From Pseudogymnoascus verrucosus (taxonomy: Eukaryota), in the NCBI GenBank assembly GCA_001662655.1, contig KV460210.1: DNA of 64,000 nt. One strand, 5' to 3'. The position numbers and the translations under genes were made by a program. Within the stretch, counting starts at the first letter, position 1. Every line of letters begins with the position of its first letter. The notes under the pieces are model-generated. The model was not told the DNA's origin. It did not search any database and saw only the letters and a list, made by a program, of their open reading frames with translations. Positions 1 to 64,000 of the stretch are shown here, piece after piece.

Positions 1-1385
1 TCGTACTGATCGACGTGCCCACCCAGGCAAGCTCCAAGTGGAAGTTCTTGCCCCTCCTGAGAATAAGGAAGATATGGATTATATGTGGAAAAACGCACTA
101 CGCCGCAAAAGAGACTACCAAGAGACAGTCAAGAAGCAAAAGCGCGAGTTCGAACAAGAAATTGAAGAAGTCACCGGAAAGCGCAAGCGTGATGACGATG
201 ATGAGCCCGTGAAGATGAACGGAAAGCTTCGGCGGAAGGAGAAGAGAAAGGCAATGCAAGAAAAACTTCAACATAAGTCTAAGATTGAGGCTGGCCAAGG
301 AAAGCCCATCGCCGACACACCTGCAGAGGATAAAGCCGCATTGAATACTGCCGGTATGTTGTTAAGGGCGGATAAAATCGATTTTGCTGACTTTATAAGT
401 GAGATGCCACAAGCAGACATCACCGGCCATTCCTCTGGCGCTTATACTCAACAACCGTCGCCGTGTACCCGCTAGCACAGCCGGTGGGAATGAAACATAT
501 GCACCTTTTGTCAATGCCAACTATCGCGCCAACCTTCGCGTCACCGACTTCTTCCCTCACAAACTCGAAGATTTCTCAGTTGGTAGAAAGCCAAACGAAT
601 TCGACTGTCTCTCTGACTTCGACCCTACGTCGGATGAAGAGGATGATATTAATACTGTCGGTAAAGACATTAGTGACTTTGTACTCCGTGATAACGACCA
701 TCTACAGTGGAGTTGGCGATTCGCATTGCAAGTCGAAGATGCAAGTCCATCCGAAAGCCCAACAAAAGAGCGTGTTTGGGTTTTAATCGATAATGAGTCA
801 GGTCAGTTTCTATTGACTGAAAATGCTGCGAATCTCCGCACGACGCCCGATGTTCTTGCTGCTGTGCGCGAGAGGCTCTTTGTGCTATGGGGCGACCTAG
901 AGGAAAGGAAGGCCGCCTACCTGAACAGCGCCGAAGGAAAGATCCTTCTCCCGCGGTCACTGGAGTCATCCAGCTTGTCAAGAGATGTTTCGCCTCCTCC
1001 TAAGATCCCCCAAAAGCTTATATCTCGACCTGGAGAACAGCCACCAGATAGTGACGAAGAAATGCCTGATGACGAATCACCCCCCCAAAAAGCACCCGCC
1101 GAGCGAGATCCAAACTCATTGGAAAGTATTAGAAAGGCTACCCCTAAACAAGCAGCTACACGTCTTGCTGCGAAGCTGAGGGAAATTGGAGACCAGGCCC
1201 AAAATAAGCCATTTCCGGGATGCATTCGAGAGTATGGCATCAAAGTTAAGGTTGAAGAGCCGGCTTCGGATGAAGAAAATGAGGATGACGAAGATGACGA
1301 GGATCAAAGCCAGCGAACAGAAAAGCCTGTGGTAGCGACAAAGTGGGAAAGAAAGTTTGGGCTACATGGGACTATAATTGTATGA
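1..1385 (+). CDS. Protection-of-telomeres (POT1-like) ssDNA-binding protein, 3' part (5' end outside window)
   Basis: ORFs 38..475 and 399..1385 join through an intron 354-399 (GTATGT..ATAAG, giving NTA-V-RCHK). The C-terminal motifs PFVNANYRANLRVTDFFP, WSWRFALQVED, LFVLWGDLEERK, NKPF-CIREYG and WERKFGL resemble the Pezizomycotina POT1 C-terminus. Confidence 0.7.
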
Positions 1386-1913
1386 ATTGTGCCTGGAAAT
1401 TCAACCCCATGATTTTGGATGATAAGGATCAGAATGGCAATTTGATACAGCATTAACGCCACATAATGTAAGGTTACAATTAATGGGAGACCTCCTTAGG
1501 GCAACCCCTACGCCCACAGCACTGCCGAATGGGTATCCCGCCTCATTTGGTACAAGGTAGACTGGACTGGGGGTCAAGAAAAGCAACTGGACCGCCGACC
1601 TCTAGTTCAACATCGGACTCAAACGGGGAGAAACAGCAGGACGTTGAGCAGCCTGAGAAACAACACAAGATCCAACTTGATGTACCTTAGTGCATACAAA
1701 TGGAAAGAGTCACCTCTGACCTTGGTCAATGATTTGGTAGACATTCTGGCATCTGGTGCAACGGCAGCCTTGGAACGGCGGCCTGCATCTGCATAAACTA
1801 CGATGGAGGGCTGAGCACCTCTAGGTTGGCGTATAGATATTATTGTATAGTATTATCCTAGATGAATCAAATCCCAATGCCATCATATATCATAATTTCA
1901 TCGAACTAACCTG

Positions 1914-4900
1914 CTAACTCTCTTCCTGCATAAAATCCACGATCGCCTTAATCCCCGCAGGACCCAGCCCACGCCAAGGATAACACACATAAACCCTATC
2001 CAAACTAGCACCGAATTTCTCACGAAACTCAGTTTTATTCGTCAGTTTCAAACGCCCATTGATAATCTCATACGTCTTTTTCAGGAGCTTGAGCTTGCCC
2101 TTCCCCATGTTGCGGCCGCCGACAACAGTATCTGTCGCACCAGTGCCATACGTAATGCTGTGCACATCCGGCTCCTGGGCCACGATGGCCGCCATGGCAA
2201 ACACGCTCAGGGATTCGATGGTACCAGAGGGTGCGCCTGGGAACTCGAGCATGAATTTCACCTGGTAGCCGTTCTCTGGAGCAAGCTGATGCAGAACAAG
2301 TATCGCGTGGACACGGCCATCTCGGGAGCCGTCGGTGGCGTAGAAGTAGCGGCGGTGCTCTTCGTCAATCCAGGGCCTGATCTCTGTGAGATGGACCTGA
2401 GCGCCGGCTTTGCGCCTTGCCTTCCATTCGCCGATGCGCTCGTTAACTCGTGCTTTAAGCTCTACTGGGACAGGCTTGGTTTTGGGCCATTCGAAGTTCT
2501 TCACCCTTTGGTGCTCGGCATGGCGTATCTTTCTGGCGATATCATGGTCTTTAGACGCGATATTGTTGTGTGGATCAACTCTGTTCTCTGCGACTGGGCT
2601 CAGGGTGCGCCAATTGCATTTATCACCGAGGAACTCCTCTATCGCTGGGCCCGCCATAAGCCATAAAGGCTTGAGATCTCGTCGCTCTGTCTTAATATAG
2701 TTGAGGTATCCAGAAACAACCTGAGGGTATTGTGATTTAGCGCATAGAGGCTCTCCAACGGTGATTGCAAACCCATGATACGGGACAAAACCTTGAACCG
2801 CGCCTGTGGAAGGATGTCGCCAGATCTCGTAGCGTTCATCCAGCCAGGACGTATTGGCCGCATCGCCATAGTTTGCAATGAGCTTCTCGAGAGGTTGGTA
2901 GTCTTTGGGGACGATTTCTTGGTTCCGGTTTGTCTTGTCGGCCCATGGCGGATTGGTAGTACTTGCCTCTGGGTGCCGTAGGATGGGCCCTCCTAGATGT
3001 CTAGGAAGGGATTTTGGATCCCTCGGAAAGAGTGATGCTAGCCGGATATTGCCAAGGTCAAGGAAGAGGAATGTGAGTCTCTCGAGGCCAATACCGGCTC
3101 CAGCATGTGGGGGTGCAGCCCATCGGAAGCCCTCTATATAGTCGTTCATTACCTCAGGCTCTACCCCAAGCCTCCTCATGCGCTTTTCTAGGCAGCTAGC
3201 ATCGTGAATGCGTTGGCCACCGCTAAGTATTTCCTGGCCTCGAATAAAAATATCGAAGGAATTGGTGAAGTTTTCATTGCTAGGATCTGGCATTGTGTAA
3301 AATGGCCGCGCAGAGGCGGGGAATTTATCCAGAATATAGTAGTCTGACTGATATTTTTCTCTCACGAGCTGCCCAAGCCTTATTTCGGCTCTTGTGGACA
3401 AATCTTCGGTGTCAGATGGCGGGTTTCCCAATTCATCCGTCCATCCATCGGACAGCAATAGCTTGATACCCTCAGAAAATGATAATCGAGGTGTTTCATC
3501 GCGCCACAATAGGCTTTCATGAGGATAAAACTGAGATATTATCTCAATTTCTCTGCTATATCTTTCATATAAGCCCTTCCACATACTCTTTAACATTTCA
3601 TCAATCAAATCCAAGGTTTCGTGGTAGTGCTCCTCAAAGGCCATTTCTACCCGCTGGTCAGCTCGTGCATGGTTGGAGTTTGAAAGTAACTAACCAAGAT
3701 CTAGCCCAGTATATTCCGTGAGGTGCCGAGGTGTATTGCTGTTTTCGGCTCGGAATACCGCTCCAATTTCATATACTCTCTCAAAATCTGCAGCGATACA
3801 CATCTGCTTCGCTAGCTGGGGTGACTAATTTTCACATTATTAGAATCAGCCATGATTTTTGAGTATAATTAAATAACATACCTGGGCCAAATATACTGGC
3901 CTGCCAAAATAGTTGACTTCGAAGACAGACGCCCCTGACTCGGTTGCGCTACCTTGCAGCTTTGGTGTGTGGATTTCAATAAACCCTTGGGAATCTAAAT
4001 AAGAACGGAACATATTGCTTATTCCCGATTGGATGCGAAAGATGCCTTGAGAACACGTCGTGCGGAGGTCAACGATCCTATTATTTAGACGGTAAGTCTG
4101 AGGCAACGCTTTGCTATGCCTACCACCTTCGGTGCTTCCTGGAAAGGCATAAGCAGATGAGAGTCATTGAACATGGAGGAACTTACCTCGCGAGCCCCTC
4201 TCAACGCTAGTTTCACTGCTGTGACCGTCGCCAGCAGTGGTTTGGCTGCCCTGACCATTGGATTCTCCGGATATTTCCTCGTCGGATTCGCCCGAGGCCT
4301 CCTCACTTTCTCTCAGACTGAATCTCCCAATATTCTCAGCCTCGTACACAGAAAAAGGCACATGTTCGGATAATTGTGAGATCAGATGTATTTCTTGAAC
4401 CTCAATCTCTGCATCGTGTATCGTTGCTGTATGGACGGTATCGGGAGGGCTGCGGACCTTCCCTTTAACAAGTACAATACTTTCTAGGGGATAGTGTAGA
4501 ACGGCCCGCACCATTTGCTCTGATACAATTCCACCTAATTCATTGCCCACGCCATTGGGACGCATATTTTGATGGCTATATCTCCCTCCATCTCCATCTC
4601 CATCGTCCGGGTGGCTGGCCTCGAGCACGCCCTGAATTGTGAATGTTTGCTGACGGAAGACGAGGAATATCAATTTAGCGCTCAATCGTCGTATGGTATG
4701 TATTCGAGCCCTGAATGTAATAATATGGCCAATTTCGTCTATTCATTATAAGCTAGATTCAATGACCGTTGGACTAAGACCAGTAAAGAATAACGTACCA
4801 GAAAAGTCCAGCTCCTCGAACTGATACCTTCCATAATATTCCATCTCTTCGTCGCTTCTCTTCCTAGTCTTGCTCATATTTATGCTCAGGGGCTTATAGA

Positions 4901-5270
4901 GCTTGGTGAGTTCAGGCGGACCATGATTTAAAAATTTGGCATCTTTCTCGCGGGCGGAGATCCCATATTGCTGCTCCTTGTGTCTTCTTGTTTCCCTCCT
5001 TTCGTGCTTTGCTCTTTTGGGCCTTGCTCGCTGGTGCCGGGTCGAATCCTCGCCGGTGACTGCCACACCTTCCGGTACATTTCGGGCAGCAAATACCGGC
5101 CTGTGTGCAATTCGTGATGGTTCATTTTCCTCGGGTTTGCCTCCAGTCTTGAGTCGCCTGAGTGGAGCCTTTAACTTCTGCGCGAGCTTGCTTTTAATCC
5201 CATTTGGTTTGCGATCCTCGCCATTGGAAGCACCTGGCTCTTTCTTCAGTGCTTTCAACATCTGGGCCAT
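1914..5270 (-). CDS. erdS: Ergosteryl-3beta-O-aspartate synthase (aspartyl-tRNA synthetase fused to DUF2156/aminoacyl-tRNA transferase domain), multi-exon
   Basis: Spliced from ORFs 4746..5306, 4164..4685, 3846..4106 and 1914..3644. It has a eukaryotic AspRS core: OB-fold, [75 protein letters not shown]. About 360 extra residues follow ([23 protein letters not shown]...F..AP.GTIE....F..KFG). Probable ATG at 5270. Confidence 0.88.
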
Positions 5271-5827
5271 AGCAAGGGTCTCCCAAAATTTACCACCAAT
5301 GGTCAATCATATGGTTTTGAGGGTCCTGAAGGCAGGTAGCCTGATATCTCACTTTGGATTGTGAACAAAACCACATGCGCAACATGGGCAAACCATCAGA
5401 AAGAATACCAGTCAATGGAGTCAAACAATGAAACCCTTAAAAATAATATCAACGGTATAATATGATTTTTAATTGAAGGGTACGATTTGAAATATTGCTA
5501 AATAGGCAAATATATGGTACCAAGGGACCTTGTTGGACTGTGACATCATCTTCCATACCTTATTAATCTCGACCCATAACATCGTCAACCATAATTCTTA
5601 CAACTCGAGCCGAGCAAACTCATACTTGTGCTTAAGCCACATACGACAATGAAAATAACTATTCAACAATAGGGCCGCTGTTATTGAATTGTTTAATGTC
5701 GTATTTGTTTCTCAAGGCATCGGCCCCTAACTGGGATTCCCCCATAATAATTTTAACCTTAAAACGATATTCTCAACACTTGCGTTTTGCTAAGAAATAC
5801 CTCGCTCACTAATATTGCTTTACCGAT

Positions 5828-7098
5828 ATGGACTCCAATACTGGGTATCGGTGGCTCCTGTAAGTCGTATTATTTCCTTTTTTACTCGGGTTTTTTTCTG
5901 ATATGTTAATCATAGACACCTGAAGGCTATAATTTGGAGATATCTAATGTGGATTGGAATGCTCATCCACCATCGCGCCCAGCCTGCCTCCAGGCCCCCT
6001 TCCTTCATTGTCAAAGCTCCATCGAGATTATCGGTGCAAAGAGGAGATATTTGCCTTGTCTTCTACGTCCCAGAGAAATACCACACCTCTTCGGATGAGC
6101 ATCGTTTTCCAGTCATCATTAATTTCCATGGCGGTGGATTTACCTTGGGCACGGGAACTGATGATGCCCGATGGGCGCGCTATGTTGTGGAGAAGACCGA
6201 AGCTGTTTTTGTGAGCGTAGAGTATCGACTAGCACCAAAGTACCCCTTCAGCGTCGCTGGTGATGATGGAACTGACGCCTTGATATACCTGGCTGCACAT
6301 TCCGAGGAGTTACGTCTTGATCCCCAAACGATCATCCTTGGCGGTTTCTCCGCCGGGGGAAATCTCGCCTTAACAATTCCTTTCATCTTCTACGAGTTAA
6401 AAAACGGCAGCGAAAAGCGCTTCTTACGGCCCAATGACTCAGATGGAGCCGACCAGAACGATTTGAGCCAGATGAACTCGCCTCCTACTGTCCCGCAAGC
6501 CTGCCAAGCTAGTTCACAAAGCACTCCTTTAATTGAATGCCGGGCGACAGCTTTAGAGACAGTGCAAGAAATTCCTCCACTTACGATATGTGCTATTGTC
6601 TCATTTTATCCTCCAACAGACTTTCGAATACCCCGCGCAACCAAACGCACGACAAACTCTCGGCCTGAACTCAACTTATCGGCAGCACTCACCAATCTCT
6701 TTGACGACTCGTATCTCTCATCGGAATACGCTGAAACATCATTGCATCTAGGAGACCCCTATCTCTCACCTGCTGCGGCCAGCGATGATCTATTGAGAGC
6801 TGCTTATCCTCAGTTGATCATACTCTATACCTGCGAGCACGACATGCTCAATGCCGAAGGAGTTACATTCGGGGAGAGGCTGAAGAGTCCAAACATCGGT
6901 AAGACCGTGAAAGGTGGGATTATTGAGAATGTTCCACATGCATTTGACAAGATGCCGAATCCAATGAAATACCGAGAGGCTGCCGAAAGAGTATATGGTG
7001 AGGCATGCGCGGAGCTAATTGCAGCTGGATTGGGGAGTGGTGCACACCAAACAGAACGGGCACAGCCCAAGCACAGTAAGACGGTAGACAGGTTTTAA
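5828..7098 (+). CDS. erdH: Alpha/beta hydrolase (HSL-like lipase/esterase), probable ergosteryl-aspartate hydrolase
   Basis: ATG 5828 and an intron of about 5860-5915 give MDSNTGYRWLLHLKAIIWRYLMWIG. HGGGF oxyanion motif, GFSAGG nucleophile, EHDML and VPHAFD (Asp/His). Head-to-head with the erdS-like gene. Confidence 0.75.
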
Positions 7099-7541
7099 GA
7101 TATGAGCATTGGAGTTGATGACCATTTGATGGCTTACCAGTGGTATGTTAGCAACTCTGTATGCCAGTCGCTCTGACCCGAGCCCCGTTATGGGGCATTA
7201 CTAGTTGGCCCCCCCCCCTGTCCAACGAGATCGGCAATTGAAGGATCATCACGTGGTATATGTGGAAACAATTCCTCGTCGCCATGCAATCCTTCAGGGC
7301 CATATTCGAATCCGAATCCAATTATAGCTAAGGACAGTTCATTTTATGTTATATAACATCTTGCAACCTGTAAATTCTCCATCCTTGCTTATAGATTCCA
7401 ATTACTGACCAACATATCAGTTTCGGAAGATGACCACCTCTCTTCCAGGAGGATGTAAATGGCCGTGAAAGACGTTGGTCCGAATACATGACCTGATGAG
7501 AATCGCAGATCTAGTTTCTGCTCATTCCAGTCGCAGTTAAA

Positions 7542-9383
7542 ATGTCAGACTCAAACGCGTCGCCGGCGGAAGTCCGTGTTTCTGTCATCGCTCTGGTCGT
7601 TTCATTGGTTGCACTTGTTGCTACCACCGGGCAATTGCTACAACAGTATTTTGCAACAGCAGATGGCTACCGTCGTTGCCAATCGTCCGTCATGGGCGCT
7701 TGGGGTAAGAAGACAAGACTGCGGTGGAGATGGCGTCAGTTTCGATTTGAGACGCTGTATTCGACGCCTGAAATATTCATGACGGATATGTTTTATCCGA
7801 TCTGTTCGGCCGAATACCTGCTAGGGCTGAATGACATGGAACTCAATAAGCTGTGGAGTGCCCCTGGCCCCAACAACTATGGCAGACTTGCTGGCGAGAG
7901 CAGGTCTAATGGAGACCTTGTTGGCTGGCTTGAGTTGCTATCTCAGATGCACCGCTCAACTCATAAGTCATTGTCACCAGCTAAGACTAAAGATGATGTT
8001 AACCGTGAAATTAAACTCGTCAACGCACATCAACAATTTCACTCGGATTACCGCCGAATACCGGCAATAGAAGTTGTGGAAAGGTCATGGGACTTTCAGC
8101 CACCAGATGTGTCGCGGCCTTTGGCGAAAACTACGCTCAGTACTTTGGCGGTAATGGCTCGGAGGATGGGCATGCGATGGAAGGTCTTCCGCCCTGAAGA
8201 TGGGATCATGCACGCCGAAGGCGGCGGCCATGTCCTTACATCGACGGTTGTGAGAACGCTTGGTCTTGTTGTTCAATACAATTACCACGGCCAGACCGGC
8301 TCTTACTTCCTGAACAATTCATATTCTAAAAAAGCGGGCCTTGGGACAGCACGTAAGAATGAAGAAATATACATCCCCACTCGCGAAGCAGACAGTCTCG
8401 GCGCAGGTGTTGTTCGCGGGGATGAAAGACTTGGCCTCTCGGATTTTGTCCTCACAACCCAGGACGATATAGTCGATGCCCTGAACAGCCTAGTATCTAG
8501 GAACGGCATGGGTGATTTGCTGAAGGAAATATTGCGATTCGACGCTGGCTTTATGTTCCCCGTGGGAGATTTAATTGCCTTTTCCATGATACCGATGTGC
8601 ATTCCAAATCAAGGAGAATATATGTCACTGGTCCAGATACCTGCACCGAGCGATAATACAGGTGGAGTTACCGCGTCCAGAGCCGGCCGCCTCTCTTTCC
8701 GTGGGAGTCTTCGTGACCATCTTGGAGATGTATACTTACACAATGCCTTGGAAACACAATCCTTTGCCGACGTCTTAGAAACGGAATTATCCGCCGGTAT
8801 TTCAGAAACAGCCTCCTCTACCGACCCTGCAAGGTTTACAGCATCTTGGGCATTGACAAAGATCGAGCAACTGATAATCGAGGCCGATGACGACGACAAT
8901 CTCAAGAAGAACCCTCCTAAGAATGCGGAGGATGAAGGGTGGATCGTCCGCCGCAAGACTAGTGTCGTTACGCTGGCGCTCGACATACTTGCACAGTGCA
9001 GTGACTACTTCTCAAGCCTAAGTTCTGAGATCCCTCAATTCACATACCCGGCATTCCTAGATTCCCACATCCGTTGCTGCGATTTCGGATTTGAGCTCAA
9101 GGATAACTGGGACAACGGGCGAGAGCCAGGAAGCATAGAGCGAAGGATGATGCAGAACTTTACGAGATCTGAATATGATCAAGTCAGGCAGTATTTCGAT
9201 AGGCTGCCACTTTTAATGGACCATTGGAAAATGTGGGGATGGACAGATAAAGGGCAGATTCTCGATGTGTGGACGGTGATGATGCTGAGGGCGTTTTGCT
9301 GGGGAATCTGCCACTTTTTTGTTCCGGGCGAGAGGGTACCTATCAGGTATTATGGGAGCCAGCTGCCGGTCTGGCTGTCTTGA
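7542..9383 (+). CDS. Modin-like protein (similar to the Podospora mod-A family), N-terminal TM helix
   Basis: Intronless 613 aa ORF. N-terminus VIALVVSLVALVATTGQLLQQYFATADGYRRC..SVMG.W...RWRQFRFET and SWDFQPPDVSRPLA.TT are typical of fungal modin-like proteins. Confidence 0.65.
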   Translation: MSDSNASPAEVRVSVIALVVSLVALVATTGQLLQQYFATADGYRRCQSSVMGAWGKKTRLRWRWRQFRFETLYSTPEIFMTDMFYPICSAEYLLGLNDMELNKLWSAPGPNNYGRLAGESRSNGDLVGWLELLSQMHRSTHKSLSPAKTKDDVNREIKLVNAHQQFHSDYRRIPAIEVVERSWDFQPPDVSRPLAKTTLSTLAVMARRMGMRWKVFRPEDGIMHAEGGGHVLTSTVVRTLGLVVQYNYHGQTGSYFLNNSYSKKAGLGTARKNEEIYIPTREADSLGAGVVRGDERLGLSDFVLTTQDDIVDALNSLVSRNGMGDLLKEILRFDAGFMFPVGDLIAFSMIPMCIPNQGEYMSLVQIPAPSDNTGGVTASRAGRLSFRGSLRDHLGDVYLHNALETQSFADVLETELSAGISETASSTDPARFTASWALTKIEQLIIEADDDDNLKKNPPKNAEDEGWIVRRKTSVVTLALDILAQCSDYFSSLSSEIPQFTYPAFLDSHIRCCDFGFELKDNWDNGREPGSIERRMMQNFTRSEYDQVRQYFDRLPLLMDHWKMWGWTDKGQILDVWTVMMLRAFCWGICHFFVPGERVPIRYYGSQLPVWLS

Positions 9384-9663
9384 GTTGATGCTGGTTTCTC
9401 AGGACGTTGTCAACCGGTTGTTAGAGCTCGAGGCGGCAATACTGGTCCGGTGTCAAAATAGAGGCTGAACCGTCTATCAGTTATAGACTATATATCATGT
9501 TGGACATTTGCCAATTATACAATCTTAATCTTTATCTCAATTCTTTATACAAGAGATCTAACCTCGAACTTTATTTACTTCCATCTCGCCAAAAGGTATT
9601 ATATACAAGTGACGGTACCTTACTCCAGTCCTCTGCTCCTCCGGTTCGCCTTCCAAAGTCCTC

Positions 9664-10749
9664 TCATATCGCACCAGCTGGCAATATCTTCTTCTCTAGT
9701 TTCATCATCCACTTATTCGTCTGCTCGGCGAAAGATAAAGTCAAGATTGTATGTGGGAGAATCCGCGCCAAGTGCGGCAGGTAACCCTTATAGATGGCAA
9801 GGAGACCCTCCGTGCGCACAGTCTTCGAGAGACAGTCGTAGACACCCTTGTAGAGGTTTCCGTTCTGGTTGTACATTCGGGACATGATAGTATCTGCGTG
9901 TGTCAGTAAGAGTCATTTCACAGGATGGGTTTCTCATCCATAACATACCTGGTGGATGCATTACACAGCATACGACGAACCCACTCGCTGTGCTACTCGC
10001 GAGATGCAGAGCGGGTCCCTCTTCCATGCCAAAATGTTTCACTAACCTCCGCTTCGCGAAGAAGTATGTCGGCAGCTGCACGGAGCTGCCAAAGCCCGTC
10101 CTCACCATCGCGGCGCCTACACCGCGGTATAAGCCCTTCAACCCTTCGGTGCCATAGATGCTCCTGAACCCATCAAGCGCATTCTTATATTTATGCTGCG
10201 TTCCGACAGGTCGCATTGGCGAGAAGCTCTGCAATCTCGTCTTGATAAGGAAAAACGGGCTTCCCGCGGCGGCGCCAAGGATGCCGGAGGATGCGCCAGA
10301 GAAGACATTGACCCCGAGGGACTGCACCGTAGAGTCGCCGTAGACAACTTTCGTCGCCGTAGCACGGAGGGGCTCATAAAAACCGAGACGGCAGCCGTTA
10401 AGTAGGACTTGGTATATGTAGGCAGCCCCGATACCGCGGTAGATTCCTCTGAGACCCTCATTTCGAACGATGACGGTGACGCCGTGGATCGGACCCTTAT
10501 ATAGTTTAGGTTGTTGCGACTTGCCTTGCAGCTCGCCCTGCAATTGCATGCTTGGAAGAGTCAGCGCGGTGAAAAGGCCAGCGGAGGGGTGTGAACAAAC
10601 CGGATCTTGACTGTCTCGAAGGGATGGGTTGCTGTCACTGCGCCGCAGGCTGCAACGCCGCCAGCGATGAATGCGCTGGGGGAATTGTTAGCATTCTGCG
10701 GTTTAGTCGTTCACCCGGGTGCTCCGGCTCACCCTAACGTGGTCGACAT
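9664..10749 (-). CDS. OAC1: Mitochondrial oxaloacetate/sulfate carrier
   Basis: Spliced gene beginning MSTTLG. Carrier repeats THPFETVKIR, SPFFLIKTR, HPPD; YQVLLNGCRLGFYEP and HLARILPHTILTL. Confidence 0.85.
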
Positions 10750-11388
10750 CTTTCACCGATGTCTTCTCGCAACTTCCTCTTCCTCAGCACTCAAGCCGCC
10801 TCCGGGCCGTTCTAAGACTCGTCGGACTGAGTAGACAGCCAGTCGGATATATGATAAAAGAGTGGTTATCCGATTGCGCCCCCCAGTGTGCAAACAACAA
10901 AGACAAGAAGGAAAAGAAGCCGCTGGAAAAATAGATAATATTTTAAAACCTGAGAGAGTGCGGCTTGCTGACGGATATATTGTGCCCAGAGAGCTTATGC
11001 TGGTTGATCACTCGCGTGGCAGCCGTTCGCCGAGACCGCAGTCAGAACCGGGACCCTTGTCCGTCTTAGTCTTAGTGCTTGTTGCGGACTCCGACACTCC
11101 GACACTGGAAAGCCGATCCGAACCGCAGCAACCCTTGCGACAAGGCTGAACAAAATTTGGTCACGTGCAGGTGCTACTGTGAAATTGTGGGGCATCCTTG
11201 GAGAAGGCTGGGACAAGGCGCTGGCGAGAGCTTCCTCTAATCCAGTAGCCTCACTCCGCGACGACAAGAGAGCAACTCAACAACACAATGAGCGCATAGA
11301 GAATCTATAAGCTTCTTAGGCATGATTTTGTTTTGCCATATTGCTGAATACTAGCACATATTTCCCTTTCTCCCTTTCTCCTTCCACC

Positions 11389-12648
11389 ATGAGCTCCACA
11401 CTCATGGACGTGGACTCCCCGAGGCCGGCGCCCAATGCAAATGGAGGCATTGGCCTCTCCAGGTCAGGCATCAATGTGCCGGCTATTGCGAAAGTCAGCG
11501 ATATAATATCAAACTTTCGGCCAACAAGGGTAAGCCTGTTGCGAATTCACTCACTTGCCCACTCATAGCTAATACTGCCCCATTCAAGCTCTTCAAGCGC
11601 GACTATCATAACGAGCCCACGACGGTGCTCTCACTGGACTTTGATGACAAAGGCGAGCTCCTGATGACCTCCGAGACGGATGAGTCCATCCAGCTATATA
11701 ATGTCCTCGATGGCACGTTCAACAAGTCGCTGTTCAGCAAAAAATACGGTGTCAAGCACGCCAAATTCACACACAAGTCCACGAGCATCATCTACGCCAG
11801 TACAAAAGAGAACAGTATGCCTTGCGCTCTCTCTGCTATGGATGACTCGAGATTCTAATTCATATTCTGCAGATGATATCCGCTACCTCGCGACCCACGA
11901 CAACTCCTTCCTACGCTACTTCAAAGGTCACACTGGGTCGGTAACCTGCCTCACAATGAACCCCGGCAGCGACACATTCGTCTCCTCCTCCCTCGACAAC
12001 ACCGTCCGCATCTGGGACCTCAACAGCGTAAACCCAATCGGAATGCTCAACATCAACTCCCCCCACCTCACAGCCTTCGATCCCTCCGCCTGCGTCCTCG
12101 CTATCGCCTCTCCTGCCGCACAAACTATCCTCCTCTACGACATCCGCAAATTCGATGAAGAGCCCTTCGCCTCCTTCGACCTCTACCCCTACGCCAAACA
12201 CGACCCAACCGCGCGCGCCTGGCGCTCCCTCGACTTCTCCAACGACGGGAAATCTCTCCTCATCGGTACAGCGGGTAATACGCACTTCGTTCTCGACGCC
12301 TTCGATGGCAAGCTCAAGCACGGCCTCATCCGCAAATCTGGCGGCGCGCGCCGTCTCCCCTTGAGCAAAGAGGGACCTGATGGGGAGGATGACATGGAGG
12401 CGCTTCACCACACCAGCGGTGACGTGTGTTTCTCGCCCGATGGGCGGTACGTGCTGAGCGGACAGCAGCGTAGTAACGTGCTCGTGTATGATATCACAGG
12501 CGCGACACAGGCTGGAGGGAACACACCGATGGTCGAGCTCGAAAGTAAGAGCGAGGTGGCGGCGATACGGTATAATCCGCGCTTCAATATGTTTGCGACG
12601 GCGGACAGGGAGCTGAATTTCTGGGTGCCGGATCGGGACTCGGTTTAA
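11389..12648 (+). CDS. SWD2: WD40 protein, COMPASS/CPF subunit Swd2 (WDR82)
   Basis: Three exons. SKKYGVKHAKFTH, IRYLATHDNSFLRYFKGH, FSNDGKSLLIGT, FSPDGRYVLSG, YNPRFNMFATAD..L.FW. Confidence 0.9.
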
Positions 12649-13156
12649 ATGCCTGACGGGGGATTTGGTGAGGTGACACCGGAGTTGGAGGCGTTGGGGG
12701 GTGGTTTAAACATTGTATCCCGGGTTATAGTGCTACTAGACGGGGTATATGGAATCTATTTGGGGGTTGAAGAATATGAGGAGAGTGCTGCTCAAAGTTT
12801 ATTCTGAGTGAAGAGGGTCATAAGCCAAGCAAAAAGCAGGTCTTCTCTCTCTCTAGGGCATGAAATTGTCGGGACCATTTGCTCAGTCGACCTTCTACCA
12901 GATCCCAGGATATAAAGAACTTGCAGTCACCCGAAGACCAATCTGTTTCTACCAATCTCTCACACTCGCCGACTAGCGACCGCAAGCAGGAAGTGAGATA
13001 AACGAATAATGAATTATATAGTCTATATGCTAATATGAAATACGTAGTGGTATCTATCTTCGCTGTACATAAGCCAAATACCCCTCTGACGAATTACCCG
13101 CGCTACCCTCCGCTTTCAAACTTGACCAAAGCAAAACTCACCCTTTCTACCTCCAC

Positions 13157-14071
13157 TTACGCGCCATACCTCGTCTCCGCCACTGGCTGGCCCCTCCTCG
13201 ACTCACCCCTTCTCGACCCATGCCTCCTGGACTCATGCCTCCTCCCACCCACAAACTTGCCCACCAACCCCCCAGTCAACGGCATCTCCATATAATCCCC
13301 CACCTTCCCCCTATCTTCCTTTGGAATAGCCTTCAGCGTGATACCCACGCCCTCAAAGATGATAACCACCGCCAACTCCATAAGCACCACCATAACCAGG
13401 AAAATCGCATCACTCCCCGTCACAGCATTGAACTTCGCATCGTTCCCGAACGCTCCCACGCCTGCATAGACGACACGTATAAGCAGAAATGGCAGCGCAG
13501 CCGCAAGCGCGGGAATGAGACGTCGCTCCCCTGCCTCGGCCGACGAGATGGAAAAGAGCACTCGCACGGTCGCGAGACACAGGATGACGTAGCCAGCGAT
13601 AAAGAGTCCAACGGCTGCCTGGACGAGTGTTCGCGCATCGTGGACATCGCCGTCAGTTTTGGCATCAGTGAGGTTGATGGAACCGACGATGGCGAGGATG
13701 AGAGCAATCATGATGAGGAGCTGGATCAGGCGGATCAGGCGCGGCGTGATAGTCACTGAGTGGGCGCGGCGCTCGATGGATTCGATAGCGCGGTTGAGGA
13801 GGCCGAGGGAGGCAAGGAGGAGGGGGGAGAGACCGACGGAGTTGGTTATGAGGTAGGCCGTGTGGAGGGAGGTGGAGGTGGGGGAGTTGATTATGGCGAG
13901 GTTTAGGGCGCCGGAGAGGATGCGAAGGGTGCAGAAGATGACGAGAAAGATCCAGCCTGAGGAACGGCCGAAGCCATGGCGTTTGGAGAGGAAGGCGCCG
14001 AGGAGGAGGAGGGGGGCGTAGAGGACGAGGAGGGCGATGGAGATGCCGTTGCGGAAGGTTAGGGGAGTCAT
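13157..14071 (-). CDS. Fungal 7-TM integral membrane protein of unknown function
   Basis: Likely start MTPLTF at 14071. About 7 hydrophobic helices; RHGFGRSSGWIFL, GLSPLLLA and LPFLLIRVVY motifs. Confidence 0.75.
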   Translation of the reverse strand: MTPLTFRNGISIALLVLYAPLLLLGAFLSKRHGFGRSSGWIFLVIFCTLRILSGALNLAIINSPTSTSLHTAYLITNSVGLSPLLLASLGLLNRAIESIERRAHSVTITPRLIRLIQLLIMIALILAIVGSINLTDAKTDGDVHDARTLVQAAVGLFIAGYVILCLATVRVLFSISSAEAGERRLIPALAAALPFLLIRVVYAGVGAFGNDAKFNAVTGSDAIFLVMVVLMELAVVIIFEGVGITLKAIPKEDRGKVGDYMEMPLTGGLVGKFVGGRRHESRRHGSRRGESRRGQPVAETRYGA

Positions 14072-15821
14072 TGTTGAGAGTAGAGGGTGTGATGGATGAG
14101 GGGCGAGATGCTGTCCACGGGCGTGGGATGGAAGAGCGGTTTTGCAATGGAGCTTGAAGTGTATGACAACGGAGTGAAGTGAATGATGAAGTGATAAGGT
14201 TACCAAGACGGGGAATAGAAAAGCTTATATGCTCACCTTCAACGCGCTGGACATCCCGATGTGGCCAACGGCCGCGCCGGGCACTCATCTCATCTCCACT
14301 CTCATCCCACCTCAAGCCTCGTATGAGCCATCTCAGCCTCGATAGCAACGTTTGTGTTGGATCATCGAAAAGATGGGATTGAGTGGTGTGGGCCGTGCGT
14401 TGGCGGAGCACCCTTGTGGTTGGGGTTCCAGGGGAGTTGTCTGGGCAGGGGTATTGCGGCCGTAGGGGATGACAAGTACAGTGGGCCCCGTCTTAAAATA
14501 CCTGTGTTTGCGGGTACAGAAGATCCTTCATATAGAGTCCTCGAGTTCTTGTGAAGCCATACTATAGTCAGTACCACTCTTATCGAATTCCTCGACTCTA
14601 ATTTACCCTATAAACCTCTTTCTGTACTTACAAAAAGCAGTAATCCAGCTCAAATCACCAAATCGTGATCCCTCCAAAGTCCCAGGTCCCCTAAAAAAAC
14701 GCTACAAAAGCTTAACCCACCCGGCCAAGATAACCCTAACGCTGACACGCGTCCGTCCAATAGCGCCATCTCGCCCCCATCAAGCGCACTTACCGCATCA
14801 GGCTCTTTCCTTCGTTGAGTACAGAGTACAGCCATACAGCCATGATGACTCCGCCACGCCCCATCATCATCCTACAGTAGTGCTGATGGCAACAACCGTA
14901 GGGGCGGCGCTTAGGGTGTCAGAACGACGTGGTGACCCGATTAGGGATCGCGTTTCGAGACTGTATACAGTCGTAATATCAGCCTTGAAATTTGCATCAT
15001 TTTTTGCTTTGCAGTCGTGTCTTCGGACAGATAGGTGGACATATTTTGTGGAACCGTACTCCGTAGGTAAAGGATGAAGGATTGCTACCCCTAGGCAGGA
15101 CGAGATGAGATTGACAGGATGCTCACTTAGAGGGCTGTCAAACCTGTCATCGGGGAGTACATCCAGCGATTTTTTATTCCACGCCCTATGGTACCATCGA
15201 CGGCATGTCCTACGCAGTTTGTGAGCTACACTGGTAGCTGTTGCGCCAGCCTTATCGATGCCCCTGTTAAAGGATTTAAAGGCGTGTGTTGAAGGTATGG
15301 AACGGGAAACGGATTGGAGTTATGATACAGCGTGTATCGTGATGGCTATTGGGCATGTGCAAGGGGCTACTCTGTGCGATAGCGATAGATAGGGGTCTTC
15401 TAAGGGCGAGATTCTTATTTAGATAGGGAGATGAGTAGGACGAGGGTGGTATGATACCAGAGATAGGATACCAGAGGCAGTGAGCGAAAGCGGATGCAAA
15501 TATATACCAATGAAAGACACAACATTGTGCACTATAGAGCTCTCCAGGACCGTGCGCTTTTCTATTTTTACATACAGTTATGTGAATATAAACTCTGGGA
15601 ATATCTTCAATCGGGTCATACGAAAGTCGGCCACGTGATGTGGCTTGCTTCATTACGCCATGCCAACCCCAAGACGTCGCGTGGTCTTGTCCCAACCGAA
15701 GGATTCAAGTACATAACACAGTTCAAACCCATCGTTACGATCTCGTCCCTACAAATCCGTCACTGAATAGTTAACTCTTAGAAGTAGCTCTTTGACACAA
15801 GGCAGATATACAGAGGAACAA

Positions 15822-16612
15822 ATGGCAGGCCCCAAAGTCCTCGTCTTCGGCGGCACAGGCCCCGCGGGAATCTGTCTCCTCAGAGAGCTTCTCCATCGCA
15901 ATCACCCCGTGGTAGTTTTTGCCAGGACGCCCTCCAAAATCCCAGAAGATCTCGCATCAAACCCTCTCCTCGAGGTACCCTCCATCCTTCCAAGTCCACT
16001 TTTGCCCCAGCATCATGTGATACCTAGTTAACCCCTCCACAGATAATCCAAGGCACCCTGACAGATCTTGACGCGCTCTCCACCGCCGTCTCAACCTCCC
16101 ATACCATTCTCTCCTTCCTCGGCCCAACCACAACTGGTAAATTTGACCCCACCATCTACTCCACCTTCTACACCTCCCTCTTCAACCTCATGCGGGAGCA
16201 CTCCGTCCGCCGCATCTTCGCCATGGGAACCCTCTCCATCCCGCAACCGGAGGACAAGTTCTCCATCCTACGCCTCTTCCTAGTTTTTATTGTGCGTCTG
16301 CTAGCCAACTCTGCCTACCGCGCTATTCTGGACATCGCGCGTGCGTTCGAGGAAGCGGGAGAAGGAGTGGATTGGACGGTTTTCAGGATCGCGGGGATTC
16401 CGGGGGGGAGCGATGAGGAGGCGTGGAAGAAGGATAGGGAGGAGGGAGAGGTGTTTGAGGGGTTTATTGGCGAAGGAGGGTGGAGCGTTATGCAGAAGAG
16501 GGGGGCGTTGGCGAGGTGGCTGGTTGATGCTACGGAGGATGGGAAGGAGAAGTGGATTGGCAAGATGCCAGCAGTGGGGAAGTTGAAGGGTAGTAAGAGG
16601 AAGGTGGATTAA
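15822..16612 (+). CDS. NAD(P)-binding Rossmann protein (flavin reductase/NmrA-like SDR)
   Basis: MAGPKVLVFGGTGPAG nucleotide-binding motif; intron about 15975-16042; DWTVFR in exon 2. Confidence 0.8.
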
Positions 16613-16840
16613 GGATGTTTTGTTTTGTGGCTGTCTTTGACGTTGGTTATTCGAATTGAGGGCTAGCGTGGGAGTTGGTTCTGTCATTCTCATGTGTGGG
16701 GGAGGAGAAGTGTGGCTGATGCTTCTATTCTATAACTTCCGTTTCTAATGTTGTAAATGCTGTAAATGTCTAGTACATAGTTCATAAATCCAGCGCCGGT
16801 AATGCATCTATCAACTGTCGTCAGAATGGACGACGGACTA

Positions 16841-18884
16841 TCAGAAGTCCCAAAGGGTGCCAAATGCGTGTAGCCCAGCTGATTCTCAGATGTTAGTGAT
16901 TTACTGTGGATTAAGATGCAAATGAACATACCTTCACGACACCCTTGCATCATCTCATCATTCCCCTGCATGTTTGAGGTAATGAAGATGACCTCGGCTC
17001 CAAAACTCGCCCAGGTGGCTTTGAGGAGTTCCATAGTATCTGGTCGTCCTCCTCGTTTCTTTGAGTCCCAGAGAATCATTCTCTCAGGCTCGATATGTTT
17101 GTGGATCAAACCCGTTATTGTTGGTCCAAAGGTTTTCTCTTGATCAGAGCCTATCCAAATTAGGAACCTAGCAGTGTGTTAGAAACTCCACCCATTTTTA
17201 AAAAAAATTGAGGGCGGCGAACCAATTCGGATCCTGGATGCAGGTAGACAGCGCTGCCCCAATACCAGTCCCAGTGCAGATGCGGATCCCTCTTTTAAAC
17301 ATTGCGGAGGCATGCCCAACACCAGCTATCATATATTAGTAGGTAGGTAGTTGGGAAGCAGAAAACGAGCATACCAAACTTCAGCTCCCTAGTCCACACG
17401 GTTTTAGGTGGATTCATAACAAGGTCCTTCGTAAAGTCACCCTGAACACCGCATATCATATAATGATGCCCGGATTTTCGGCCTTCGCTAATGATTCCAA
17501 ACGCATGGTACTCCATGATCGAGGTGCGACTAATTCTTCCCAGAAGACCTTGCTGCATGCCGCGGTCGAAACGGAGAATCGCGACTTTAGGCGATGGCTA
17601 AAAGCTAAGTCAGTAGGTTTCCAGCTATGAACTACGGGGTGGCCTACAATTTCAACTTCCACAGTGACCTCTCGAAGGGTAAACCAAGGAACGAGAACAC
17701 TATAGGGAATGAGTAATAGCCATCATGCAACAGGAGGGAAACATACAATATTGTCATGAAAATTACAAACCAGAGCTCCTGCGCGTGGAGCAGCGAATAA
17801 GTGTCGACTCTCCATTGCCCAAGTGTGATATCGTAAGTGTTTCCCAAGACTACGAAAAACCATGTGGTCTAGTATATGTTAGTGCCAGTCCCGAGGTTGG
17901 ATTGAAGTGTACGTTCCATTATACCCAGCCATCCGATAAAGCGGTGGTGCTTCTCAAATACGTTATGATGGTAGCTAATCTAGGAGTTAGCTACTGGCAT
18001 AGTTCAACAAATAAATCATAACACTGACTTGCGAACCCAAGGGAAGGCGGACAAGACCGAAATTATCACAAGGACATTTGTGATGATGCCAGTGATGATC
18101 ACAGATCTGTGGTAAAGGCTTCGATGCCGTATGATGTCGACAATCTTGAATATCAACCACCTGAAGCCCTTGTTAGCCCGTTCGCCGCTGAGTTTCAATG
18201 TTGTCTTACCCAGCGCCAGAGAGTGCGCATCCCGAATGGATGCCTCCGACATGTTGCAAAATTGAAGTTACTCCAATCTTGATGCTTAATGGAGCCCACT
18301 AACCAAACCATTAGCACCACATCGTTTAGATGATAACTAAAGGGACGTACACTTCGCAAGCCATATATGGCGATTAGGTATAGGAACCGCAGGAACAACT
18401 CGTTTCGCATCAGGATTGCGCAGAGTAGGTTTCCAAGCACCAATGCACCAAGATGGCTCTCGGCATAAGGGAACCGACCGAGTGCAGTCATGATTATTCC
18501 GGCCAGGTTGAGCAAGGTGACAATGGTGAAGAACTTACGGTATGTGTTGAACCAAAGTTGAAAGGTGATCCATCGACTAATCTTCTGTTTTGGCCGCGCT
18601 GGTTTCTTGGCTACTTGATCAGGCGGCGGAGCTTTTGCGGCCTGCCACCCTTTGGGCCATTGTAGCGACAGTCGTGGCACACTTGAGAACGGAGAAATGC
18701 CTTCATGGATTGGTGAGATAGGGGACAAGGGGCCCTCGGTATGAGTTGGCATCTGGCCTACATGGGCGAGAGGTGGCAGAATCAGCAAGCTCTGCGTGCT
18801 GTCGTACATCCCCTTCTCCATATCAGATTCCTGGCAGTGGCCGCTCGGCGTAGTGGCCTCGCCCCGAGACCATGTTGAAGGCAT
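16841..18884 (-). CDS. TmpA-like integral membrane oxidoreductase (ferric-reductase-like, FAD/NAD-binding C-terminus), multi-exon
   Basis: Spliced from ORF pieces: LWFNTYRKFF, GNLLCAILMRNELFLR, GGIHSGCA, HHNVFEKHHRFIGW, GRISRTSIMEYHAFGIIS, GVQGDFTK, CTGTGIG, AEVIFITSN, AFGTLWDF-stop. Confidence 0.75.
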
Positions 18885-21277
18885 ATCGATGCCCCGAGAT
18901 GCCGGTGAGATGAAAAATATGGCAGGGCCGATCACTTGCTAATTGCCAGATCGCAAGTTAACTAATTGCACAGATTCTGTGGCGATTTATAACGTTCAAC
19001 GCTATGTGTAGGTGGTCCAATCCAGACTCATAAGGGCCAAAATAGAGAAGGATAGTCGCAATAGACACTTGATCCAATGCAGTAACACTCCAAAACTCAG
19101 ACTTTCAACTCCAGCTCTGACGGTATATGAGGTAGGCAAATACTTGCAAGCAGTGACTGAGACGATGTTAGACCCGCCACATTCATGGTAGTTTGGGCAA
19201 GTCTAGAGCCTGGATATGAAGTAAATATAACGGGCTCTGCCAAGCTCGAATAAGGCTCTGAGTAAACTATGCCAGATTTATATGTAGATAAATGACTCCA
19301 CTCTCTTGTAGGTGATGTGGGCCAAATTAGGCAGGCCTGGAGTTGAAGGCGGAATTTGCACTAGAAGAATGAAGTCTGTACTGCATAATCGAACTGTGTG
19401 CGTATCTGTGATAGATGTGAACTTGACCTTTAAATTCTGAGGTGGAAGTTATCCCAGCTGAGTGTCCGGAGTCGAGGAATAACGACAAAGAGTAATACAA
19501 AAATGATATCATAAATCCGTGATCCAAATCAGCAGAACGCAGTAACTGTTGGGCGAGCCATAGTCGTTCCATGGACTCCTTCCCTCCGCAAATCCACTTC
19601 AGCGTGATCAACGCCATGATTCCATCTATACTAGCAACACGTACATTAACGGCGCGCAGATCCGCTTACTGCTGATCGCTCTTTGCTGGCTATATGCGGC
19701 CGTCGGCGAAGGAATATTGCCTATTCGCCGTCGCCCCGCCGTGACACTGTATCATCGCCATGGTGGTGCCCGATGAAGAAGGCTGGTCTTCACCAACGAG
19801 CTAGTTGGTATTGGAGTCATTCCGCCGCCGATCAGGTACACGGTTATGCTCACGATGACTTCAGTTAGTTAGTGTGTGAAATGCCAATATCGCGGCTCCC
19901 AGAGTAATTTTGCCTATAAGCTTCCTCGGTCCCCCGGATCGGCTAGCCGTGGTAGCTTTCTGCCAAGTTCTCCGCCAGGCTCACTAGCGCTACATCTTGT
20001 AAAATTCTCATATATTTGTTACAGTAAGGCGGGTTTTTAGATTGGGTTATGGATTCTGTGATGGTAGATCGCCTGAAGGAGACATCCTCACATGACTCGA
20101 AACTGTTGGTGTTGGCATCGATGGGTTCCTGCCACCAAACGATTATAACGGACGCTCAAGGAGCTTCCTTCTTGAAAGATTCTAGAAGCCGCCCTGTCAA
20201 AACGGTTATAAAGGGCGCTAAAATAATTATGGGTGGCTAACTCAACCCTTGTAACTAATCCGGCATTTCATGGTAGATGCATCCGCCTTCAGATTAAGTT
20301 AGCGGTGTCAGAATTACACTTCCGTGTCCTTAATCTGGCACGGTAAAATCGACGGAAGGCGCACGCAACTTCGAATAACCTGGGGTAATATACCCGCCAC
20401 GAATGACGAGATCCCCAGCATTCCAACCCCCCAGGCATTGCTCCTCTGGGGAAATGCAAACCGACTACCCGTCCCAAACACCCCTGCTCCCTACTTCGAT
20501 CATTCCCTACCCTGGCAGCACATCTAAAAGCTGTAGCAATAACGTTAGCAGGTGACCATCGATGCCACGTTTCTGCGTCACCAGCAGCAGAAGCAGGAGC
20601 AGCAGCAGGCACAGTTAGGAATGATCGACGACAGGGTCGATATTACGCCGGAGAGATTCATGTTGGCGGCCTTTTGTGTAGTAATGCGAGATTAAGATTG
20701 GATGTGCTGAGCTGAGGTAAACCTCCTTGATGGATCGAATTGTAAAACTCACTGACTAAGCTAAATACTCAGTCACTGGTACTGTTTCCCTACTCTATTC
20801 TGATTTTGCAGCATAGTGTAGCCATAGCGTGCCGTTGCTTTCCAACTACTCTGACCTGAACGACTTCGCCGTTGCACGGATCTGTGCGAACTCCCGTACA
20901 CGATTGTACGAACTCTTCGTTATTTATCGTATTGGCACCCTTATTTGAGATTGCATTTATGCGTCCTCTTGCAGATACTCAACAGCCCCTTTAGTTTGCA
21001 TATTGCTTTTTTGTTGTCTCGTGACAAAACTATCGGTTCAGCTATCCGAATACTTACCTAACTCTGGGCATTGAATATTACAATACTCCCACCCCTATAT
21101 TTTATGAGCTTGTGCCCTTTATCCACGATCCTAATAGTGTGGAGTTACGGTCCGCAAATATAAGAGAAATATTCGTCACAAACTGCTTATAAGAAGGCTT
21201 CAAGCTCGACAATATCTTCGTGGTTATCATAATTCAGAACAAATCAAATCAGTCAACTCCGCCTGCTCAATTTCACC

Positions 21278-22397
21278 ATGAAGCTTCAAAACGCCTGCAA
21301 CTTAGCAGCGGCGCTAAGCGTTGCTTCAGCGCACACTATAATGCAGTCATTCAATGGCAATCCAATGGGTGACGCTATCTACATGCCTAGCTCTAATATG
21401 GTATACCACTATACTTTCTTATAGCGTTTTTTTCTACGGCCACCTCTAGTTACGATTCTAACGAGAATTCAATTACAGTATCAGAGTGACGTGAATGCGA
21501 ACACTCTTGCCTGCAATGGCGCGCCGGCCACCGGATTTAGGTCTTCGTCAAAGAAAATCACTGTTCAAGCTGGCTCAACTGTGACAGGTTTATGGCTACA
21601 CGAACTTGGAAGCACCGACTCCAACCCCGGCGCTGACACTGATAACAAGGTGATTGCCAGTAGCCACAAAGGTCCGGTCCTTGCCTACATGAAGAAAGTC
21701 TCGGATTCGACCCAAAACCCTTCCGCTGGACCAGGGAACGGCTGGTTTAAGATCTCCCAGGCTGGGCTTATTTCCAGCACACAGTGGGCAGTAGATGCTT
21801 TGATCTCAGCAGGAGGTGTCCAAAGTGTCAAGATTCCCAGCTGCATCGAGAATGGCGATTACCTCCTCCGCTTCGAGATAATTGCTCTGCATTCAGCTTA
21901 TTCATATCCTGGTGCTCAGTTCTACGTATGTTTCCCTGTGCATTTACTTATCCTTGAGCTTGGCTAACAATGTAATCATTAGGTTGAATGTGCCCAAATT
22001 ACTGTCACTGGTGGTACCGGCACCGCGAGCCCAGCGACTGTTGCCATTCCTGGTGCTTACTCGGTGAGTGACCCCCCCTACCCCACTCAATAAACTCATC
22101 CTTACACATCTCAATAAATAGGGTTCCGATCCAGGAATTAAGATAAGCATATACAACGCCCAGGGGACCCCTTATCCTTCGAGCTACACAATCCCCGGCC
22201 CTCCCGTCTTCACTTGCCCAACCGGCTCTGATCCCAACCCTCCCGCAACAACCTCACCAGGCAGTGGAACTGGCGGCGGTTCCGGGACTGCGGCGAAGTA
22301 TGGTCAGTGTGGCGGTATTGGTTGGACTGGTCCTACTACGTGTGCTTCTGGATCCACTTGCAAGGCTTCGGGTGACTATTATTCACAGTGCCTTTGA
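21278..22397 (+). CDS. AA9 lytic polysaccharide monooxygenase with C-terminal CBM1
   Basis: Signal peptide then His1 (ASA|HTIMQ), [21 protein letters not shown]. Three introns. C-terminal CBM1 [30 protein letters not shown]. Confidence 0.92.
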
Positions 22398-22573
22398 TAG
22401 TCGTATTAGTAGATAATAGGCAGCCGCTTCATTAAACCCTGAGCTCAAGAATACGTGCGGAGGACCCTAGAGACAGCAATATTTTAGTGGGTGTTACAAC
22501 TGTATCATATTATACAGCACTGGTTCGCCACGGCAACTTGTCAGAGACAGCATCGATGCACAAGTTACATTAG

Positions 22574-23914
22574 CTATAAAATCTTCTTGTACTCTGGCAT
22601 AGCCCATTTACTCATCCATTCTGACCCCAGAACCTCGCCTGCCGTGCTCCTGTCTCCGGGCTCATACCTCAACATCGACCGCAACATCGCGAGCAACGCC
22701 TTCTCCTCATCCTGCTCAAACAATCCCATTCCCTCCTTTTGCCGCGGCTCTTGTGTGCTAAACCTAAACCGATCTTCCAACGAAAAGACACCCTCTCTAT
22801 TCTCCAATGGCACACCATTGTCGTCAACCATTTACCTCGATCCTCCCATAGGAGCCACCACTCAGGCGGCAGTATCCCAAACGCATCAACCTGCCACCGC
22901 GTCACATCATCGATGTTAGCAAGCCAGGGATCAAACAGCGGCCGCTGCCCGAGGATTGACCAGATCGCACATGCCAATGACCACACATCGGAGGGGAAAG
23001 ACAATGGCTTCGAGGGTTCAAAATGCGCTTCAGGAGGTCTGGTACACAATGGCGTATGCGATACATATTTTTCTTCCCTGGCAGGCTCAAAAGCCTCTCC
23101 GAAATCCATTAGAAGTATCTTAGCTTCTGGAAGTCTAACTTCATCGCTAGGCTTCCCGAGCCACACCGGCACGGTACCATGGGTTGGGATCCCGGGGGGA
23201 AGCTTCTGGCCGTCAAACCGAACGACGGGTTCCGTGGTTGGTGGGCCGTATTTCTCGTACAGCTGCTCGTCCGATAACTGATCAACTTCAGGGGGGAATT
23301 GTAGAAGGACATTGCCGAGGTGGATATCTAAAGATGAGATATTAAATGTTGTTTACTAGTAGGCCCCTCTATTGCGGAAAACTCACCTCCATGGACAATT
23401 CCCTGGCTGTGTATAAATGCTACCCCCAGAGCGAGTTGCGCGACTAATGCGCGAGCAACATCGAGCTGAAACATGACGGTATCAGAGGCTTCTAAGGCTT
23501 CAGATATGCTTGCCTGTCCTAGCGCCGTTACATAGCAAGGGTGGATTCCGTTGTGGCCTTGGATATCAAATCTGTCTAAAATAGAAGGTATGATAACTCT
23601 CCCACACCTCTCACGTGCTGTAGTGTCTTGGGCAGTAGTAGCAAGGGCGGAGAGGACATTCACCTTGCGGGGGTTGGACTCCGCTGTGCCGACCTTGATT
23701 GCCACGAGTTTCTGGGAGCGTTCATCGCGTGCAAGCCATGTGGTCGAATAGCCACCATGGCCGAGTTTGTGGACGACGCGGTACCGATCCCGAAGTTTAT
23801 CGCCAATAGAGACTAGGTGATACCCCCCAGGCCGGTATCGATCCATTGGTTCCACATCCTCAATATAAACGTACTCATTTTCAGAACGATTGGATGCTCT
23901 ATATGTCGACACCA
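22574..23914 (-). pseudogene. SRPK-like (CMGC) fungal protein kinase with an apparent 1-nt frameshift near 22827
   Basis: YRPGGYH, KLGHGGYSTTWLA, VAIKV, HG|DIHLGN (intron about 23329-23386), DFGEAF, TRPPE, SDVWSLAC. The frame switches at GKW-TT-GAC (expected W-F-D-D-N-G) to reach LRYEPGDRSTA.EVL.SEWM. Confidence 0.7.
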
Positions 23915-24740
23915 TTAAATAGTTCGTCTTGTAGTTGTTGATAGCCGTGCAAGGTGAGTGGCGAGGAAGTGACTTGCAATAGCTAAATCTAGGAAACGTC
24001 GGAATTAGTATCCGGCCATAGTAAGACCAGAGCGAAGGGCTATGCATTATAGCATTGTCATTATTGTAATCATGTAGTTAACGTAGAGCAATATATTTGA
24101 AGAGAGTAGTAGAGTTGGTGGTGTAAGTTTAACCCCACATTGTTGTGTCAGTCGCGTAACAATAGTATTGATGTGCCATGGCTAGTTTACAGGGGGAGAG
24201 AGTCTGGCAAAAGATGGTTTACTTGGGATCTGCCGACGAAAGAGATTTAGTTATACTATAACTTGGTTTGGATTTTGCGCGCGGGTTATATGTACTATCT
24301 GCTTCTTCCATTTCATAGAGTAGTATGACTTGTCAATGGTGATCGCTGTCTACAGATACTATCAGACCCTTGTTCAAGTCCTCAACGGGTAGTGAAGAGC
24401 AGCCGACATAGTTCCGCCTATTTTATCCAAACTACTATTCCCCACAGAAGGTCGACGCATACTAGCAGTTAAAGTAGGTAATACAGCGAAACGTCAGAAA
24501 TCCATTCATAGTCTAATCATGTAGATTTAACAATCTATCTGCCACCTGGTTAGTATATTCACCCAAGTTGATTATGCCGGCAGTTTGGTGGCATGGAAAT
24601 TTACCTTGACGTAAGGCTTTGTCCTTGCCGCTTTGCCTCCTTGGCCCCTTGCCCTATAAAAGAACCCATAGCCAGTTTCTAGAATTCGCATAGTTCTATC
24701 ATATTCTCAAGATTAAGCCACAGAAAAAAAATCTGTCAAC

Positions 24741-25504
24741 ATGAAGCACATCATCTCCCTCGTGGCCCTCGTAGCCTCTGTTACGGCACATTCAACCTTT
24801 CAGGAATTATGGGTCGACGGAGTTGACCAAGAAGGAACGTGTATCCGCACGCCTCCAAGTAACAGCCCCGTTACGAGTGTTACCTCCAGCGACATCACTT
24901 GTAATGTTGGCGGTACGACAGGTGTTTCTGGTCTCTGTAGCGTTGCTGGTACGAGTTTATACATCCTATTCTGAACTATTAAACTGGAAACTAACAGCCT
25001 CCAGCTGGCCAGACCGTTACAGTAGAGATGCATGCTCAGCCTGGAGACCGATCATGCTCCACAGAGGCCATCGGCGGAAACCACTTTGGCCCCGTTATCG
25101 TCTACATGGGCAAGGTCACCGATGCAACAACGGCTGATGGCTCGGGTGCAATCTGGTTCAAAGTCGACCAAGAAGGCTACGACGTCCCGACCAAGACATG
25201 GGGAACCATGACACTCAACGACAATTGCGGCAAGCGCACCTTCACAGTCCCATCAAGCCTTGCCCCTGGTAATTATCTCTTGAGGGCTGAGGTCATTGCT
25301 CTGCACGCCGCTGGTTCATCAGGTGGCGCCCAGTTTTATATGTCCTGTTACCAGCTGGCGGTGACTGGCAGCGGGACAGCAAACCCGAGCGGAGTCAGCT
25401 TTCCTGGGGCATATAGCGCAAGTGACCCAGGAATCTTGATTGACATCTACCAGGATATTACTAGCTACACTATCCCAGGGCCAACTGATGTTTTCACGGG
25501 ATAG
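24741..25504 (+). CDS. AA9 lytic polysaccharide monooxygenase (no CBM)
   Basis: Signal peptide then His1 (VTA|HSTFQELW), CIRTPPSNSPV, NHFGP, YLLRAEVIALH, GAQFY; one intron about 24949-25004. Confidence 0.92.
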
Positions 25505-25673
25505 GGCGACAGATAGATAGTTACAGGTGCATTAGAAGGGATGGTGGGTTTAAAGATGTAGATATATATTATAAATATCTTACTCCTACGAGGGACTGGC
25601 CCTTCTGCTAGCTATAGATTGAGAACTTAAGCCCCTTGATGCCTGAATGAGTCTATAAGACAATATAGTAATT

Positions 25674-26798
25674 TTAAAAGTTGGCTTTCAGCACGGGTGA
25701 GGCCTTTGGAAACCTGCCCGGCTCCTTCCCTTGTAATAGCGGCCCTCCTATCTTTCCTGCGAACACCCCATTCATCCACGCGGTCGTATACGCCACCAAT
25801 ATCTGCCTCATCTCATCCGGTGCAATCGTACCTAGCACATCCGCCAATGCTGTCGGGTCCTGCCCAGCCGCCTGGAGCAGCGTCGGAACATCCGAGAAGG
25901 TCTGGTGCGTCGTGTTCGCGATGTCGACCCACAGCTTCGGCCCCTTCAGCAGCGGCCATGTCGCCGGCCAGCTTTCATCGGCCATCCCGTGGGACATGAG
26001 CAGCACTGGCTGAGACACTCCTGACGAGGGCGATTCGAGGAAGGTGCCATCCATATTGATCGCGCCACGAATGCGGGTGTCCTGGCTAGCGGCGATGACG
26101 GCAGCAACGCCGCCTAGAGAGTGCCCCAGCATGGCGACGCGGTCGGTTGGGAATGGTCGGGCCCCGCGCTGGGGGAGAAGTTTGGCTATGGCGGTCGCAT
26201 TGCTCAGCTGGTCGATAACAAAGGATGCGTCGGTGGAGCGAATGGGCAGGTGCTCCAGCATGGCCGATAAATCCTGTGTAGTGTCGTTGTTATAAACTGC
26301 GTGGCCATCAGGATAGGTAATGATGTCAGCGTCCCCGGGGTGGTCGATAGTGATGACTATGAAGCCCTCGCTGGCGATGGCAGAGGCAAGGACGTTATAA
26401 TAAAGGCGAGGGATGCTGTAACCAGGAGAGAAGAGCAGAACGGGGACATCATCTAGTGGTGAGCAGCCGGAAGGATAGTCCGAACACACTGGCAGGCGAG
26501 CCTCCAAGAAGAGGGGCGTGAGGTTTGTTGGTATATTGAAGATCTCTTGGAGAAAAGGCCCCTGATAATCGGCGGTTTTGTCAGGCATGTAGTGGACAGG
26601 CACAGTGGATGCACACGTTGCAGGTTGAAATACCGACAGCATCAATGCCCGAGGCGTTGGTTTTTCGGCGTAAGGATCATTGCGGCCGTAGTCGATGAGG
26701 GTCCCAGTCGTCAATGTGACATTGTGCTTACCAGGCGGGTTTGGGACCAGGTACCCAGAAGTCGTGTTGGCGAGCAAAAAGAGAAGAATCTTAAACAT
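25674..26798 (-). CDS. Secreted PAF-acetylhydrolase-like alpha/beta hydrolase
   Basis: Signal-like MFKILLFLLANTTSG; FSPGY, TIDHPGDA, GHSLGG nucleophile, INMDG, HQTFSD. Confidence 0.8.
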   Translation of the reverse strand: MFKILLFLLANTTSGYLVPNPPGKHNVTLTTGTLIDYGRNDPYAEKPTPRALMLSVFQPATCASTVPVHYMPDKTADYQGPFLQEIFNIPTNLTPLFLEARLPVCSDYPSGCSPLDDVPVLLFSPGYSIPRLYYNVLASAIASEGFIVITIDHPGDADIITYPDGHAVYNNDTTQDLSAMLEHLPIRSTDASFVIDQLSNATAIAKLLPQRGARPFPTDRVAMLGHSLGGVAAVIAASQDTRIRGAINMDGTFLESPSSGVSQPVLLMSHGMADESWPATWPLLKGPKLWVDIANTTHQTFSDVPTLLQAAGQDPTALADVLGTIAPDEMRQILVAYTTAWMNGVFAGKIGGPLLQGKEPGRFPKASPVLKANF

Positions 26799-28095
26799 AG
26801 ACTGCATATCTGCGAGTGTCGAGAAGACTGGGGCGTGTGAGGTAGGGGACGACTGGAGAAGGGGGTCCAAACAACTGACGAGCGTTGTTTCGAATTCAGG
26901 CAGAGAGAAGACGATGGCTATCAGGTGGTAAAAGGGGCAGTTATATACTGTGCAACCTTATTCTCTAAGGACTCAGTATATCCCAGGTGTTGGCCGTGAC
27001 GTGTAAAGTACGCCATCGCCGTGGAAACGCTAGGCATGGCTGTTGAGACCATCTCGGCCTTGGATGGTTTGGCAATGTCTGGCTCATCCGCATGCTGTAT
27101 TGAAAATAAAGTTCTACATGCTTGCTTACACTTTCTCTATACTCAAATGTTTCATGATTATAGCTTCCGCTGCTGCGCCCTATATCCGCGTAGGCAATTT
27201 CAAGGGATTCGAGGGGCGGGTTGGGTCACCGAGGCATCTTCATGCCGACTGACCGACATGAGAAACCTAGTCGAACGGCCTTAGTATCAATGCCGGGGAC
27301 CATCAGTACGTAGAGGGAATCAAATGGTCGGATATAAGGCCCGGCCAAGCAGAAAAGGGGACGCTCTTGACATCGAGAAACCAGTTGTATCTATCCATAG
27401 CGTCGTGCAGCCCGGCCAGTGCGGTTCGAGTAAGCGGTGTATCGTTTGACGCGCACTTTGCCGCGTAAGGGAACTCGGCCAGACTTACACTTCATAGGTT
27501 AGCAACTCGACTGCCGTGTATGACAGATAGTTGGGCTTGTCTAGAGAAGGTGTGTTCTATGTACGCGTCTCTCTCCTCCCCTGTAGCCAAGCCACCTTAC
27601 ACAGCCACTCGCTTGAGTCGCTCTCTCTCCAGCAACGACATACGGTAATTAATATTTATTCCGTGACTGGCAGGGTCTCTCTCTAAAAGACTGACTTGAT
27701 CACTCCCAATGCCGCCGAGGACCACATACCACCTCGTTCTTACGGCGACAATCTATGGCGAGATCCACAACGAAAACGGCGGCTTGAATACTAATGCCCG
27801 TGTCGCCAATGACGGCCGCGGATGTTGAACAATCGCCGTTTGTCCTAGATCTTTACTCGTGCTTTATGTGAACACATCCAGAGTATCCAAGATGGTTGCC
27901 CGCCTTCTCTCCCATATGTCCTCTCTTCCTTGGAAGGCGAGGAGAGAGTTCCCCAAAATGACTATTTGCTGACGCCTTTCCAAAGGCTGAAGTCTTTGTT
28001 GGTATACCTTACATAAAGGTTTCATTCATTCACTCAACTGCAGGCGCTGTGGCTTATCTCTGAATTTCATCTTGCAAATATCTATCTAAGACATC

Positions 28096-30042
28096 CTATC
28101 TCCCGGTGTTATCTCCGTATGCCAATTCCTGTTGCTTCAACTCCATTATCTGCTCGCCTTCCTTCTCAGCCTCTGTTTTAGTACTCTTGAATTTCCTTCC
28201 TGGGACTTTCTTCGCGAACAGCTCATCAAGCTCCTTGTATGTCCGTCCTGCCGTCTCAGGCTGATATACCCATAAATATACACATGACAGCAAAGCCAGC
28301 CCTCCGAAGATGAACGAAACCTTCGCTCCTAGGTTTGCTTGGTCCGGGTTGAAGAGCTTAGGGAGTACAAATGCCCACATGGTGTTTAGAGCGTTTTGCG
28401 TGAAGATGCCGATGGCGATGGTTTTGACGCGCAGACGGGACGTCGCCGTCTCAGTGAGGAGAGTATAGGAAACAGCGCCTATGGTTACGTTGTAGGACCA
28501 GCAGTAGATCAGGATGAGGGAGCAGGTGCCTAGAAGATGTCAGTGGACATTCGGAGAGGATATAAAATTAAATATGGATATGTACCTTTCAGGGCACCTG
28601 GAGTTCCAATGACAGCAAGTCCTCCAGTGAGAAGTAGGTCGACGGTTAGGAAGCAGAGACCATATAACATTAGTGGTCTACGACCAACGCGTTCCACAAG
28701 AAACCAGGACATGATATTCCCAATCATAGAGATAACTTGCTGTACAATCTGCAAAATATAACTTTCGCTGGTGGAGTATCCAGCAAGTTGGTAATAGTAG
28801 GTCGAGTAGCTTGCAGCGAAGTAAATACCCGAAAAGGTCTGGATGAGAAAGGGGGCGATAGCGATGCCTGTTCGTCGTAAGTTGGATTTTCGGAAGCACT
28901 CTAGGTAAGTGGCTCCATCGGTCTCGCTTTTGACTTCCTCAAGGGTCAAAATTATCTGCCCTATGCGCATTTTAATTTCGGATGGGGAGTACCCAAGCTT
29001 CTTAAGGGATTTGGCGGCTTTAGCTTCACGACCTTTGCTGAGAAGCCACCATGGGGACTGTATTAATGATTAGCATCGGTCACTCAAAAGACCTACTACT
29101 CACCTCTGGCATAAATGGGAGGAATATTGTTCCAATAGCTGCAACAGCATATTGTGCGACAAAGGTAGAGCGGTAGGCCCATCTGCTTTCTGCGATGCAC
29201 GTCAGAGTCTGAAGTCCAAAGTTCAATTAAATAGGCAGAAAAACTTACCGAGTGTGCCTGTCCCCTTGATGATGAGTGCAACAAGGAAAGGGCCGAGGGT
29301 GAAGGATACTGCAGCTGCACTGCTCACGATACCGCGAAGAACAGTTGGCGTAATCTCGCCAATGTAGGTGAAGGACACGGTAACCAAAGCGCCGATAGCA
29401 AAACCACTATCGAAGAGGTCATATTAGTAGAGTTTCTTAGATATCGTATAAGTCTAGACATACTTCATGAACTTTCCGGCGAAAAACATGGGAGATGTAG
29501 TTGCAACGAACTCGAGAGTGATGCCGACGTATGAAAATACAAGAGCAAGGGCATATGCCCATTTTCTCCCCACCTTATCTGCAAGATAGGCAATCCCGAG
29601 GGATCCAATACAAGCACTATAGATAATTAACCTCAGGAAACCTAGTTGAAGACAAAGGACTCACGATGCAACCGGGGCCCCACTAAAGGCCGCCTGCCAG
29701 TCAACGGGCAGGACATATGAATCCTTATATTTGTAACCAAAGTCCTAGACCGTAAGTTAGATGAGCGAGTTAACTTTATTACTGTGAACCAACCTTTCTG
29801 AACTCTGGAATGCCGAGCACCGCGCCACCTGCTTGGCCTTCAAAACTGTTCAAGATGAGCATCCAGATGGCGTAGATGCACCACAGCATGACCCAGGGAT
29901 TATCTCGAATTGCCTTCAATGGTGTGAGCTCATGCTCCCCTTGATTGGCGAGTCGACCAGTCTGTTCGACGCTCTCAATAAAGTCAACATCGGTCTTCTC
30001 ATTTTTGGGGTTCTCCATTTGTGTTGAATTTGTTTCGACCAT
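28096..30042 (-). CDS. MFS sugar transporter (maltose/alpha-glucoside permease-like), multi-exon
   Basis: GGAVLGIPEFRK.FG, PVDWQAAF, PESPWWL, NLRRT, VERVGRRPL, ETATSRLRVKT, FNPDQANLGAKV, PETAGRTY.ELDELF. Confidence 0.9.
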
Positions 30043-30814
30043 TAAGAGGTCGGACAGAAGAAGTGCCGGTGTTATAATTTATGCAATTGTTTGCTTATAG
30101 TTGCAAGAATCTGATAGATCTTATATATTTCTTCGGATGGGGTCCGAACACCACAGTCGGGATCTCAATAGGCGGAGAAAGAACGCGGGGACGATATTGG
30201 CGCTCTGCAATATGGGGAAGTGGCGGGGAAACTTTAATCGGCGGCCAAAGCCATTCAAGTCATCTGCAAGAGGCATCTGGAAGCGCTACTGTGGTTTGGC
30301 GTTTAGACCGAGACGCGAAGGCATGGTCGCTCTTTCCGTTGTAGATCAGGAAAGTGTGCTGCGAAAATTCATGCCCCTTGAATCCATGACCGTGGTAAAA
30401 GGGGTCATTGCAGAGAAGTGTGGGGTATCCCTTGGAGAAGAGGGGTAATTACTATGGGGCTGGAATGACACCAGCCGAAAATTGTTGTTCAGATGAGGCA
30501 GGTGGAGCCACCGCATTCTTTTCTCGGAGTCCGTTGGAGGCCTGGAACGTGGAAATAGGTAGATCGGCTAAGTAGCACCCATTCCAGGGATTGGTTCAAG
30601 CCGTTCTATTCTATGTTGTATTCCTACAGTGTAATTGCCAAGCCCCGAAACCCCGCAAACCCAATGCCCACGTTGACGGGCCCGCTAAATATCGAAGTGT
30701 GGGGTATAATCAAGTCAACGACGCTCAAGTTCAGTCAGATCGCATGCATCACAAGATTTGCTCATACTATGTTAACTTGTCAACATCGATATTGATGGAA
30801 CAAGTCTCATTAGA

Positions 30815-32343
30815 ATGGCAGGTCTAGAAGACTATGCGTTCGCATATAATGCTACATTAAACACTTCTCCAATGAACCTTTCCACATATGATGAATACTC
30901 GAACGACCCCAGGTTCATAGAGTCACAGAGACAGTTTCGAGCACTATTATTCGATACTGCTCATTCTACGGGCCCTACGAGAGTCGGCAGCCCAGTACCA
31001 GGAGATGGCAAAGATTCAGATTATCTTCACCCTTCGGACTCCAATGCGTCAACGACGGAATGTGGTTCATACATTGGGACGGTTGTGTCGACAGTTGAAC
31101 GCGTAATGTGGCTGAAGAATTACATCAACGAGGTAGCTCCGTGGCTCGACATGTTCGATGCACAGCAGGCCTTCGGGAGGAAAGTTCCTATGCTTGCAAA
31201 GACATCTGCTCCCTTAACGTACGCAATACTCGCCATCTCGGCACGTCAGATGGAACGGCAAAAAAAGCTACGGGGCGATCATAACAGCCTACAGCTTTAC
31301 CAAGAAGCAATCAGATCATTAACGCCACAGCTTCAAGCACGAGACCCAAACATTTTGGCTGCATGCGTGATACTCTGCTGTTTAGAGATGATGTCTGCTG
31401 CTCCAAAGAATTGGAGGAGGCATTTAGATGGATGTGCGGCTCTGTTTAAATCATATGGAATCCATGGATTTAGTACTGGAATCCCTCAGGCCGTGTTTTG
31501 GTGCTATGCAAGGATGGGTACGTTTTATAGAGACCTTTACAAGATAGCTTATTGAGCTGCACCCGTGTAGTCATGTGTCTGTAATTTAGATAGTTGATGT
31601 TTCTTTTTGGCTAACGCGATACACTAGATCTTTGTGCAGCCATCATTTCGGAAGGGGATCAGGGTTCAGTGCTAGATCTCCAGAATTGGCTCCCTGAAAA
31701 TGTTACGGCCTCCCAAGCAGGCGCCCTCTTTCGCTCTTCGGGAATCCCAGACATGTACGCAAACTATGCCGTATGGCTGTGCGCCCGAGCATGTCACTTG
31801 TCCTGGACTCGAACAAGAGCACATGAACCCAAAAATAGCGGGGTCAACACGGAGCCTTTCATTCACTCGTGGCACAATCTTTGGGTTGAAGTGCAGGGCT
31901 GGGCGCAAAAGAGACCGGCCGAAATGCGAGAGTTGGACTTCGCAGGTGGTGGCAGTCAATCTCAAAGCGGACCTTTTCCCTTCATTCTCTTTGCTGCTCC
32001 ATGTGCTATCTCTTCAAACCAACTATATCACACTTCATGTTTACTACTACTCGGTATGAAGCCATTGTCCGTCAACACGCGCGAGATGGGTCATGTTGGC
32101 TCGGCCTTGTGGCATGCCTATAGAATATGTGGTATCTCGATAACAAACTCTCATCACGGCTGCTTGAACAATGCAATCCAGCCTCTTTGGCTGGCGAGCA
32201 AGCTACTTAGCCATCCTGCCGAGCATAGATTGATTGTAGATCTCATCAAAAAGATTGAAACAGTAACTGGGTGGAGCGGAACCTGGAGGATCCGAGACCT
32301 GAGGGAGCTCTGGGGATATGACAAAGACGACCCATCATTTTAA
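30815..32343 (+). CDS. Fungal-specific transcription-factor-domain protein (Fungal_trans_2-like); no Zn2Cys6 motif found
   Basis: YINEVAPWLDMFD..FG..VP.LA, AILAISARQ, WRRHLDG, FWCYARM|DL, NQLYHT, HAYRICGIS, NAIQPLW; intron about 31518-31627. Confidence 0.8.
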
Positions 32344-32378
32344 ATTATGTCTATCTATATTCAAGGCAAAATAATACA

Positions 32379-34727
32379 TTAAAGCTCTATAAATTCGCTC
32401 TTGAGAGCCCGTTGTTGTTCAATAGCGTCTAGATGCGCCAAAATCTTACACGATATAACCTTACCGTCGAATCCGAAATATTTATAGGCGTCTTTTCCGG
32501 GTAAACTTTTCCCAAACGACTTCATCGAGATACTCGCGTCGGCATAACGCTCCCATCCGTTCGCAGCATACGCCTCAACAACCACGACTAGCGTTTCCAC
32601 CCGGCGCAACACGCTTCTTCTGTACTCGCGACTCTGCTCTTCGAATAACCTTTGGCATGGGAAGCTGATGATGCGGGCTTTAACACCATTTCTCTCCAGA
32701 TCCTCAGCAGCTTCGACAGCAAAGCACATTTCGGAGCCGACGCCGATGAGTGTTACTGCTGCATCTTCCTTCTCACGGAATACATAAGCACCATATCTGA
32801 CGGAATATCGATTGCTCTCCACATGCTGCGGTAGATTCTGTCTTGACGTAGAGATAATTGTCGATCTATGCTTAGACTTCAACGCCACAGTCATCGCGCC
32901 AGCAACCTCTTCTGAATCACATGGTCGAATGTATAGGAGATTAGGCATAGCACGGTACAAGGCTGCCAACTCAATGGGCTGGTGAGTAGGTCCGTCTTCT
33001 CCTGTGCCGATGCTGTCGTGGGTTGCTATATGGATGACCTGGAGCTCCTGGAGAGCCCCCATGCGGACTCCAGGCGCGGCGTACTGGAACCACAGTTAAC
33101 TTCGGGAAGCGTCATGAAGTTAATGATAACGTACCAAATAGAACATGAAGAAGCTGGATGTGACGGGTATGATAGTCCCACGGTTGAAGGCAGCAAGTCC
33201 ATTTGCTATAGAAGCCATAGCATGCTCTCTGATACCATAATGTATATAGCGCCCACTGTAGTTGCCATTAATACCACATACGGTTTTAAGGGTGGGCTGC
33301 AGCATAATTAGTCCTCTAGCCCTAGATATATAAGCTGTTGGTGGCACTTACACTTTGAAAGTCCACCTTTCCAGGCCAACTCATATGGACACTTGGTGAT
33401 AGATCTGCAGTGCCTACCATAAAATTCGGAATTGTTTTTGCCAGCGGATTGCAAACAAGGCCTGCAGATTTGCGGCTTGCTGTTGGTGATGTGGGGAACG
33501 ACTTTGGAATAACATTCTCCCAGTTGCTCGGCAGCTCCCCTTTAATTCTTTGCCGCAACTCATCGCCCAACTCTGAGTGGGCTTTGCAGTATGAATCCAG
33601 CAAAACCTCCCATTGGTCCACTGAATCAGCCCGGGAACGGAGGTCCTTTCTAAAGAAGTCATACACTTTGTCCGGAACGTTAAACCGCTCCTCTGGGTCG
33701 AAGCCGAATTTCTGATGAATATTCTTCACGTCTTCTTCACCAAACGCAGCACCATGAGCCTTGGCGTCTCCTGCAACCGCACTTCCAATACCAATCACAG
33801 TGTGGCAGTTGATGAAAGTCGGTTTCTCGCTGCTGTCTCGTGCGGCGGCTAAAGCGTTCGTGATACTTTGCACATCGTTCGACCCGTCTAGAACCTCAAT
33901 AACATTCCACCCGCTCGCCGCCATCTTCGCATTGATATCTTCTGTATTTGCAACATCTGCACTTCCATCACAAGTGACGTTGTTATTGTCAAATATTAAA
34001 ACAAGGTTGTTCAGTTTCCAGTGTCCGGCTAGAGAAATGGCTTCTAGCCCAACACCCTCTTGGAGGCATGCGTCGCCAGTCATACACCAGGTTGTATTGT
34101 TAATAATGTCGAAGCCAGGTCTGTTGTAAGTTGCTGCCAAGTGCTTCGTCGCCATGGCCATTCCAACCGCATTGGCAATTCCTTGGCCAAGAGGACCGGT
34201 CGTGACTTCTATCCCAGTATGCTCTCTCTCCGGATGCCCTGGACAAAATGAGTCTGGGGACGGGGAGTGGTAGGTTTTAAGTTGATCCAAGGTCATATGC
34301 TTGTACCCTAATAAATGAAGAAATGAATATTGAAACAAACACGTATGCCCTTTTAAATTGTTAGATACATTATGATGTTATGCTTGGGGGGGGTCGGGAT
34401 CACTCAACCATTTGATAAGATGAATCTATCGCGATTAAACCACTCCGGGTGATCAGGAGAATATTTCATAGTGTACCGCCAAAGGGCGACACCAATTGCT
34501 GCCATGCCCATCGCACCTCTAATCCTGTTAATAATTGAAAACATCTCAAAAACCTTGTAAGTTGAGGCATACCCTGGATGACCGCCATTGAAATGCTGCA
34601 CGAGGTCTGCTATTAGAACCCGAAACGTCCGCAACACCAAATCATGATCTTCGTGGTCGACAAGACTTAGGTTATGAGACTTTGACTTCACGGTGTCAAA
34701 GTCAACCAGTGTTACGGATGGCGCCAT
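32379..34727 (-). CDS. Transketolase, dihydroxyacetone-synthase-like type, multi-exon
   Basis: GGHPG, NRDRFILSNGH, PGHPE, TTGPLGQG, ThDP motif GDACLQEG..DNN, YGIREHAM, HDSIGTGEDGPTHQP, SRQNL. Confidence 0.92.
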
Positions 34728-35372
34728 TGTTGGAATCGGAGGTGTTTGTACGGGAAATGGATAAACACAACACTCTTAAGAATCGATGTTTAGGTGGCGG
34801 TTATTATAATTGACAGAGCGCGCAGGAAATCTAAAAGGAAGCTGAGATACTATTGCTGCAATATTTGGCAGATCTTGGTCTACCTTTTTTTAAAAAAAAA
34901 CTGAGAATCGAGGAATTATAGCTTTCAGCTCGGAGTTAGAAACGTTAGTGCAAAACTTATTGGAACTCTCATTACATGATGGTAAAACAACTGTAGAGTT
35001 GCTCTTAGTTCCACTTGGTATTCTTCGGTGCTTCCAACTTCCAATTGCGGATGCGGGGTCTGTGTTCCCACTTTCTCAATTGCGGGTCACGTAGCAATCA
35101 ATTTTCCCCCAAGAAGATCTGGTCCAGACTTATGGTCATCTGCACGCCTCCCGTACTCAGAGCATTTTTGATGCTGTACATGTTAGTATTGATCCTTGGC
35201 GCATACATCGGGTGCCTTACAAATTGTCGTTGTAAGACGAAGCTTTCACATGTTTGCGATCCAACTGTTTCTTTACAGGACAGGTATATTAAGTCACAAG
35301 TTTACAGAATTACCATTTGTAATTTGCAATTTTGATAATTAGTACTAAGTTTGAAGCCTCTAAGAGCATTGC

Positions 35373-36571
35373 TCAGTCAAAAATACGTATTGGTTTCTCA
35401 AGATAGAAGCCAGGATCGTTGAATCTGAGGCCCTTGTCAAGATCTGAAATTTCAGCCAGCTCCTCCTCTGTCATCGAAAAGTCATTCACCTCCAAATTCT
35501 GCTGTAGACGTGCCTTGTTATTTGATTTTGGAATAACGGCAATGCCCCTATAGTTGTTAGTACCGCGATAATCTATACACACCTTGCCAATTTCACGTAC
35601 CTTTGAGTAGCCCAGCGTAAGAGAACTTGCCCGGCTGGCCTTCCATGCTTCTCGGAGATCCTTTGAATGACAGGGTTGTCGAATAGCATCGGTACACCTT
35701 CAGCTCTCTTGCTGAATGCCCGAGGAAGTTCAATAAACGACTGTGGACCAAATGTTGAGTATCCCGTAATGGCAATTCCTTCTTCTTGTGCCATTTTGAC
35801 CAACGTGTCCTGTACGAGGTATGGATGGTGTTCAATTTGTAGGCTGGAGATTGGGTGTCGACAATATGAGAGCACATCATAAAGTAATTGCGTCGAGAAG
35901 TTGCTGACACCAATCGAGCGCGCCACGCCCTCGTCGACAAGCTCTTCTAGAGCTTGCCACGTCTCCGATATGGGGACTTTGTCAGTTTCAACAATCTTGC
36001 GATCTTTATCCATCCACCAAGCCTATATACTACTTAGCATCGTGGTACATGCAGGAATGAATGTAATCCGTACCGGATAGCGCAGCGTCTCAGGCTCAAT
36101 ATACTTCAGTGCGACTGGGAAATGAATAAGATAAAGATCAATGTAATCCAATCCCCAGGCGTCTCGTTGTGCGTATGCCATCTGTTTGACGTGTTCTCTG
36201 CACGATCTTTAGTCTCAGACCTGAAGAAGGCTTTTGTACTCCTTACTTTCGGTGATAATTGTTCCACAACTTCGTTGTCACAAATATGTCTTCCCTCTTT
36301 ACGATTCCATCCTCAACTGCTTTCTTGATGCCGAGGCCGGCTTCCTTTTCATTTTGATAATCGTAGGCCCCATCGAACAGCCTGTATCCAGTCTTGATTG
36401 CGTGGTAGACTGTGTCTGCCGTAGTATTTTGGTCAACTTTCCACAGGCCGAAGCCGACAAGTGGCATACTCTGGAATACTTGTCAGCTTACGAAACGATT
36501 GCTGCCATATTATTGGCAATGTCAGGTATGGGGTGGCTTACATGACCTGATGCAAGCTTCACTGTAGCCAT
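35373..36571 (-). CDS. Aldo-keto reductase, D-xylose/aldose reductase-like
   Basis: [64 protein letters not shown]. Confidence 0.9.
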
Positions 36572-36945
36572 TTTTAAATGATAATTATGAGATACGCGGG
36601 TCGTTGTGTTTCTACAGATTCGTATCTCACTCGGTTTGTTTTACTGTAGATTACGGGTCGACTCTTTTATAAAGGTATTGGAGAAAACAAGTCTCTCAAA
36701 AAGTATGAATTAGTGCTTCCCAGCAATCGATGGATAGGCAGTTCTCAAGTCCCGCTTGGGGTGGGGTAGTTCTCCAACGGCGCTTCTAGTTTCCTAAATA
36801 GGAATCTTATGGTGCGTTAACTGCGGGGATCCGGAACTACCTGTCTCTCAGAAGAAGTAAGCTTTGGTAACACCTATCTATATAGGATTATTTCTTGTAT
36901 TTTTTGTTCCTAGAAGTTTCCTACCTCATAATATTTGGGAATATC

Positions 36946-38292
36946 ATGTCGCCTTCGTTAATTGACGCTGTTGAGGAAACACGACAGGAGCTGGGAGCTC
37001 AAGATGTCGCCCCTGTCAAGCAAAATGGATTCAGTCCATCCCAATTTAAAAACCCAAGCCTTCAAGTCACAGCTGATCACAAAGTAAAAATGGTGGATGC
37101 GCCAATTCGAAAGCCTGGCAGCGGGGAGGTTTTACTTCATATCAAAGCGACAGGAATCTGCGGGTAAGTCTCAGGCCTCAGGGTTCTTCTCAGCAACACT
37201 GACCGAAGTAAAGATCTGATATCCATTTCTGGAAGCGAGGCAGGATTGGGTCGCTCACTGTTGAAGGCGATTGTATTCTTGGCCATGAAGCTGCAGGGGT
37301 TATTTTAGAGATCGGGGAGGGGGTATCGGGTCTACAAAAGGGAGACCGCGTCGCGTTGGAACCACAGATCCCCTGCGGAACGTGCTTTTCGTGTACAACA
37401 GGACGTTCCAACCTATGTCCCGATGTTCAATTTATCGGTGTTTATCCACACCATGGTTCACTGCAAAGATTCGTTGTCCACCCTGCTAAATGGGTTCATA
37501 AGTATACATCTCCCAACTCCCCTCAAGGCTGGCGGTGCTGACAACATCCAGACTTCCAGAAAATGTATCATACGCACAGGGTGCCCTTCTTGAACCCCTC
37601 TCCGTAGTCATGCACAGTCTCTCTCGTACTCGCCTATCACTCGGTCGCGGAGCCGTGATTTGCGGTGCAGGACCAATTGGGCTCATTGCTCTTGCAGCAG
37701 CACGAGCGTCCGGAGCCCATCCGCTTGTAATCACTGACTTGGAGCCGAAACGCCTGGCCTTTGCGAAAGACTTTGTGCCGTCTTGCCAGACATATCAAGT
37801 CGATCCTACGCTAAATCCAGAAGGGAATGCAAAAGCGATACGAGCTTTATTCGGCAGTACAGAGTACGAAGCGCCAGAGACCATCTTAGAATGCACGGGC
37901 GTTGAATCAAGTGTTATCACGGCTTCTTTTACAGTCCGGAGAGGAGGAGACCTAGTGGTTATTGGTGTTGGAAAGGACATCATGAACAACCTGCCATTTA
38001 TGCATATAAGCTTATCGGAGGTAAGTTCATTTGCTCCGCATGAGAATCATCCACCTGGATGTATATGTGCTTACAAATTTTGACACAGATTAACTTGAAA
38101 TTTATCAATCGATACTGTGATACCTGGCCAGCAGGTATATCAGCATTGAGTGGGGGCGTACTCAATCTTGACAAGTTAATTACGCACACCTTCCCGCTGG
38201 AACAAGCTTTGGACGCGATGGAATTATGTTCTAATGTTGCGTTGGGGAGTATAAAAATCCAAGTCGTGGATGATCGGGACATCGAGCCCTGA
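36946..38292 (+). CDS. Zn-dependent polyol dehydrogenase (L-arabinitol 4-dehydrogenase/sorbitol DH-like)
   Basis: NPSLQVTADH, TGICGSDIHFW, GHEAAG, structural Zn CGTCFSC..GRSNLC, LLEPLSV, GAGPIG, ECTGVESS, FINRY. Confidence 0.9.
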
Positions 38293-38464
38293 GGTAAGAG
38301 GGATGTGTGATAGATGTGTTGTAGTACAACCTAAGAAACTATAAACACATTTCAACTTCCAACTGTACGCGCTTCAGCAAAGTTGATTATCTCGTTGAAT
38401 TACGGTACAGTAGCTTAGTATAGCAATATATATAGTTATGGACTGTAAGTTCAAGCTAACTAGA

Positions 38465-39970
38465 TTAAACCTCTGCGACTTCCCAGTCAACCTGTAATTT
38501 CTCTGAACCAGATGAATCATCTGCTACTTCAACCAATACCCTCCTATAGGCCCTCATTGGAAACTTGGCATTATCAATGACTTCCAAGATTAAATGGTAG
38601 GTTTTTGGTCCCCATTTCATTACTTTTTCCGGATCTAACGGGAAAATCATCCCTTCGTCCTTTCCGGGGATCTCCACCGAGACCTTTTCGAATTTTCTCT
38701 TCCCGTCAGACTCATCTTTGAAGGTCAGCTCCGGTACCTCGAATTTGACTGTCCACTGCGTAGCAGAGGGCTCTCTATAGTGTAACCACCGAAATTGCAG
38801 GCTGTCAGCGGAGTCTGGATCCCAGCTCTGGGAGGCGTCAAGGTGTACTGTTGTTCCAAACCCTGTCTTGATGCGCAAAGCGCCCAACTCTGAATCGCCG
38901 TTAACTACTAGTATAGGTGAGTGGTTGACGTTATTGAAGTCGTTGCTCAGCGTCCACTGCATACGTGCGGCGAAATCCCCCTGGTATGCGTCTCTCCAAC
39001 GCCAGATTGTGGCTTGGCTTCCAACATGCATATTGCCGTCTTTTCCACGAACGTAGTCCGCAGCATCGCTATAGTGTCTGCTACCGTCTTTACCAGTAAG
39101 ATCCGTAAGGTTATAACGTCCTCCCCACCCACCCCATCCAGGGTGGCAAGGATCCGTGAGTCCATTCTGAATGAGGCTGAGAAACGTTGGCGTATCGCCT
39201 TCTGGAATGAATACTGGATCCGGATAGGCTGCTTTGCCATATGGCCCGATTTGGATATATTTCTTGAGCCATTCGTTGGTCACAAGACTGGAGTCAGGGC
39301 CGCCCTGGTTGAAATGGTAATATGACTCTCCCGATATCCCCGTCCAAGCAGCAAGTCCGTATGCATTCCAGCCGTGAATAGAGGCAATATAGAAGATTTT
39401 GGGAAAATTCAGTCTTATCCAAGTCCCAGAGTCGTCTTGATCTGATATGGCATACACTCGAAGCTTAGCAGCAAATGTGGCTACTTCAGTTTCAGACCGA
39501 GACTTCTGCACTTGGAGGAGAGCTTGCGCAAGTACATTGGCGCCGCCCCAGATCAAAACCCATATGTGACCGTCAGAGGCAATTGCGTCCACGGCTGCAA
39601 TAAGTAGCTCGGAGCCTTCATTCAATGGGCCCCGTGCCCCTGTCATCCCGTACTCAGCGATGCCATCGCGGACGACCTGACGTAGAACCTCTGCCGTTGG
39701 ATATTGACGGCTCGGAGGAACATGCGCGTTCAAATTCGCCTGGACCTCGGCATATGCATCGAGGATTTGGTGGATCTGCTGCTTGTGCGTTGACGTCTGC
39801 TGCCAGAAGGAAGTTGTTGCAACCAACCCGTCGATTTGGAACTCATTTGCATATAGTAGAAAGCGAGTGAGCGACTCCGCATCATCGGGTTCGTTGCAGA
39901 TGTCTGTGAGAACGACAATGTGCGGCTTTGTTTTAAAATTCGGAAGGCTCTCGAAAGTATGAAGAGCCAT
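38465..39970 (-). CDS. DUF1593 (Sde182-like) protein with nucleoside-hydrolase-like domain; cytosolic
   Basis: Intronless 501 aa, no signal peptide. LTDICNEPDDAES..R.LLYAN, WGGANVLAQAL, YAISDQDD, EGDTPTFL, WGGWGGRY, WRWR..YQ.DFAARMQW, LDASQSWDPD. Confidence 0.85.
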   Translation of the reverse strand: MALHTFESLPNFKTKPHIVVLTDICNEPDDAESLTRFLLYANEFQIDGLVATTSFWQQTSTHKQQIHQILDAYAEVQANLNAHVPPSRQYPTAEVLRQVVRDGIAEYGMTGARGPLNEGSELLIAAVDAIASDGHIWVLIWGGANVLAQALLQVQKSRSETEVATFAAKLRVYAISDQDDSGTWIRLNFPKIFYIASIHGWNAYGLAAWTGISGESYYHFNQGGPDSSLVTNEWLKKYIQIGPYGKAAYPDPVFIPEGDTPTFLSLIQNGLTDPCHPGWGGWGGRYNLTDLTGKDGSRHYSDAADYVRGKDGNMHVGSQATIWRWRDAYQGDFAARMQWTLSNDFNNVNHSPILVVNGDSELGALRIKTGFGTTVHLDASQSWDPDSADSLQFRWLHYREPSATQWTVKFEVPELTFKDESDGKRKFEKVSVEIPGKDEGMIFPLDPEKVMKWGPKTYHLILEVIDNAKFPMRAYRRVLVEVADDSSGSEKLQVDWEVAEV

Positions 39971-40767
39971 GATTGTAGTTTATGAGGGTGGGACGGAGTA
40001 ATTTGGAAATAAAAATTGTTTGTAGATAACTGTTTAAAAATCTTCGAGGTATCCCTTAAGTTGTAATTGCTCGCATTAGATGGATCTTATGCTGAAGGAT
40101 AAATAACGGTTTCCACAGCGGTGCTGATATGACGCTTTCTGGAAACGTCAAGTGTACTTTGGAAGCGCAACAGAACCGCATCAAGCCATACTGTAGAAAA
40201 ATGTAACTTGGAGCGTATGTCCCATTTAGGAAGCCAGAGCCACAAAGTTATCAGCTAGAATCCCAAACTCACGGCTCTACTTCGGCCGGTTACTACGTAG
40301 TGGGTGGACTCATTATGGAAACTGGAGACACCTTTTTCCGGAAGTGTTTATAGTTGCCTAATGGAGGATCTTCGGTCAATATTGACAGACCTCATCTGGT
40401 CCGCATTTCCCAACTTTCCAAAGAACATCGCAACGGCACTAGACAACGGCATCACAGCAGTAAGAGCTGTAAGAGCTCGATTTATATCTGTATTAATTGT
40501 CTGTTCTCTTGTATGAAATGATGGACTTATCACGTGATATATAATTGTCTTGGTCCACTATTGGTGCCCCAGACTAGTTGAATGCCATGAAGCTATGCCG
40601 TATTTTACCTCCGACTTCAAGTTCATTCCCATAATCGCAGCATCCATAAATCAACTCTGCTCACGTGTCTATGTATGGTCCTTGTTGTGGAGCAAACGAC
40701 ACTTTGTCGTGCTATCGTATTTGCGCCCGTTATCTAATTATCCTCGGGCTCGGGATGTCGATTCGCG

Positions 40768-43078
40768 ATGCCACATCCTGACCATTCGACAAGCCCGGCG
40801 CAAACTAGAACCCGACAGGGTTGTTTGACCTGCAGGAAACGACGAAGGAAATGTTAGTCTTGCATGTTAGCCTCTGATATATCTTAGTGAAAACCTGGAG
40901 CCTTCTCCTTGGTAGAGACCACCGCACGTTGCCTCGGAAGCTAATTTATAACAGGTGACGAACAAAAACCTCGGTGTCAGAACTGCACGGGACGAAGCAT
41001 CGTTTGTCGTTATGGAGTGAAACTCACGTTCCTTGCTACCAATCGGTTCAATCTTGTGCCAGAGGATGCACAGGCATTGCGGGAGACTACTCCCAGCAAA
41101 TATGGGCATATCAGGGTCAGAATAATTCCCCATACATTGAGAATATTCTGACAGTTTTTGAAGTTCATTGATGGCTTGGATGATACTGAAGGGGCCATAA
41201 GCGATGATCATGAACGGCATAACGCTGTGCCATCATTTGAGATATCTCCACATTCGCTGCCAGGGACTCCAGATACTGAACACAGTCGAACGGCCCAAAG
41301 AGTCCCTGAGAGCACTGTGAGCGTCCTAAGACAACCACAAAGTCGGTTCCCGGAGCATTATTACCATGGTGAAGACAGCGGAATTGGTGAGTCCCAAGGT
41401 ATGGGAGAAGGCAGCAATGACGACGAACGACACCACCAAGCCCCAGTGGTGTATCCACCAGTTATAGATCAAAGTCACTCCTATGAAATGCCAACGGGAG
41501 ATGCAGAGGATAATGTCCAACTCGCAGATGAGGCCGATTATGATCGACTCGTTTCGGAGCCACTGCCATCACGACGCCCGCTGCCTGTTGCTTCTCTAAG
41601 TCCTCGCCATAGCACAAATGCGGGTTACGGTAAGAGCTGGCTACCACCACTACGGACGGTGTCAGAAACCTTCGAATCGGCCACGCTGAGAGAGGAACCT
41701 TCCCAGCTGCAGGTCCTTTCTAACGACAAGCGCAACCAATTACTTAAATTCTATGTAGACGAAGTAGCGCAATGGGTCAGTTTCTCCAGAGAGGTTGCAC
41801 CCTCTTTTCCACCGCTTTCAGGAGCTGAATTGTGAGACAGCTAGATATATGCACCCCTAAAAGTTCCTTTGGGATTCACATTCCAATTCTGGCAAGAGAC
41901 TACACACCTCTCCTTAATTCAGTTTTAGCACTGGCGGCCCAGCAGCAGTCGCTCTTTTTGCCACCGGACAGTGATGAGGCTTCCCAGAGCGCTGAATTAG
42001 CAACACTGGCTACCGCATCGATCGGATTGGACATATATAGTAGTCGAGATGAGGCTGTGGCTACATGTACACTTCTGATGATAAGCGAGCTCCTGTCAAC
42101 CCAGATTCAAAACTGGAAACGCGTGCTGAAAGGTCGAATCGACTTTCTTGGGCCACTAGGTATTGATGGATTCTCTGATGGTCACCACAGCTCCACTTCA
42201 TGGGTGACATTAAGACTCGGTATGTATATTCACGATCCCAACCATCTTTACGCTCCTAACAACTATGACACCTCCCCTTTGCTACTTTCATACATACATG
42301 TTTTACCATGTTGTGAAAGCGTGATAGAAGATATGGCTAACCGTTCATAGATCTTGCACTTGCCATATTCTCCGGATCACCACTCATGACACCCATCGAG
42401 AAGTGGCACCCGGTATCAATGCCATTTTCGGATGACATGAATATAATGTCCCTGGAACAAAGCAGAGCCCCTGAGTGGACTCGACGATCGATTCTGCTGT
42501 GCAGCCAGGCTGCACAGCTTTGCTTCTCGACTGAGATCTCTAATATCACAACTTCTCACTCAGCCACGGATACTTGGACATATCTCTGGAGCTCCACGCG
42601 AGGATGGCTTGAGAGTCTTCCATCCTCGATGTATCCCATTTTCACGTCTCCCATATCAGCCATCCCCTCAACACCTCCCTACTTCTTCCCGCTTATTCTC
42701 TACACCAGTCGCTCTAACATGTACGCCGCCATCATGCATCACACAGCTTCTGTATTGCTATTGCAAAGCAAGCCACCTACCGTCCGCCCGTCTTCGCATC
42801 TGAAAACTCCGACCTGGCACGCTGTGCAGATTTGTGGGATATGCATTGGGAATAATGCGCAGTGGTCTTATGATCCCACGATTCTAGCAGCGCTGATATA
42901 TGCGGGGCGATTGATCAGCTACCAGGAGCAGAAGAAAGAGCTGCTGGACGTCTTGCGGGTCTTGGTTAAAGGAAGTGGATGGCAAGTGGGCGGTGCTATC
43001 GACGAGATGATTGAATGGTGGCGAGTGGATGGAGGATTTCACGTCACTCCTCTTGAATCACCCTTCCCTACGACCTGA
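40768..43078 (+). CDS. Zn(II)2Cys6 transcription factor with Fungal_trans_2-like C-terminal domain
   Basis: Spliced N-terminus reads RTRQGCLTCRKRRRKC|DEQKPRCQNC....IVC (intron about 40853-40954), followed by YVDEVAQW|LDIC..FG..IP.LA, MHHTA and WHAVQICGI. Confidence 0.85.
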
Positions 43079-43492
43079 AAGCTCCTCGATCAAAGTGTGT
43101 TATTGCCGACTGGAATCCTATTTTAATGGGTCAGGAGACACTGATAATATGACCTCCCAACATTGCTGGGTGGCACCGATCGAAGTATTAAACTAAGATA
43201 AGCTTGTAACCCACCTGCTTATTGCTCTCAATCGTGCCAATGGGCATATCGTGGAATCTGAGCCTGTTGCCACCTCAAGAGTGATCTTGGGGGTGAGCAG
43301 GGTGAGCAACCGAGCTTCGGCCAGGGGTTCAGATCAGTGGTTATTGCCAAGCCGACAGGGTCTCAGCGGCGGCACACCTCGTCTCGCGGCTCCTTCTATC
43401 CCATAAACTCCCTGGATTACTCTGAAGCCTCACCGAATGCTTTCCATTAGTAGGGAATACCTTCAAATACATTCTTCAAATAAATCTAGAGA

Positions 43493-44561
43493 ATGTACCA
43501 GCGCACGCTCCTCAGCATCAAAGTACTACGGCCATTTGCCAGCGCATCACATGGTATCACTAGACCGCCTATCTCCTTTCTCACAAAACCCCACACTTTA
43601 CACATCGTCGTCCGACAATTGTCACAAACTCCAATCACAAGCCGACTTTCCAGCAATAAAGCAAAGTGGATAACGACAACGACAGGAAATGTCATACCGA
43701 GCACCGGCAATCCAAGGCTCGTTGCGAAGCTCCAAGGGGGATTCCGTATCATAAGAGAGGACATGACGTGTGCCGAATTTCACGATTCAGTTTGGGGATT
43801 TGTCGTACGAATTTACTTCCCCAATTCGGAGGTGAGAAAAAATTAATTGGCGGCTTATAGATATACCGCTGCGTAAAGGGCAACGATGCTGCGTGGACCA
43901 GCATTCTAGAGAAACTCCAAAGCCACGTCCGGGAAACTCTCGAGGATGAGAAATGTCAGGACCTCTTGCAATTCCATGATCTACACGTTATTGACGATAA
44001 GTCTCTTTAGTAAGTCCTCACGACTTTAGACATATGTATGCTGATGACAAGACTATTAGCGGCTCATCGGTTGAAGAAGTTAGAGCCCATTTCCAAGCCT
44101 GGGTGCCTCAAAACCTAGACGCTAGACTTCGTCCAGACACCGCGTGTACGATCCCCGACGTGAGCTACCTAAGCGTAGATACCACACCAAGATACAACTA
44201 CTGTCTCCTCGTAGACGAGATATGTCTAGAGTCACTGGACCACCCAGAAGGTCTAGGGCCAGTAGTCAAGCTGGTCTGCCGGGACTGGGAAAGCCCTCCT
44301 CGGAGTCCTGAGGAAAAGCTTCAGGGGGTGCAAGCGCCGTTCCATGACGGGATCACAGGGTATGATGAGGAGGATGTGGGATGGATGTACATGCCTCTTC
44401 TGTTTTATACGGATAGATACGAGAACTTCCATGATTGGGGATGGAGTGACATGTATGTGAGGCCACCGTTTATAGATGGAGGCGAGGATGAGACGAATAT
44501 GGTGGGCCATTGGAGGCGAAAGAAGGTTGTAGGCCAGGAGAAGGCGGTCTCTGAAACGTGA
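43493..44561 (+). CDS. Fungal hypothetical protein (WGFVIYRC family)
   Basis: Spliced reading gives WGFV|IYRC...HVIDDKSL|YGSSVEEVRAHFQAW...PRYNYCLLVDEICLES...EEDVGWM. N-terminus is basic, possibly a mitochondrial presequence. Confidence 0.6.
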
Positions 44562-44949
44562 TGCTAAGGTTGAATTACACAATTAAAAAAAATGGGACTC
44601 TTGTGGTAGAAATGTATGAAATAGGGTAACCCTTACAGAGTGTACACATCCCTCGCAACAGGGGAGATATGATATAATTATAGTCAAATTCATCGCTCGC
44701 TAATTATACCTAATATAACGCCATACACAAAAAATCCCCCACCCTTTTCCTCCCCTCCATATCCCCCCTACCCCACCCCCCTATCCCAAGAAAAGCTCCA
44801 GATCCTCGCAAATTTTGCCCACACAAAAAAAAGAACCCCCTACAACTCGTCCCAAACGACGTTATCTCCCCAGTCTTCCGCTAAACGCATAAAACACACC
44901 GCCCACCGACCTACTTCCTCCCCATCCCAAACATCATCACTCCAAAATC

Positions 44950-47900
44950 TCAACGACTATACTCCCTATACTCCCCCACCAACGACTCAATCCCCCCCGG
45001 ATACTGATCCATCGAATCCATCGCCATATAATCCAACAAATCCACTCCCCCCAAATTAACCCCCTCGCTCGTCTGCGTAATACTCGTATCCGCATTCGCA
45101 TTATGAAAGAACGCCGCGCCGGGTGGTAAATACCACATCTCCCCCGCATTCCCCCAATCGCTCCCCCCAAACGCCGGACCTCCCTCCGAGACAGCGGGCG
45201 CGCCAAAAGGGTTCTGCGCGTTGCCGTCCGTGGAGCCGTAGGGCGCGTTGCCGTAGAAGGCGTTGTTTCCCAGATCGAAGGCGGTGGCGGAGATGTTGAT
45301 GTCTGGGGGGGTGGGGGTTAGTTGGTATTTGATAGAGGGCTCGTTAGGGGGTTGCATACCATTGCCTCCGTCGGAGAAGGCAGGCATGCCGGGGCCGTTC
45401 CAATGTCCGTTATCGTCGCCGTTGTGTGGGCCTCCCGCGATGGCTTGTTGGGAGTCGCTGGCGCCTGCTTCGGAAGAGACGGGGGCGTGCATGAAGCGGT
45501 TGCGTAGGCGTGTGGTGAGTGTGTGCAGGAGGTCGGCGAATCGGGTCCCGAGATGCACGTCGTCGACTACGCAGTCGCGGAGGGCTTCGACGGCGCGGTC
45601 CATGAGTCCGATGCTGACTTCGACGTCATTCTTGGAGGCGCCGAGGGCGAAGGTCTTGAGGAGGAACATGGCGCCGGAGATGATGCGGAAGTAGGTGCGG
45701 ACGGGGGCGTGCTTGAGGAAGCCGTTGGGGAGGAGGCCTTCGACTACTGTGCGGAGGAGGTTGCGGGAGCCGTCGACTACTTCACGGACGTATTCCTGGT
45801 CGCGGGTTGTGAAGCCGCCGTAGAGGGTTAGTGGGATTTGGTTGAGGAAGTTGGGGTGGCGGTTTTCGGTTGTTGCGGCGTTGTTGGTGCAGCGTTCGAC
45901 GACGGCTTGGAGGGAAAGTGAGTTGATGTATATCCGAACATATTCGTACTCGATGGTCAAGATGTGACGAATGTACTGCGGCAGGGGATAGCTGACAAAG
46001 GTCCGTTTCCAGGTGGCCAAGATTGGCTGGAACTCGGCCAAGAGATCGAGATACTTGCCAGTCTGGATGATATCAGTGGTGTACTTGCGCGAGCGGAAGA
46101 TCTTGTCATTGCCCGCCCCCATAGCTGTCGTAATTCCCGCCCAACAGTGGATGATCTGATCGTCGAGCTCCAAGTCGGGAATGTAGTTGAATGAAGCCAG
46201 TATAGACGCGTTTGTGTTCGGTGTATTTCCATCCGCAGAAGACGTCCGCTGCTTGCGCATTTCATCATACGCTCTCAGGTTCTCAGGCACCATATTGGTC
46301 CATCCAAGTCGCCCCGCAAGTTGGGTCACGTAAATCAGCAGCAGCTTTTTGATGCGCGCAGCACGGTGGCGGTATGCTTCGTCGTCATATTCGGGACGAG
46401 CCATATCGCCGCCTACTTCCAGCAGCTGGTCGATCTGGTCGAAGACGCCGAGTTCGTAGGAAAGGCCCATAGCGGTACTCAGAAGCATCCAGCACATGCG
46501 GTCAGATCTCCATGCCGGCTCCAGCCAGCTCTCAATTCGCTTACCACCGACCCCGTTCAGAGCGCGCTGGTTTCCATCTTCATCCGTGGAGAAGTTGTCG
46601 GGACCCTCGTATAGAGGAAGCATAAGCTCGTCGGTAGCGTCTTGTGGAGGGAAATGGAGACCGCGAGGATGCCACTCGGTGAGAATCATCAGCGACTCAA
46701 TCGTGCCAAGGGTCCGAAGGGAGCCCTTCCGCATCCCACGCCATGGCGCAGTGCTTGAAGTCTGCTCCCAATCAGTGGCGCCTGATCCGCAGAAACCCCC
46801 ACCAAACGATTCTTGGCCCCAGAGGCAGCGCTCGATCATACCGCGAAGGTAGGTCCACAACTGTTCGTGGATTGCGTGAGACCGACACTGGCCGCCGGTT
46901 CCTGGGATTTGCAGATACCGAGATGCAATAGTCAGCAGCGTGACCGTCAGGATGGGTTCTTCCTGGAGTAAAGTGACGTGCGTCGAGGGGTTTTGGAAGG
47001 TGGGAGGCGAGATTGGTGTCATTGGCGACAGGTACCGATAGTAGCTGCAAAGGTCAGCATACGCTTCTTCAGTCAGTAGAGACAGTCAGCGACTTACTAT
47101 TCGATATACGCAATAGCTTCAGCAGGAGTGAACCACCCAGCGCGGACAAAGCGGAATCTGGCCCAGGCTCTAACTGCTGTCTTGTATCCAGGGTCGTTCA
47201 TGCGGTTTATAGTATCGTTATCGACCGGCATCGAGCCCCTCGTGTCCCTCGTCTCGTTGTGTGCCTGCGATGGAGGCGCCATGGGTCGTGGGTTGTTTGC
47301 CTGGGTGAACCTCGGAGTACTGAATGGTTGTGACTGTTGGAATCCTTGATTGTCGCGGGCAGAAGAGCCATCAGCGCCGCCGGAGTTGAGCAGTTTCATG
47401 CGCTTCGTCGGGGAACTGCATCTTGCATTAGCACAACCATCATATGAGAGACACCACACAAACATACCCATCGGTCGCGGCCTGGTACAGTAGATCCAGA
47501 GCATCATGCGGTCCATAAATCCCCTTCCTCATCGTAGATTGCGCCTCGGGGTTCTCATAGCGCACATTCGAGTCGCCGAATTGGCGCGACCCCGCCCTGC
47601 GATGCTCGCGCCCCGGCTGCGAATCAAAGCGATTGATACTCTCAGTTGGCGACGTAGCAACATTAGGCGGTTGGATCGGCGTATGTCTGTACGCAGGGTT
47701 TAGCGGCCTCGACCCGGTCGACGACTCCGGGCGCACCTCTGGCGGCTCCGAGCCACTATCGCTCGTATACTGCCTCTTGCGCGCGTTGCGGTCAACGAAG
47801 TCCGGGTCGTAGATGGGAATGTCATTCTCGTCGAGCCTCTGCTTGCGCCGGGTCACGGAGAAGTAGCAGTCCTTTGACTCGCGACGGCAGCGGACGCATG

Positions 47901-48093
47901 GCGGGGCATTGGGGTTGTCGACGGAGCCCAGGTCGCACTTGACTTTGCGCTTGCGACAAGGGATGCAGGCCTGGTAGACACGCTTGTGCTGGGTGGTGGG
48001 TTGGGGAGAGCCTTCTTTTTTCGCATTGGCGCCGCCACTGGTGGAATTACCGTTTCCGGAGGACTGCTGGGAAACCTGGTGTGTTGTTGCCAT
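44950..48093 (-). CDS. Zn(II)2Cys6 transcription factor, Aro80-like
   Basis: [19 protein letters not shown]...[56 protein letters not shown]. Confidence 0.85.
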
Positions 48094-48964
48094 TGCTCTG
48101 GCAGGAATTTTGTTGACGGTGGTTGGCTTTGTGGTGATGTGAAGGGCGGATGGCCTCGCTTTGCGGCGGCTCTTTGGGGAGGGTTTCTCAGGTTTCGCTG
48201 GGGTTTAGATAAGCAAAGAGGGACTGGACGCGGGGAAAAGTTGACGACGAGAAGTGACTAAACTGTTTTAGTCACTAGCTCTGATCGGAGGGGATAAATG
48301 AAAGTGCGAGAGGTTGGACTCACTTTAGCAGATAGCCGTTTGATTGTTGACGATAGACCAAGTGATGGTATAAGATATAAGTTTTCCGTCTATAACCACT
48401 CTTTTCCAGGGCAGAAAAATATATAAAACGCGTGGTGGCCTCTTAATTGGGTGGGATTGTTGGGGATTGTGTAAGAGATGGAATCTCTTCCCCTGCATGT
48501 GACTGTTAGCCTGTTCCCTCACGAGGCAGTGCATACAAATAGGCGCAAATCCACAATTTGCACACGACAAAAGGAGAAGGTGAGAATGATATTCGTCCAT
48601 CGACTCCCATTAGGGCATGTCCCGAACAGAAACGACAACAAATGATGGAAATAACTTTAGTCATGAACGCATCGAATAAGACATTCGGCGTGTCCAATAG
48701 TGTCAAAGAGACAATGGGGTATAATGGGTATAATGGAGTATAATATTGGGGCGTGTGTACTCACAAACGACCTCGGGTATGATTCCCAAGCCAGCCAGCC
48801 CCTCACTCAAAACACCTGCATGGAGTCAACACGAGCCACCAGGGTCTAGACCACTTCAAACTCACTCTTCTAATCTCCAAAATGCAGCGAATCTATTGAT
48901 GAATCCAGTCTTCACGTCTATCGAAGACTCAACAAAGGGTAAGTATGTGTGTGTAAGTATGTAT

Positions 48965-49022
48965 GTGTGACTGTCCGACGTGTGAGTATCCGACGTGTGA
49001 CTATCCGACGTGTGAGTATCCG
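48965..49022. repeat. Tandem repeat, 15-bp unit GTGTGA(C/G)TRTCCGAC x about 3.9
   Basis: gtgtgactgtccgac gtgtgagtatccgac gtgtgactatccgac gtgtgagtatccg. Confidence 0.95.
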
Positions 49023-49581
49023 TTTGTGGTAGTTCCGTGGTGGGTAAACAGGTCTATTGATGGTTGAGGAAGGAAGAAGAAAGCCACCTCAACCCACTCG
49101 AATCCTCGCCTTATATATCCTCCAGCTTTTGCTGGGTAGGCAGGCCTGACTTATCCTTTTGACGCGTGAATTTGAGGCTGCGGTGACAGGAATGGAGTAA
49201 ATGGTCAGAATGGGAGGTGAATTTGAAGTATGGTTGTTATGGGGATGAGCGGCCGACGACGAGGTCAGAGAGGGTAGGTGAGGGGATGGAGAGGCTTCAG
49301 ATATCGATCGATACACGATCAATGAGGGAAAGACATGCCGTTTTTACTATCATACTACTCTAGAGAGCGAACGAGGACGCGAGTCGTCGTCAAAACTTGT
49401 GTTTACTCGTTAATATACCCAATACTCACTGTTTTCATATCACAGACAAAGAGACATCATATCTTCAGCGGCCACAAACATTCAATCTGTATCCAGTCTA
49501 CATTTACATATCCCCCTTCAATCCCACCACCCCAAACGCCAAAATATGCCTACACACCCACCCCCAACCTTCCATCCCTCC

Positions 49582-51470
49582 TCACCACCCATCAAAATTC
49601 CCAAACCCCCCAGCAGCCTTAACCTTCTTCTTCACCGGCTCTTCCTCCCACCCCCCACCCTCTCCCTCTCTCTCCCCACCATCACCACCCCCCTTCCCCT
49701 CCTCAATAGCAGCCTTCAAATACCTCCCCACCCCCCCGGCCTCCTCACTCTGCACCACCGTCCCATCACCCCTAACCCTCTTCCCTGTCCACGTCGTCCT
49801 ATCATCCTCCTTCCCCCCCATCCTCTCCACCTCCTCCCTCTCCCTCTCCTTCCCCTCCCTCTCCCTCCTCTCAGCCTGAAACTCCTCAAACGGGTCCACA
49901 AACACCACGACATCCTCAATAACCACCTCTTCCGTCGGCCGGTCCCCCGAGTCCACAGGCACGGCTTCGATGCGGGCAAGGACGTCCATCCCGCCGACGA
50001 CGCGCGCGAAGATGGTGTGTTTGCGATCGAGATGTTTTTGTGGGCGGTAGAGGATGAAGAACTGGCTCGAGTTGGTGTTTTTCCCTTTATTCGCCATGCT
50101 GACGATACCCCTCGCATCATGGGTAAGCGGGCCATCAAACTCATCCTGAAAGTTCTTTCCCCAGCAGCTCGTCCCCCCCTTCCCTGTCCCCGTCGGGTCC
50201 CCGCCTTGCAACATGAAGTTGCGGATGCTGCGGTGGAAAATAACACCCTTATAGTACCCCTTCTTCGCGAGCTGTATAAAGTTCCACACCGCCCTCGGCG
50301 CCGTCTCCGGGTAAAGCTCCAGGTTCAACGACCCATAATTCGTTTCCAGCCTCGCATACCCCTTATTCTTCACCCGCTTCGGGCGCAACATATACTCCTC
50401 CTCCGTCAACAGCGCTCGCTCCCCGCTCGTCGAGGGCGTCAACCCCGTCGACGTAAACGACGCTGCCGCCTTCCCCGTCGTATACTGCGCCGCGTTATAC
50501 ACCTCTTTCTTCTGCGTATGCATCTGTGGTCTCATCACCGGCGCGCTCGCCTTCGCAACAGCCTTCGTCCTATTCACATCTCCATTCGCCTCTCTCTCTC
50601 TCCTCGCCTTCTCCACCGCCTCCTTAGCTTTCAACACCTTCTCCCCCACCCTCCCCAGCGCCGCAACATTCACGCTCCCCCCCTTCCTCTCCTCCTCCTC
50701 TCTTTTCGTAAGCACGCTCTCCCCCTCCTTCAGGAACTTAAACTGGCTCAGGTCGCGACTCTCCACATTCTGCGGGTCTTGGAGGGTAATTATATCTTTC
50801 CTGCTGAACTCGCGATCATCCACCAAGTCGCGCCACATCCTCGCCTTAACATTCAACCTCTCCACCGTCTCCCAGGCAAAAACATTCGCCTCTCCCCCAT
50901 GTCGTATCGCCACAATATGCGTATTATCCGTAAACACCTTGAACGTAACCGGATCCACCATCTCGCCCAGGGCCTCCTTTCTCCCCTCCGCCGCGCCGGC
51001 GTCCGTGTCCCCGTTCCGCGCGAAGTTGAGCTTGATCAGCTCGGATGACTTGAGGGGGGCGCCGGTGACGGGGTTGGTGGTGTGAGTCGCCAGCCAGGTG
51101 CTTATGACTTCGATGTCGAAGATTGTGCCGGAGGGGGTGCAGACGGGGTGGTGGAAGGGCTGGAGGGAGGCGGCGCAGAAGTTGAAGGGGAGGCGTTTGA
51201 AGGAGCCGGGGGCGGAGCGGGCGTTAACGTTGGAGCCGGCGGAGGCGGAGAATTGGTCGGAGGACGACCATTCGGAGTGGGTGATCTAGAAAGAAAGGGA
51301 GTTAGTAGGGTGGAGATGGTGGGAGGTGGGTTGGTGATATCCTGTGGTCGTGTGGTGTTTGCGCGCCGGAGTCGAAAGGGACTTACGTAGAGTTTGTCGG
51401 TTCCTGTGAGGGTGAGTTAGCAACGACTTTGGATTCAGAGCGATCATAATAGTAGCTTACCTTTACCCAT
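49582..51470 (-). CDS. cyp8: Peptidyl-prolyl cis-trans isomerase-like 2 (U-box/RING cyclophilin, PPIL2/Cyp60/Cyp8)
   Basis: Micro-exons give MGKG|TDKLY|ITHSEW; FKRLPFNFCA; cyclophilin domain FHRSIRNFMLQGGDPTGTG.GG, SMANKG.NTNSSQFF, HLDRKHTIF. Confidence 0.92.
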
Positions 51471-51863
51471 CTTTGCGGTTGCTGAGAAACTAGCTTGTGA
51501 CGGAGGATGTTTATAGTTTTCAAGGAAGGCGGCCGCTGGCCGAGATAAAGATATCCCCAGGATCTAATCTTATCAGTAGCGCCTTGCGCTAAAACAAAGT
51601 ATCTAGCCTAGCAGCAGCAGCCAAGCCAGCGGTAAAGTGCCAGTATGAGAACCTCCAGCGCCTGGACTCGCCTAATCCGACTTGATGCAAGGGACGATGA
51701 GAGCCACGACTACAAAAGCAATCGAGTTTAACTCAATGCCACCAAGGAGGATAAAACGGGACCGTCACCGCGGAGAAAACCCGCCGTAGCAAATAACCCC
51801 CCACAATACCCCAACCCAATTCTAAGAAAAGCAGAGCAACCCCCGCCCGCCGAGGAGTCCAAA

Positions 51864-52244
51864 GTGATGACCTCACCCTCAACCCCCCGACGACGACAAC
51901 GACTACGTGACAAGACCCCAGCGCAGTTGCTCCGGTACGTCCGCAGGAAACTAGCTATCTACGACACCGCCATCGCATCCGGACAACCCGTTCCCCCCTC
52001 CTTCTCCGCGCGCTTCGAGCCCAATGCGCGGAGGCGCAGTCTGCGCTCGTTCCTGTTTGACGAGGCGACGTATAAGGAAGAGGTGATGCTGGGGCGTGTG
52101 AGGGAGTTGAGAAGGTACGAGACGATGTTGAGGGGGCTGATTGAGCTTTTTGAGCGACGACAGGAGGTTCAGGATAATCTTGGGCGTGTCGAGTCGTTGG
52201 TGCGACGGGCGGGACAGGAAATTGATGCTGCTGCCTGGTCGTAG
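51864..52244 (+). CDS. Small hypothetical protein
   Basis: 126-aa ORF, divergent from cyp8, with coding-like composition and a helical C-terminus; no recognised family and uncertain start. Confidence 0.35.
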   Translation: MMTSPSTPRRRQRLRDKTPAQLLRYVRRKLAIYDTAIASGQPVPPSFSARFEPNARRRSLRSFLFDEATYKEEVMLGRVRELRRYETMLRGLIELFERRQEVQDNLGRVESLVRRAGQEIDAAAWS

Positions 52245-52592
52245 AAGGCGTGTTGCTGGATGGGCTGGCAAATAGTTGATAATCACTCCACATGCGAAAT
52301 CAAGATCAAGATATAAAGTCTCAACTGCATTCAGCATATCCGCTTCATAGCACCTACGTCCCAGCTCCTCTTTCAACAGAGCAAATCCAACTAGCTATTA
52401 AAAAAAAACTCCAAGCCCAATGCAAATACGACCTTCTCCAGCCGCGTGATCCCATCCATACTCCTTAAACCCACCCAACCAGAGCTATGATGCTAGCCAT
52501 TTTCGCTTTCCAAACGCCTTGCAATGTCACCCTCCTCTCCTCCCCTTAACACCAACACCCTCGCACCCCTTAAAACCCACCATCCCACCAAT

Positions 52593-54929
52593 CTAATCAC
52601 TCCCCTTCTGAAACCTCATCCCCACCACCCAAGTCCCCTCAAACTCCACCCCCCTCCTCATCCTCATCCCACTCTTCTTCCACACATTCTTCGCAATCCC
52701 CACATCCACCACCCACAACCCCCACGCCCCCTCTCCCGTCCCCAACCCCCCCCTCATCGCCTCCAACAACCCCGTCTTCGGCACCCCGAGACTAACCACC
52801 AGGGTGGCCTGAATCCACAATTCCCTCCCATCAAGCACCATCGGCACGCCCGTCCCGGGGTCAAGACCCGTCGGCACGTCCAGCGCCAACACCGCGGCGG
52901 AGGAGCGGTTAGCCCACTCAATGAGCTCGAATGCCGTGGCTTGGTCGCCGGTGCGGAGTTCTTCGAAACTGATGGTTAGACCGAGGAGGCCGTCGATGAT
53001 GAGTTCTACGGGGACGGCGGTGGATTTGAGATACTCCATGAGTTCGATCTTGGTGAACACCTTCCCGCCAAATGAGCGGAAGACTTTAAGTTGTCTGCGC
53101 ACACCCTCCAGGAGCTCGGGTTCGCGCTCCAGCCCCAAAACGCAAATAGCCACCGTAGCGCCGTGATTCCGCAGATGCCGTCCCGCAGCAATAGCGCGAA
53201 TGCCTGACTTGCTATTCCCCGCATAAATCACAACATAAGGGAGTGTATTCCCCTTCCTCAGCGTCCTATGCCTCGCCCCCCCCAGATTCAGCGTCGAAAG
53301 CGCCACCTCCGCAATCCCCCTCCCGGCATTCTCAGTCATCATATCCTCCGTCAGTCCCAGCTCGCTATTCGCGATATTCTCCAAATTGAGCATCTGCAGC
53401 GCCGACGCGACCTCGACGGGCCGATCCGCGGGGACGAGGTAGAATGAGGATTTCGTTGTAGACGCCTGTTGTGGAGGAGAGGAAGGGGGGGCGCGGGATT
53501 TCGCGCGGGGGACGGAGATGGATTGCCGGGACTGTGAGTGTAGCGATGATGTCTCCTTCTTGGACATCGGCATGCGCAGGCGCGACTCCGCGCGACGGGA
53601 GGTTCGTCCACTGCCTGACCCGCGCTGGCTGACGCCCATCATATTCTCCGCGTCCTCACTATCGCCCGCCTCGCTATTCCACGCCGGCGGTTGTTGTGCG
53701 CGGCCAATACCATCAAGTACATTCTCCGTCGGATGCAGATTCCTCCCCCCCATCGTCCCCGGCCTGGGTATCCTATTATGCCCAACCAACCGATCCTCAT
53801 CCGCCGTCACATCATCCGCTCTGATCCCCTCAAACACCGTGCGTTTGTCGAATTTCGACAAGCTGGCTTCGAAATCAAAATCACCCATATCCTGCACATC
53901 AGTAGCGTCCTCAGTGGCCCAGCCATTATCATAACCTCCCCCACCTTTCCCGCCACCACCCCTCCTCGCTCCCTTCCGCAGCGTCGCGAAGGGCTGGAAT
54001 GAGGGGTTCGGCTCGAGTAAGGGCGTTTGTCTCCAGCCTTTTGAGCGATTCGTTTCGGTAACGGGGATAACGATAGGGAACCCGTCATCCCCATCCGTAC
54101 CCTCCGCCGCCTTCCCCCTCCGCGCCCCCTTCGCGCCCCGTCCACGACGTCGCTTATTATGTCGTTCCTTCGCCGCCACCTCCGCGTCCCCATTCCCCAA
54201 CCCACCACCATCACCATCCTCATTCCCCCCCCCCAACCCCAGGTTCCCCATCGGATCCACCAAGATCGCAGCGGGTGTAACCGAGCGCTGCTGCTCTTGT
54301 GCGACCTTGATCGCCGCCGAGGAGTTGCGCGACATATGCACCACCGCCGGTTGAGCGGGGTAAGGAGGGATGCCGGTGCTGGTTGAGGGGGTGGGTTTGT
54401 TAGAGTCGAGTTCGGGGGTGTACAGTTGCGGAGGGGTGGGGGTGGGTGTTGTTATTACTTGGGGGCGTGGGAGGGATGGTCGGCCGACGCTGACGATTGC
54501 GGGGTCTTCGAAGCTGGTGGGTTGTTTGGGTCTGGAGATTGACTGTGCTCGTGGGTGCGCGGCTGAGGCTGCTTGGAGGGATGGGTTGGGTGCGGTATTC
54601 TCGTTTCCTGCTTCGGCGAGGTCTTTGATATGACTAGCTTGAATCGTGATTTCCGTGATATACTTCCCATTGCTCGGGCAGTAAACTAGAAAGGCAGTTA
54701 GCTAGCTTGTCCGCACTGTAGTTTGATGTGCTTCAAAGGTCAAAGGTGTCTTCAATTATCCGCAAAGGTGAACAAAAGCACAACAAATCACAGACAGGGT
54801 CGCAAACATACCATCTGACAACGTCAAAGATTGTCCCGCGACAACACTCGACACCCTCCCCCTCAACTGCGCATCCAGCGGTGAACTGAGCGTCACCAGC
54901 ATCGTCAGGCCCACAAACTGTTCTGCCAT
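52593..54929 (-). CDS. EDC3: Enhancer of mRNA decapping 3 (LSm + FDF + YjeF_N)
   Basis: N-terminal MAEQFVGLTMLVTL (LSm-like); WATEDATDVQDMGDFDFEASLSKFDK..VF (FDF); YjeF_N ENAGRGIAE, GNSKSG, LIIDGLLG, DVPTG. Confidence 0.9.
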
Positions 54930-56002
54930 GACTGCTGCTGTCTTTCTTGCGTCCGTCGTTGTTGCCGTATCCCGTCCCTTCCGTCCTCAGCGCCCTCGTA
55001 TCTCTTCTCTTCTCTTCCCTCCACAAATCCTATCCTCTCTCTCCTCCCTTTCTCAAAACCCAACCAGAAGTCAACAACAGCGACAATTCACACCCGTCCC
55101 AGCGTCATGAAGTTATCCTCTATTCTCGTAGTTGTTGCGTTATGTTGCGTTGCGTTGCTTAGAAAGTATTATCGTGTGCCAGGTGCGTGAAATCCAAATG
55201 TATGTATATCAACGGGAACGGAAACAATTAAATTCACCACGAACGGGTGGTGGTGGTGGAAGTAGTTAGTTAGTGGGTGACCATGCGACACGGGCTGCTG
55301 CACTAGAGTGGGTGCGGCGGACAGGGAGTTGGGGGAGCTAGTGGGGATTTGGTGTGGTGTAGCCTTGTGGTGTTACAGCCTGGTTGTGGGTCGGAGATCA
55401 TGGGGTTCTCATCTGTCTTGTAGGTGAGGGCGTTGATCTTGTGATAATTGCAGGATTATGGGGTATATTGTGTGAGGATTCTTGGTTTGAGATTTTTGGA
55501 TACGGGGTAGGTATGGAGTGAAGACGGTGGTGTGAAGCTCCAGACTTCTTGATTGACGGGTTGCAGATCGAGAGGTCCGGAGCTGTACATCGCCGTCCTG
55601 ACTTCCCACCCACCCTATATGAATGAACAAGATCGCTATTCTACAGTACTCTAGCCGTCATCGTCAGTACGAGACAGAAACAGAGGGACAAAAGAGTGTC
55701 TCAAATAGTCAAACATAAACATAAAAATAATCTTTTAATTTTCCATAACCTCGTTAAAACCTCATTCTCAATTCGTTCATGGCCGGCATTACTCCCCCTC
55801 TCCATTCAAACCTTCAAAACCACCTCCCCCGCCGTCTCAGCTCAGTCTTCCCAAAAACGAAAACCGGCAGTCAGTCGACTCTGTCGGGGGGCCAAAACTT
55901 TTCCCAAACCCCCATCATTACTCATCATCAACCAAACAAATACACATAATACACCCTCTTCCCTCCCCTCCCCTCTTTTCAATCCCACGTCATTCCCCCC
56001 TC

Positions 56003-57407
56003 TCAACCCCCCCCCCCAACAACCCCCCCACCCCCCACACTCCCCTCCCTCCTCCTAACCAACAAACTCTTAAACCCCCCCAGCACAAGATCCAACCCCT
56101 CCTCACTCCTCGCACAAAACCGATAACTCCTCTCCTCCGTAATAACCTGCAAACAATTCCTCTTCGTGCGGCTTACGGGATCAATTTCCACCACATTAAT
56201 GATATTCCCCAGTTCCAATATTAGTAAGGGGGAGTACTCGTTCTCATCTTTGTAAAGGGCGAAGGTGCGAGCGCGAAGGACGCACCAGAGGTCTTTCCAT
56301 TGTCGGACCCCACTCTTCGACTTGAGGTAGAGAAGGTGCCCTTGCCAGATTACGCGTTCCGGGTCGGCGTCGGGGGTGATGTTGAGGCCGCTTAGTTGGC
56401 TGCCGTTGCGGGGGGGGATTATGGGACGTTGTTGCTGTTGCGACGGCGGGGCAGACGGCTCACCTATCTCGGGAATGGAGACCTGCGAGGCGCCAGCGGC
56501 TTTGGGGCGGAGAGAGGGGTTAAAATGTGTTTCGACGTCAGAGAAGTCAGAGTGCGACGCTGGTTCCGTGCCGGAGTACTCGAAGTGCGACGCGCGCCTC
56601 GCTATTTTCGGATCCAGCGGCGCGGGGTGATGAACAGGTCTAACGCGCGCAGGCGAGGGTTCTGGCGATGAAGACCCCCGCTGAGTTTCCAGCGGCACAT
56701 CGCGCAGTCCCGCCGCCACCGTGCGTCTCCTCATCTCCGCATCAAGCCCCGCATAATTATGCGTCATATTCGTGGTAGGGGACGCCAAAAACATCTCCTC
56801 CTCCTCCTCCTCGATGCGCGCCTCGCGCCGGATCAGATCCACCCATTCGGCGGCGTCGGGCTTGGAGAGGGCCTCGAGGTGGTAGTTGCGGGAGGGGGAG
56901 AAGAGGCCGAAGACGTTGTGGCGCTTGTGTTTGGGGTCTTTGAGGAAGGCGACGGCGGTTAGGTCGGAGAGGAGGATTTTGTGGCGGAGTTTGGATTCGT
57001 CTTGGTCTTTGTAGATGGATATGGAGGTGGGGCGGAGGACGAGGTAGATTTGTTTCCATGACTGGAGGAGGGGGGTTAGCTAGATGTCAGGAGGAGGGGG
57101 ACTGGGCCTAGGCCTGGGAGAAAGTGTGCGCGCTCACCTTCGTCTTGCGCGTCCGCTTGCGCACGTAGCCGCTCTTCAGCACGCGATCGAACTCATAGCT
57201 CCCATTCTCCGTGACGGCAGAAGAGGAGAAAGCATCGGGTGCCATCACGCTATTGCGCACCTTACTCGCCTGCGCCGGTGCCGGCACCGAGACAGCCAGC
57301 GGCGAGCGCTTGGCCTGGGTCGTGGACGAACCTGCGGGTGTTCGCGGCGGGATCATCTGTGGTTGTGCCACCGCCGTCGAGGCAGCTGTGGCGCGTGCCT
57401 TGTCCAT
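56003..57407 (-). CDS. Tandem PH-domain protein (Opy1-like)
   Basis: PH1 DRVLKSGYVRKRTRKTK|SWKQIYLVLRP..ISIYKD...A.EW; PH2 VIWQGHLLYLKS..VRQWK..WCVLR....LYKDE.EY. Confidence 0.85.
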
Positions 57408-58226
57408 TTTTGTAGTTGGGAAAGAAGAAACTAGGTATTATGTATTATATATCGGTGGTAGGGGAATGCGAGGCGCGGTTGGCGGCTCGAGCAGAGATGC
57501 CGGGGATGTTGGGTTGGCGGTTCATCTAAGGTCGTTGAAGAAGCTGGTGAGGAGGAGTGGCGACGGTCATTAAACCTTTCCAGCCAGCTACCGGATGGGA
57601 TCGATCGATTCGGGAAAGGTGAGGGAGGGAAGTCGCGAACACGGGGTTTGTGATTGTCTCAATAATGCGGCAGAGACATGGTGATCAGCAGGCGAGAGTT
57701 GACAGACAGTAGTGGAGGTGGTGGTGTGCAGAAGATCGATTATTGAGGTTGCAGTTCGTGGTTGGTGTACGATGCGATGCGATGCGCATTGACGTTGCAG
57801 CTTTCAACAACAGTTTAGTTCAATTCAGGCCTTTGAATATAAATGTTGGAAGAAGAAGTTATAGTGGCAGGCCATGAAACGAGCAGCTTTTGGTAGGGTT
57901 CAGGGCGACAACGGAGGGGTTTCAAGGGGGGCAGCGACGAACTGTAGTAGTAATCTTACTGCGTGTTAGTTCTGGCGCCGTGGTGGATCGTAGCCAGCAA
58001 GGGAGGGGGTTCTCGCCAATCTCGTTACCCCGTACCGTACGCCAGTAAGGATCGTAAGGTTTCTCCGTTCTCCGTATATAGCCGTTCTGCCGTCCGTGCC
58101 AGCTCGTGGCTTTTTGGTGGGGAGGAGATGGAGATGTGTGAGACAGACGGCTATTAAAATAGAATTATAGATATAGGAGGATATATACCGAGGTGCTTAA
58201 GTGGTGTAAGGTTGGCCACGCGAATT

Positions 58227-58247
58227 TATATATATATATATATATAT
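58227..58247. repeat. (TA)n microsatellite in an AT-rich patch
   Basis: tatatatatatatatatat run within 58220-58280. Confidence 0.9.
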
Positions 58248-58870
58248 TATTAATAAAAAATATTGATATTATTACTAATACTGCTGCCCTATTTACTAGA
58301 GAGTCGCGTCTCTACGTGTTTAATCATCACGTAGTGGTGTATGAATCACCCTCACTCACCGCACATTTGGTATACATAGAGTTGGTTAGTAATATGCACA
58401 GCATACCCAGGTCTTGTACCTGGGTATGCTGGGTGCGTTAGGAGGTGCAGTCAGTGCTATAAGTCACTTACTTTATTACTGTACTATGCACTAAAAGTGA
58501 CTCTCCCACTCGTTACTCATCCTCACTCATCCACCCCGCCACTCAAATCGCCAAATCGCCAAATCGCCACTATCAACGACTATCTGTGAACTGTGACGCA
58601 CGCCACGTGACCACCCTCTCGTCTTATCTAATGGCGGGGTGAAATAGTAAAATAATACTATCCCCGACTCCGAGCTATAAACAGAGAATATTCCCAGCAT
58701 AGAATTTTATTTCCGCCCAGCCTCTGCCTCTCATTTCGTTCTTTACGCCAAGGGAATATATACCAGAAGAAATAAAATCTCAGTATTTACTGTCATCTAC
58801 GCCCTCTAACGTTTTTTTATTTGTTTAGACTAGACTTTACCTTCCAGAGCGCTTTTAGTCCTCCGCCAAA

Positions 58871-61800
58871 ATGGTGGTGGTAAATCCAGAGAAGCTGGTC
58901 AGCTTGCAGCACAATGCAGATGGTGTGAGGAATGTGAGTGGCAGATACGACAGAGAACCCTATGCATATAACTCTATACTGACAGAAAGGAAGATCTGTA
59001 TTTTAGCGCATGTTGTGAGTAAACCCCAGGTCCCCTCCCCCGTCCTCTCAAGACCCCAACTGACCCCTCCACCAGGACCACGGCAAGACCTCCCTCACCG
59101 ACGCCCTCCTCGCCACCAACGGCATCATATCCCCCAAACTCGCCGGCAAGATCCGCTACCTCGACTCGCGGCCCGACGAGCAGCAGCGCGGCATAACCAT
59201 GGAGTCCTCCGCCATCTCCCTCCACTTCTCGATGATGCGAAAGTCCGCGCCGGACGCAACACCCGAGATGAAGGAGTACCTGATAAACCTGATCGACTCC
59301 CCAGGACACATCGATTTCAGCAGCGAGGTGTCCATCGCGTCGCGGCTCTGTGATGGGGCGGTGGTGCTTGTTGATGCCGTGGAGGGCGTCTGCAGTCAAA
59401 CGGTAACAGTTTTACGGCAGACGTGGATTGAGAATATGAAGCCCCTGCTTGTTATTAATAAGATGGATAGGCTGATTACGGAGCTGAAGATGAGCCCGGG
59501 GGAGGCGTATATACACCTCAACAAGCTGCTGGGACAGGTTAATGCCGTCCTAGGCAGCTTCTTCCAGGGAGAGCGGATGGAAGAAGATCTGAATTGGCGT
59601 GAGAAGGTCGACGAGAGAGTCGCTGCTGCGGCAGCGGCGAAACTTAAGACTTCCGCCTTGGACGAATCCGATGTTGATGTCTCCGCATCGGCCGAGTACG
59701 AGGAGCGCGACGACGAGGACATCTACTTCGCGCCCGAAAAGAACAATGTCATCTTCAGCAGCGCCGTTGATGGCTGGGCATTCACAGTTAGGCAATTCGC
59801 TAGTTTATACGAGAAGAAGCTTGGGATCAAGCGGAACGCTATGGAGAAAGTGCTCTGGGGCGACTTCTACCTCGATCCCAAGACCAAGAAGGTGCTAGCG
59901 CACAAGCATCTAAAGGGCCGCAACCTGAAGCCGATGTTCGTCCAGCTCGTCCTGGAGCAGATATGGGCAGTTTACGAGGCTACCACCGGTGGCGATAAGG
60001 GGAAGGGGTTCGTGGATTTCTCTCTTTTCTTCCTAACTCCTTTTTCTTCTTTATACTATACTCTCGCCTGTACCATACTCCTTATGCAATGGAATATCCC
60101 TCTAATACGATTCCCGCAATAGTGACCCTGTCATGACTGAAAAGATCACGAAATCACTCGGCATCACCCTCCCGCCAAATCTCAAGCGGTCCCGAGACCC
60201 GAGGGCGATTCTCACAGCGCTCTTCTCGTCGTGGCTCCCGCTCTCGACGGCTATGCTCGTCTCGGTTATCGAATCGCTCCCCTCGCCACCCGCAGCACAA
60301 GCTTCAAGATTACCTTCATTAATCGACGCCTCCCCGGGCTTTGACCACGTCGACCCCGCCGTCCGCGACGCAATGGTCAGCTTCAAATCCGCCAAGGGCG
60401 ACCCCGTCGTCGCATACGTCAGCAAAATGGTCTCCGTCCCCGAGAGCGAGCTCCCACAAAACAAAGGCCGCGTAGGTGGAATGCTAAGTGCCGAGGAGGC
60501 AAAAGAACTCGGTCGTCGGAAGAGAATCGAGATTGCGCGAGCTCTAGCAGCAGAAGGGGCCGCAGCAGAAGCAGAAGGTGGTGCCGACGTCCCAGATAGC
60601 GTTGATAGCGTCGTCGATACCTTCGCCAATACTACCATCTCTGCGCCAAACGGGGGCGAGGAGGAGAAGAAGGTGGATAAAGAACATCTCATTGGATTCG
60701 CGAGGTTGTTCTCGGGAACCCTCTCCGTAGGCGATTGCGTTTACGTCCTCCCTCCTAAATTCTCGCCCGCACACCCACATCTCAGCCCTGAGCCACATAA
60801 AGTCACCATCACGGGGCTCTATCTCCTAATGGGCCGCGGTCTGGAACCGCTCACCACCGTCCCCGCCGGCGTCGTCTTCGGTATTGGTGGTCTAGAGGGA
60901 CATATTCTCAAATCCGGCACGCTGTGCAGTCAGCTCGAGGGAAGCGTCAACTTGGCTGGTGTAGCGATGGGATCGCAACCTATTGTCCGCGTGGCGCTGG
61001 AGCCGGAGAACCCGGCTGATCTGGAGAAGATGATTCAGGGGCTCAAATTACTTGTTCAGAGCGATCCGTGTGCAGAGTACGAGCACTTTGAGAGCGGAGA
61101 GCATGTCCTCCTTACTGCGGGGGAATTACATCTCGAGCGCTGTTTAGGGGATTTGAAGGATAGGTTCGCACGCTGTGAGATTCAGGTCGGAGAACCGATC
61201 GTTCCGTATAGAGAGACGATTGTTAGAGCAGAAGAGATGCGGCCACCTGCGGATAAGGAGCTGGGTAGGGGAACGGTAGTGTCAATCACGACATCTAAAC
61301 AAGTCACAGTCAAACTACGCGTCCGCCCTCTCCCAAAGAAAGTCACAGACTTCCTAGTCAAGAACTCCGGAGCCGTGCGACGCCTCTACTCCGACCGCAA
61401 AGCCGAAGAGCAAACCCGAAACCAAGACGCTCAATCCGACGCCGCCTCCGACAAAGACGACTTAGATGTCGGCGCCGTCGTAGATACAGCAGTCCTCTCC
61501 CTCGAAGACTTCAAATCCCAACTCCTCACCGCCTTCGACAGCGTCAAATCTGAGCGCGACATCTGGGCTGGTGTGATTGAGAAGATCACCGCCTTCGCCC
61601 CGCGCCGCACTGGTCCAAATCTGCTTATAGATAATGCCGGGATCTGTGGACGGTTTTTAAGGTCTACTGACGCTGAGGAGGTCGCGTCGGATAAGCAGGA
61701 AGATGCGCAAACGATCCAGCCAAGGGATTTCGCAGATAACATATCCTACGCCTTCCAACTCGCCTGTGCCCAGGGCCCCTTGTGCAATGAGCCCGTCCAG

Positions 61801-62373
61801 GGCATCGCAGTGTTTTTGGACGAAGTTACTGTTGCGCCTAACGCGGATGACTCGTCCTCGCGCGACCAGCTCGGTCGGTTGACGGGTGAAGTCATCAAAA
61901 CAGCCCGCTCAGCCATCCACGCCGGTTTCCTCGACTGGTCACCCCGCCTTCTCCTAGCGATGTACTCGTGCGAAATCCAAGCCTCCACCGAAGTCCTGGG
62001 TCGCGTCTACGAAGTCCTCACGCGTCTGCGCGGCCGCATCTTATCCGAAGCGCTTAATGAAGGAACACCCTTCTACACCATCCTCTCCCTGCTCCCGGTG
62101 GCAGCGAGTTTCGGCTTCTCTGACGAGATGAGGAAGAGGACGGCGGGGCTGGCGAGTCCGCAGTTGAAGTTCGCGGGCTTTGAGGTACTGGATGAAGATC
62201 CCTTCTGGGAGCCGAGGACGGAGGAGGAGTTGGAGGATTTGGGGGAGTTTGGGGATAGGGAGAATGTGGCGAAGAGGTATGTGGATGGGGTGAGGGAGAG
62301 GAAGGGGCTGTTGGTTAGGGGGAGGGGGAAGGGGATGGGGGAGGGGGAGAAGGGGAGGACTTTGAAGAGGTAG
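58871..62373 (+). CDS. RIA1: Elongation factor-like GTPase 1 (60S ribosome maturation)
   Basis: RN|ICILAHV|DHGKTSLTD, LAGKIRYLDSRPDEQQRGITMESSAISL, LIDSPGHIDFSSEV, NKMDRL, AGELHLERC, SFGFSDEMRKRT.G.ASPQL.F, DPFW.P.TEEELED. Confidence 0.95.
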
Positions 62374-62905
62374 TGGGGGTGTTAAGCTACAGTAAACGTA
62401 AATTTAGGGGGGGTTTTAGAATCTCTGAAATGTTGTCTCCACAACCGTCAGGGTATCAGTTTAAAAATTATGGGCCGGCATCCCTTCGGCAGTTACTCTT
62501 AGCACTACAACCAGCTTATAAATCGAAAAGCATTGTAGATTAAAAGGCACATTTTTTCGCTCCTTTTTATCAAAATTTCGTTGCTTTGTCAGCTTGATAT
62601 TCGCCTGGGTGGATATGGCGGGGTCATCCCTTGGCGTTGGCGGTGCCGAGGGGTAGTAACCAACAGATTTGGGTGGCCCTCTGGCCAATGAAAATGACAT
62701 CATGAGGGGGATATTGGCCTTAAACACACCTTATCGCCAGTTTAGCGGCGAGGGGTATTATTAAGCCATAAGGCCTGTACGCTTTTACGCCAGGCGCATA
62801 CTTTTGTTGCTGGGGTGTATATATTGCGATTTTCTCCTCTTCTCTCGGGTCTGTTTGTCTGTTTGAAAAGTAGTTCGGTTTTCTTCTGTTTATAGACAGC
62901 TTTGA

Positions 62906-64000
<1,095 letters not shown>

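Follow-up and report, generated by a model that had tools for sequence, protein, structure and literature searches.

Layout of the locus

The window, that is the whole 64-kb stretch of DNA analyzed, contains between positions 1914 and 7098 two genes that are transcribed away from each other. On the grounds of divergent synteny, domain content, fold and residue conservation, they are an intact erdS/erdH pair, with the following features (coordinates are positions in the window).

5270..1914, minus strand: erdS, 5 exons and 4 GT-AG introns of 48–60 nt, 1047 aa
4799..5270, minus strand: erdS exon 1, ATG at 5270, residues 1–157 and the first base of codon 158
4739..4798, minus strand: erdS intron 1, 60 nt, GT..AG, seamless junction relative to nine full-length homologs
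4187..4738, minus strand: erdS exon 2, OB-fold anticodon-binding domain (about 4335..4736), then an acidic Ser/Glu/Gly-rich hinge linker
4533..4619, minus strand: OB-fold loop insert of about 26 residues, seen as a gap between two aligned stretches
4139..4186, minus strand: erdS intron 2, 48 nt, GT..AG
3882..4138, minus strand: erdS exon 3, last portion of the hinge, followed by the first portion of the AspRS core (class II motif 1 region)
3825..3881, minus strand: erdS intron 3, 57 nt, GT..AG, interrupting the signature Q/SPQ after its first residue
3695..3824, minus strand: erdS exon 4, SPQ to FRAE segment (class II motif 2 region)
3647..3694, minus strand: erdS intron 4, 48 nt, GT..AG
3015..3646, minus strand: erdS exon 5, first part, remainder of the AspRS core to LFPRDP, motif 3 included
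1914..3014, minus strand: erdS exon 5, second part, linker and DUF2156/double-GNAT transferase, residues 682–1047, stop codon
5271..5827, no strand: shared intergenic region, 557 bp between the divergent start codons, G+C about 0.41–0.46
5828..7098, plus strand: erdH, 2 exons, 404 aa
5828..5859, plus strand: erdH exon 1, 32 nt, ATG, residues 1–10 and two bases of codon 11
5860..5915, plus strand: erdH intron, 56 nt, GT..AG
5916..7098, plus strand: erdH exon 2, alpha/beta-hydrolase fold-3 esterase to the stop codon

The erdS model is preceded by an in-frame stop 5' of the ATG at 5270 and ends with a stop codon at 1914–1916; all four of its splice junctions are seamless when aligned with the nine full-length homologs, and its N-terminus carries an M-x-x-x-L-K-x-L-K-K pattern that lines up with the beginning of full-length homologs. 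The short first exon of erdH, whose stop codon lies at 7096–7098, was located by means of the N-terminal extension of Pseudogymnoascus homologs (P0122, P0123, P0125 and P0126). With start codons at 5270 and 5828, the two genes lie head to head with 557 bases between them, the distance given in the initial annotation; this figure follows from the splicing of the erdH model, in which the 32-nt exon and the 56-nt intron precede the long open reading frame at 5947. The intergenic region is presumed to be a bidirectional promoter.

An AspRS fused to a DUF2156 transferase

The domains of the predicted ErdS protein are arranged in the order N-terminal extension, OB fold, class II AspRS core, DUF2156 double-GNAT. 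The AspRS core is recognized by PF00152 (E 5.2e-33 on the exon 5 frame; E 1.5e-15 on exon 3, profile positions 3–77) and carries the strings QSPQ at residue 427, FRAE at 451 and GAGIGLER (motif 3) at 653, which I take to be AspRS signatures. In a sequence search of the PDB, the yeast AspRS entries 1eov and 1asy match exon 5 at E 3.3e-65. The OB fold scores 27.7 bits against PF01336 (cut-off 27) when the exact exon 2 is used, as opposed to 17 bits for the raw open reading frame with its wrong ends; it aligns with residues 138–175 and 179–244 of 9w9f and also with yeast AspRS 1asy, and its best PDB match is provided by the ErdS chains 9w9e, 9w9f and 9w9g (E 2.7e-17).

It had been proposed from a first inspection of the DNA that the AspRS core does not stop at the usual LFPRDP end but runs on for about 360 residues into a DUF2156 domain, and both parts of this proposal stand. 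LFPRDP occupies residues 676–681 and is followed by 366 residues; the C-terminal 360 aa score 29.1 bits against PF09924 (LPG_synthase_C/DUF2156; cut-off 27.5), covering profile positions 14–298 of 298, while the whole 576-aa piece scores 27.2 bits, marginally below that cut-off. The AF2 model (mean pLDDT 83.3) splits likewise into two halves. By fold, the AspRS half resembles yeast 1eov/1asy (E 6e-19, 52 % identity over 215 columns) and the DUF2156 half the bacterial L-PGS 4v36 (target TM 0.78, E 5e-14), with further matches to A-PGS 4v34/4v35, to MprF 7duw/9goe/6lv0 and to the DUF2156 protein 5vrv.

One could still imagine that the gene encodes the housekeeping AspRS, its C-terminal domain being a mere passenger, or that the fusion is an artefact of the gene model. 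Many of the listed homologs are indeed named plain or nondiscriminating aspartyl-tRNA synthetase in their sources, and no second AspRS-like match was found within the 64-kb window. However, a single unbroken frame of 576 aa within one exon (3644..1914, minus strand) encodes both the second half of the AspRS core, motif 3 included, and all of the DUF2156 domain, so that joining the two domains requires no gene model at all. Moreover, PF00152 and PF09924 are both present in 120 of the 120 homologs among the matches listed, and, according to PMC7334510, all ErdS-containing fungi also possess a canonical AspRS. Both versions of this alternative are therefore extremely improbable. The yeast enzyme Dps1 (1asy/1eov) provides the relevant contrast: its class IIb core and OB fold can be aligned with ErdS, but it has no C-terminal transferase and terminates just past an LFPRDP-type end.

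Comparison with the solved Aspergillus fumigatus enzyme

Residues 1–573 of the 576 encoded by the last erdS exon align with residues 294–861 (of 862) of 9w9e/9w9f/9w9g at E 3.2e-198. These entries are read here as the cryo-EM structures of A. fumigatus ErdS described in PMC13219428, because an offset of 85 brings all 29 residues named in that paper into register with the chain. The last-exon alignment was used to map the residues of the present protein onto those mutated in PMC13219428. All nine residues of the CCA pocket and catalytic site (W785, R789, K790, G791, Q793, H795, F913, R914 and K916) are identical, their equivalents being W878, R882, K883, G885, Q887, H889, F1011, R1012 and K1014. 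In the alpha(+) helix, R842, K843 and R845 correspond to A. fumigatus R749, K750 and R752, and R753 is replaced by His846, histidine being near-invariant at this column among the 48 aligned homologs. The sterol pocket, at the GNAT I/II interface, is identical at 11 of 16 residues; the five positions at which mutation lowers activity (S644, W645, D647, Q836 and K838) are all kept, and the substitutions are T641A, S642N, N677E, E712A and C728P. Across these 48 homologs, the positions mapped from PMC13219428 either do not vary or show conservation of 90 % or more.

A. fumigatus ErdS (AFUA_1g02570) shares with the present protein its domain order and its divergence from erdH. It is, however, 100 residues shorter (947 versus 1047 aa), the surplus here being distributed between the N-terminal domain (about 22), the OB-fold loop (26), the acidic hinge (45) and the C-terminal half (7). 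The OB-fold loop comprises 29 residues as against 3 in A. fumigatus ErdS and is longer than in the other aligned Leotiomycete homologs. An additional residue, Ala884, separates K883 from G885, which correspond to K790 and G791, and is found elsewhere only in the four closest relatives.

The N-terminal domain of A. fumigatus ErdS acts as a clamp on the tRNA elbow and contains an xSKxxLKKxx motif, to which M. oryzae is noted as an exception (PMC13219428). The domain is rich in basic residues here (19 lysines and 18 arginines among 157 residues). It gave no PDB match at E≤10, even to the solved ErdS chain, and no Pfam match. Its strongly basic stretch, which the alignment places opposite the motif region of Eurotiomycete homologs, starts with S-T instead of S-K; the motif is also absent from the aligned Leotiomycete homologs.

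Do these differences denote an ErdS-type enzyme with lineage-specific changes, such as a different sterol range, a looser hold on the tRNA or an activity lower than that of the Aspergillus enzyme? The N-terminal domain cannot be aligned with the solved ErdS, five of the sixteen sterol-pocket residues are changed, and the inserted residue adjoins K790 and G791, whose mutation strongly reduced activity in PMC13219428; the same source describes a natural K790E variant of low activity in M. oryzae. On the other hand, every residue with a measured effect is identical here, the pocket positions that differ belong to the group in which mutation had a slight or non-significant effect, and PMC13219428 reports ErdS to be promiscuous towards 3-beta-OH sterols. 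An altered enzyme of this kind is consequently unlikely.

The hydrolase and its association with erdS

ErdH matches PF07859 (Abhydrolase_3) at E 1.7e-34 and contains HGGG at residues 82–85 and GFSAG at 154–158, which bears out its initial description as a divergently transcribed HGGG/GxSxG hydrolase. Neither the catalytic triad Ser156-Asp320-His352 nor the HGGG motif varies among 51 aligned sequences. With a mean pLDDT of 78.8 and a pTM of 0.83, the AF2 model resembles HSL-type esterases (target TM 0.63–0.77), with residues 165–191 of the open reading frame falling under pLDDT 50; a low-complexity insert lies between the nucleophilic serine and the acidic aspartate. As a separate observation, the E-values of the ErdS and ErdH domain matches are far outside what chance would produce.

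The characterized ErdH proteins of A. fumigatus (AFUA_1g02580) and N. crassa are likewise PF07859 esterases adjoining erdS divergently (PMC7334510). By reported positions, their triad is 153/277/307 as compared with 156/320/352 here, the present protein having about 40 additional low-complexity, predicted-disordered residues between serine and aspartate.

A simpler view of the hydrolase would be that of a general HSL-type carboxylesterase that happens to sit beside erdS without being dedicated to the turnover of Erg-Asp. Its PDB matches, by sequence as well as by fold, are all generic members of the family, its Atlas names are only those of a generic lipase/esterase, and most of the source names among the matches listed are 'acetyl esterase/lipase'. 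Yet the position of the serine and the Asp-His spacing (156 and 32) are close to those of the characterized ErdH (153 and 30), and the divergent adjacency is kept in every related locus in which it can be tested, and in many contigs. PMC7334510 also reports that the synteny of erdS and erdH is conserved and that fungi devoid of erdS are devoid of ErdH homologs. A mere bystander esterase is thus very unlikely, and the hydrolase is best regarded as a probable ErdH.

The adjacency was examined in several ways. An ErdS homolog lies upstream of the hydrolase on the opposite strand in three of the three metagenome loci that include upstream sequence, which amount to two independent cases since L002 and L003 are near-identical; two further loci end at a contig edge and were left out of the count. 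Among the best 120 matches of each protein, 18 contigs of equal size appear in both lists and are presumed to be the same contigs, four of them being 5.4–14.5 kb long. In Chlorociboria the two homologs bear consecutive locus tags (g7854/g7855). Among the matches listed, 4 of 120 for ErdS and 8 of 120 for ErdH carry the JGI names ergosteryl-3beta-O-L-aspartate synthase and putative ergosteryl-3beta-O-L-aspartate hydrolase, respectively. The closest named relatives in these lists are Pseudogymnoascus proteins (83–87 %), which places the host among the Leotiomycetes and outside Aspergillus.

The locus was also compared with contigs of a near-identical strain. The listing covers 40 of 53 differences and includes 31 coding ones, 19 non-synonymous and 12 synonymous, a ratio suggesting that constraint is weaker than on a housekeeping synthetase.

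Proposed function and related systems

The initial annotation as ErdS and ErdH is sustained by the alignment of exon 5 with solved ErdS, the conserved transferase residues, the PF07859 triad and the divergent adjacency. The system, first described in 2020 (PMC7334510), is an established one, and the present pair is an ordinary ortholog, correctly identified. According to PMC7334510 and PMC13219428, Asp-tRNA-dependent Erg-Asp chemistry has been demonstrated with enzymes from A. fumigatus, A. oryzae and N. crassa. The function is better understood than initially remarked, because the 2026 paper (PMC13219428) gives structure, mechanism and phenotypes.

By analogy, ErdS would act as a single polypeptide of 1047 aa, the AspRS part of which would activate aspartate with ATP and charge tRNA-Asp. 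The CCA end of Asp-tRNA would then enter a basic pocket that adjoins the alpha(+) helix of the C-terminal double-GNAT (DUF2156) domain, where aspartate would be moved to the 3-beta-OH of ergosterol to yield ergosteryl-3-beta-O-L-aspartate; His889 (His795 in Aspergillus) would serve as the general base and Arg1012 (Arg914) would stabilize the oxyanion. ErdH would remove the aspartate again.

Two other known systems use the same type of transferase. ErgS, a paralogous sterol-specific DUF2156 transferase, depends as ErdS does on an essential alpha(+) helix, but it is freestanding and forms ergosteryl-glycine from Gly-tRNA made in trans (PMC8913301), whereas the domain encoded here continues an AspRS in one polypeptide and can be aligned with ErdS. 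MprF and the aminoacyl-PG synthases (4v36, 4v34, 7duw) have the same double-GNAT DUF2156 fold (target TM 0.68–0.78) and, like ErdS, aminoacylate lipids in a manner dependent on aminoacyl-tRNA. They are, however, only 11–16 % identical to the DUF2156 domain here, use glycerolipid acceptors and are fused to a membrane flippase domain instead of a synthetase; the hydrolase partners of the bacterial MprF-type enzymes are extracellular, according to PMC7334510.

Taken as a whole, the locus very probably represents erdS and erdH from a Leotiomycete that is close to Pseudogymnoascus; that the two genes are expressed in this organism and that their products catalyze the same reactions is what I infer, in keeping with the caution initially attached to activity. 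There is a small chance that ErdS has been remodeled in the Pseudogymnoascus lineage, given that the divergent clamp lacking SK, the OB-fold insert, the longer hinge, the additional CCA-loop residue and the five pocket changes may alter its use of tRNA and sterol, with a changed grip on tRNA-Asp or a different range of sterols aspartylated as the possible outcome. If so, the remodeling of ErdS would perhaps be tied to membrane adaptation in cold-tolerant fungi.

Structure of the erdS and erdH genes

The DNA of the window is eukaryotic (fungal) with short GT-AG introns, and the coding pieces of erdS, the candidate gene for an ergosteryl-3beta-O-L-aspartate synthase, fall in four minus-strand frames (4746..5306, 4164..4685, 3846..4106 and 1914..3644). 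Sequence reading combined with scripted splicing yielded a five-exon model with a 1047-aa product, whose introns of 60, 48, 57 and 48 nt are all GT..AG. The divergent gene erdH, a candidate for the ergosteryl-aspartate (Erg-Asp) hydrolase, begins with a short exon of its own.

5270..4799, minus strand, erdS exon 1
4738..4187, minus strand, erdS exon 2
4138..3882, minus strand, erdS exon 3
3824..3695, minus strand, erdS exon 4
3646..1914, minus strand, erdS exon 5
5828..5859, plus strand, erdH exon 1 (32 nt, encodes the N-terminal extension)

All erdS junctions lie in sequence that aligns seamlessly with nine full-length homologs, a stop codon is found in frame 5' of the ATG (5270), and the N-terminus displays the M-x-x-x-(L/K)-K-x-L-x-K pattern common to the full-length homologs. 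An alternative intron 1 acceptor at 4711 broke the frame and was dropped, 4739 being retained. In three metagenome loci matched by the erdH product, the tblastn segment that matches the ErdS homolog runs unbroken through the sites where the window gene has introns 3 and 4 (L001:2424-5638, L002:1978-4863, L003:2028-4913), the L001 segment spanning the position of intron 2 as well. The crossed introns are therefore absent from these loci, which indicates intron gain or loss within the ErdS family.

In the long plus-strand ORF of erdH (5947..7098, 383 aa), the N-terminal extension of 21 residues that annotated Pseudogymnoascus homologs have is missing. Since that extension is encoded by the upstream exon, a model starting at 5947 was discarded; a 56-nt GT..AG intron joins 5859 to 5916, and the product is 404 aa long. 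The short first exon is easy to overlook in annotation. With the spliced erdH model, the start codons of the two genes are exactly 557 bp apart, and the initial annotation, which had described an AspRS-DUF2156 fusion at this distance from a divergent hydrolase, was right to the base.

ErdS is an AspRS fused to a DUF2156 domain

The exact exon 2 matches PF01336, the OB-fold anticodon-binding domain (27.7 bits, cut-off 27), and PF00152 is matched by exon 3 (E 1.5e-15) and exon 5 (E 5.2e-33). The LFPRDP motif occupies residues 676-681 and is followed by 366 residues. As had been proposed from the sequence, the C-terminal 360 aa pass as a DUF2156 domain, with 29.1 bits against a cut-off of 27.5 for PF09924 (LPG_synthase_C) over profile positions 14-298 of 298; the 576-aa piece scores 27.2 bits, slightly below the same cut-off. 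AspRS motif 3 and the entire second domain share one uninterrupted frame, so that the fusion is independent of the gene model, and PF00152 and PF09924 occur together in all 120 synthase homologs listed. In a fold search with the last exon modelled by AlphaFold2 (mean pLDDT 83.3), the AspRS half matched yeast 1eov (E 6.3e-19, 52% identity over 215 columns) and the DUF2156 half matched L-PGS 4v36 (target TM 0.78), followed by A-PGS 4v34/4v35, MprF (7duw, 9goe, 6lv0) and 5vrv.

Residues 1-573 of the last exon (576 aa) align with residues 294-861 of the 862-residue chain of the cryo-EM entry 9w9e (E 3.2e-198), and 9w9f and 9w9g (947 residues) align likewise. These chains were deposited under the name aspartate--tRNA ligase. 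In my reading, the three entries are the ErdS structures from A. fumigatus reported in PMC13219428, since all 29 residues named in that paper agree with the chain index plus 85. None of them was listed by the fold search (library entries first released up to 2026-04-08), and the direct structural comparison is therefore a sequence alignment only.

In this alignment (Aspergillus numbering), all nine CCA-pocket and catalytic residues (W785, R789, K790, G791, Q793, H795, F913, R914 and K916) are present in the window protein, including the proposed general base, H795, and the oxyanion residue, R914 (PMC13219428). The alpha(+) helix keeps R749, K750 and R752, while R753 is replaced by His, the usual residue of the family at this column. 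Eleven of the 16 residues listed for the sterol pocket are identical, the changes being T641A, S642N, N677E, E712A and C728P; S644, W645, D647, Q836 and K838, whose mutation lowers activity according to PMC13219428, are all kept. When 48 homologs are aligned, the key positions prove either invariant or conserved to 90% or more.

The window protein is 100 residues longer than A. fumigatus ErdS. About 22 of the extra residues sit before the OB fold, 26 in an OB-fold loop (29 residues versus 3), about 45 in an acidic Ser/Glu/Gly-rich hinge that is partly common to other Leotiomycetes, and 7 in the C-terminal half. Between the residues corresponding to K790 and G791 there is an inserted alanine, otherwise found only in the four closest relatives. 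The N-terminal exon encodes 157 residues and is basic (19 K, 18 R); it gave no PDB match at E<=10 and no Pfam match at E<=1, and where Eurotiomycetes have an S-K motif region the aligned stretch starts S-T.

The divergent gene encodes a predicted HSL-type esterase

ErdH matches PF07859 (E 1.7e-34) and contains HGGG at 82-85 and GFSAG at 154-158; Ser156, Asp320 and His352 are invariant across 51 aligned sequences. Compared with the S153, D277, H307 triad reported for A. fumigatus ErdH in PMC7334510, the position of the Ser and the Asp-His spacing agree, but about 40 extra residues separate Ser from Asp. These are of low complexity and have pLDDT <50, in a model of mean pLDDT 78.8 and pTM 0.83. 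The fold matches HSL-type carboxylesterases (target TM 0.63-0.77); by sequence, no solved relative was nearer than 1jji (E 8.1e-20), and the ESM Atlas returned only generic lipase/esterase cluster names.

The divergent pair in other fungi

Pseudogymnoascus is a Leotiomycete (Thelebolales). Among the matches listed, the closest named ErdH homologs are four Pseudogymnoascus sp. proteins (83-87% identity), followed by Helotiales (50-58%); within the searched length range, the closest named ErdS homologs come from Leotiomycetes (61-64%), with unnamed fragments reaching 92%. In most sources of the listed matches the synthase appears as a plain or nondiscriminating aspartyl-tRNA synthetase, and the hydrolase is entered as an acetyl esterase or a hypothetical protein.

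Scanning metagenome contigs with ErdH gave five loci, and an ErdS homolog was found upstream on the opposite strand in all three that have upstream sequence; of these, L002 and L003 are near-identical, while L004 and L005 end at the contig edge. The ErdS and ErdH match lists (120 each) have 18 longest-contig size values in common, which I take to mean that homologs of both reside on one contig; four of the contigs taken as shared measure only 5.4-14.5 kb. The Chlorociboria homologs carry consecutive locus tags. The window and related loci agree with the conserved divergent erdS/erdH synteny described in PMC7334510.

AspRS-DUF2156 proteins of full length, 941-963 aa and 53-57% identical at 100% coverage, were also listed for the lichen fungi Lasallia pustulata, Lecanora helva, Lepraria neglecta and Hypocenomyce scalaris; taxonomy was looked up for Lasallia, a Lecanoromycete. 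A statement in PMC7334510 that ErdS is absent from Lecanoromycetes therefore seems outdated by newer genomes.

Differences between strains

Contigs from three runs are unspliced, at least 95% alike and without joints. They have the appearance of genomic sequence from near-identical strains and are thus uninformative on expression or intron calls. The 40 differences listed, out of 53, comprise 31 in erdS coding sequence (19 non-synonymous, 12 synonymous), two in erdH, both non-synonymous, and seven in non-coding sequence. The N-terminal exon (4799-5270) holds 16 of the 31, nine of them non-synonymous, and the contigs of both near-identical strains carry three additional in-frame bases behind 4194, within the acidic hinge. 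This small and incomplete sample (40 of 53 differences) points to fast-evolving accessory parts surrounding a conserved catalytic body.

Surroundings of the module

No second AspRS-like gene was found in the 64-kb window; the ErdS papers describe a separate housekeeping AspRS as always accompanying ErdS. A tRNA scan of the window gave no tRNA genes, and hence no linked tRNA-Asp. Beyond the erdS stop, two ORFs are probably exons of one gene extending past the window start. The genes from 9788 to 64000, called by Pfam on raw ORFs, are ordinary fungal genes, and none of them was recognised as another gene related to sterols or tRNA.

2-475 and 399-1385, plus strand, ORFs with acidic and Ser/Pro-rich stretches, no Pfam match at E<=1e-5
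7542-9383, plus strand, 613-aa ORF directly 3' of erdH, no Pfam match at E<=0.01
9788-10549, mitochondrial carrier
11680-12648, WD40 protein
13157-14206, DUF7702
25674-26870, PAF-acetylhydrolase-like hydrolase
30815-31555 and 47440-48093, Zn2Cys6 factors
33322-34338, transketolase
38465-39970, Sde182-like nucleoside-hydrolase-like protein
52593-54344, FDF plus YjeF_N protein
59199-62373, EFL1-type GTPase
62987-64000, old-yellow-enzyme-type oxidoreductase

Discussion

Domains, catalytic residues and divergent pairing all match the ErdS/ErdH system, which supports the reading made in the initial annotation: judged by sequence comparison, the locus is very probably the erdS/erdH module, in a Leotiomycete and not in Aspergillus. 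PMC7334510 describes the chemistry of the two enzymes, PMC8913301 the paralog ErgS, a freestanding DUF2156 ergosteryl-glycine synthase, and PMC13219428 the structure, mechanism and phenotypes; the ErdS papers present a pathway described in 2020, spread across higher fungi, Leotiomycetes included, conserved across Dikarya and structurally explained in 2026. Within the literature searched, none of the papers mentioning Pseudogymnoascus also mentions ergosteryl, ErdS or ErdH.

An ortholog that keeps the catalytic residues does not represent anything new in kind, and, the pathway being already known, the locus matters little as a discovery; its practical value is for annotation. Mild novelty attaches only to the way in which the N-terminal domain, OB-fold loop, hinge and CCA-pocket loop have been remodelled in this lineage.

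Follow-up and report, generated by a model that had tools for sequence, protein, structure and literature searches.

Apiose catabolism and related systems

We know of no fungal breakdown route for apiose, a branched sugar of plant cell walls. The bacterial transketolase route for D-apiose, as set out in PMC13753588 and PMC13001218, comprises an isomerase (ApsI), a kinase (AplK) and a split transketolase (AptA/AptB); PMC13753588 describes one transketolase route for apiose, and a dedicated transketolase in a sugar cluster is its hallmark. According to PMC13001218, growth on apiose was shown for E. coli and E. fergusonii strains with an SE15-type cluster, and the E. coli ST131/SE15 cluster contains two SDR oxidoreductases that its authors propose to replace the isomerase. 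Fusarium oxysporum depletes D-apiose, and according to a preprint its proteome contained none of the known bacterial apiose enzymes (bioRxiv 10.64898/2026.03.13.711244). The preprint also describes BT1012, a GH140 enzyme of Bacteroides thetaiotaomicron, as a beta-D-apiosidase that frees the apiosyl linkages of RG-II.

The locus described here also invites comparison with the fungal pentose pathway (xylose reductase, L-arabinitol 4-dehydrogenase or LAD, L-xylulose reductase, xylitol dehydrogenase and xylulokinase), with the dihydroxyacetone synthase (DHAS, EC 2.2.1.3) of methylotrophic yeasts, and with the C-terminal region of Sde_0182 from Saccharophagus degradans (PDB 2YHG), the founding structure for Pfam families PF07632 and PF21027. 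In PMC6231085, EC 2.2.1.3 is assigned by similarity to DHAS-like transketolases of Aspergillus, such as A. niger TktC, and PMC8910321 describes the NH-like domain of Sde_0182 as a furanose/ribofuranose-binding module that retains a Ca2+ site and is inactive on nucleosides.

Organization of the gene cluster

The window, as the term is used here, is a stretch of 64,000 nucleotides of DNA from the soil fungus Pseudogymnoascus verrucosus, in which seven adjacent genes occupy 28096-43078. The earlier note had described these genes as contiguous, and Pfam searches with hand-built gene models bear this out, placing all seven at the coordinates and on the strands that it gave, with matching domains: an MFS sugar porter, a first regulator (TF1), a DHAS-like transketolase, a xylose-reductase-type aldo-keto reductase (AKR), a LAD-like MDR zinc polyol dehydrogenase, a DUF1593 protein and a second regulator (TF2). 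The dehydrogenase and AKR genes are transcribed divergently, as are those for TF2 and the DUF1593 protein. Both flanks are unrelated to the cluster: upstream lie an alpha/beta-hydrolase gene and two AA9 genes, while the downstream side has a further Zn_clus factor and a cyclophilin, among others. Neither a sugar kinase domain nor that of a dihydroxyacetone kinase turned up in the 64 kb (scanned outside 28-43.1 kb as stop-to-stop ORFs of at least 110 aa). Pfam scans of the 64-kb window likewise found no methanol or formaldehyde genes near the cluster, and no L-xylulose reductase, xylitol dehydrogenase or xylulokinase in either the cluster or the window. The cluster probably serves the import and breakdown of a plant sugar compound.

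The DUF1593 protein and its bacterial relatives

The single-exon DUF1593 gene (38465-39970, minus strand; 501 aa) has a full-length match to Sde182_NH-like (PF07632, E 1.3e-102) and a match to Sde0182_C (PF21027, E 1.8e-19) at 38465-39979(-). Its product shares both domains with 2YHG (E 3e-66), the C-terminal part being a beta-sandwich domain. Unlike Sde_0182, the fungal protein lacks both carbohydrate-binding modules and a signal peptide; the bacterial DUF1593 proteins carry a signal peptide, whereas that of the window would be cytosolic. Among 180 members from fungi and bacteria, at least 95% retain an acidic cluster (D23, E27, D29, D30, D177, D179, E257 and D259). The protein is proposed to be a cytosolic furanosidase, more specifically a putative apiosidase. 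It is unrelated to BT1012 in fold and family, and if it does free apiose it would represent a second kind of apioside hydrolase, outside GH140.

The 156 bacterial DUF1593 loci, which were retrieved with the window protein in a similarity search, reveal an association of this family with apiose genes. The DUF1593 gene adjoins the gene set of the bacterial apiose route in 10 of these loci, where an AptA-type split transketolase (45-51% identical to E. coli SE15 AptA) lies 1.2-9.1 kb away; judging from seven named genomes, the ten span Acidobacteriota, Alphaproteobacteria, Bacteroidota and Verrucomicrobiota. An isomerase gene is the sole gene between DUF1593 and transketolase in three of them, and among the 156 loci there are 8 with an AplK-like kinase, 5 with a GH140 apiosidase-like gene and 17 with a PL10 pectate lyase. 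The gene order in one locus (L072) is GH140, DUF1593, TIM-barrel isomerase, TK-N, TK-C, FGGY kinase, regulator, SBP, DUF2291 and ABC transporter, so that a GH140-like gene stands directly upstream of DUF1593, and the set that remains when the first three genes are removed is that of the E. coli SE15 cluster. Within E. coli SE15, the TK-N of this locus matches AptA best, at 276 bits versus 124-130 bits for ordinary transketolases.

These signals are unevenly distributed over the family. Apiose or pectin signals occur in 26 of 83 loci from two of the three DUF1593 clades and in none of 72 from the third (Fisher p 1.6e-8), a large clade in which sugar context is absent; for the split transketolase alone the counts are 10/83 and 0/72 (p 0.0018). 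Members of the family may differ in substrate. In a FastTree phylogeny the fungal clade is sister to an alphaproteobacterial clade (support 91), in which a split transketolase is present in 1 of 20 loci.

The transketolase

The transketolase gene (32379-34727, minus strand; 709 aa, 5 exons) matches Transketolase_N (E 1.5e-102), Transket_pyr (8e-24) and Transketolase_C_1 (5e-35) at 32379-34775(-), and the hand-built model has 100% identity over 709 aa to VE01_01829 of P. verrucosus. Its closest homologues, at 64-68% identity, bear the name dihydroxyacetone synthase in their source records. A second DHAS-like transketolase of the same genome, VE01_01891, is 66% identical to it, and the tree places the cluster enzyme in a separate Leotiomycete clade with support of 100. 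By this tree, the cluster gene and the common DHAS-like gene are old paralogues. The cluster enzyme is fused and DHAS-like, with about 33% identity to the bacterial split transketolases over roughly 200 aa, and on such alignments the parallel with AptA/AptB is a functional one, with no orthology.

The aldo-keto reductase and the dehydrogenase

The AKR gene (35373-36571, minus strand; 324 aa, 5 exons) has an Aldo_ket_red match at 35373-36022(-) (E 2e-21). With one exon as query, its best matches among solved structures are xylose reductases of yeasts (E 6e-35 to 3.5e-31), and many of its homologues carry the name D-xylose reductase in their source records. Because the AKR tree follows taxonomy for the most part, and because no second xylose-reductase-like protein of Pseudogymnoascus is present among the best 120 of 1703 matches, this enzyme may be the general xylose reductase of the fungus.

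The dehydrogenase gene (36946-38292, plus strand; 392 aa, 4 exons) matches ADH_N and ADH_zinc_N at 37212-38083(+) (E 3e-22 and 2.5e-13), and its best solved relative is the L-arabinitol 4-dehydrogenase of N. crassa (3M6I, E 1.5e-35). Identity to that enzyme is about 49% over 152 residues, counted by eye, which argues against an ordinary LAD when set beside the level expected for orthologues. With the dehydrogenase this distant and the transketolase an apparent old paralogue, neither looks like a housekeeping gene of the pentose pathway.

Linkage in other fungi

The earlier note had named conserved linkage as a check on its proposal, and linkage of the DUF1593, AKR, dehydrogenase, MFS and regulator genes does recur in other fungi, while that of the transketolase proved inconstant. 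In loci L001 and L002 of another Leotiomycete, six of the seven cluster genes lie together, rearranged and without the transketolase, which was not found within 10 kb on either side of the DUF1593 gene. The DUF1593, dehydrogenase and AKR genes keep their order and orientation there, and both regulators and the MFS gene are also present (L001 identity to the window: 80% for an MFS exon, 72-76% for TF1 and 54% for the TF2 relative). DUF1593 adjoins the dehydrogenase in L003. The locus tags in Pseudogymnoascus sp. VKM F-4518 are V500_08724 for DUF1593, V500_08726 for the AKR and V500_08727 for the transketolase, and those of DUF1593 and the AKR are adjacent in Stylonectria and Cosmosporella (Nectriaceae). 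The transketolase of Amylocarpus is on another contig than DUF1593 and the AKR; among the matches listed, the only DHAS-like transketolase of Cosmosporella is far from the DUF1593-AKR pair by locus tag and contig, and there is none for Stylonectria. The best AKR and DUF1593 matches of Bisporella and Coleophoma crateriformis are on separate contigs. The linkage is conserved though rearranged and, because it recurs in other genomes, the grouping goes beyond chance.

A possible apiose pathway

Based on the conserved linkage, the bacterial DUF1593-apiose loci and the use of apiose by F. oxysporum, we tentatively propose that the cluster is a co-regulated system for catabolism of apiosides or free D-apiose, with a probability of roughly 0.45. 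We infer every substrate and every reaction of the pathway. The MFS porter would import an apiose-containing glycoside or apiose, and the cytosolic DUF1593 protein, with its nucleoside-hydrolase fold and conserved acidic metal site, would free D-apiose as a furanose. The xylose-reductase-type AKR would reduce apiose to apiitol, and the LAD-type dehydrogenase would oxidize apiitol at C2 to apulose, the two together taking the place of the bacterial isomerase ApsI. The transketolase would then transfer carbons C1-C2 of apulose, as a ketol unit, to glyceraldehyde-3-phosphate, yielding xylulose-5-phosphate and dihydroxyacetone, the latter to be phosphorylated by a housekeeping dihydroxyacetone kinase encoded elsewhere. 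Control of the divergent promoters would fall to TF2 and TF1. We also infer that the cluster is self-contained, with no kinase needed; to our knowledge, the cleavage of free apulose is without precedent.

Such a pathway would amount to the bacterial transketolase route in a eukaryotic, oxidoreductive form. Both would convert an aldose into a 2-ketose and then use a dedicated thiamine-dependent ketol transfer, and a pair of oxidoreductases would replace the isomerase as proposed for the E. coli SE15 variant, although the E. coli pair belongs to the SDR family and that of the window is AKR plus MDR. Bacteria phosphorylate apulose, whereas the window has no FGGY kinase; their transketolase is split rather than fused and DHAS-like, their transport is by an ABC system with an SBP rather than an MFS porter, and their product is DHAP, where that of the fungus would be free dihydroxyacetone. 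The apiose idea of the earlier note thus gains independent comparative support from the bacterial loci with apiose-route genes, GH140 and PL10; on the other side, the fungal transketolase is no AptA/AptB homologue and is missing near DUF1593 in L001 and L002.

The cluster could instead be an accessory to the ordinary L-arabinose and D-xylose pathway, with the AKR as reductase, the dehydrogenase acting on arabinitol or xylitol, the DUF1593 protein as a cytosolic pentofuranosidase for imported arabino- or xylo-oligosaccharides, and the transketolase boosting pentose-phosphate flux. The two do share the succession of an XR-type AKR and a LAD/SDH-type zinc dehydrogenase; the solved relatives of the two enzymes and the names of many AKR homologues fit, the AKR tree resembles that of a single orthogroup, and bacterial pectin loci with DUF1593 are also arabinose-rich. 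However, the L-xylulose reductase, xylitol dehydrogenase and xylulokinase that this would require are missing from the window, the dehydrogenase reaches just about 49% identity to N. crassa LAD, and the configuration of L-xylulose at C3/C4 is wrong for a donor of transketolase. We regard this reading as unlikely, since it leaves unexplained both a dedicated old transketolase paralogue and the operon link of DUF1593 to apiose genes; another difference from the pentose pathway is that a transporter, two regulators, a transketolase and DUF1593 lie in the same cluster.

The same hydrolase-reductase-dehydrogenase-transketolase logic might serve another rare furanose, tetrose or polyol; the earlier note already allowed for another rare pentose or polyol. 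Candidates are erythrose or erythritol (by way of L-erythrulose, which serves transketolases well as a donor), a riboside, or an RG-II sugar such as aceric acid. Reductases of the XR type and dehydrogenases of the LAD/SDH type are promiscuous, the Sde_0182 domain is described as a furanose or ribofuranose binder, and at many bacterial loci the partners of DUF1593 are of other kinds (GH106, GH78, GH3, sulfatases and esterases). This alternative is nonetheless doubtful, because no catabolic operon other than the apiose-type one was found in direct connection with DUF1593, and no erythritol or ribose operon appeared among the neighbours of 11 of 20 clade-A loci or among 23 representatives of recurrent neighbour families. 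It is quite improbable that the transketolase is a true DHAS removing formaldehyde amid unrelated sugar genes, or that the seven genes fail to make up a single pathway. The names of its closest homologues place it in the DHAS subfamily, EC 2.2.1.3 has been given to its Aspergillus counterparts by similarity, and the transketolase is the least constantly linked member of the cluster. Like the DHAS of methylotrophic yeasts it would handle the unphosphorylated three-carbon ketose dihydroxyacetone, but it belongs to a separate old Leotiomycete clade, its proposed donor is a branched ketose, and it lies in a sugar cluster rather than a methanol regulon. Methanol and formaldehyde genes are absent nearby. 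In Pseudogymnoascus it sits between the AKR and TF1 (tags 08726 and 08727 for AKR and transketolase in F-4518), and a DUF1593 relative and a cluster-type transketolase are apparently on one 12,829-bp Logan contig, as judged from equal size alone. Its C-terminus (...EFIEL) also looks unlike the peroxisomal tripeptide signal of yeast DAS.

Transporter, regulators and transcription

The MFS porter gene (28096-30042, minus strand) has several introns, with start and stop located; two exons match Sugar_tr at 28096-29069(-) (E 9e-13 and 3.7e-25), and the Atlas gives it the generic name 'sugar transporter' and nothing more specific. TF1 (30815-32343, plus strand) matches Fungal_trans_2 (PF11951) at 30776-31555(+) (E 2e-16), and a search of all frames for C-x2-C-x6-C revealed no Zn cluster; it is presumed to be a regulator or co-regulator. 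The Zn2Cys6 motif of TF2 (40768-43078, plus strand) is interrupted by a 102-nt intron at 40853-40954 and is intact once the intron is removed. Its Fungal_trans_2 match at 41829-42350(+) is weak (E 0.0013) and falls under Pfam's cut-off.

The cluster is transcribed and spliced in one public run (X1), whose contigs skip nine stretches with splice ends that are right for the strand of the gene. Seven of these agree with the hand-built introns, namely one of four in the transketolase gene (33084-33134), all four in the AKR gene and two of three in the dehydrogenase gene; the remaining two lie within the MFS gene (29744-29792) and TF2 (41776-41840).

A candidate apiose pathway

The seven genes at 28096-43078 may together encode a pathway for apioside or apiose catabolism, a reading to which we give a probability of about 0.45 and all of whose reactions we infer. 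An apioside or apiose would be taken up, and apiose would be freed in the cytosol by the DUF1593 protein. An aldo-keto reductase-type protein (AKR) would convert apiose to apiitol, and an MDR dehydrogenase (DH) would convert apiitol to apulose. The transketolase (TK) would then move the ketol unit of apulose onto glyceraldehyde-3-P, yielding xylulose-5-P and dihydroxyacetone. A more specific form of the model is possible but doubtful: a kinase-free eukaryotic D-apiose pathway in which the DUF1593 protein, cytosolic, Ca-dependent and of the NH fold, is a new kind of beta-apiofuranosidase, and a DHAS-type TK cleaves free apulose to dihydroxyacetone and xylulose-5-P.

Gene content and transcription

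The order and orientation of the seven genes described in the earlier note were borne out by stop-to-stop ORFs and Pfam matches, with exon models made by joining ORF pieces over GT..AG introns. An MFS sugar porter (28096-30042, minus strand) and TF1, a Fungal_trans_2 protein (30815-32343, plus), were recognized by Pfam and have partial models. They are followed by the TK (32379-34727, minus; 709 aa), and by the AKR (35373-36571, minus; 324 aa) and DH (36946-38292, plus; 392 aa), which form a divergent gene pair. The DUF1593 gene (38465-39970, minus) encodes 501 aa in one exon, and the last gene, TF2 (40768-43078, plus), also has a partial model. TF2 qualifies as a Zn2Cys6 factor, with a weak PF11951 match beside a C-x2-C-x6-C...C-x2-C-x6-C motif that is interrupted by a 102-nt intron (40853-40954) and restored once the intron is removed. 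A Zn2Cys6 regular expression run over single ORFs gave no match, the TF2 motif being split in this way, and a search of TF1 for the motif found none. Look-up of an MFS exon in the Atlas returned generic sugar-transporter clusters only; the porter has an 'SPWWLL' motif, which may be a mark of disaccharide (maltose-type) porters.

Contigs from the public sequencing run X1 skip nine stretches, with splice ends as expected for the strand of the gene. Seven of these match modelled introns (one of four in TK, all four in AKR, two of three in DH), and the remaining two lie in the MFS gene and in TF2. Spliced contigs of this kind show that a close relative transcribes the cluster genes in one sample or more; contig depth was unable to rank the genes. 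Another skip, of 193 nt at 29059-29253, occurs in one X1 contig within the minus-strand MFS gene and is bounded by GT..AG on the plus strand. It is weakly supported, its shorter side being 30 letters, and could reflect antisense transcription or be artefactual.

The DUF1593 protein and its bacterial neighbors

The DUF1593 protein matches the full length of both PF07632 (positions 2-268 of 268, E 1.3e-102) and PF21027 (positions 1-83 of 83, E 1.8e-19), and it matches PDB entry 2YHG at E 3e-66. Its N-terminus reads MALHTFESL..., with a conserved TD..NEPDD motif at residue 21; it has no signal peptide, whereas hydrophobic leaders are present on the bacterial relatives that were inspected. Ten residues (D23, E27, D29, D30, D177, D179, E257, D259, D305 and H350) are conserved in at least 95% of 180 fungal and bacterial DUF1593 proteins, as would be expected of a catalytic metal site. 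In the account given by a review, the Sde_0182 domain retains a Ca2+ site, does not hydrolyze nucleosides and is thought to bind a furanose (PMC8910321). The first similarity search returned more than 7,900 DUF1593 relatives, and a literature search found no paper mentioning DUF1593.

In the bacterial transketolase route, ApsI converts D-apiose to apulose, AplK is an FGGY-family apulose kinase, and AptA and AptB form a split transketolase. Bacterial routes for apiose were reportedly described in 2018 by Carter et al. The E. coli SE15 cluster (ECSF_RS02670-02715) consists of two SDRs, a permease, an ATPase, DUF2291, an SBP, an FGGY kinase, a regulator, AptA and AptB. It is presented by its authors as the reference D-apiose cluster, and growth on apiose is reported there for E. 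coli and E. fergusonii strains that bear the cluster (PMC13001218).

The surroundings of bacterial DUF1593 genes were compared at 76 metagenome and 80 species-genome loci, some of which duplicate one another; the DUF1593 proteins of these loci are 40-45% identical to the window protein. Clustering of neighboring ORFs, followed by Pfam, exposed a pattern exemplified by locus L072. Its order is TonB receptors, GntR, a GH140 'Apiosidase' (PF13204), DUF1593, a xylose-isomerase-like TIM barrel, transketolase N and C subunits, an FGGY kinase, a sugar-binding regulator, a periplasmic binding protein, DUF2291, and an ABC ATPase and permease. Neighbors were counted with SE15 proteins as tblastn queries against the 156 loci. 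DUF1593 has an AptA-like neighbor (45-51% identity) at 10 loci, an AptB-like one at 9, an AplK-like one at 8, a GH140-like one at 5 and a PL10 pectate lyase at 17; a fucose-isomerase-like neighbor is found at 8, and in 7 of those 8 together with AptA. The ten AptA loci are L031, L033, L072, L098, L111, L123, L125, L129, L136 and L142, with the seven from named genomes being, by record title, Bryobacterales, Vicinamibacteria, Novosphingobium, Niabella, Bacteroidales, Bacteroidia and Opitutaceae. AptA lies 1.2-9.1 kb from DUF1593, and in L031, L033 and L072 the isomerase gene alone intervenes. On the SE15 chromosome the L072 transketolase N subunit scores highest with AptA (276 bits), the ordinary transketolases reaching 124-130 bits. 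The L072 kinase scores 463 bits with SE15 AplK and 447 bits with a second SE15 FGGY kinase, and NCBIfam scored it as GlpK-like and returned no apiose-specific names, arguing that the transketolase is diagnostic of the apiose route and the kinase is not.

The bacterial proteins fall into three clades in a FastTree phylogeny of the 180 DUF1593 proteins. Split transketolases occur at 9 of the 63 loci of clade B, along with PL10 at 17 and GH140 at 5; alphaproteobacterial clade A (20 loci) has one split transketolase and neither PL10 nor GH140, and clade C (72 loci, mostly Acidobacteria) has none of the three. Fisher tests of A and B together against C gave p 0.0018 for the transketolase and p 1.6e-8 for any signal, values that are inflated by relatedness. 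The fungal proteins form one clade (support 100), sister to clade A at support 91 on a branch that is not starred. At 11 clade-A loci the neighbors include TonB receptors, carboxylesterases, second DUF1593 copies, GH106 and GH78 rhamnosidases, GH3, GH88 and sulfatases, and two loci have an ABC binding protein 44-46% identical to that of SE15.

At L031 the place taken in L072 by the TIM-barrel isomerase, between DUF1593 and the split transketolase, is occupied by a protein of 480 aa whose C-terminal domain is of the L-fucose-isomerase type (L031:11447-12886). Loci L033, L080, L098, L123, L129, L136 and L142 have such a protein in the same place, and it probably serves as an alternative isomerase for apiose. 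Alphaproteobacterial loci contain, within a few kb of the first DUF1593 gene, a longer paralogue of 538-570 aa (L111:12757-14466, L005:3727-5340, L094:3692-5380). A TonB receptor and a carboxylesterase lie between the two copies or next to them. In L022 a zinc MDR dehydrogenase (L022:9099-10193; 26% identical to the window DH over 376 aa) directly follows DUF1593 and precedes a sugar ABC transporter, and may represent a bacterial oxidoreductive or oxidative variant.

The transketolase

The TK model is identical at 709 of 709 residues to VE01_01829 of the Leotiomycete Pseudogymnoascus verrucosus. Among the matches listed, orthologues (77-99% identity) come only from Leotiomycetes, namely six Pseudogymnoascus, Cadophora sp. 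DSE1049, Hyaloscypha variabilis and Amylocarpus, besides one Logan contig; the other listed matches have identities of 64-68%, many of them bearing the source name dihydroxyacetone synthase. The same genome encodes a second DHAS-like transketolase, VE01_01891, which is 66% identical to the cluster TK and belongs to a widely conserved clade. Both genes are reported from an 822,975-bp contig, taken as one contig, and their tag numbers are 62 apart.

A quick maximum-likelihood tree of 41 proteins, rooted on three yeasts and containing no characterized DAS sequence, places the cluster-type TK in a clade of its own (support 100). Since this clade is not nested among Leotiomycete DHAS-like genes, the cluster TK appears to be an old paralogue, and a recent Leotiomycete origin is ruled out on this tree. 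Of solved structures, yeast TKL1 is the closest (E 7e-88 with one exon). The enzyme is not of the AptA/AptB type: it is a single 709-aa chain, its closest relatives are fungal DHAS-like proteins, and it is about 33% identical to the bacterial split transketolases over roughly 200 aa. The C-terminus, ...EFIEL, is presumably unlike the tripeptide peroxisomal signal of yeast DAS.

Conservation of linkage in fungi

Conserved linkage, proposed in the earlier note as a check on the cluster, is largely borne out: DUF1593-AKR(-DH) recurs in other fungi, but TK is not always adjacent, and AKR and DUF1593 lie apart in some. Pseudogymnoascus sp. VKM F-4518 carries DUF1593 (V500_08724), AKR (V500_08726) and TK (V500_08727) on one 55-kb contig. 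Fungal loci L001 and L002, counted as one organism because they are 99.96% identical, have a DUF1593 protein 81% identical to that of the window and six of the seven cluster genes, rearranged. DUF1593(+), DH(-) and AKR(+) keep the window's order and orientation and are followed by TF1, a TF2 relative and an MFS gene, with no TK within the 21 kb covered. In fungal locus L003 (68% identity), DUF1593 and DH lie tail to tail just before the contig end. Logan gives one length, 12,829 bp, for the contig bearing a DUF1593 relative (P0012) and for that bearing a cluster-type TK (P0131), and we infer from the equal size that the contig is the same.

Outside the Leotiomycetes, DUF1593 and an XR-type AKR are neighbors by locus tag in Stylonectria norvegica (g5448, g5449) and in Cosmosporella (018610, 018620), and in Lipomyces doorenjongii they share a 49.7-kb contig. 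Amylocarpus has DUF1593 and AKR on a common 129-kb contig and TK on another. The best AKR and DUF1593 are on separate contigs in Bisporella sp. PMI_857 and Coleophoma crateriformis, as are a TK-like gene and DUF1593 in Phialocephala. This comparison argues that DUF1593-AKR(-DH) is the stable core and that TK, which is not adjacent in every case, was added in Leotiomycetes.

Weighing the alternatives

Three links favor apiose as the substrate. The one operon-level catabolic partner of DUF1593 is the apiose transketolase route, and the fungal cluster joins the same orphan hydrolase-like protein to a dedicated TK and a reductase/dehydrogenase pair, the means by which fungi isomerize aldoses. In addition, one transketolase route is described for D-apiose in the source consulted (PMC13753588). 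Two oxidoreductases seemingly substitute likewise in E. coli, as its authors propose (PMC13001218). Fusarium oxysporum is reported to consume D-apiose, and its authors, who state that the known bacterial apiose enzymes were not identified in the proteome, suggest alternative apiose pathways (bioRxiv 10.64898/2026.03.13.711244).

Other results weaken the apiose reading: the TK is not AptAB-like, its linkage differs among species, and most bacterial DUF1593 loci are without apiose genes. As the earlier note had claimed, the cluster has no kinase; the scanned ORFs of the whole 64-kb window are without FGGY, other sugar-kinase or dihydroxyacetone kinase domains. This also counts against apiose, since we know of no precedent for cleavage of unphosphorylated apulose. 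A different rare furanose, tetrose or polyol is an unlikely alternative substrate, against which the operon-level partner of bacterial DUF1593 speaks. The DHAS-like relatives of TK raise the prospect of a true formaldehyde-fixing DHAS, or of no single pathway, given the variable linkage. This we consider very unlikely; the EC 2.2.1.3 assignment of Aspergillus DHAS-like transketolases is, as given in the source, by similarity only (PMC6231085).

The AKR and DH would also suit an accessory arabinose/xylose cluster. Among solved structures, the largest AKR exon finds its best matches in yeast xylose reductases (E 6e-35 to 3.5e-31), and DH in N. crassa L-arabinitol 4-dehydrogenase (LAD), followed by sorbitol dehydrogenases. 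An XR-type AKR and a LAD/XDH-type dehydrogenase thus match the fungal pentose catabolic pathway, at the family level only. In the AKR tree, Fusarium AKRs are the sister group of those adjoining DUF1593 in Stylonectria and Cosmosporella. The tree has no separate clade of DUF1593-linked paralogues, and the AKR may be the organism's plain xylose reductase, a further weakness of the apiose reading. DH is about 49% identical to the N. crassa enzyme over 152 residues, counted by eye on the alignment. Identities of about 70% or more are usual among LAD orthologues of Pezizomycotina, a level against which DH appears to be a divergent paralogue. L-xylulose reductase, xylitol dehydrogenase and xylulokinase genes are absent from the cluster and the 64-kb window and could lie elsewhere in the genome. 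We consider an accessory pentose cluster an unlikely explanation.

In the pectin domain RG-II, two side chains are attached to the backbone through apiose, a sugar that also decorates many plant glycosides. Literature searches on apiose and fungal catabolism, D-apiose and transketolase, and apiosidase found no fungal route. Such a pathway is already known in bacteria, and the reductase/dehydrogenase logic in fungi; the gene combination, the kinase-free TK step and the role of DUF1593 would be new. If the apiose reading is true, it provides four directly testable enzymes, the first eukaryotic apiose pathway and a first function for the widespread orphan family PF07632. The DHAS-like transketolases of non-methylotrophic filamentous fungi would be accounted for as well, with branched or free ketoses, and not formaldehyde, suggested as their substrates. 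Possible uses are the release or removal of apiose from flavor and drug glycosides and the breakdown of pectin-rich waste.

Flanking genes

The genes flanking the cluster are unrelated to it. Adjoining the MFS gene is an alpha/beta-hydrolase (25677-26957, minus) with PAF-AH_p_II and PETase-like matches, which might belong to the cluster as an eighth gene whose product acts on acylated glycosides. A carboxylesterase is often next to alphaproteobacterial DUF1593 (L111, L005, L094, L085); it belongs to the COesterase family, unlike the window hydrolase. Two AA9 lytic polysaccharide monooxygenase genes lie upstream of the cluster (21425-21964 and 24775-25501, both plus), arguing that plant-biomass genes are abundant in the wider region. 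After TF2, a gene at 44953-48204 (minus) consists of a 711-aa ORF without a Pfam match and then an exon with a Zn_clus domain, and is probably a third fungal transcription factor.
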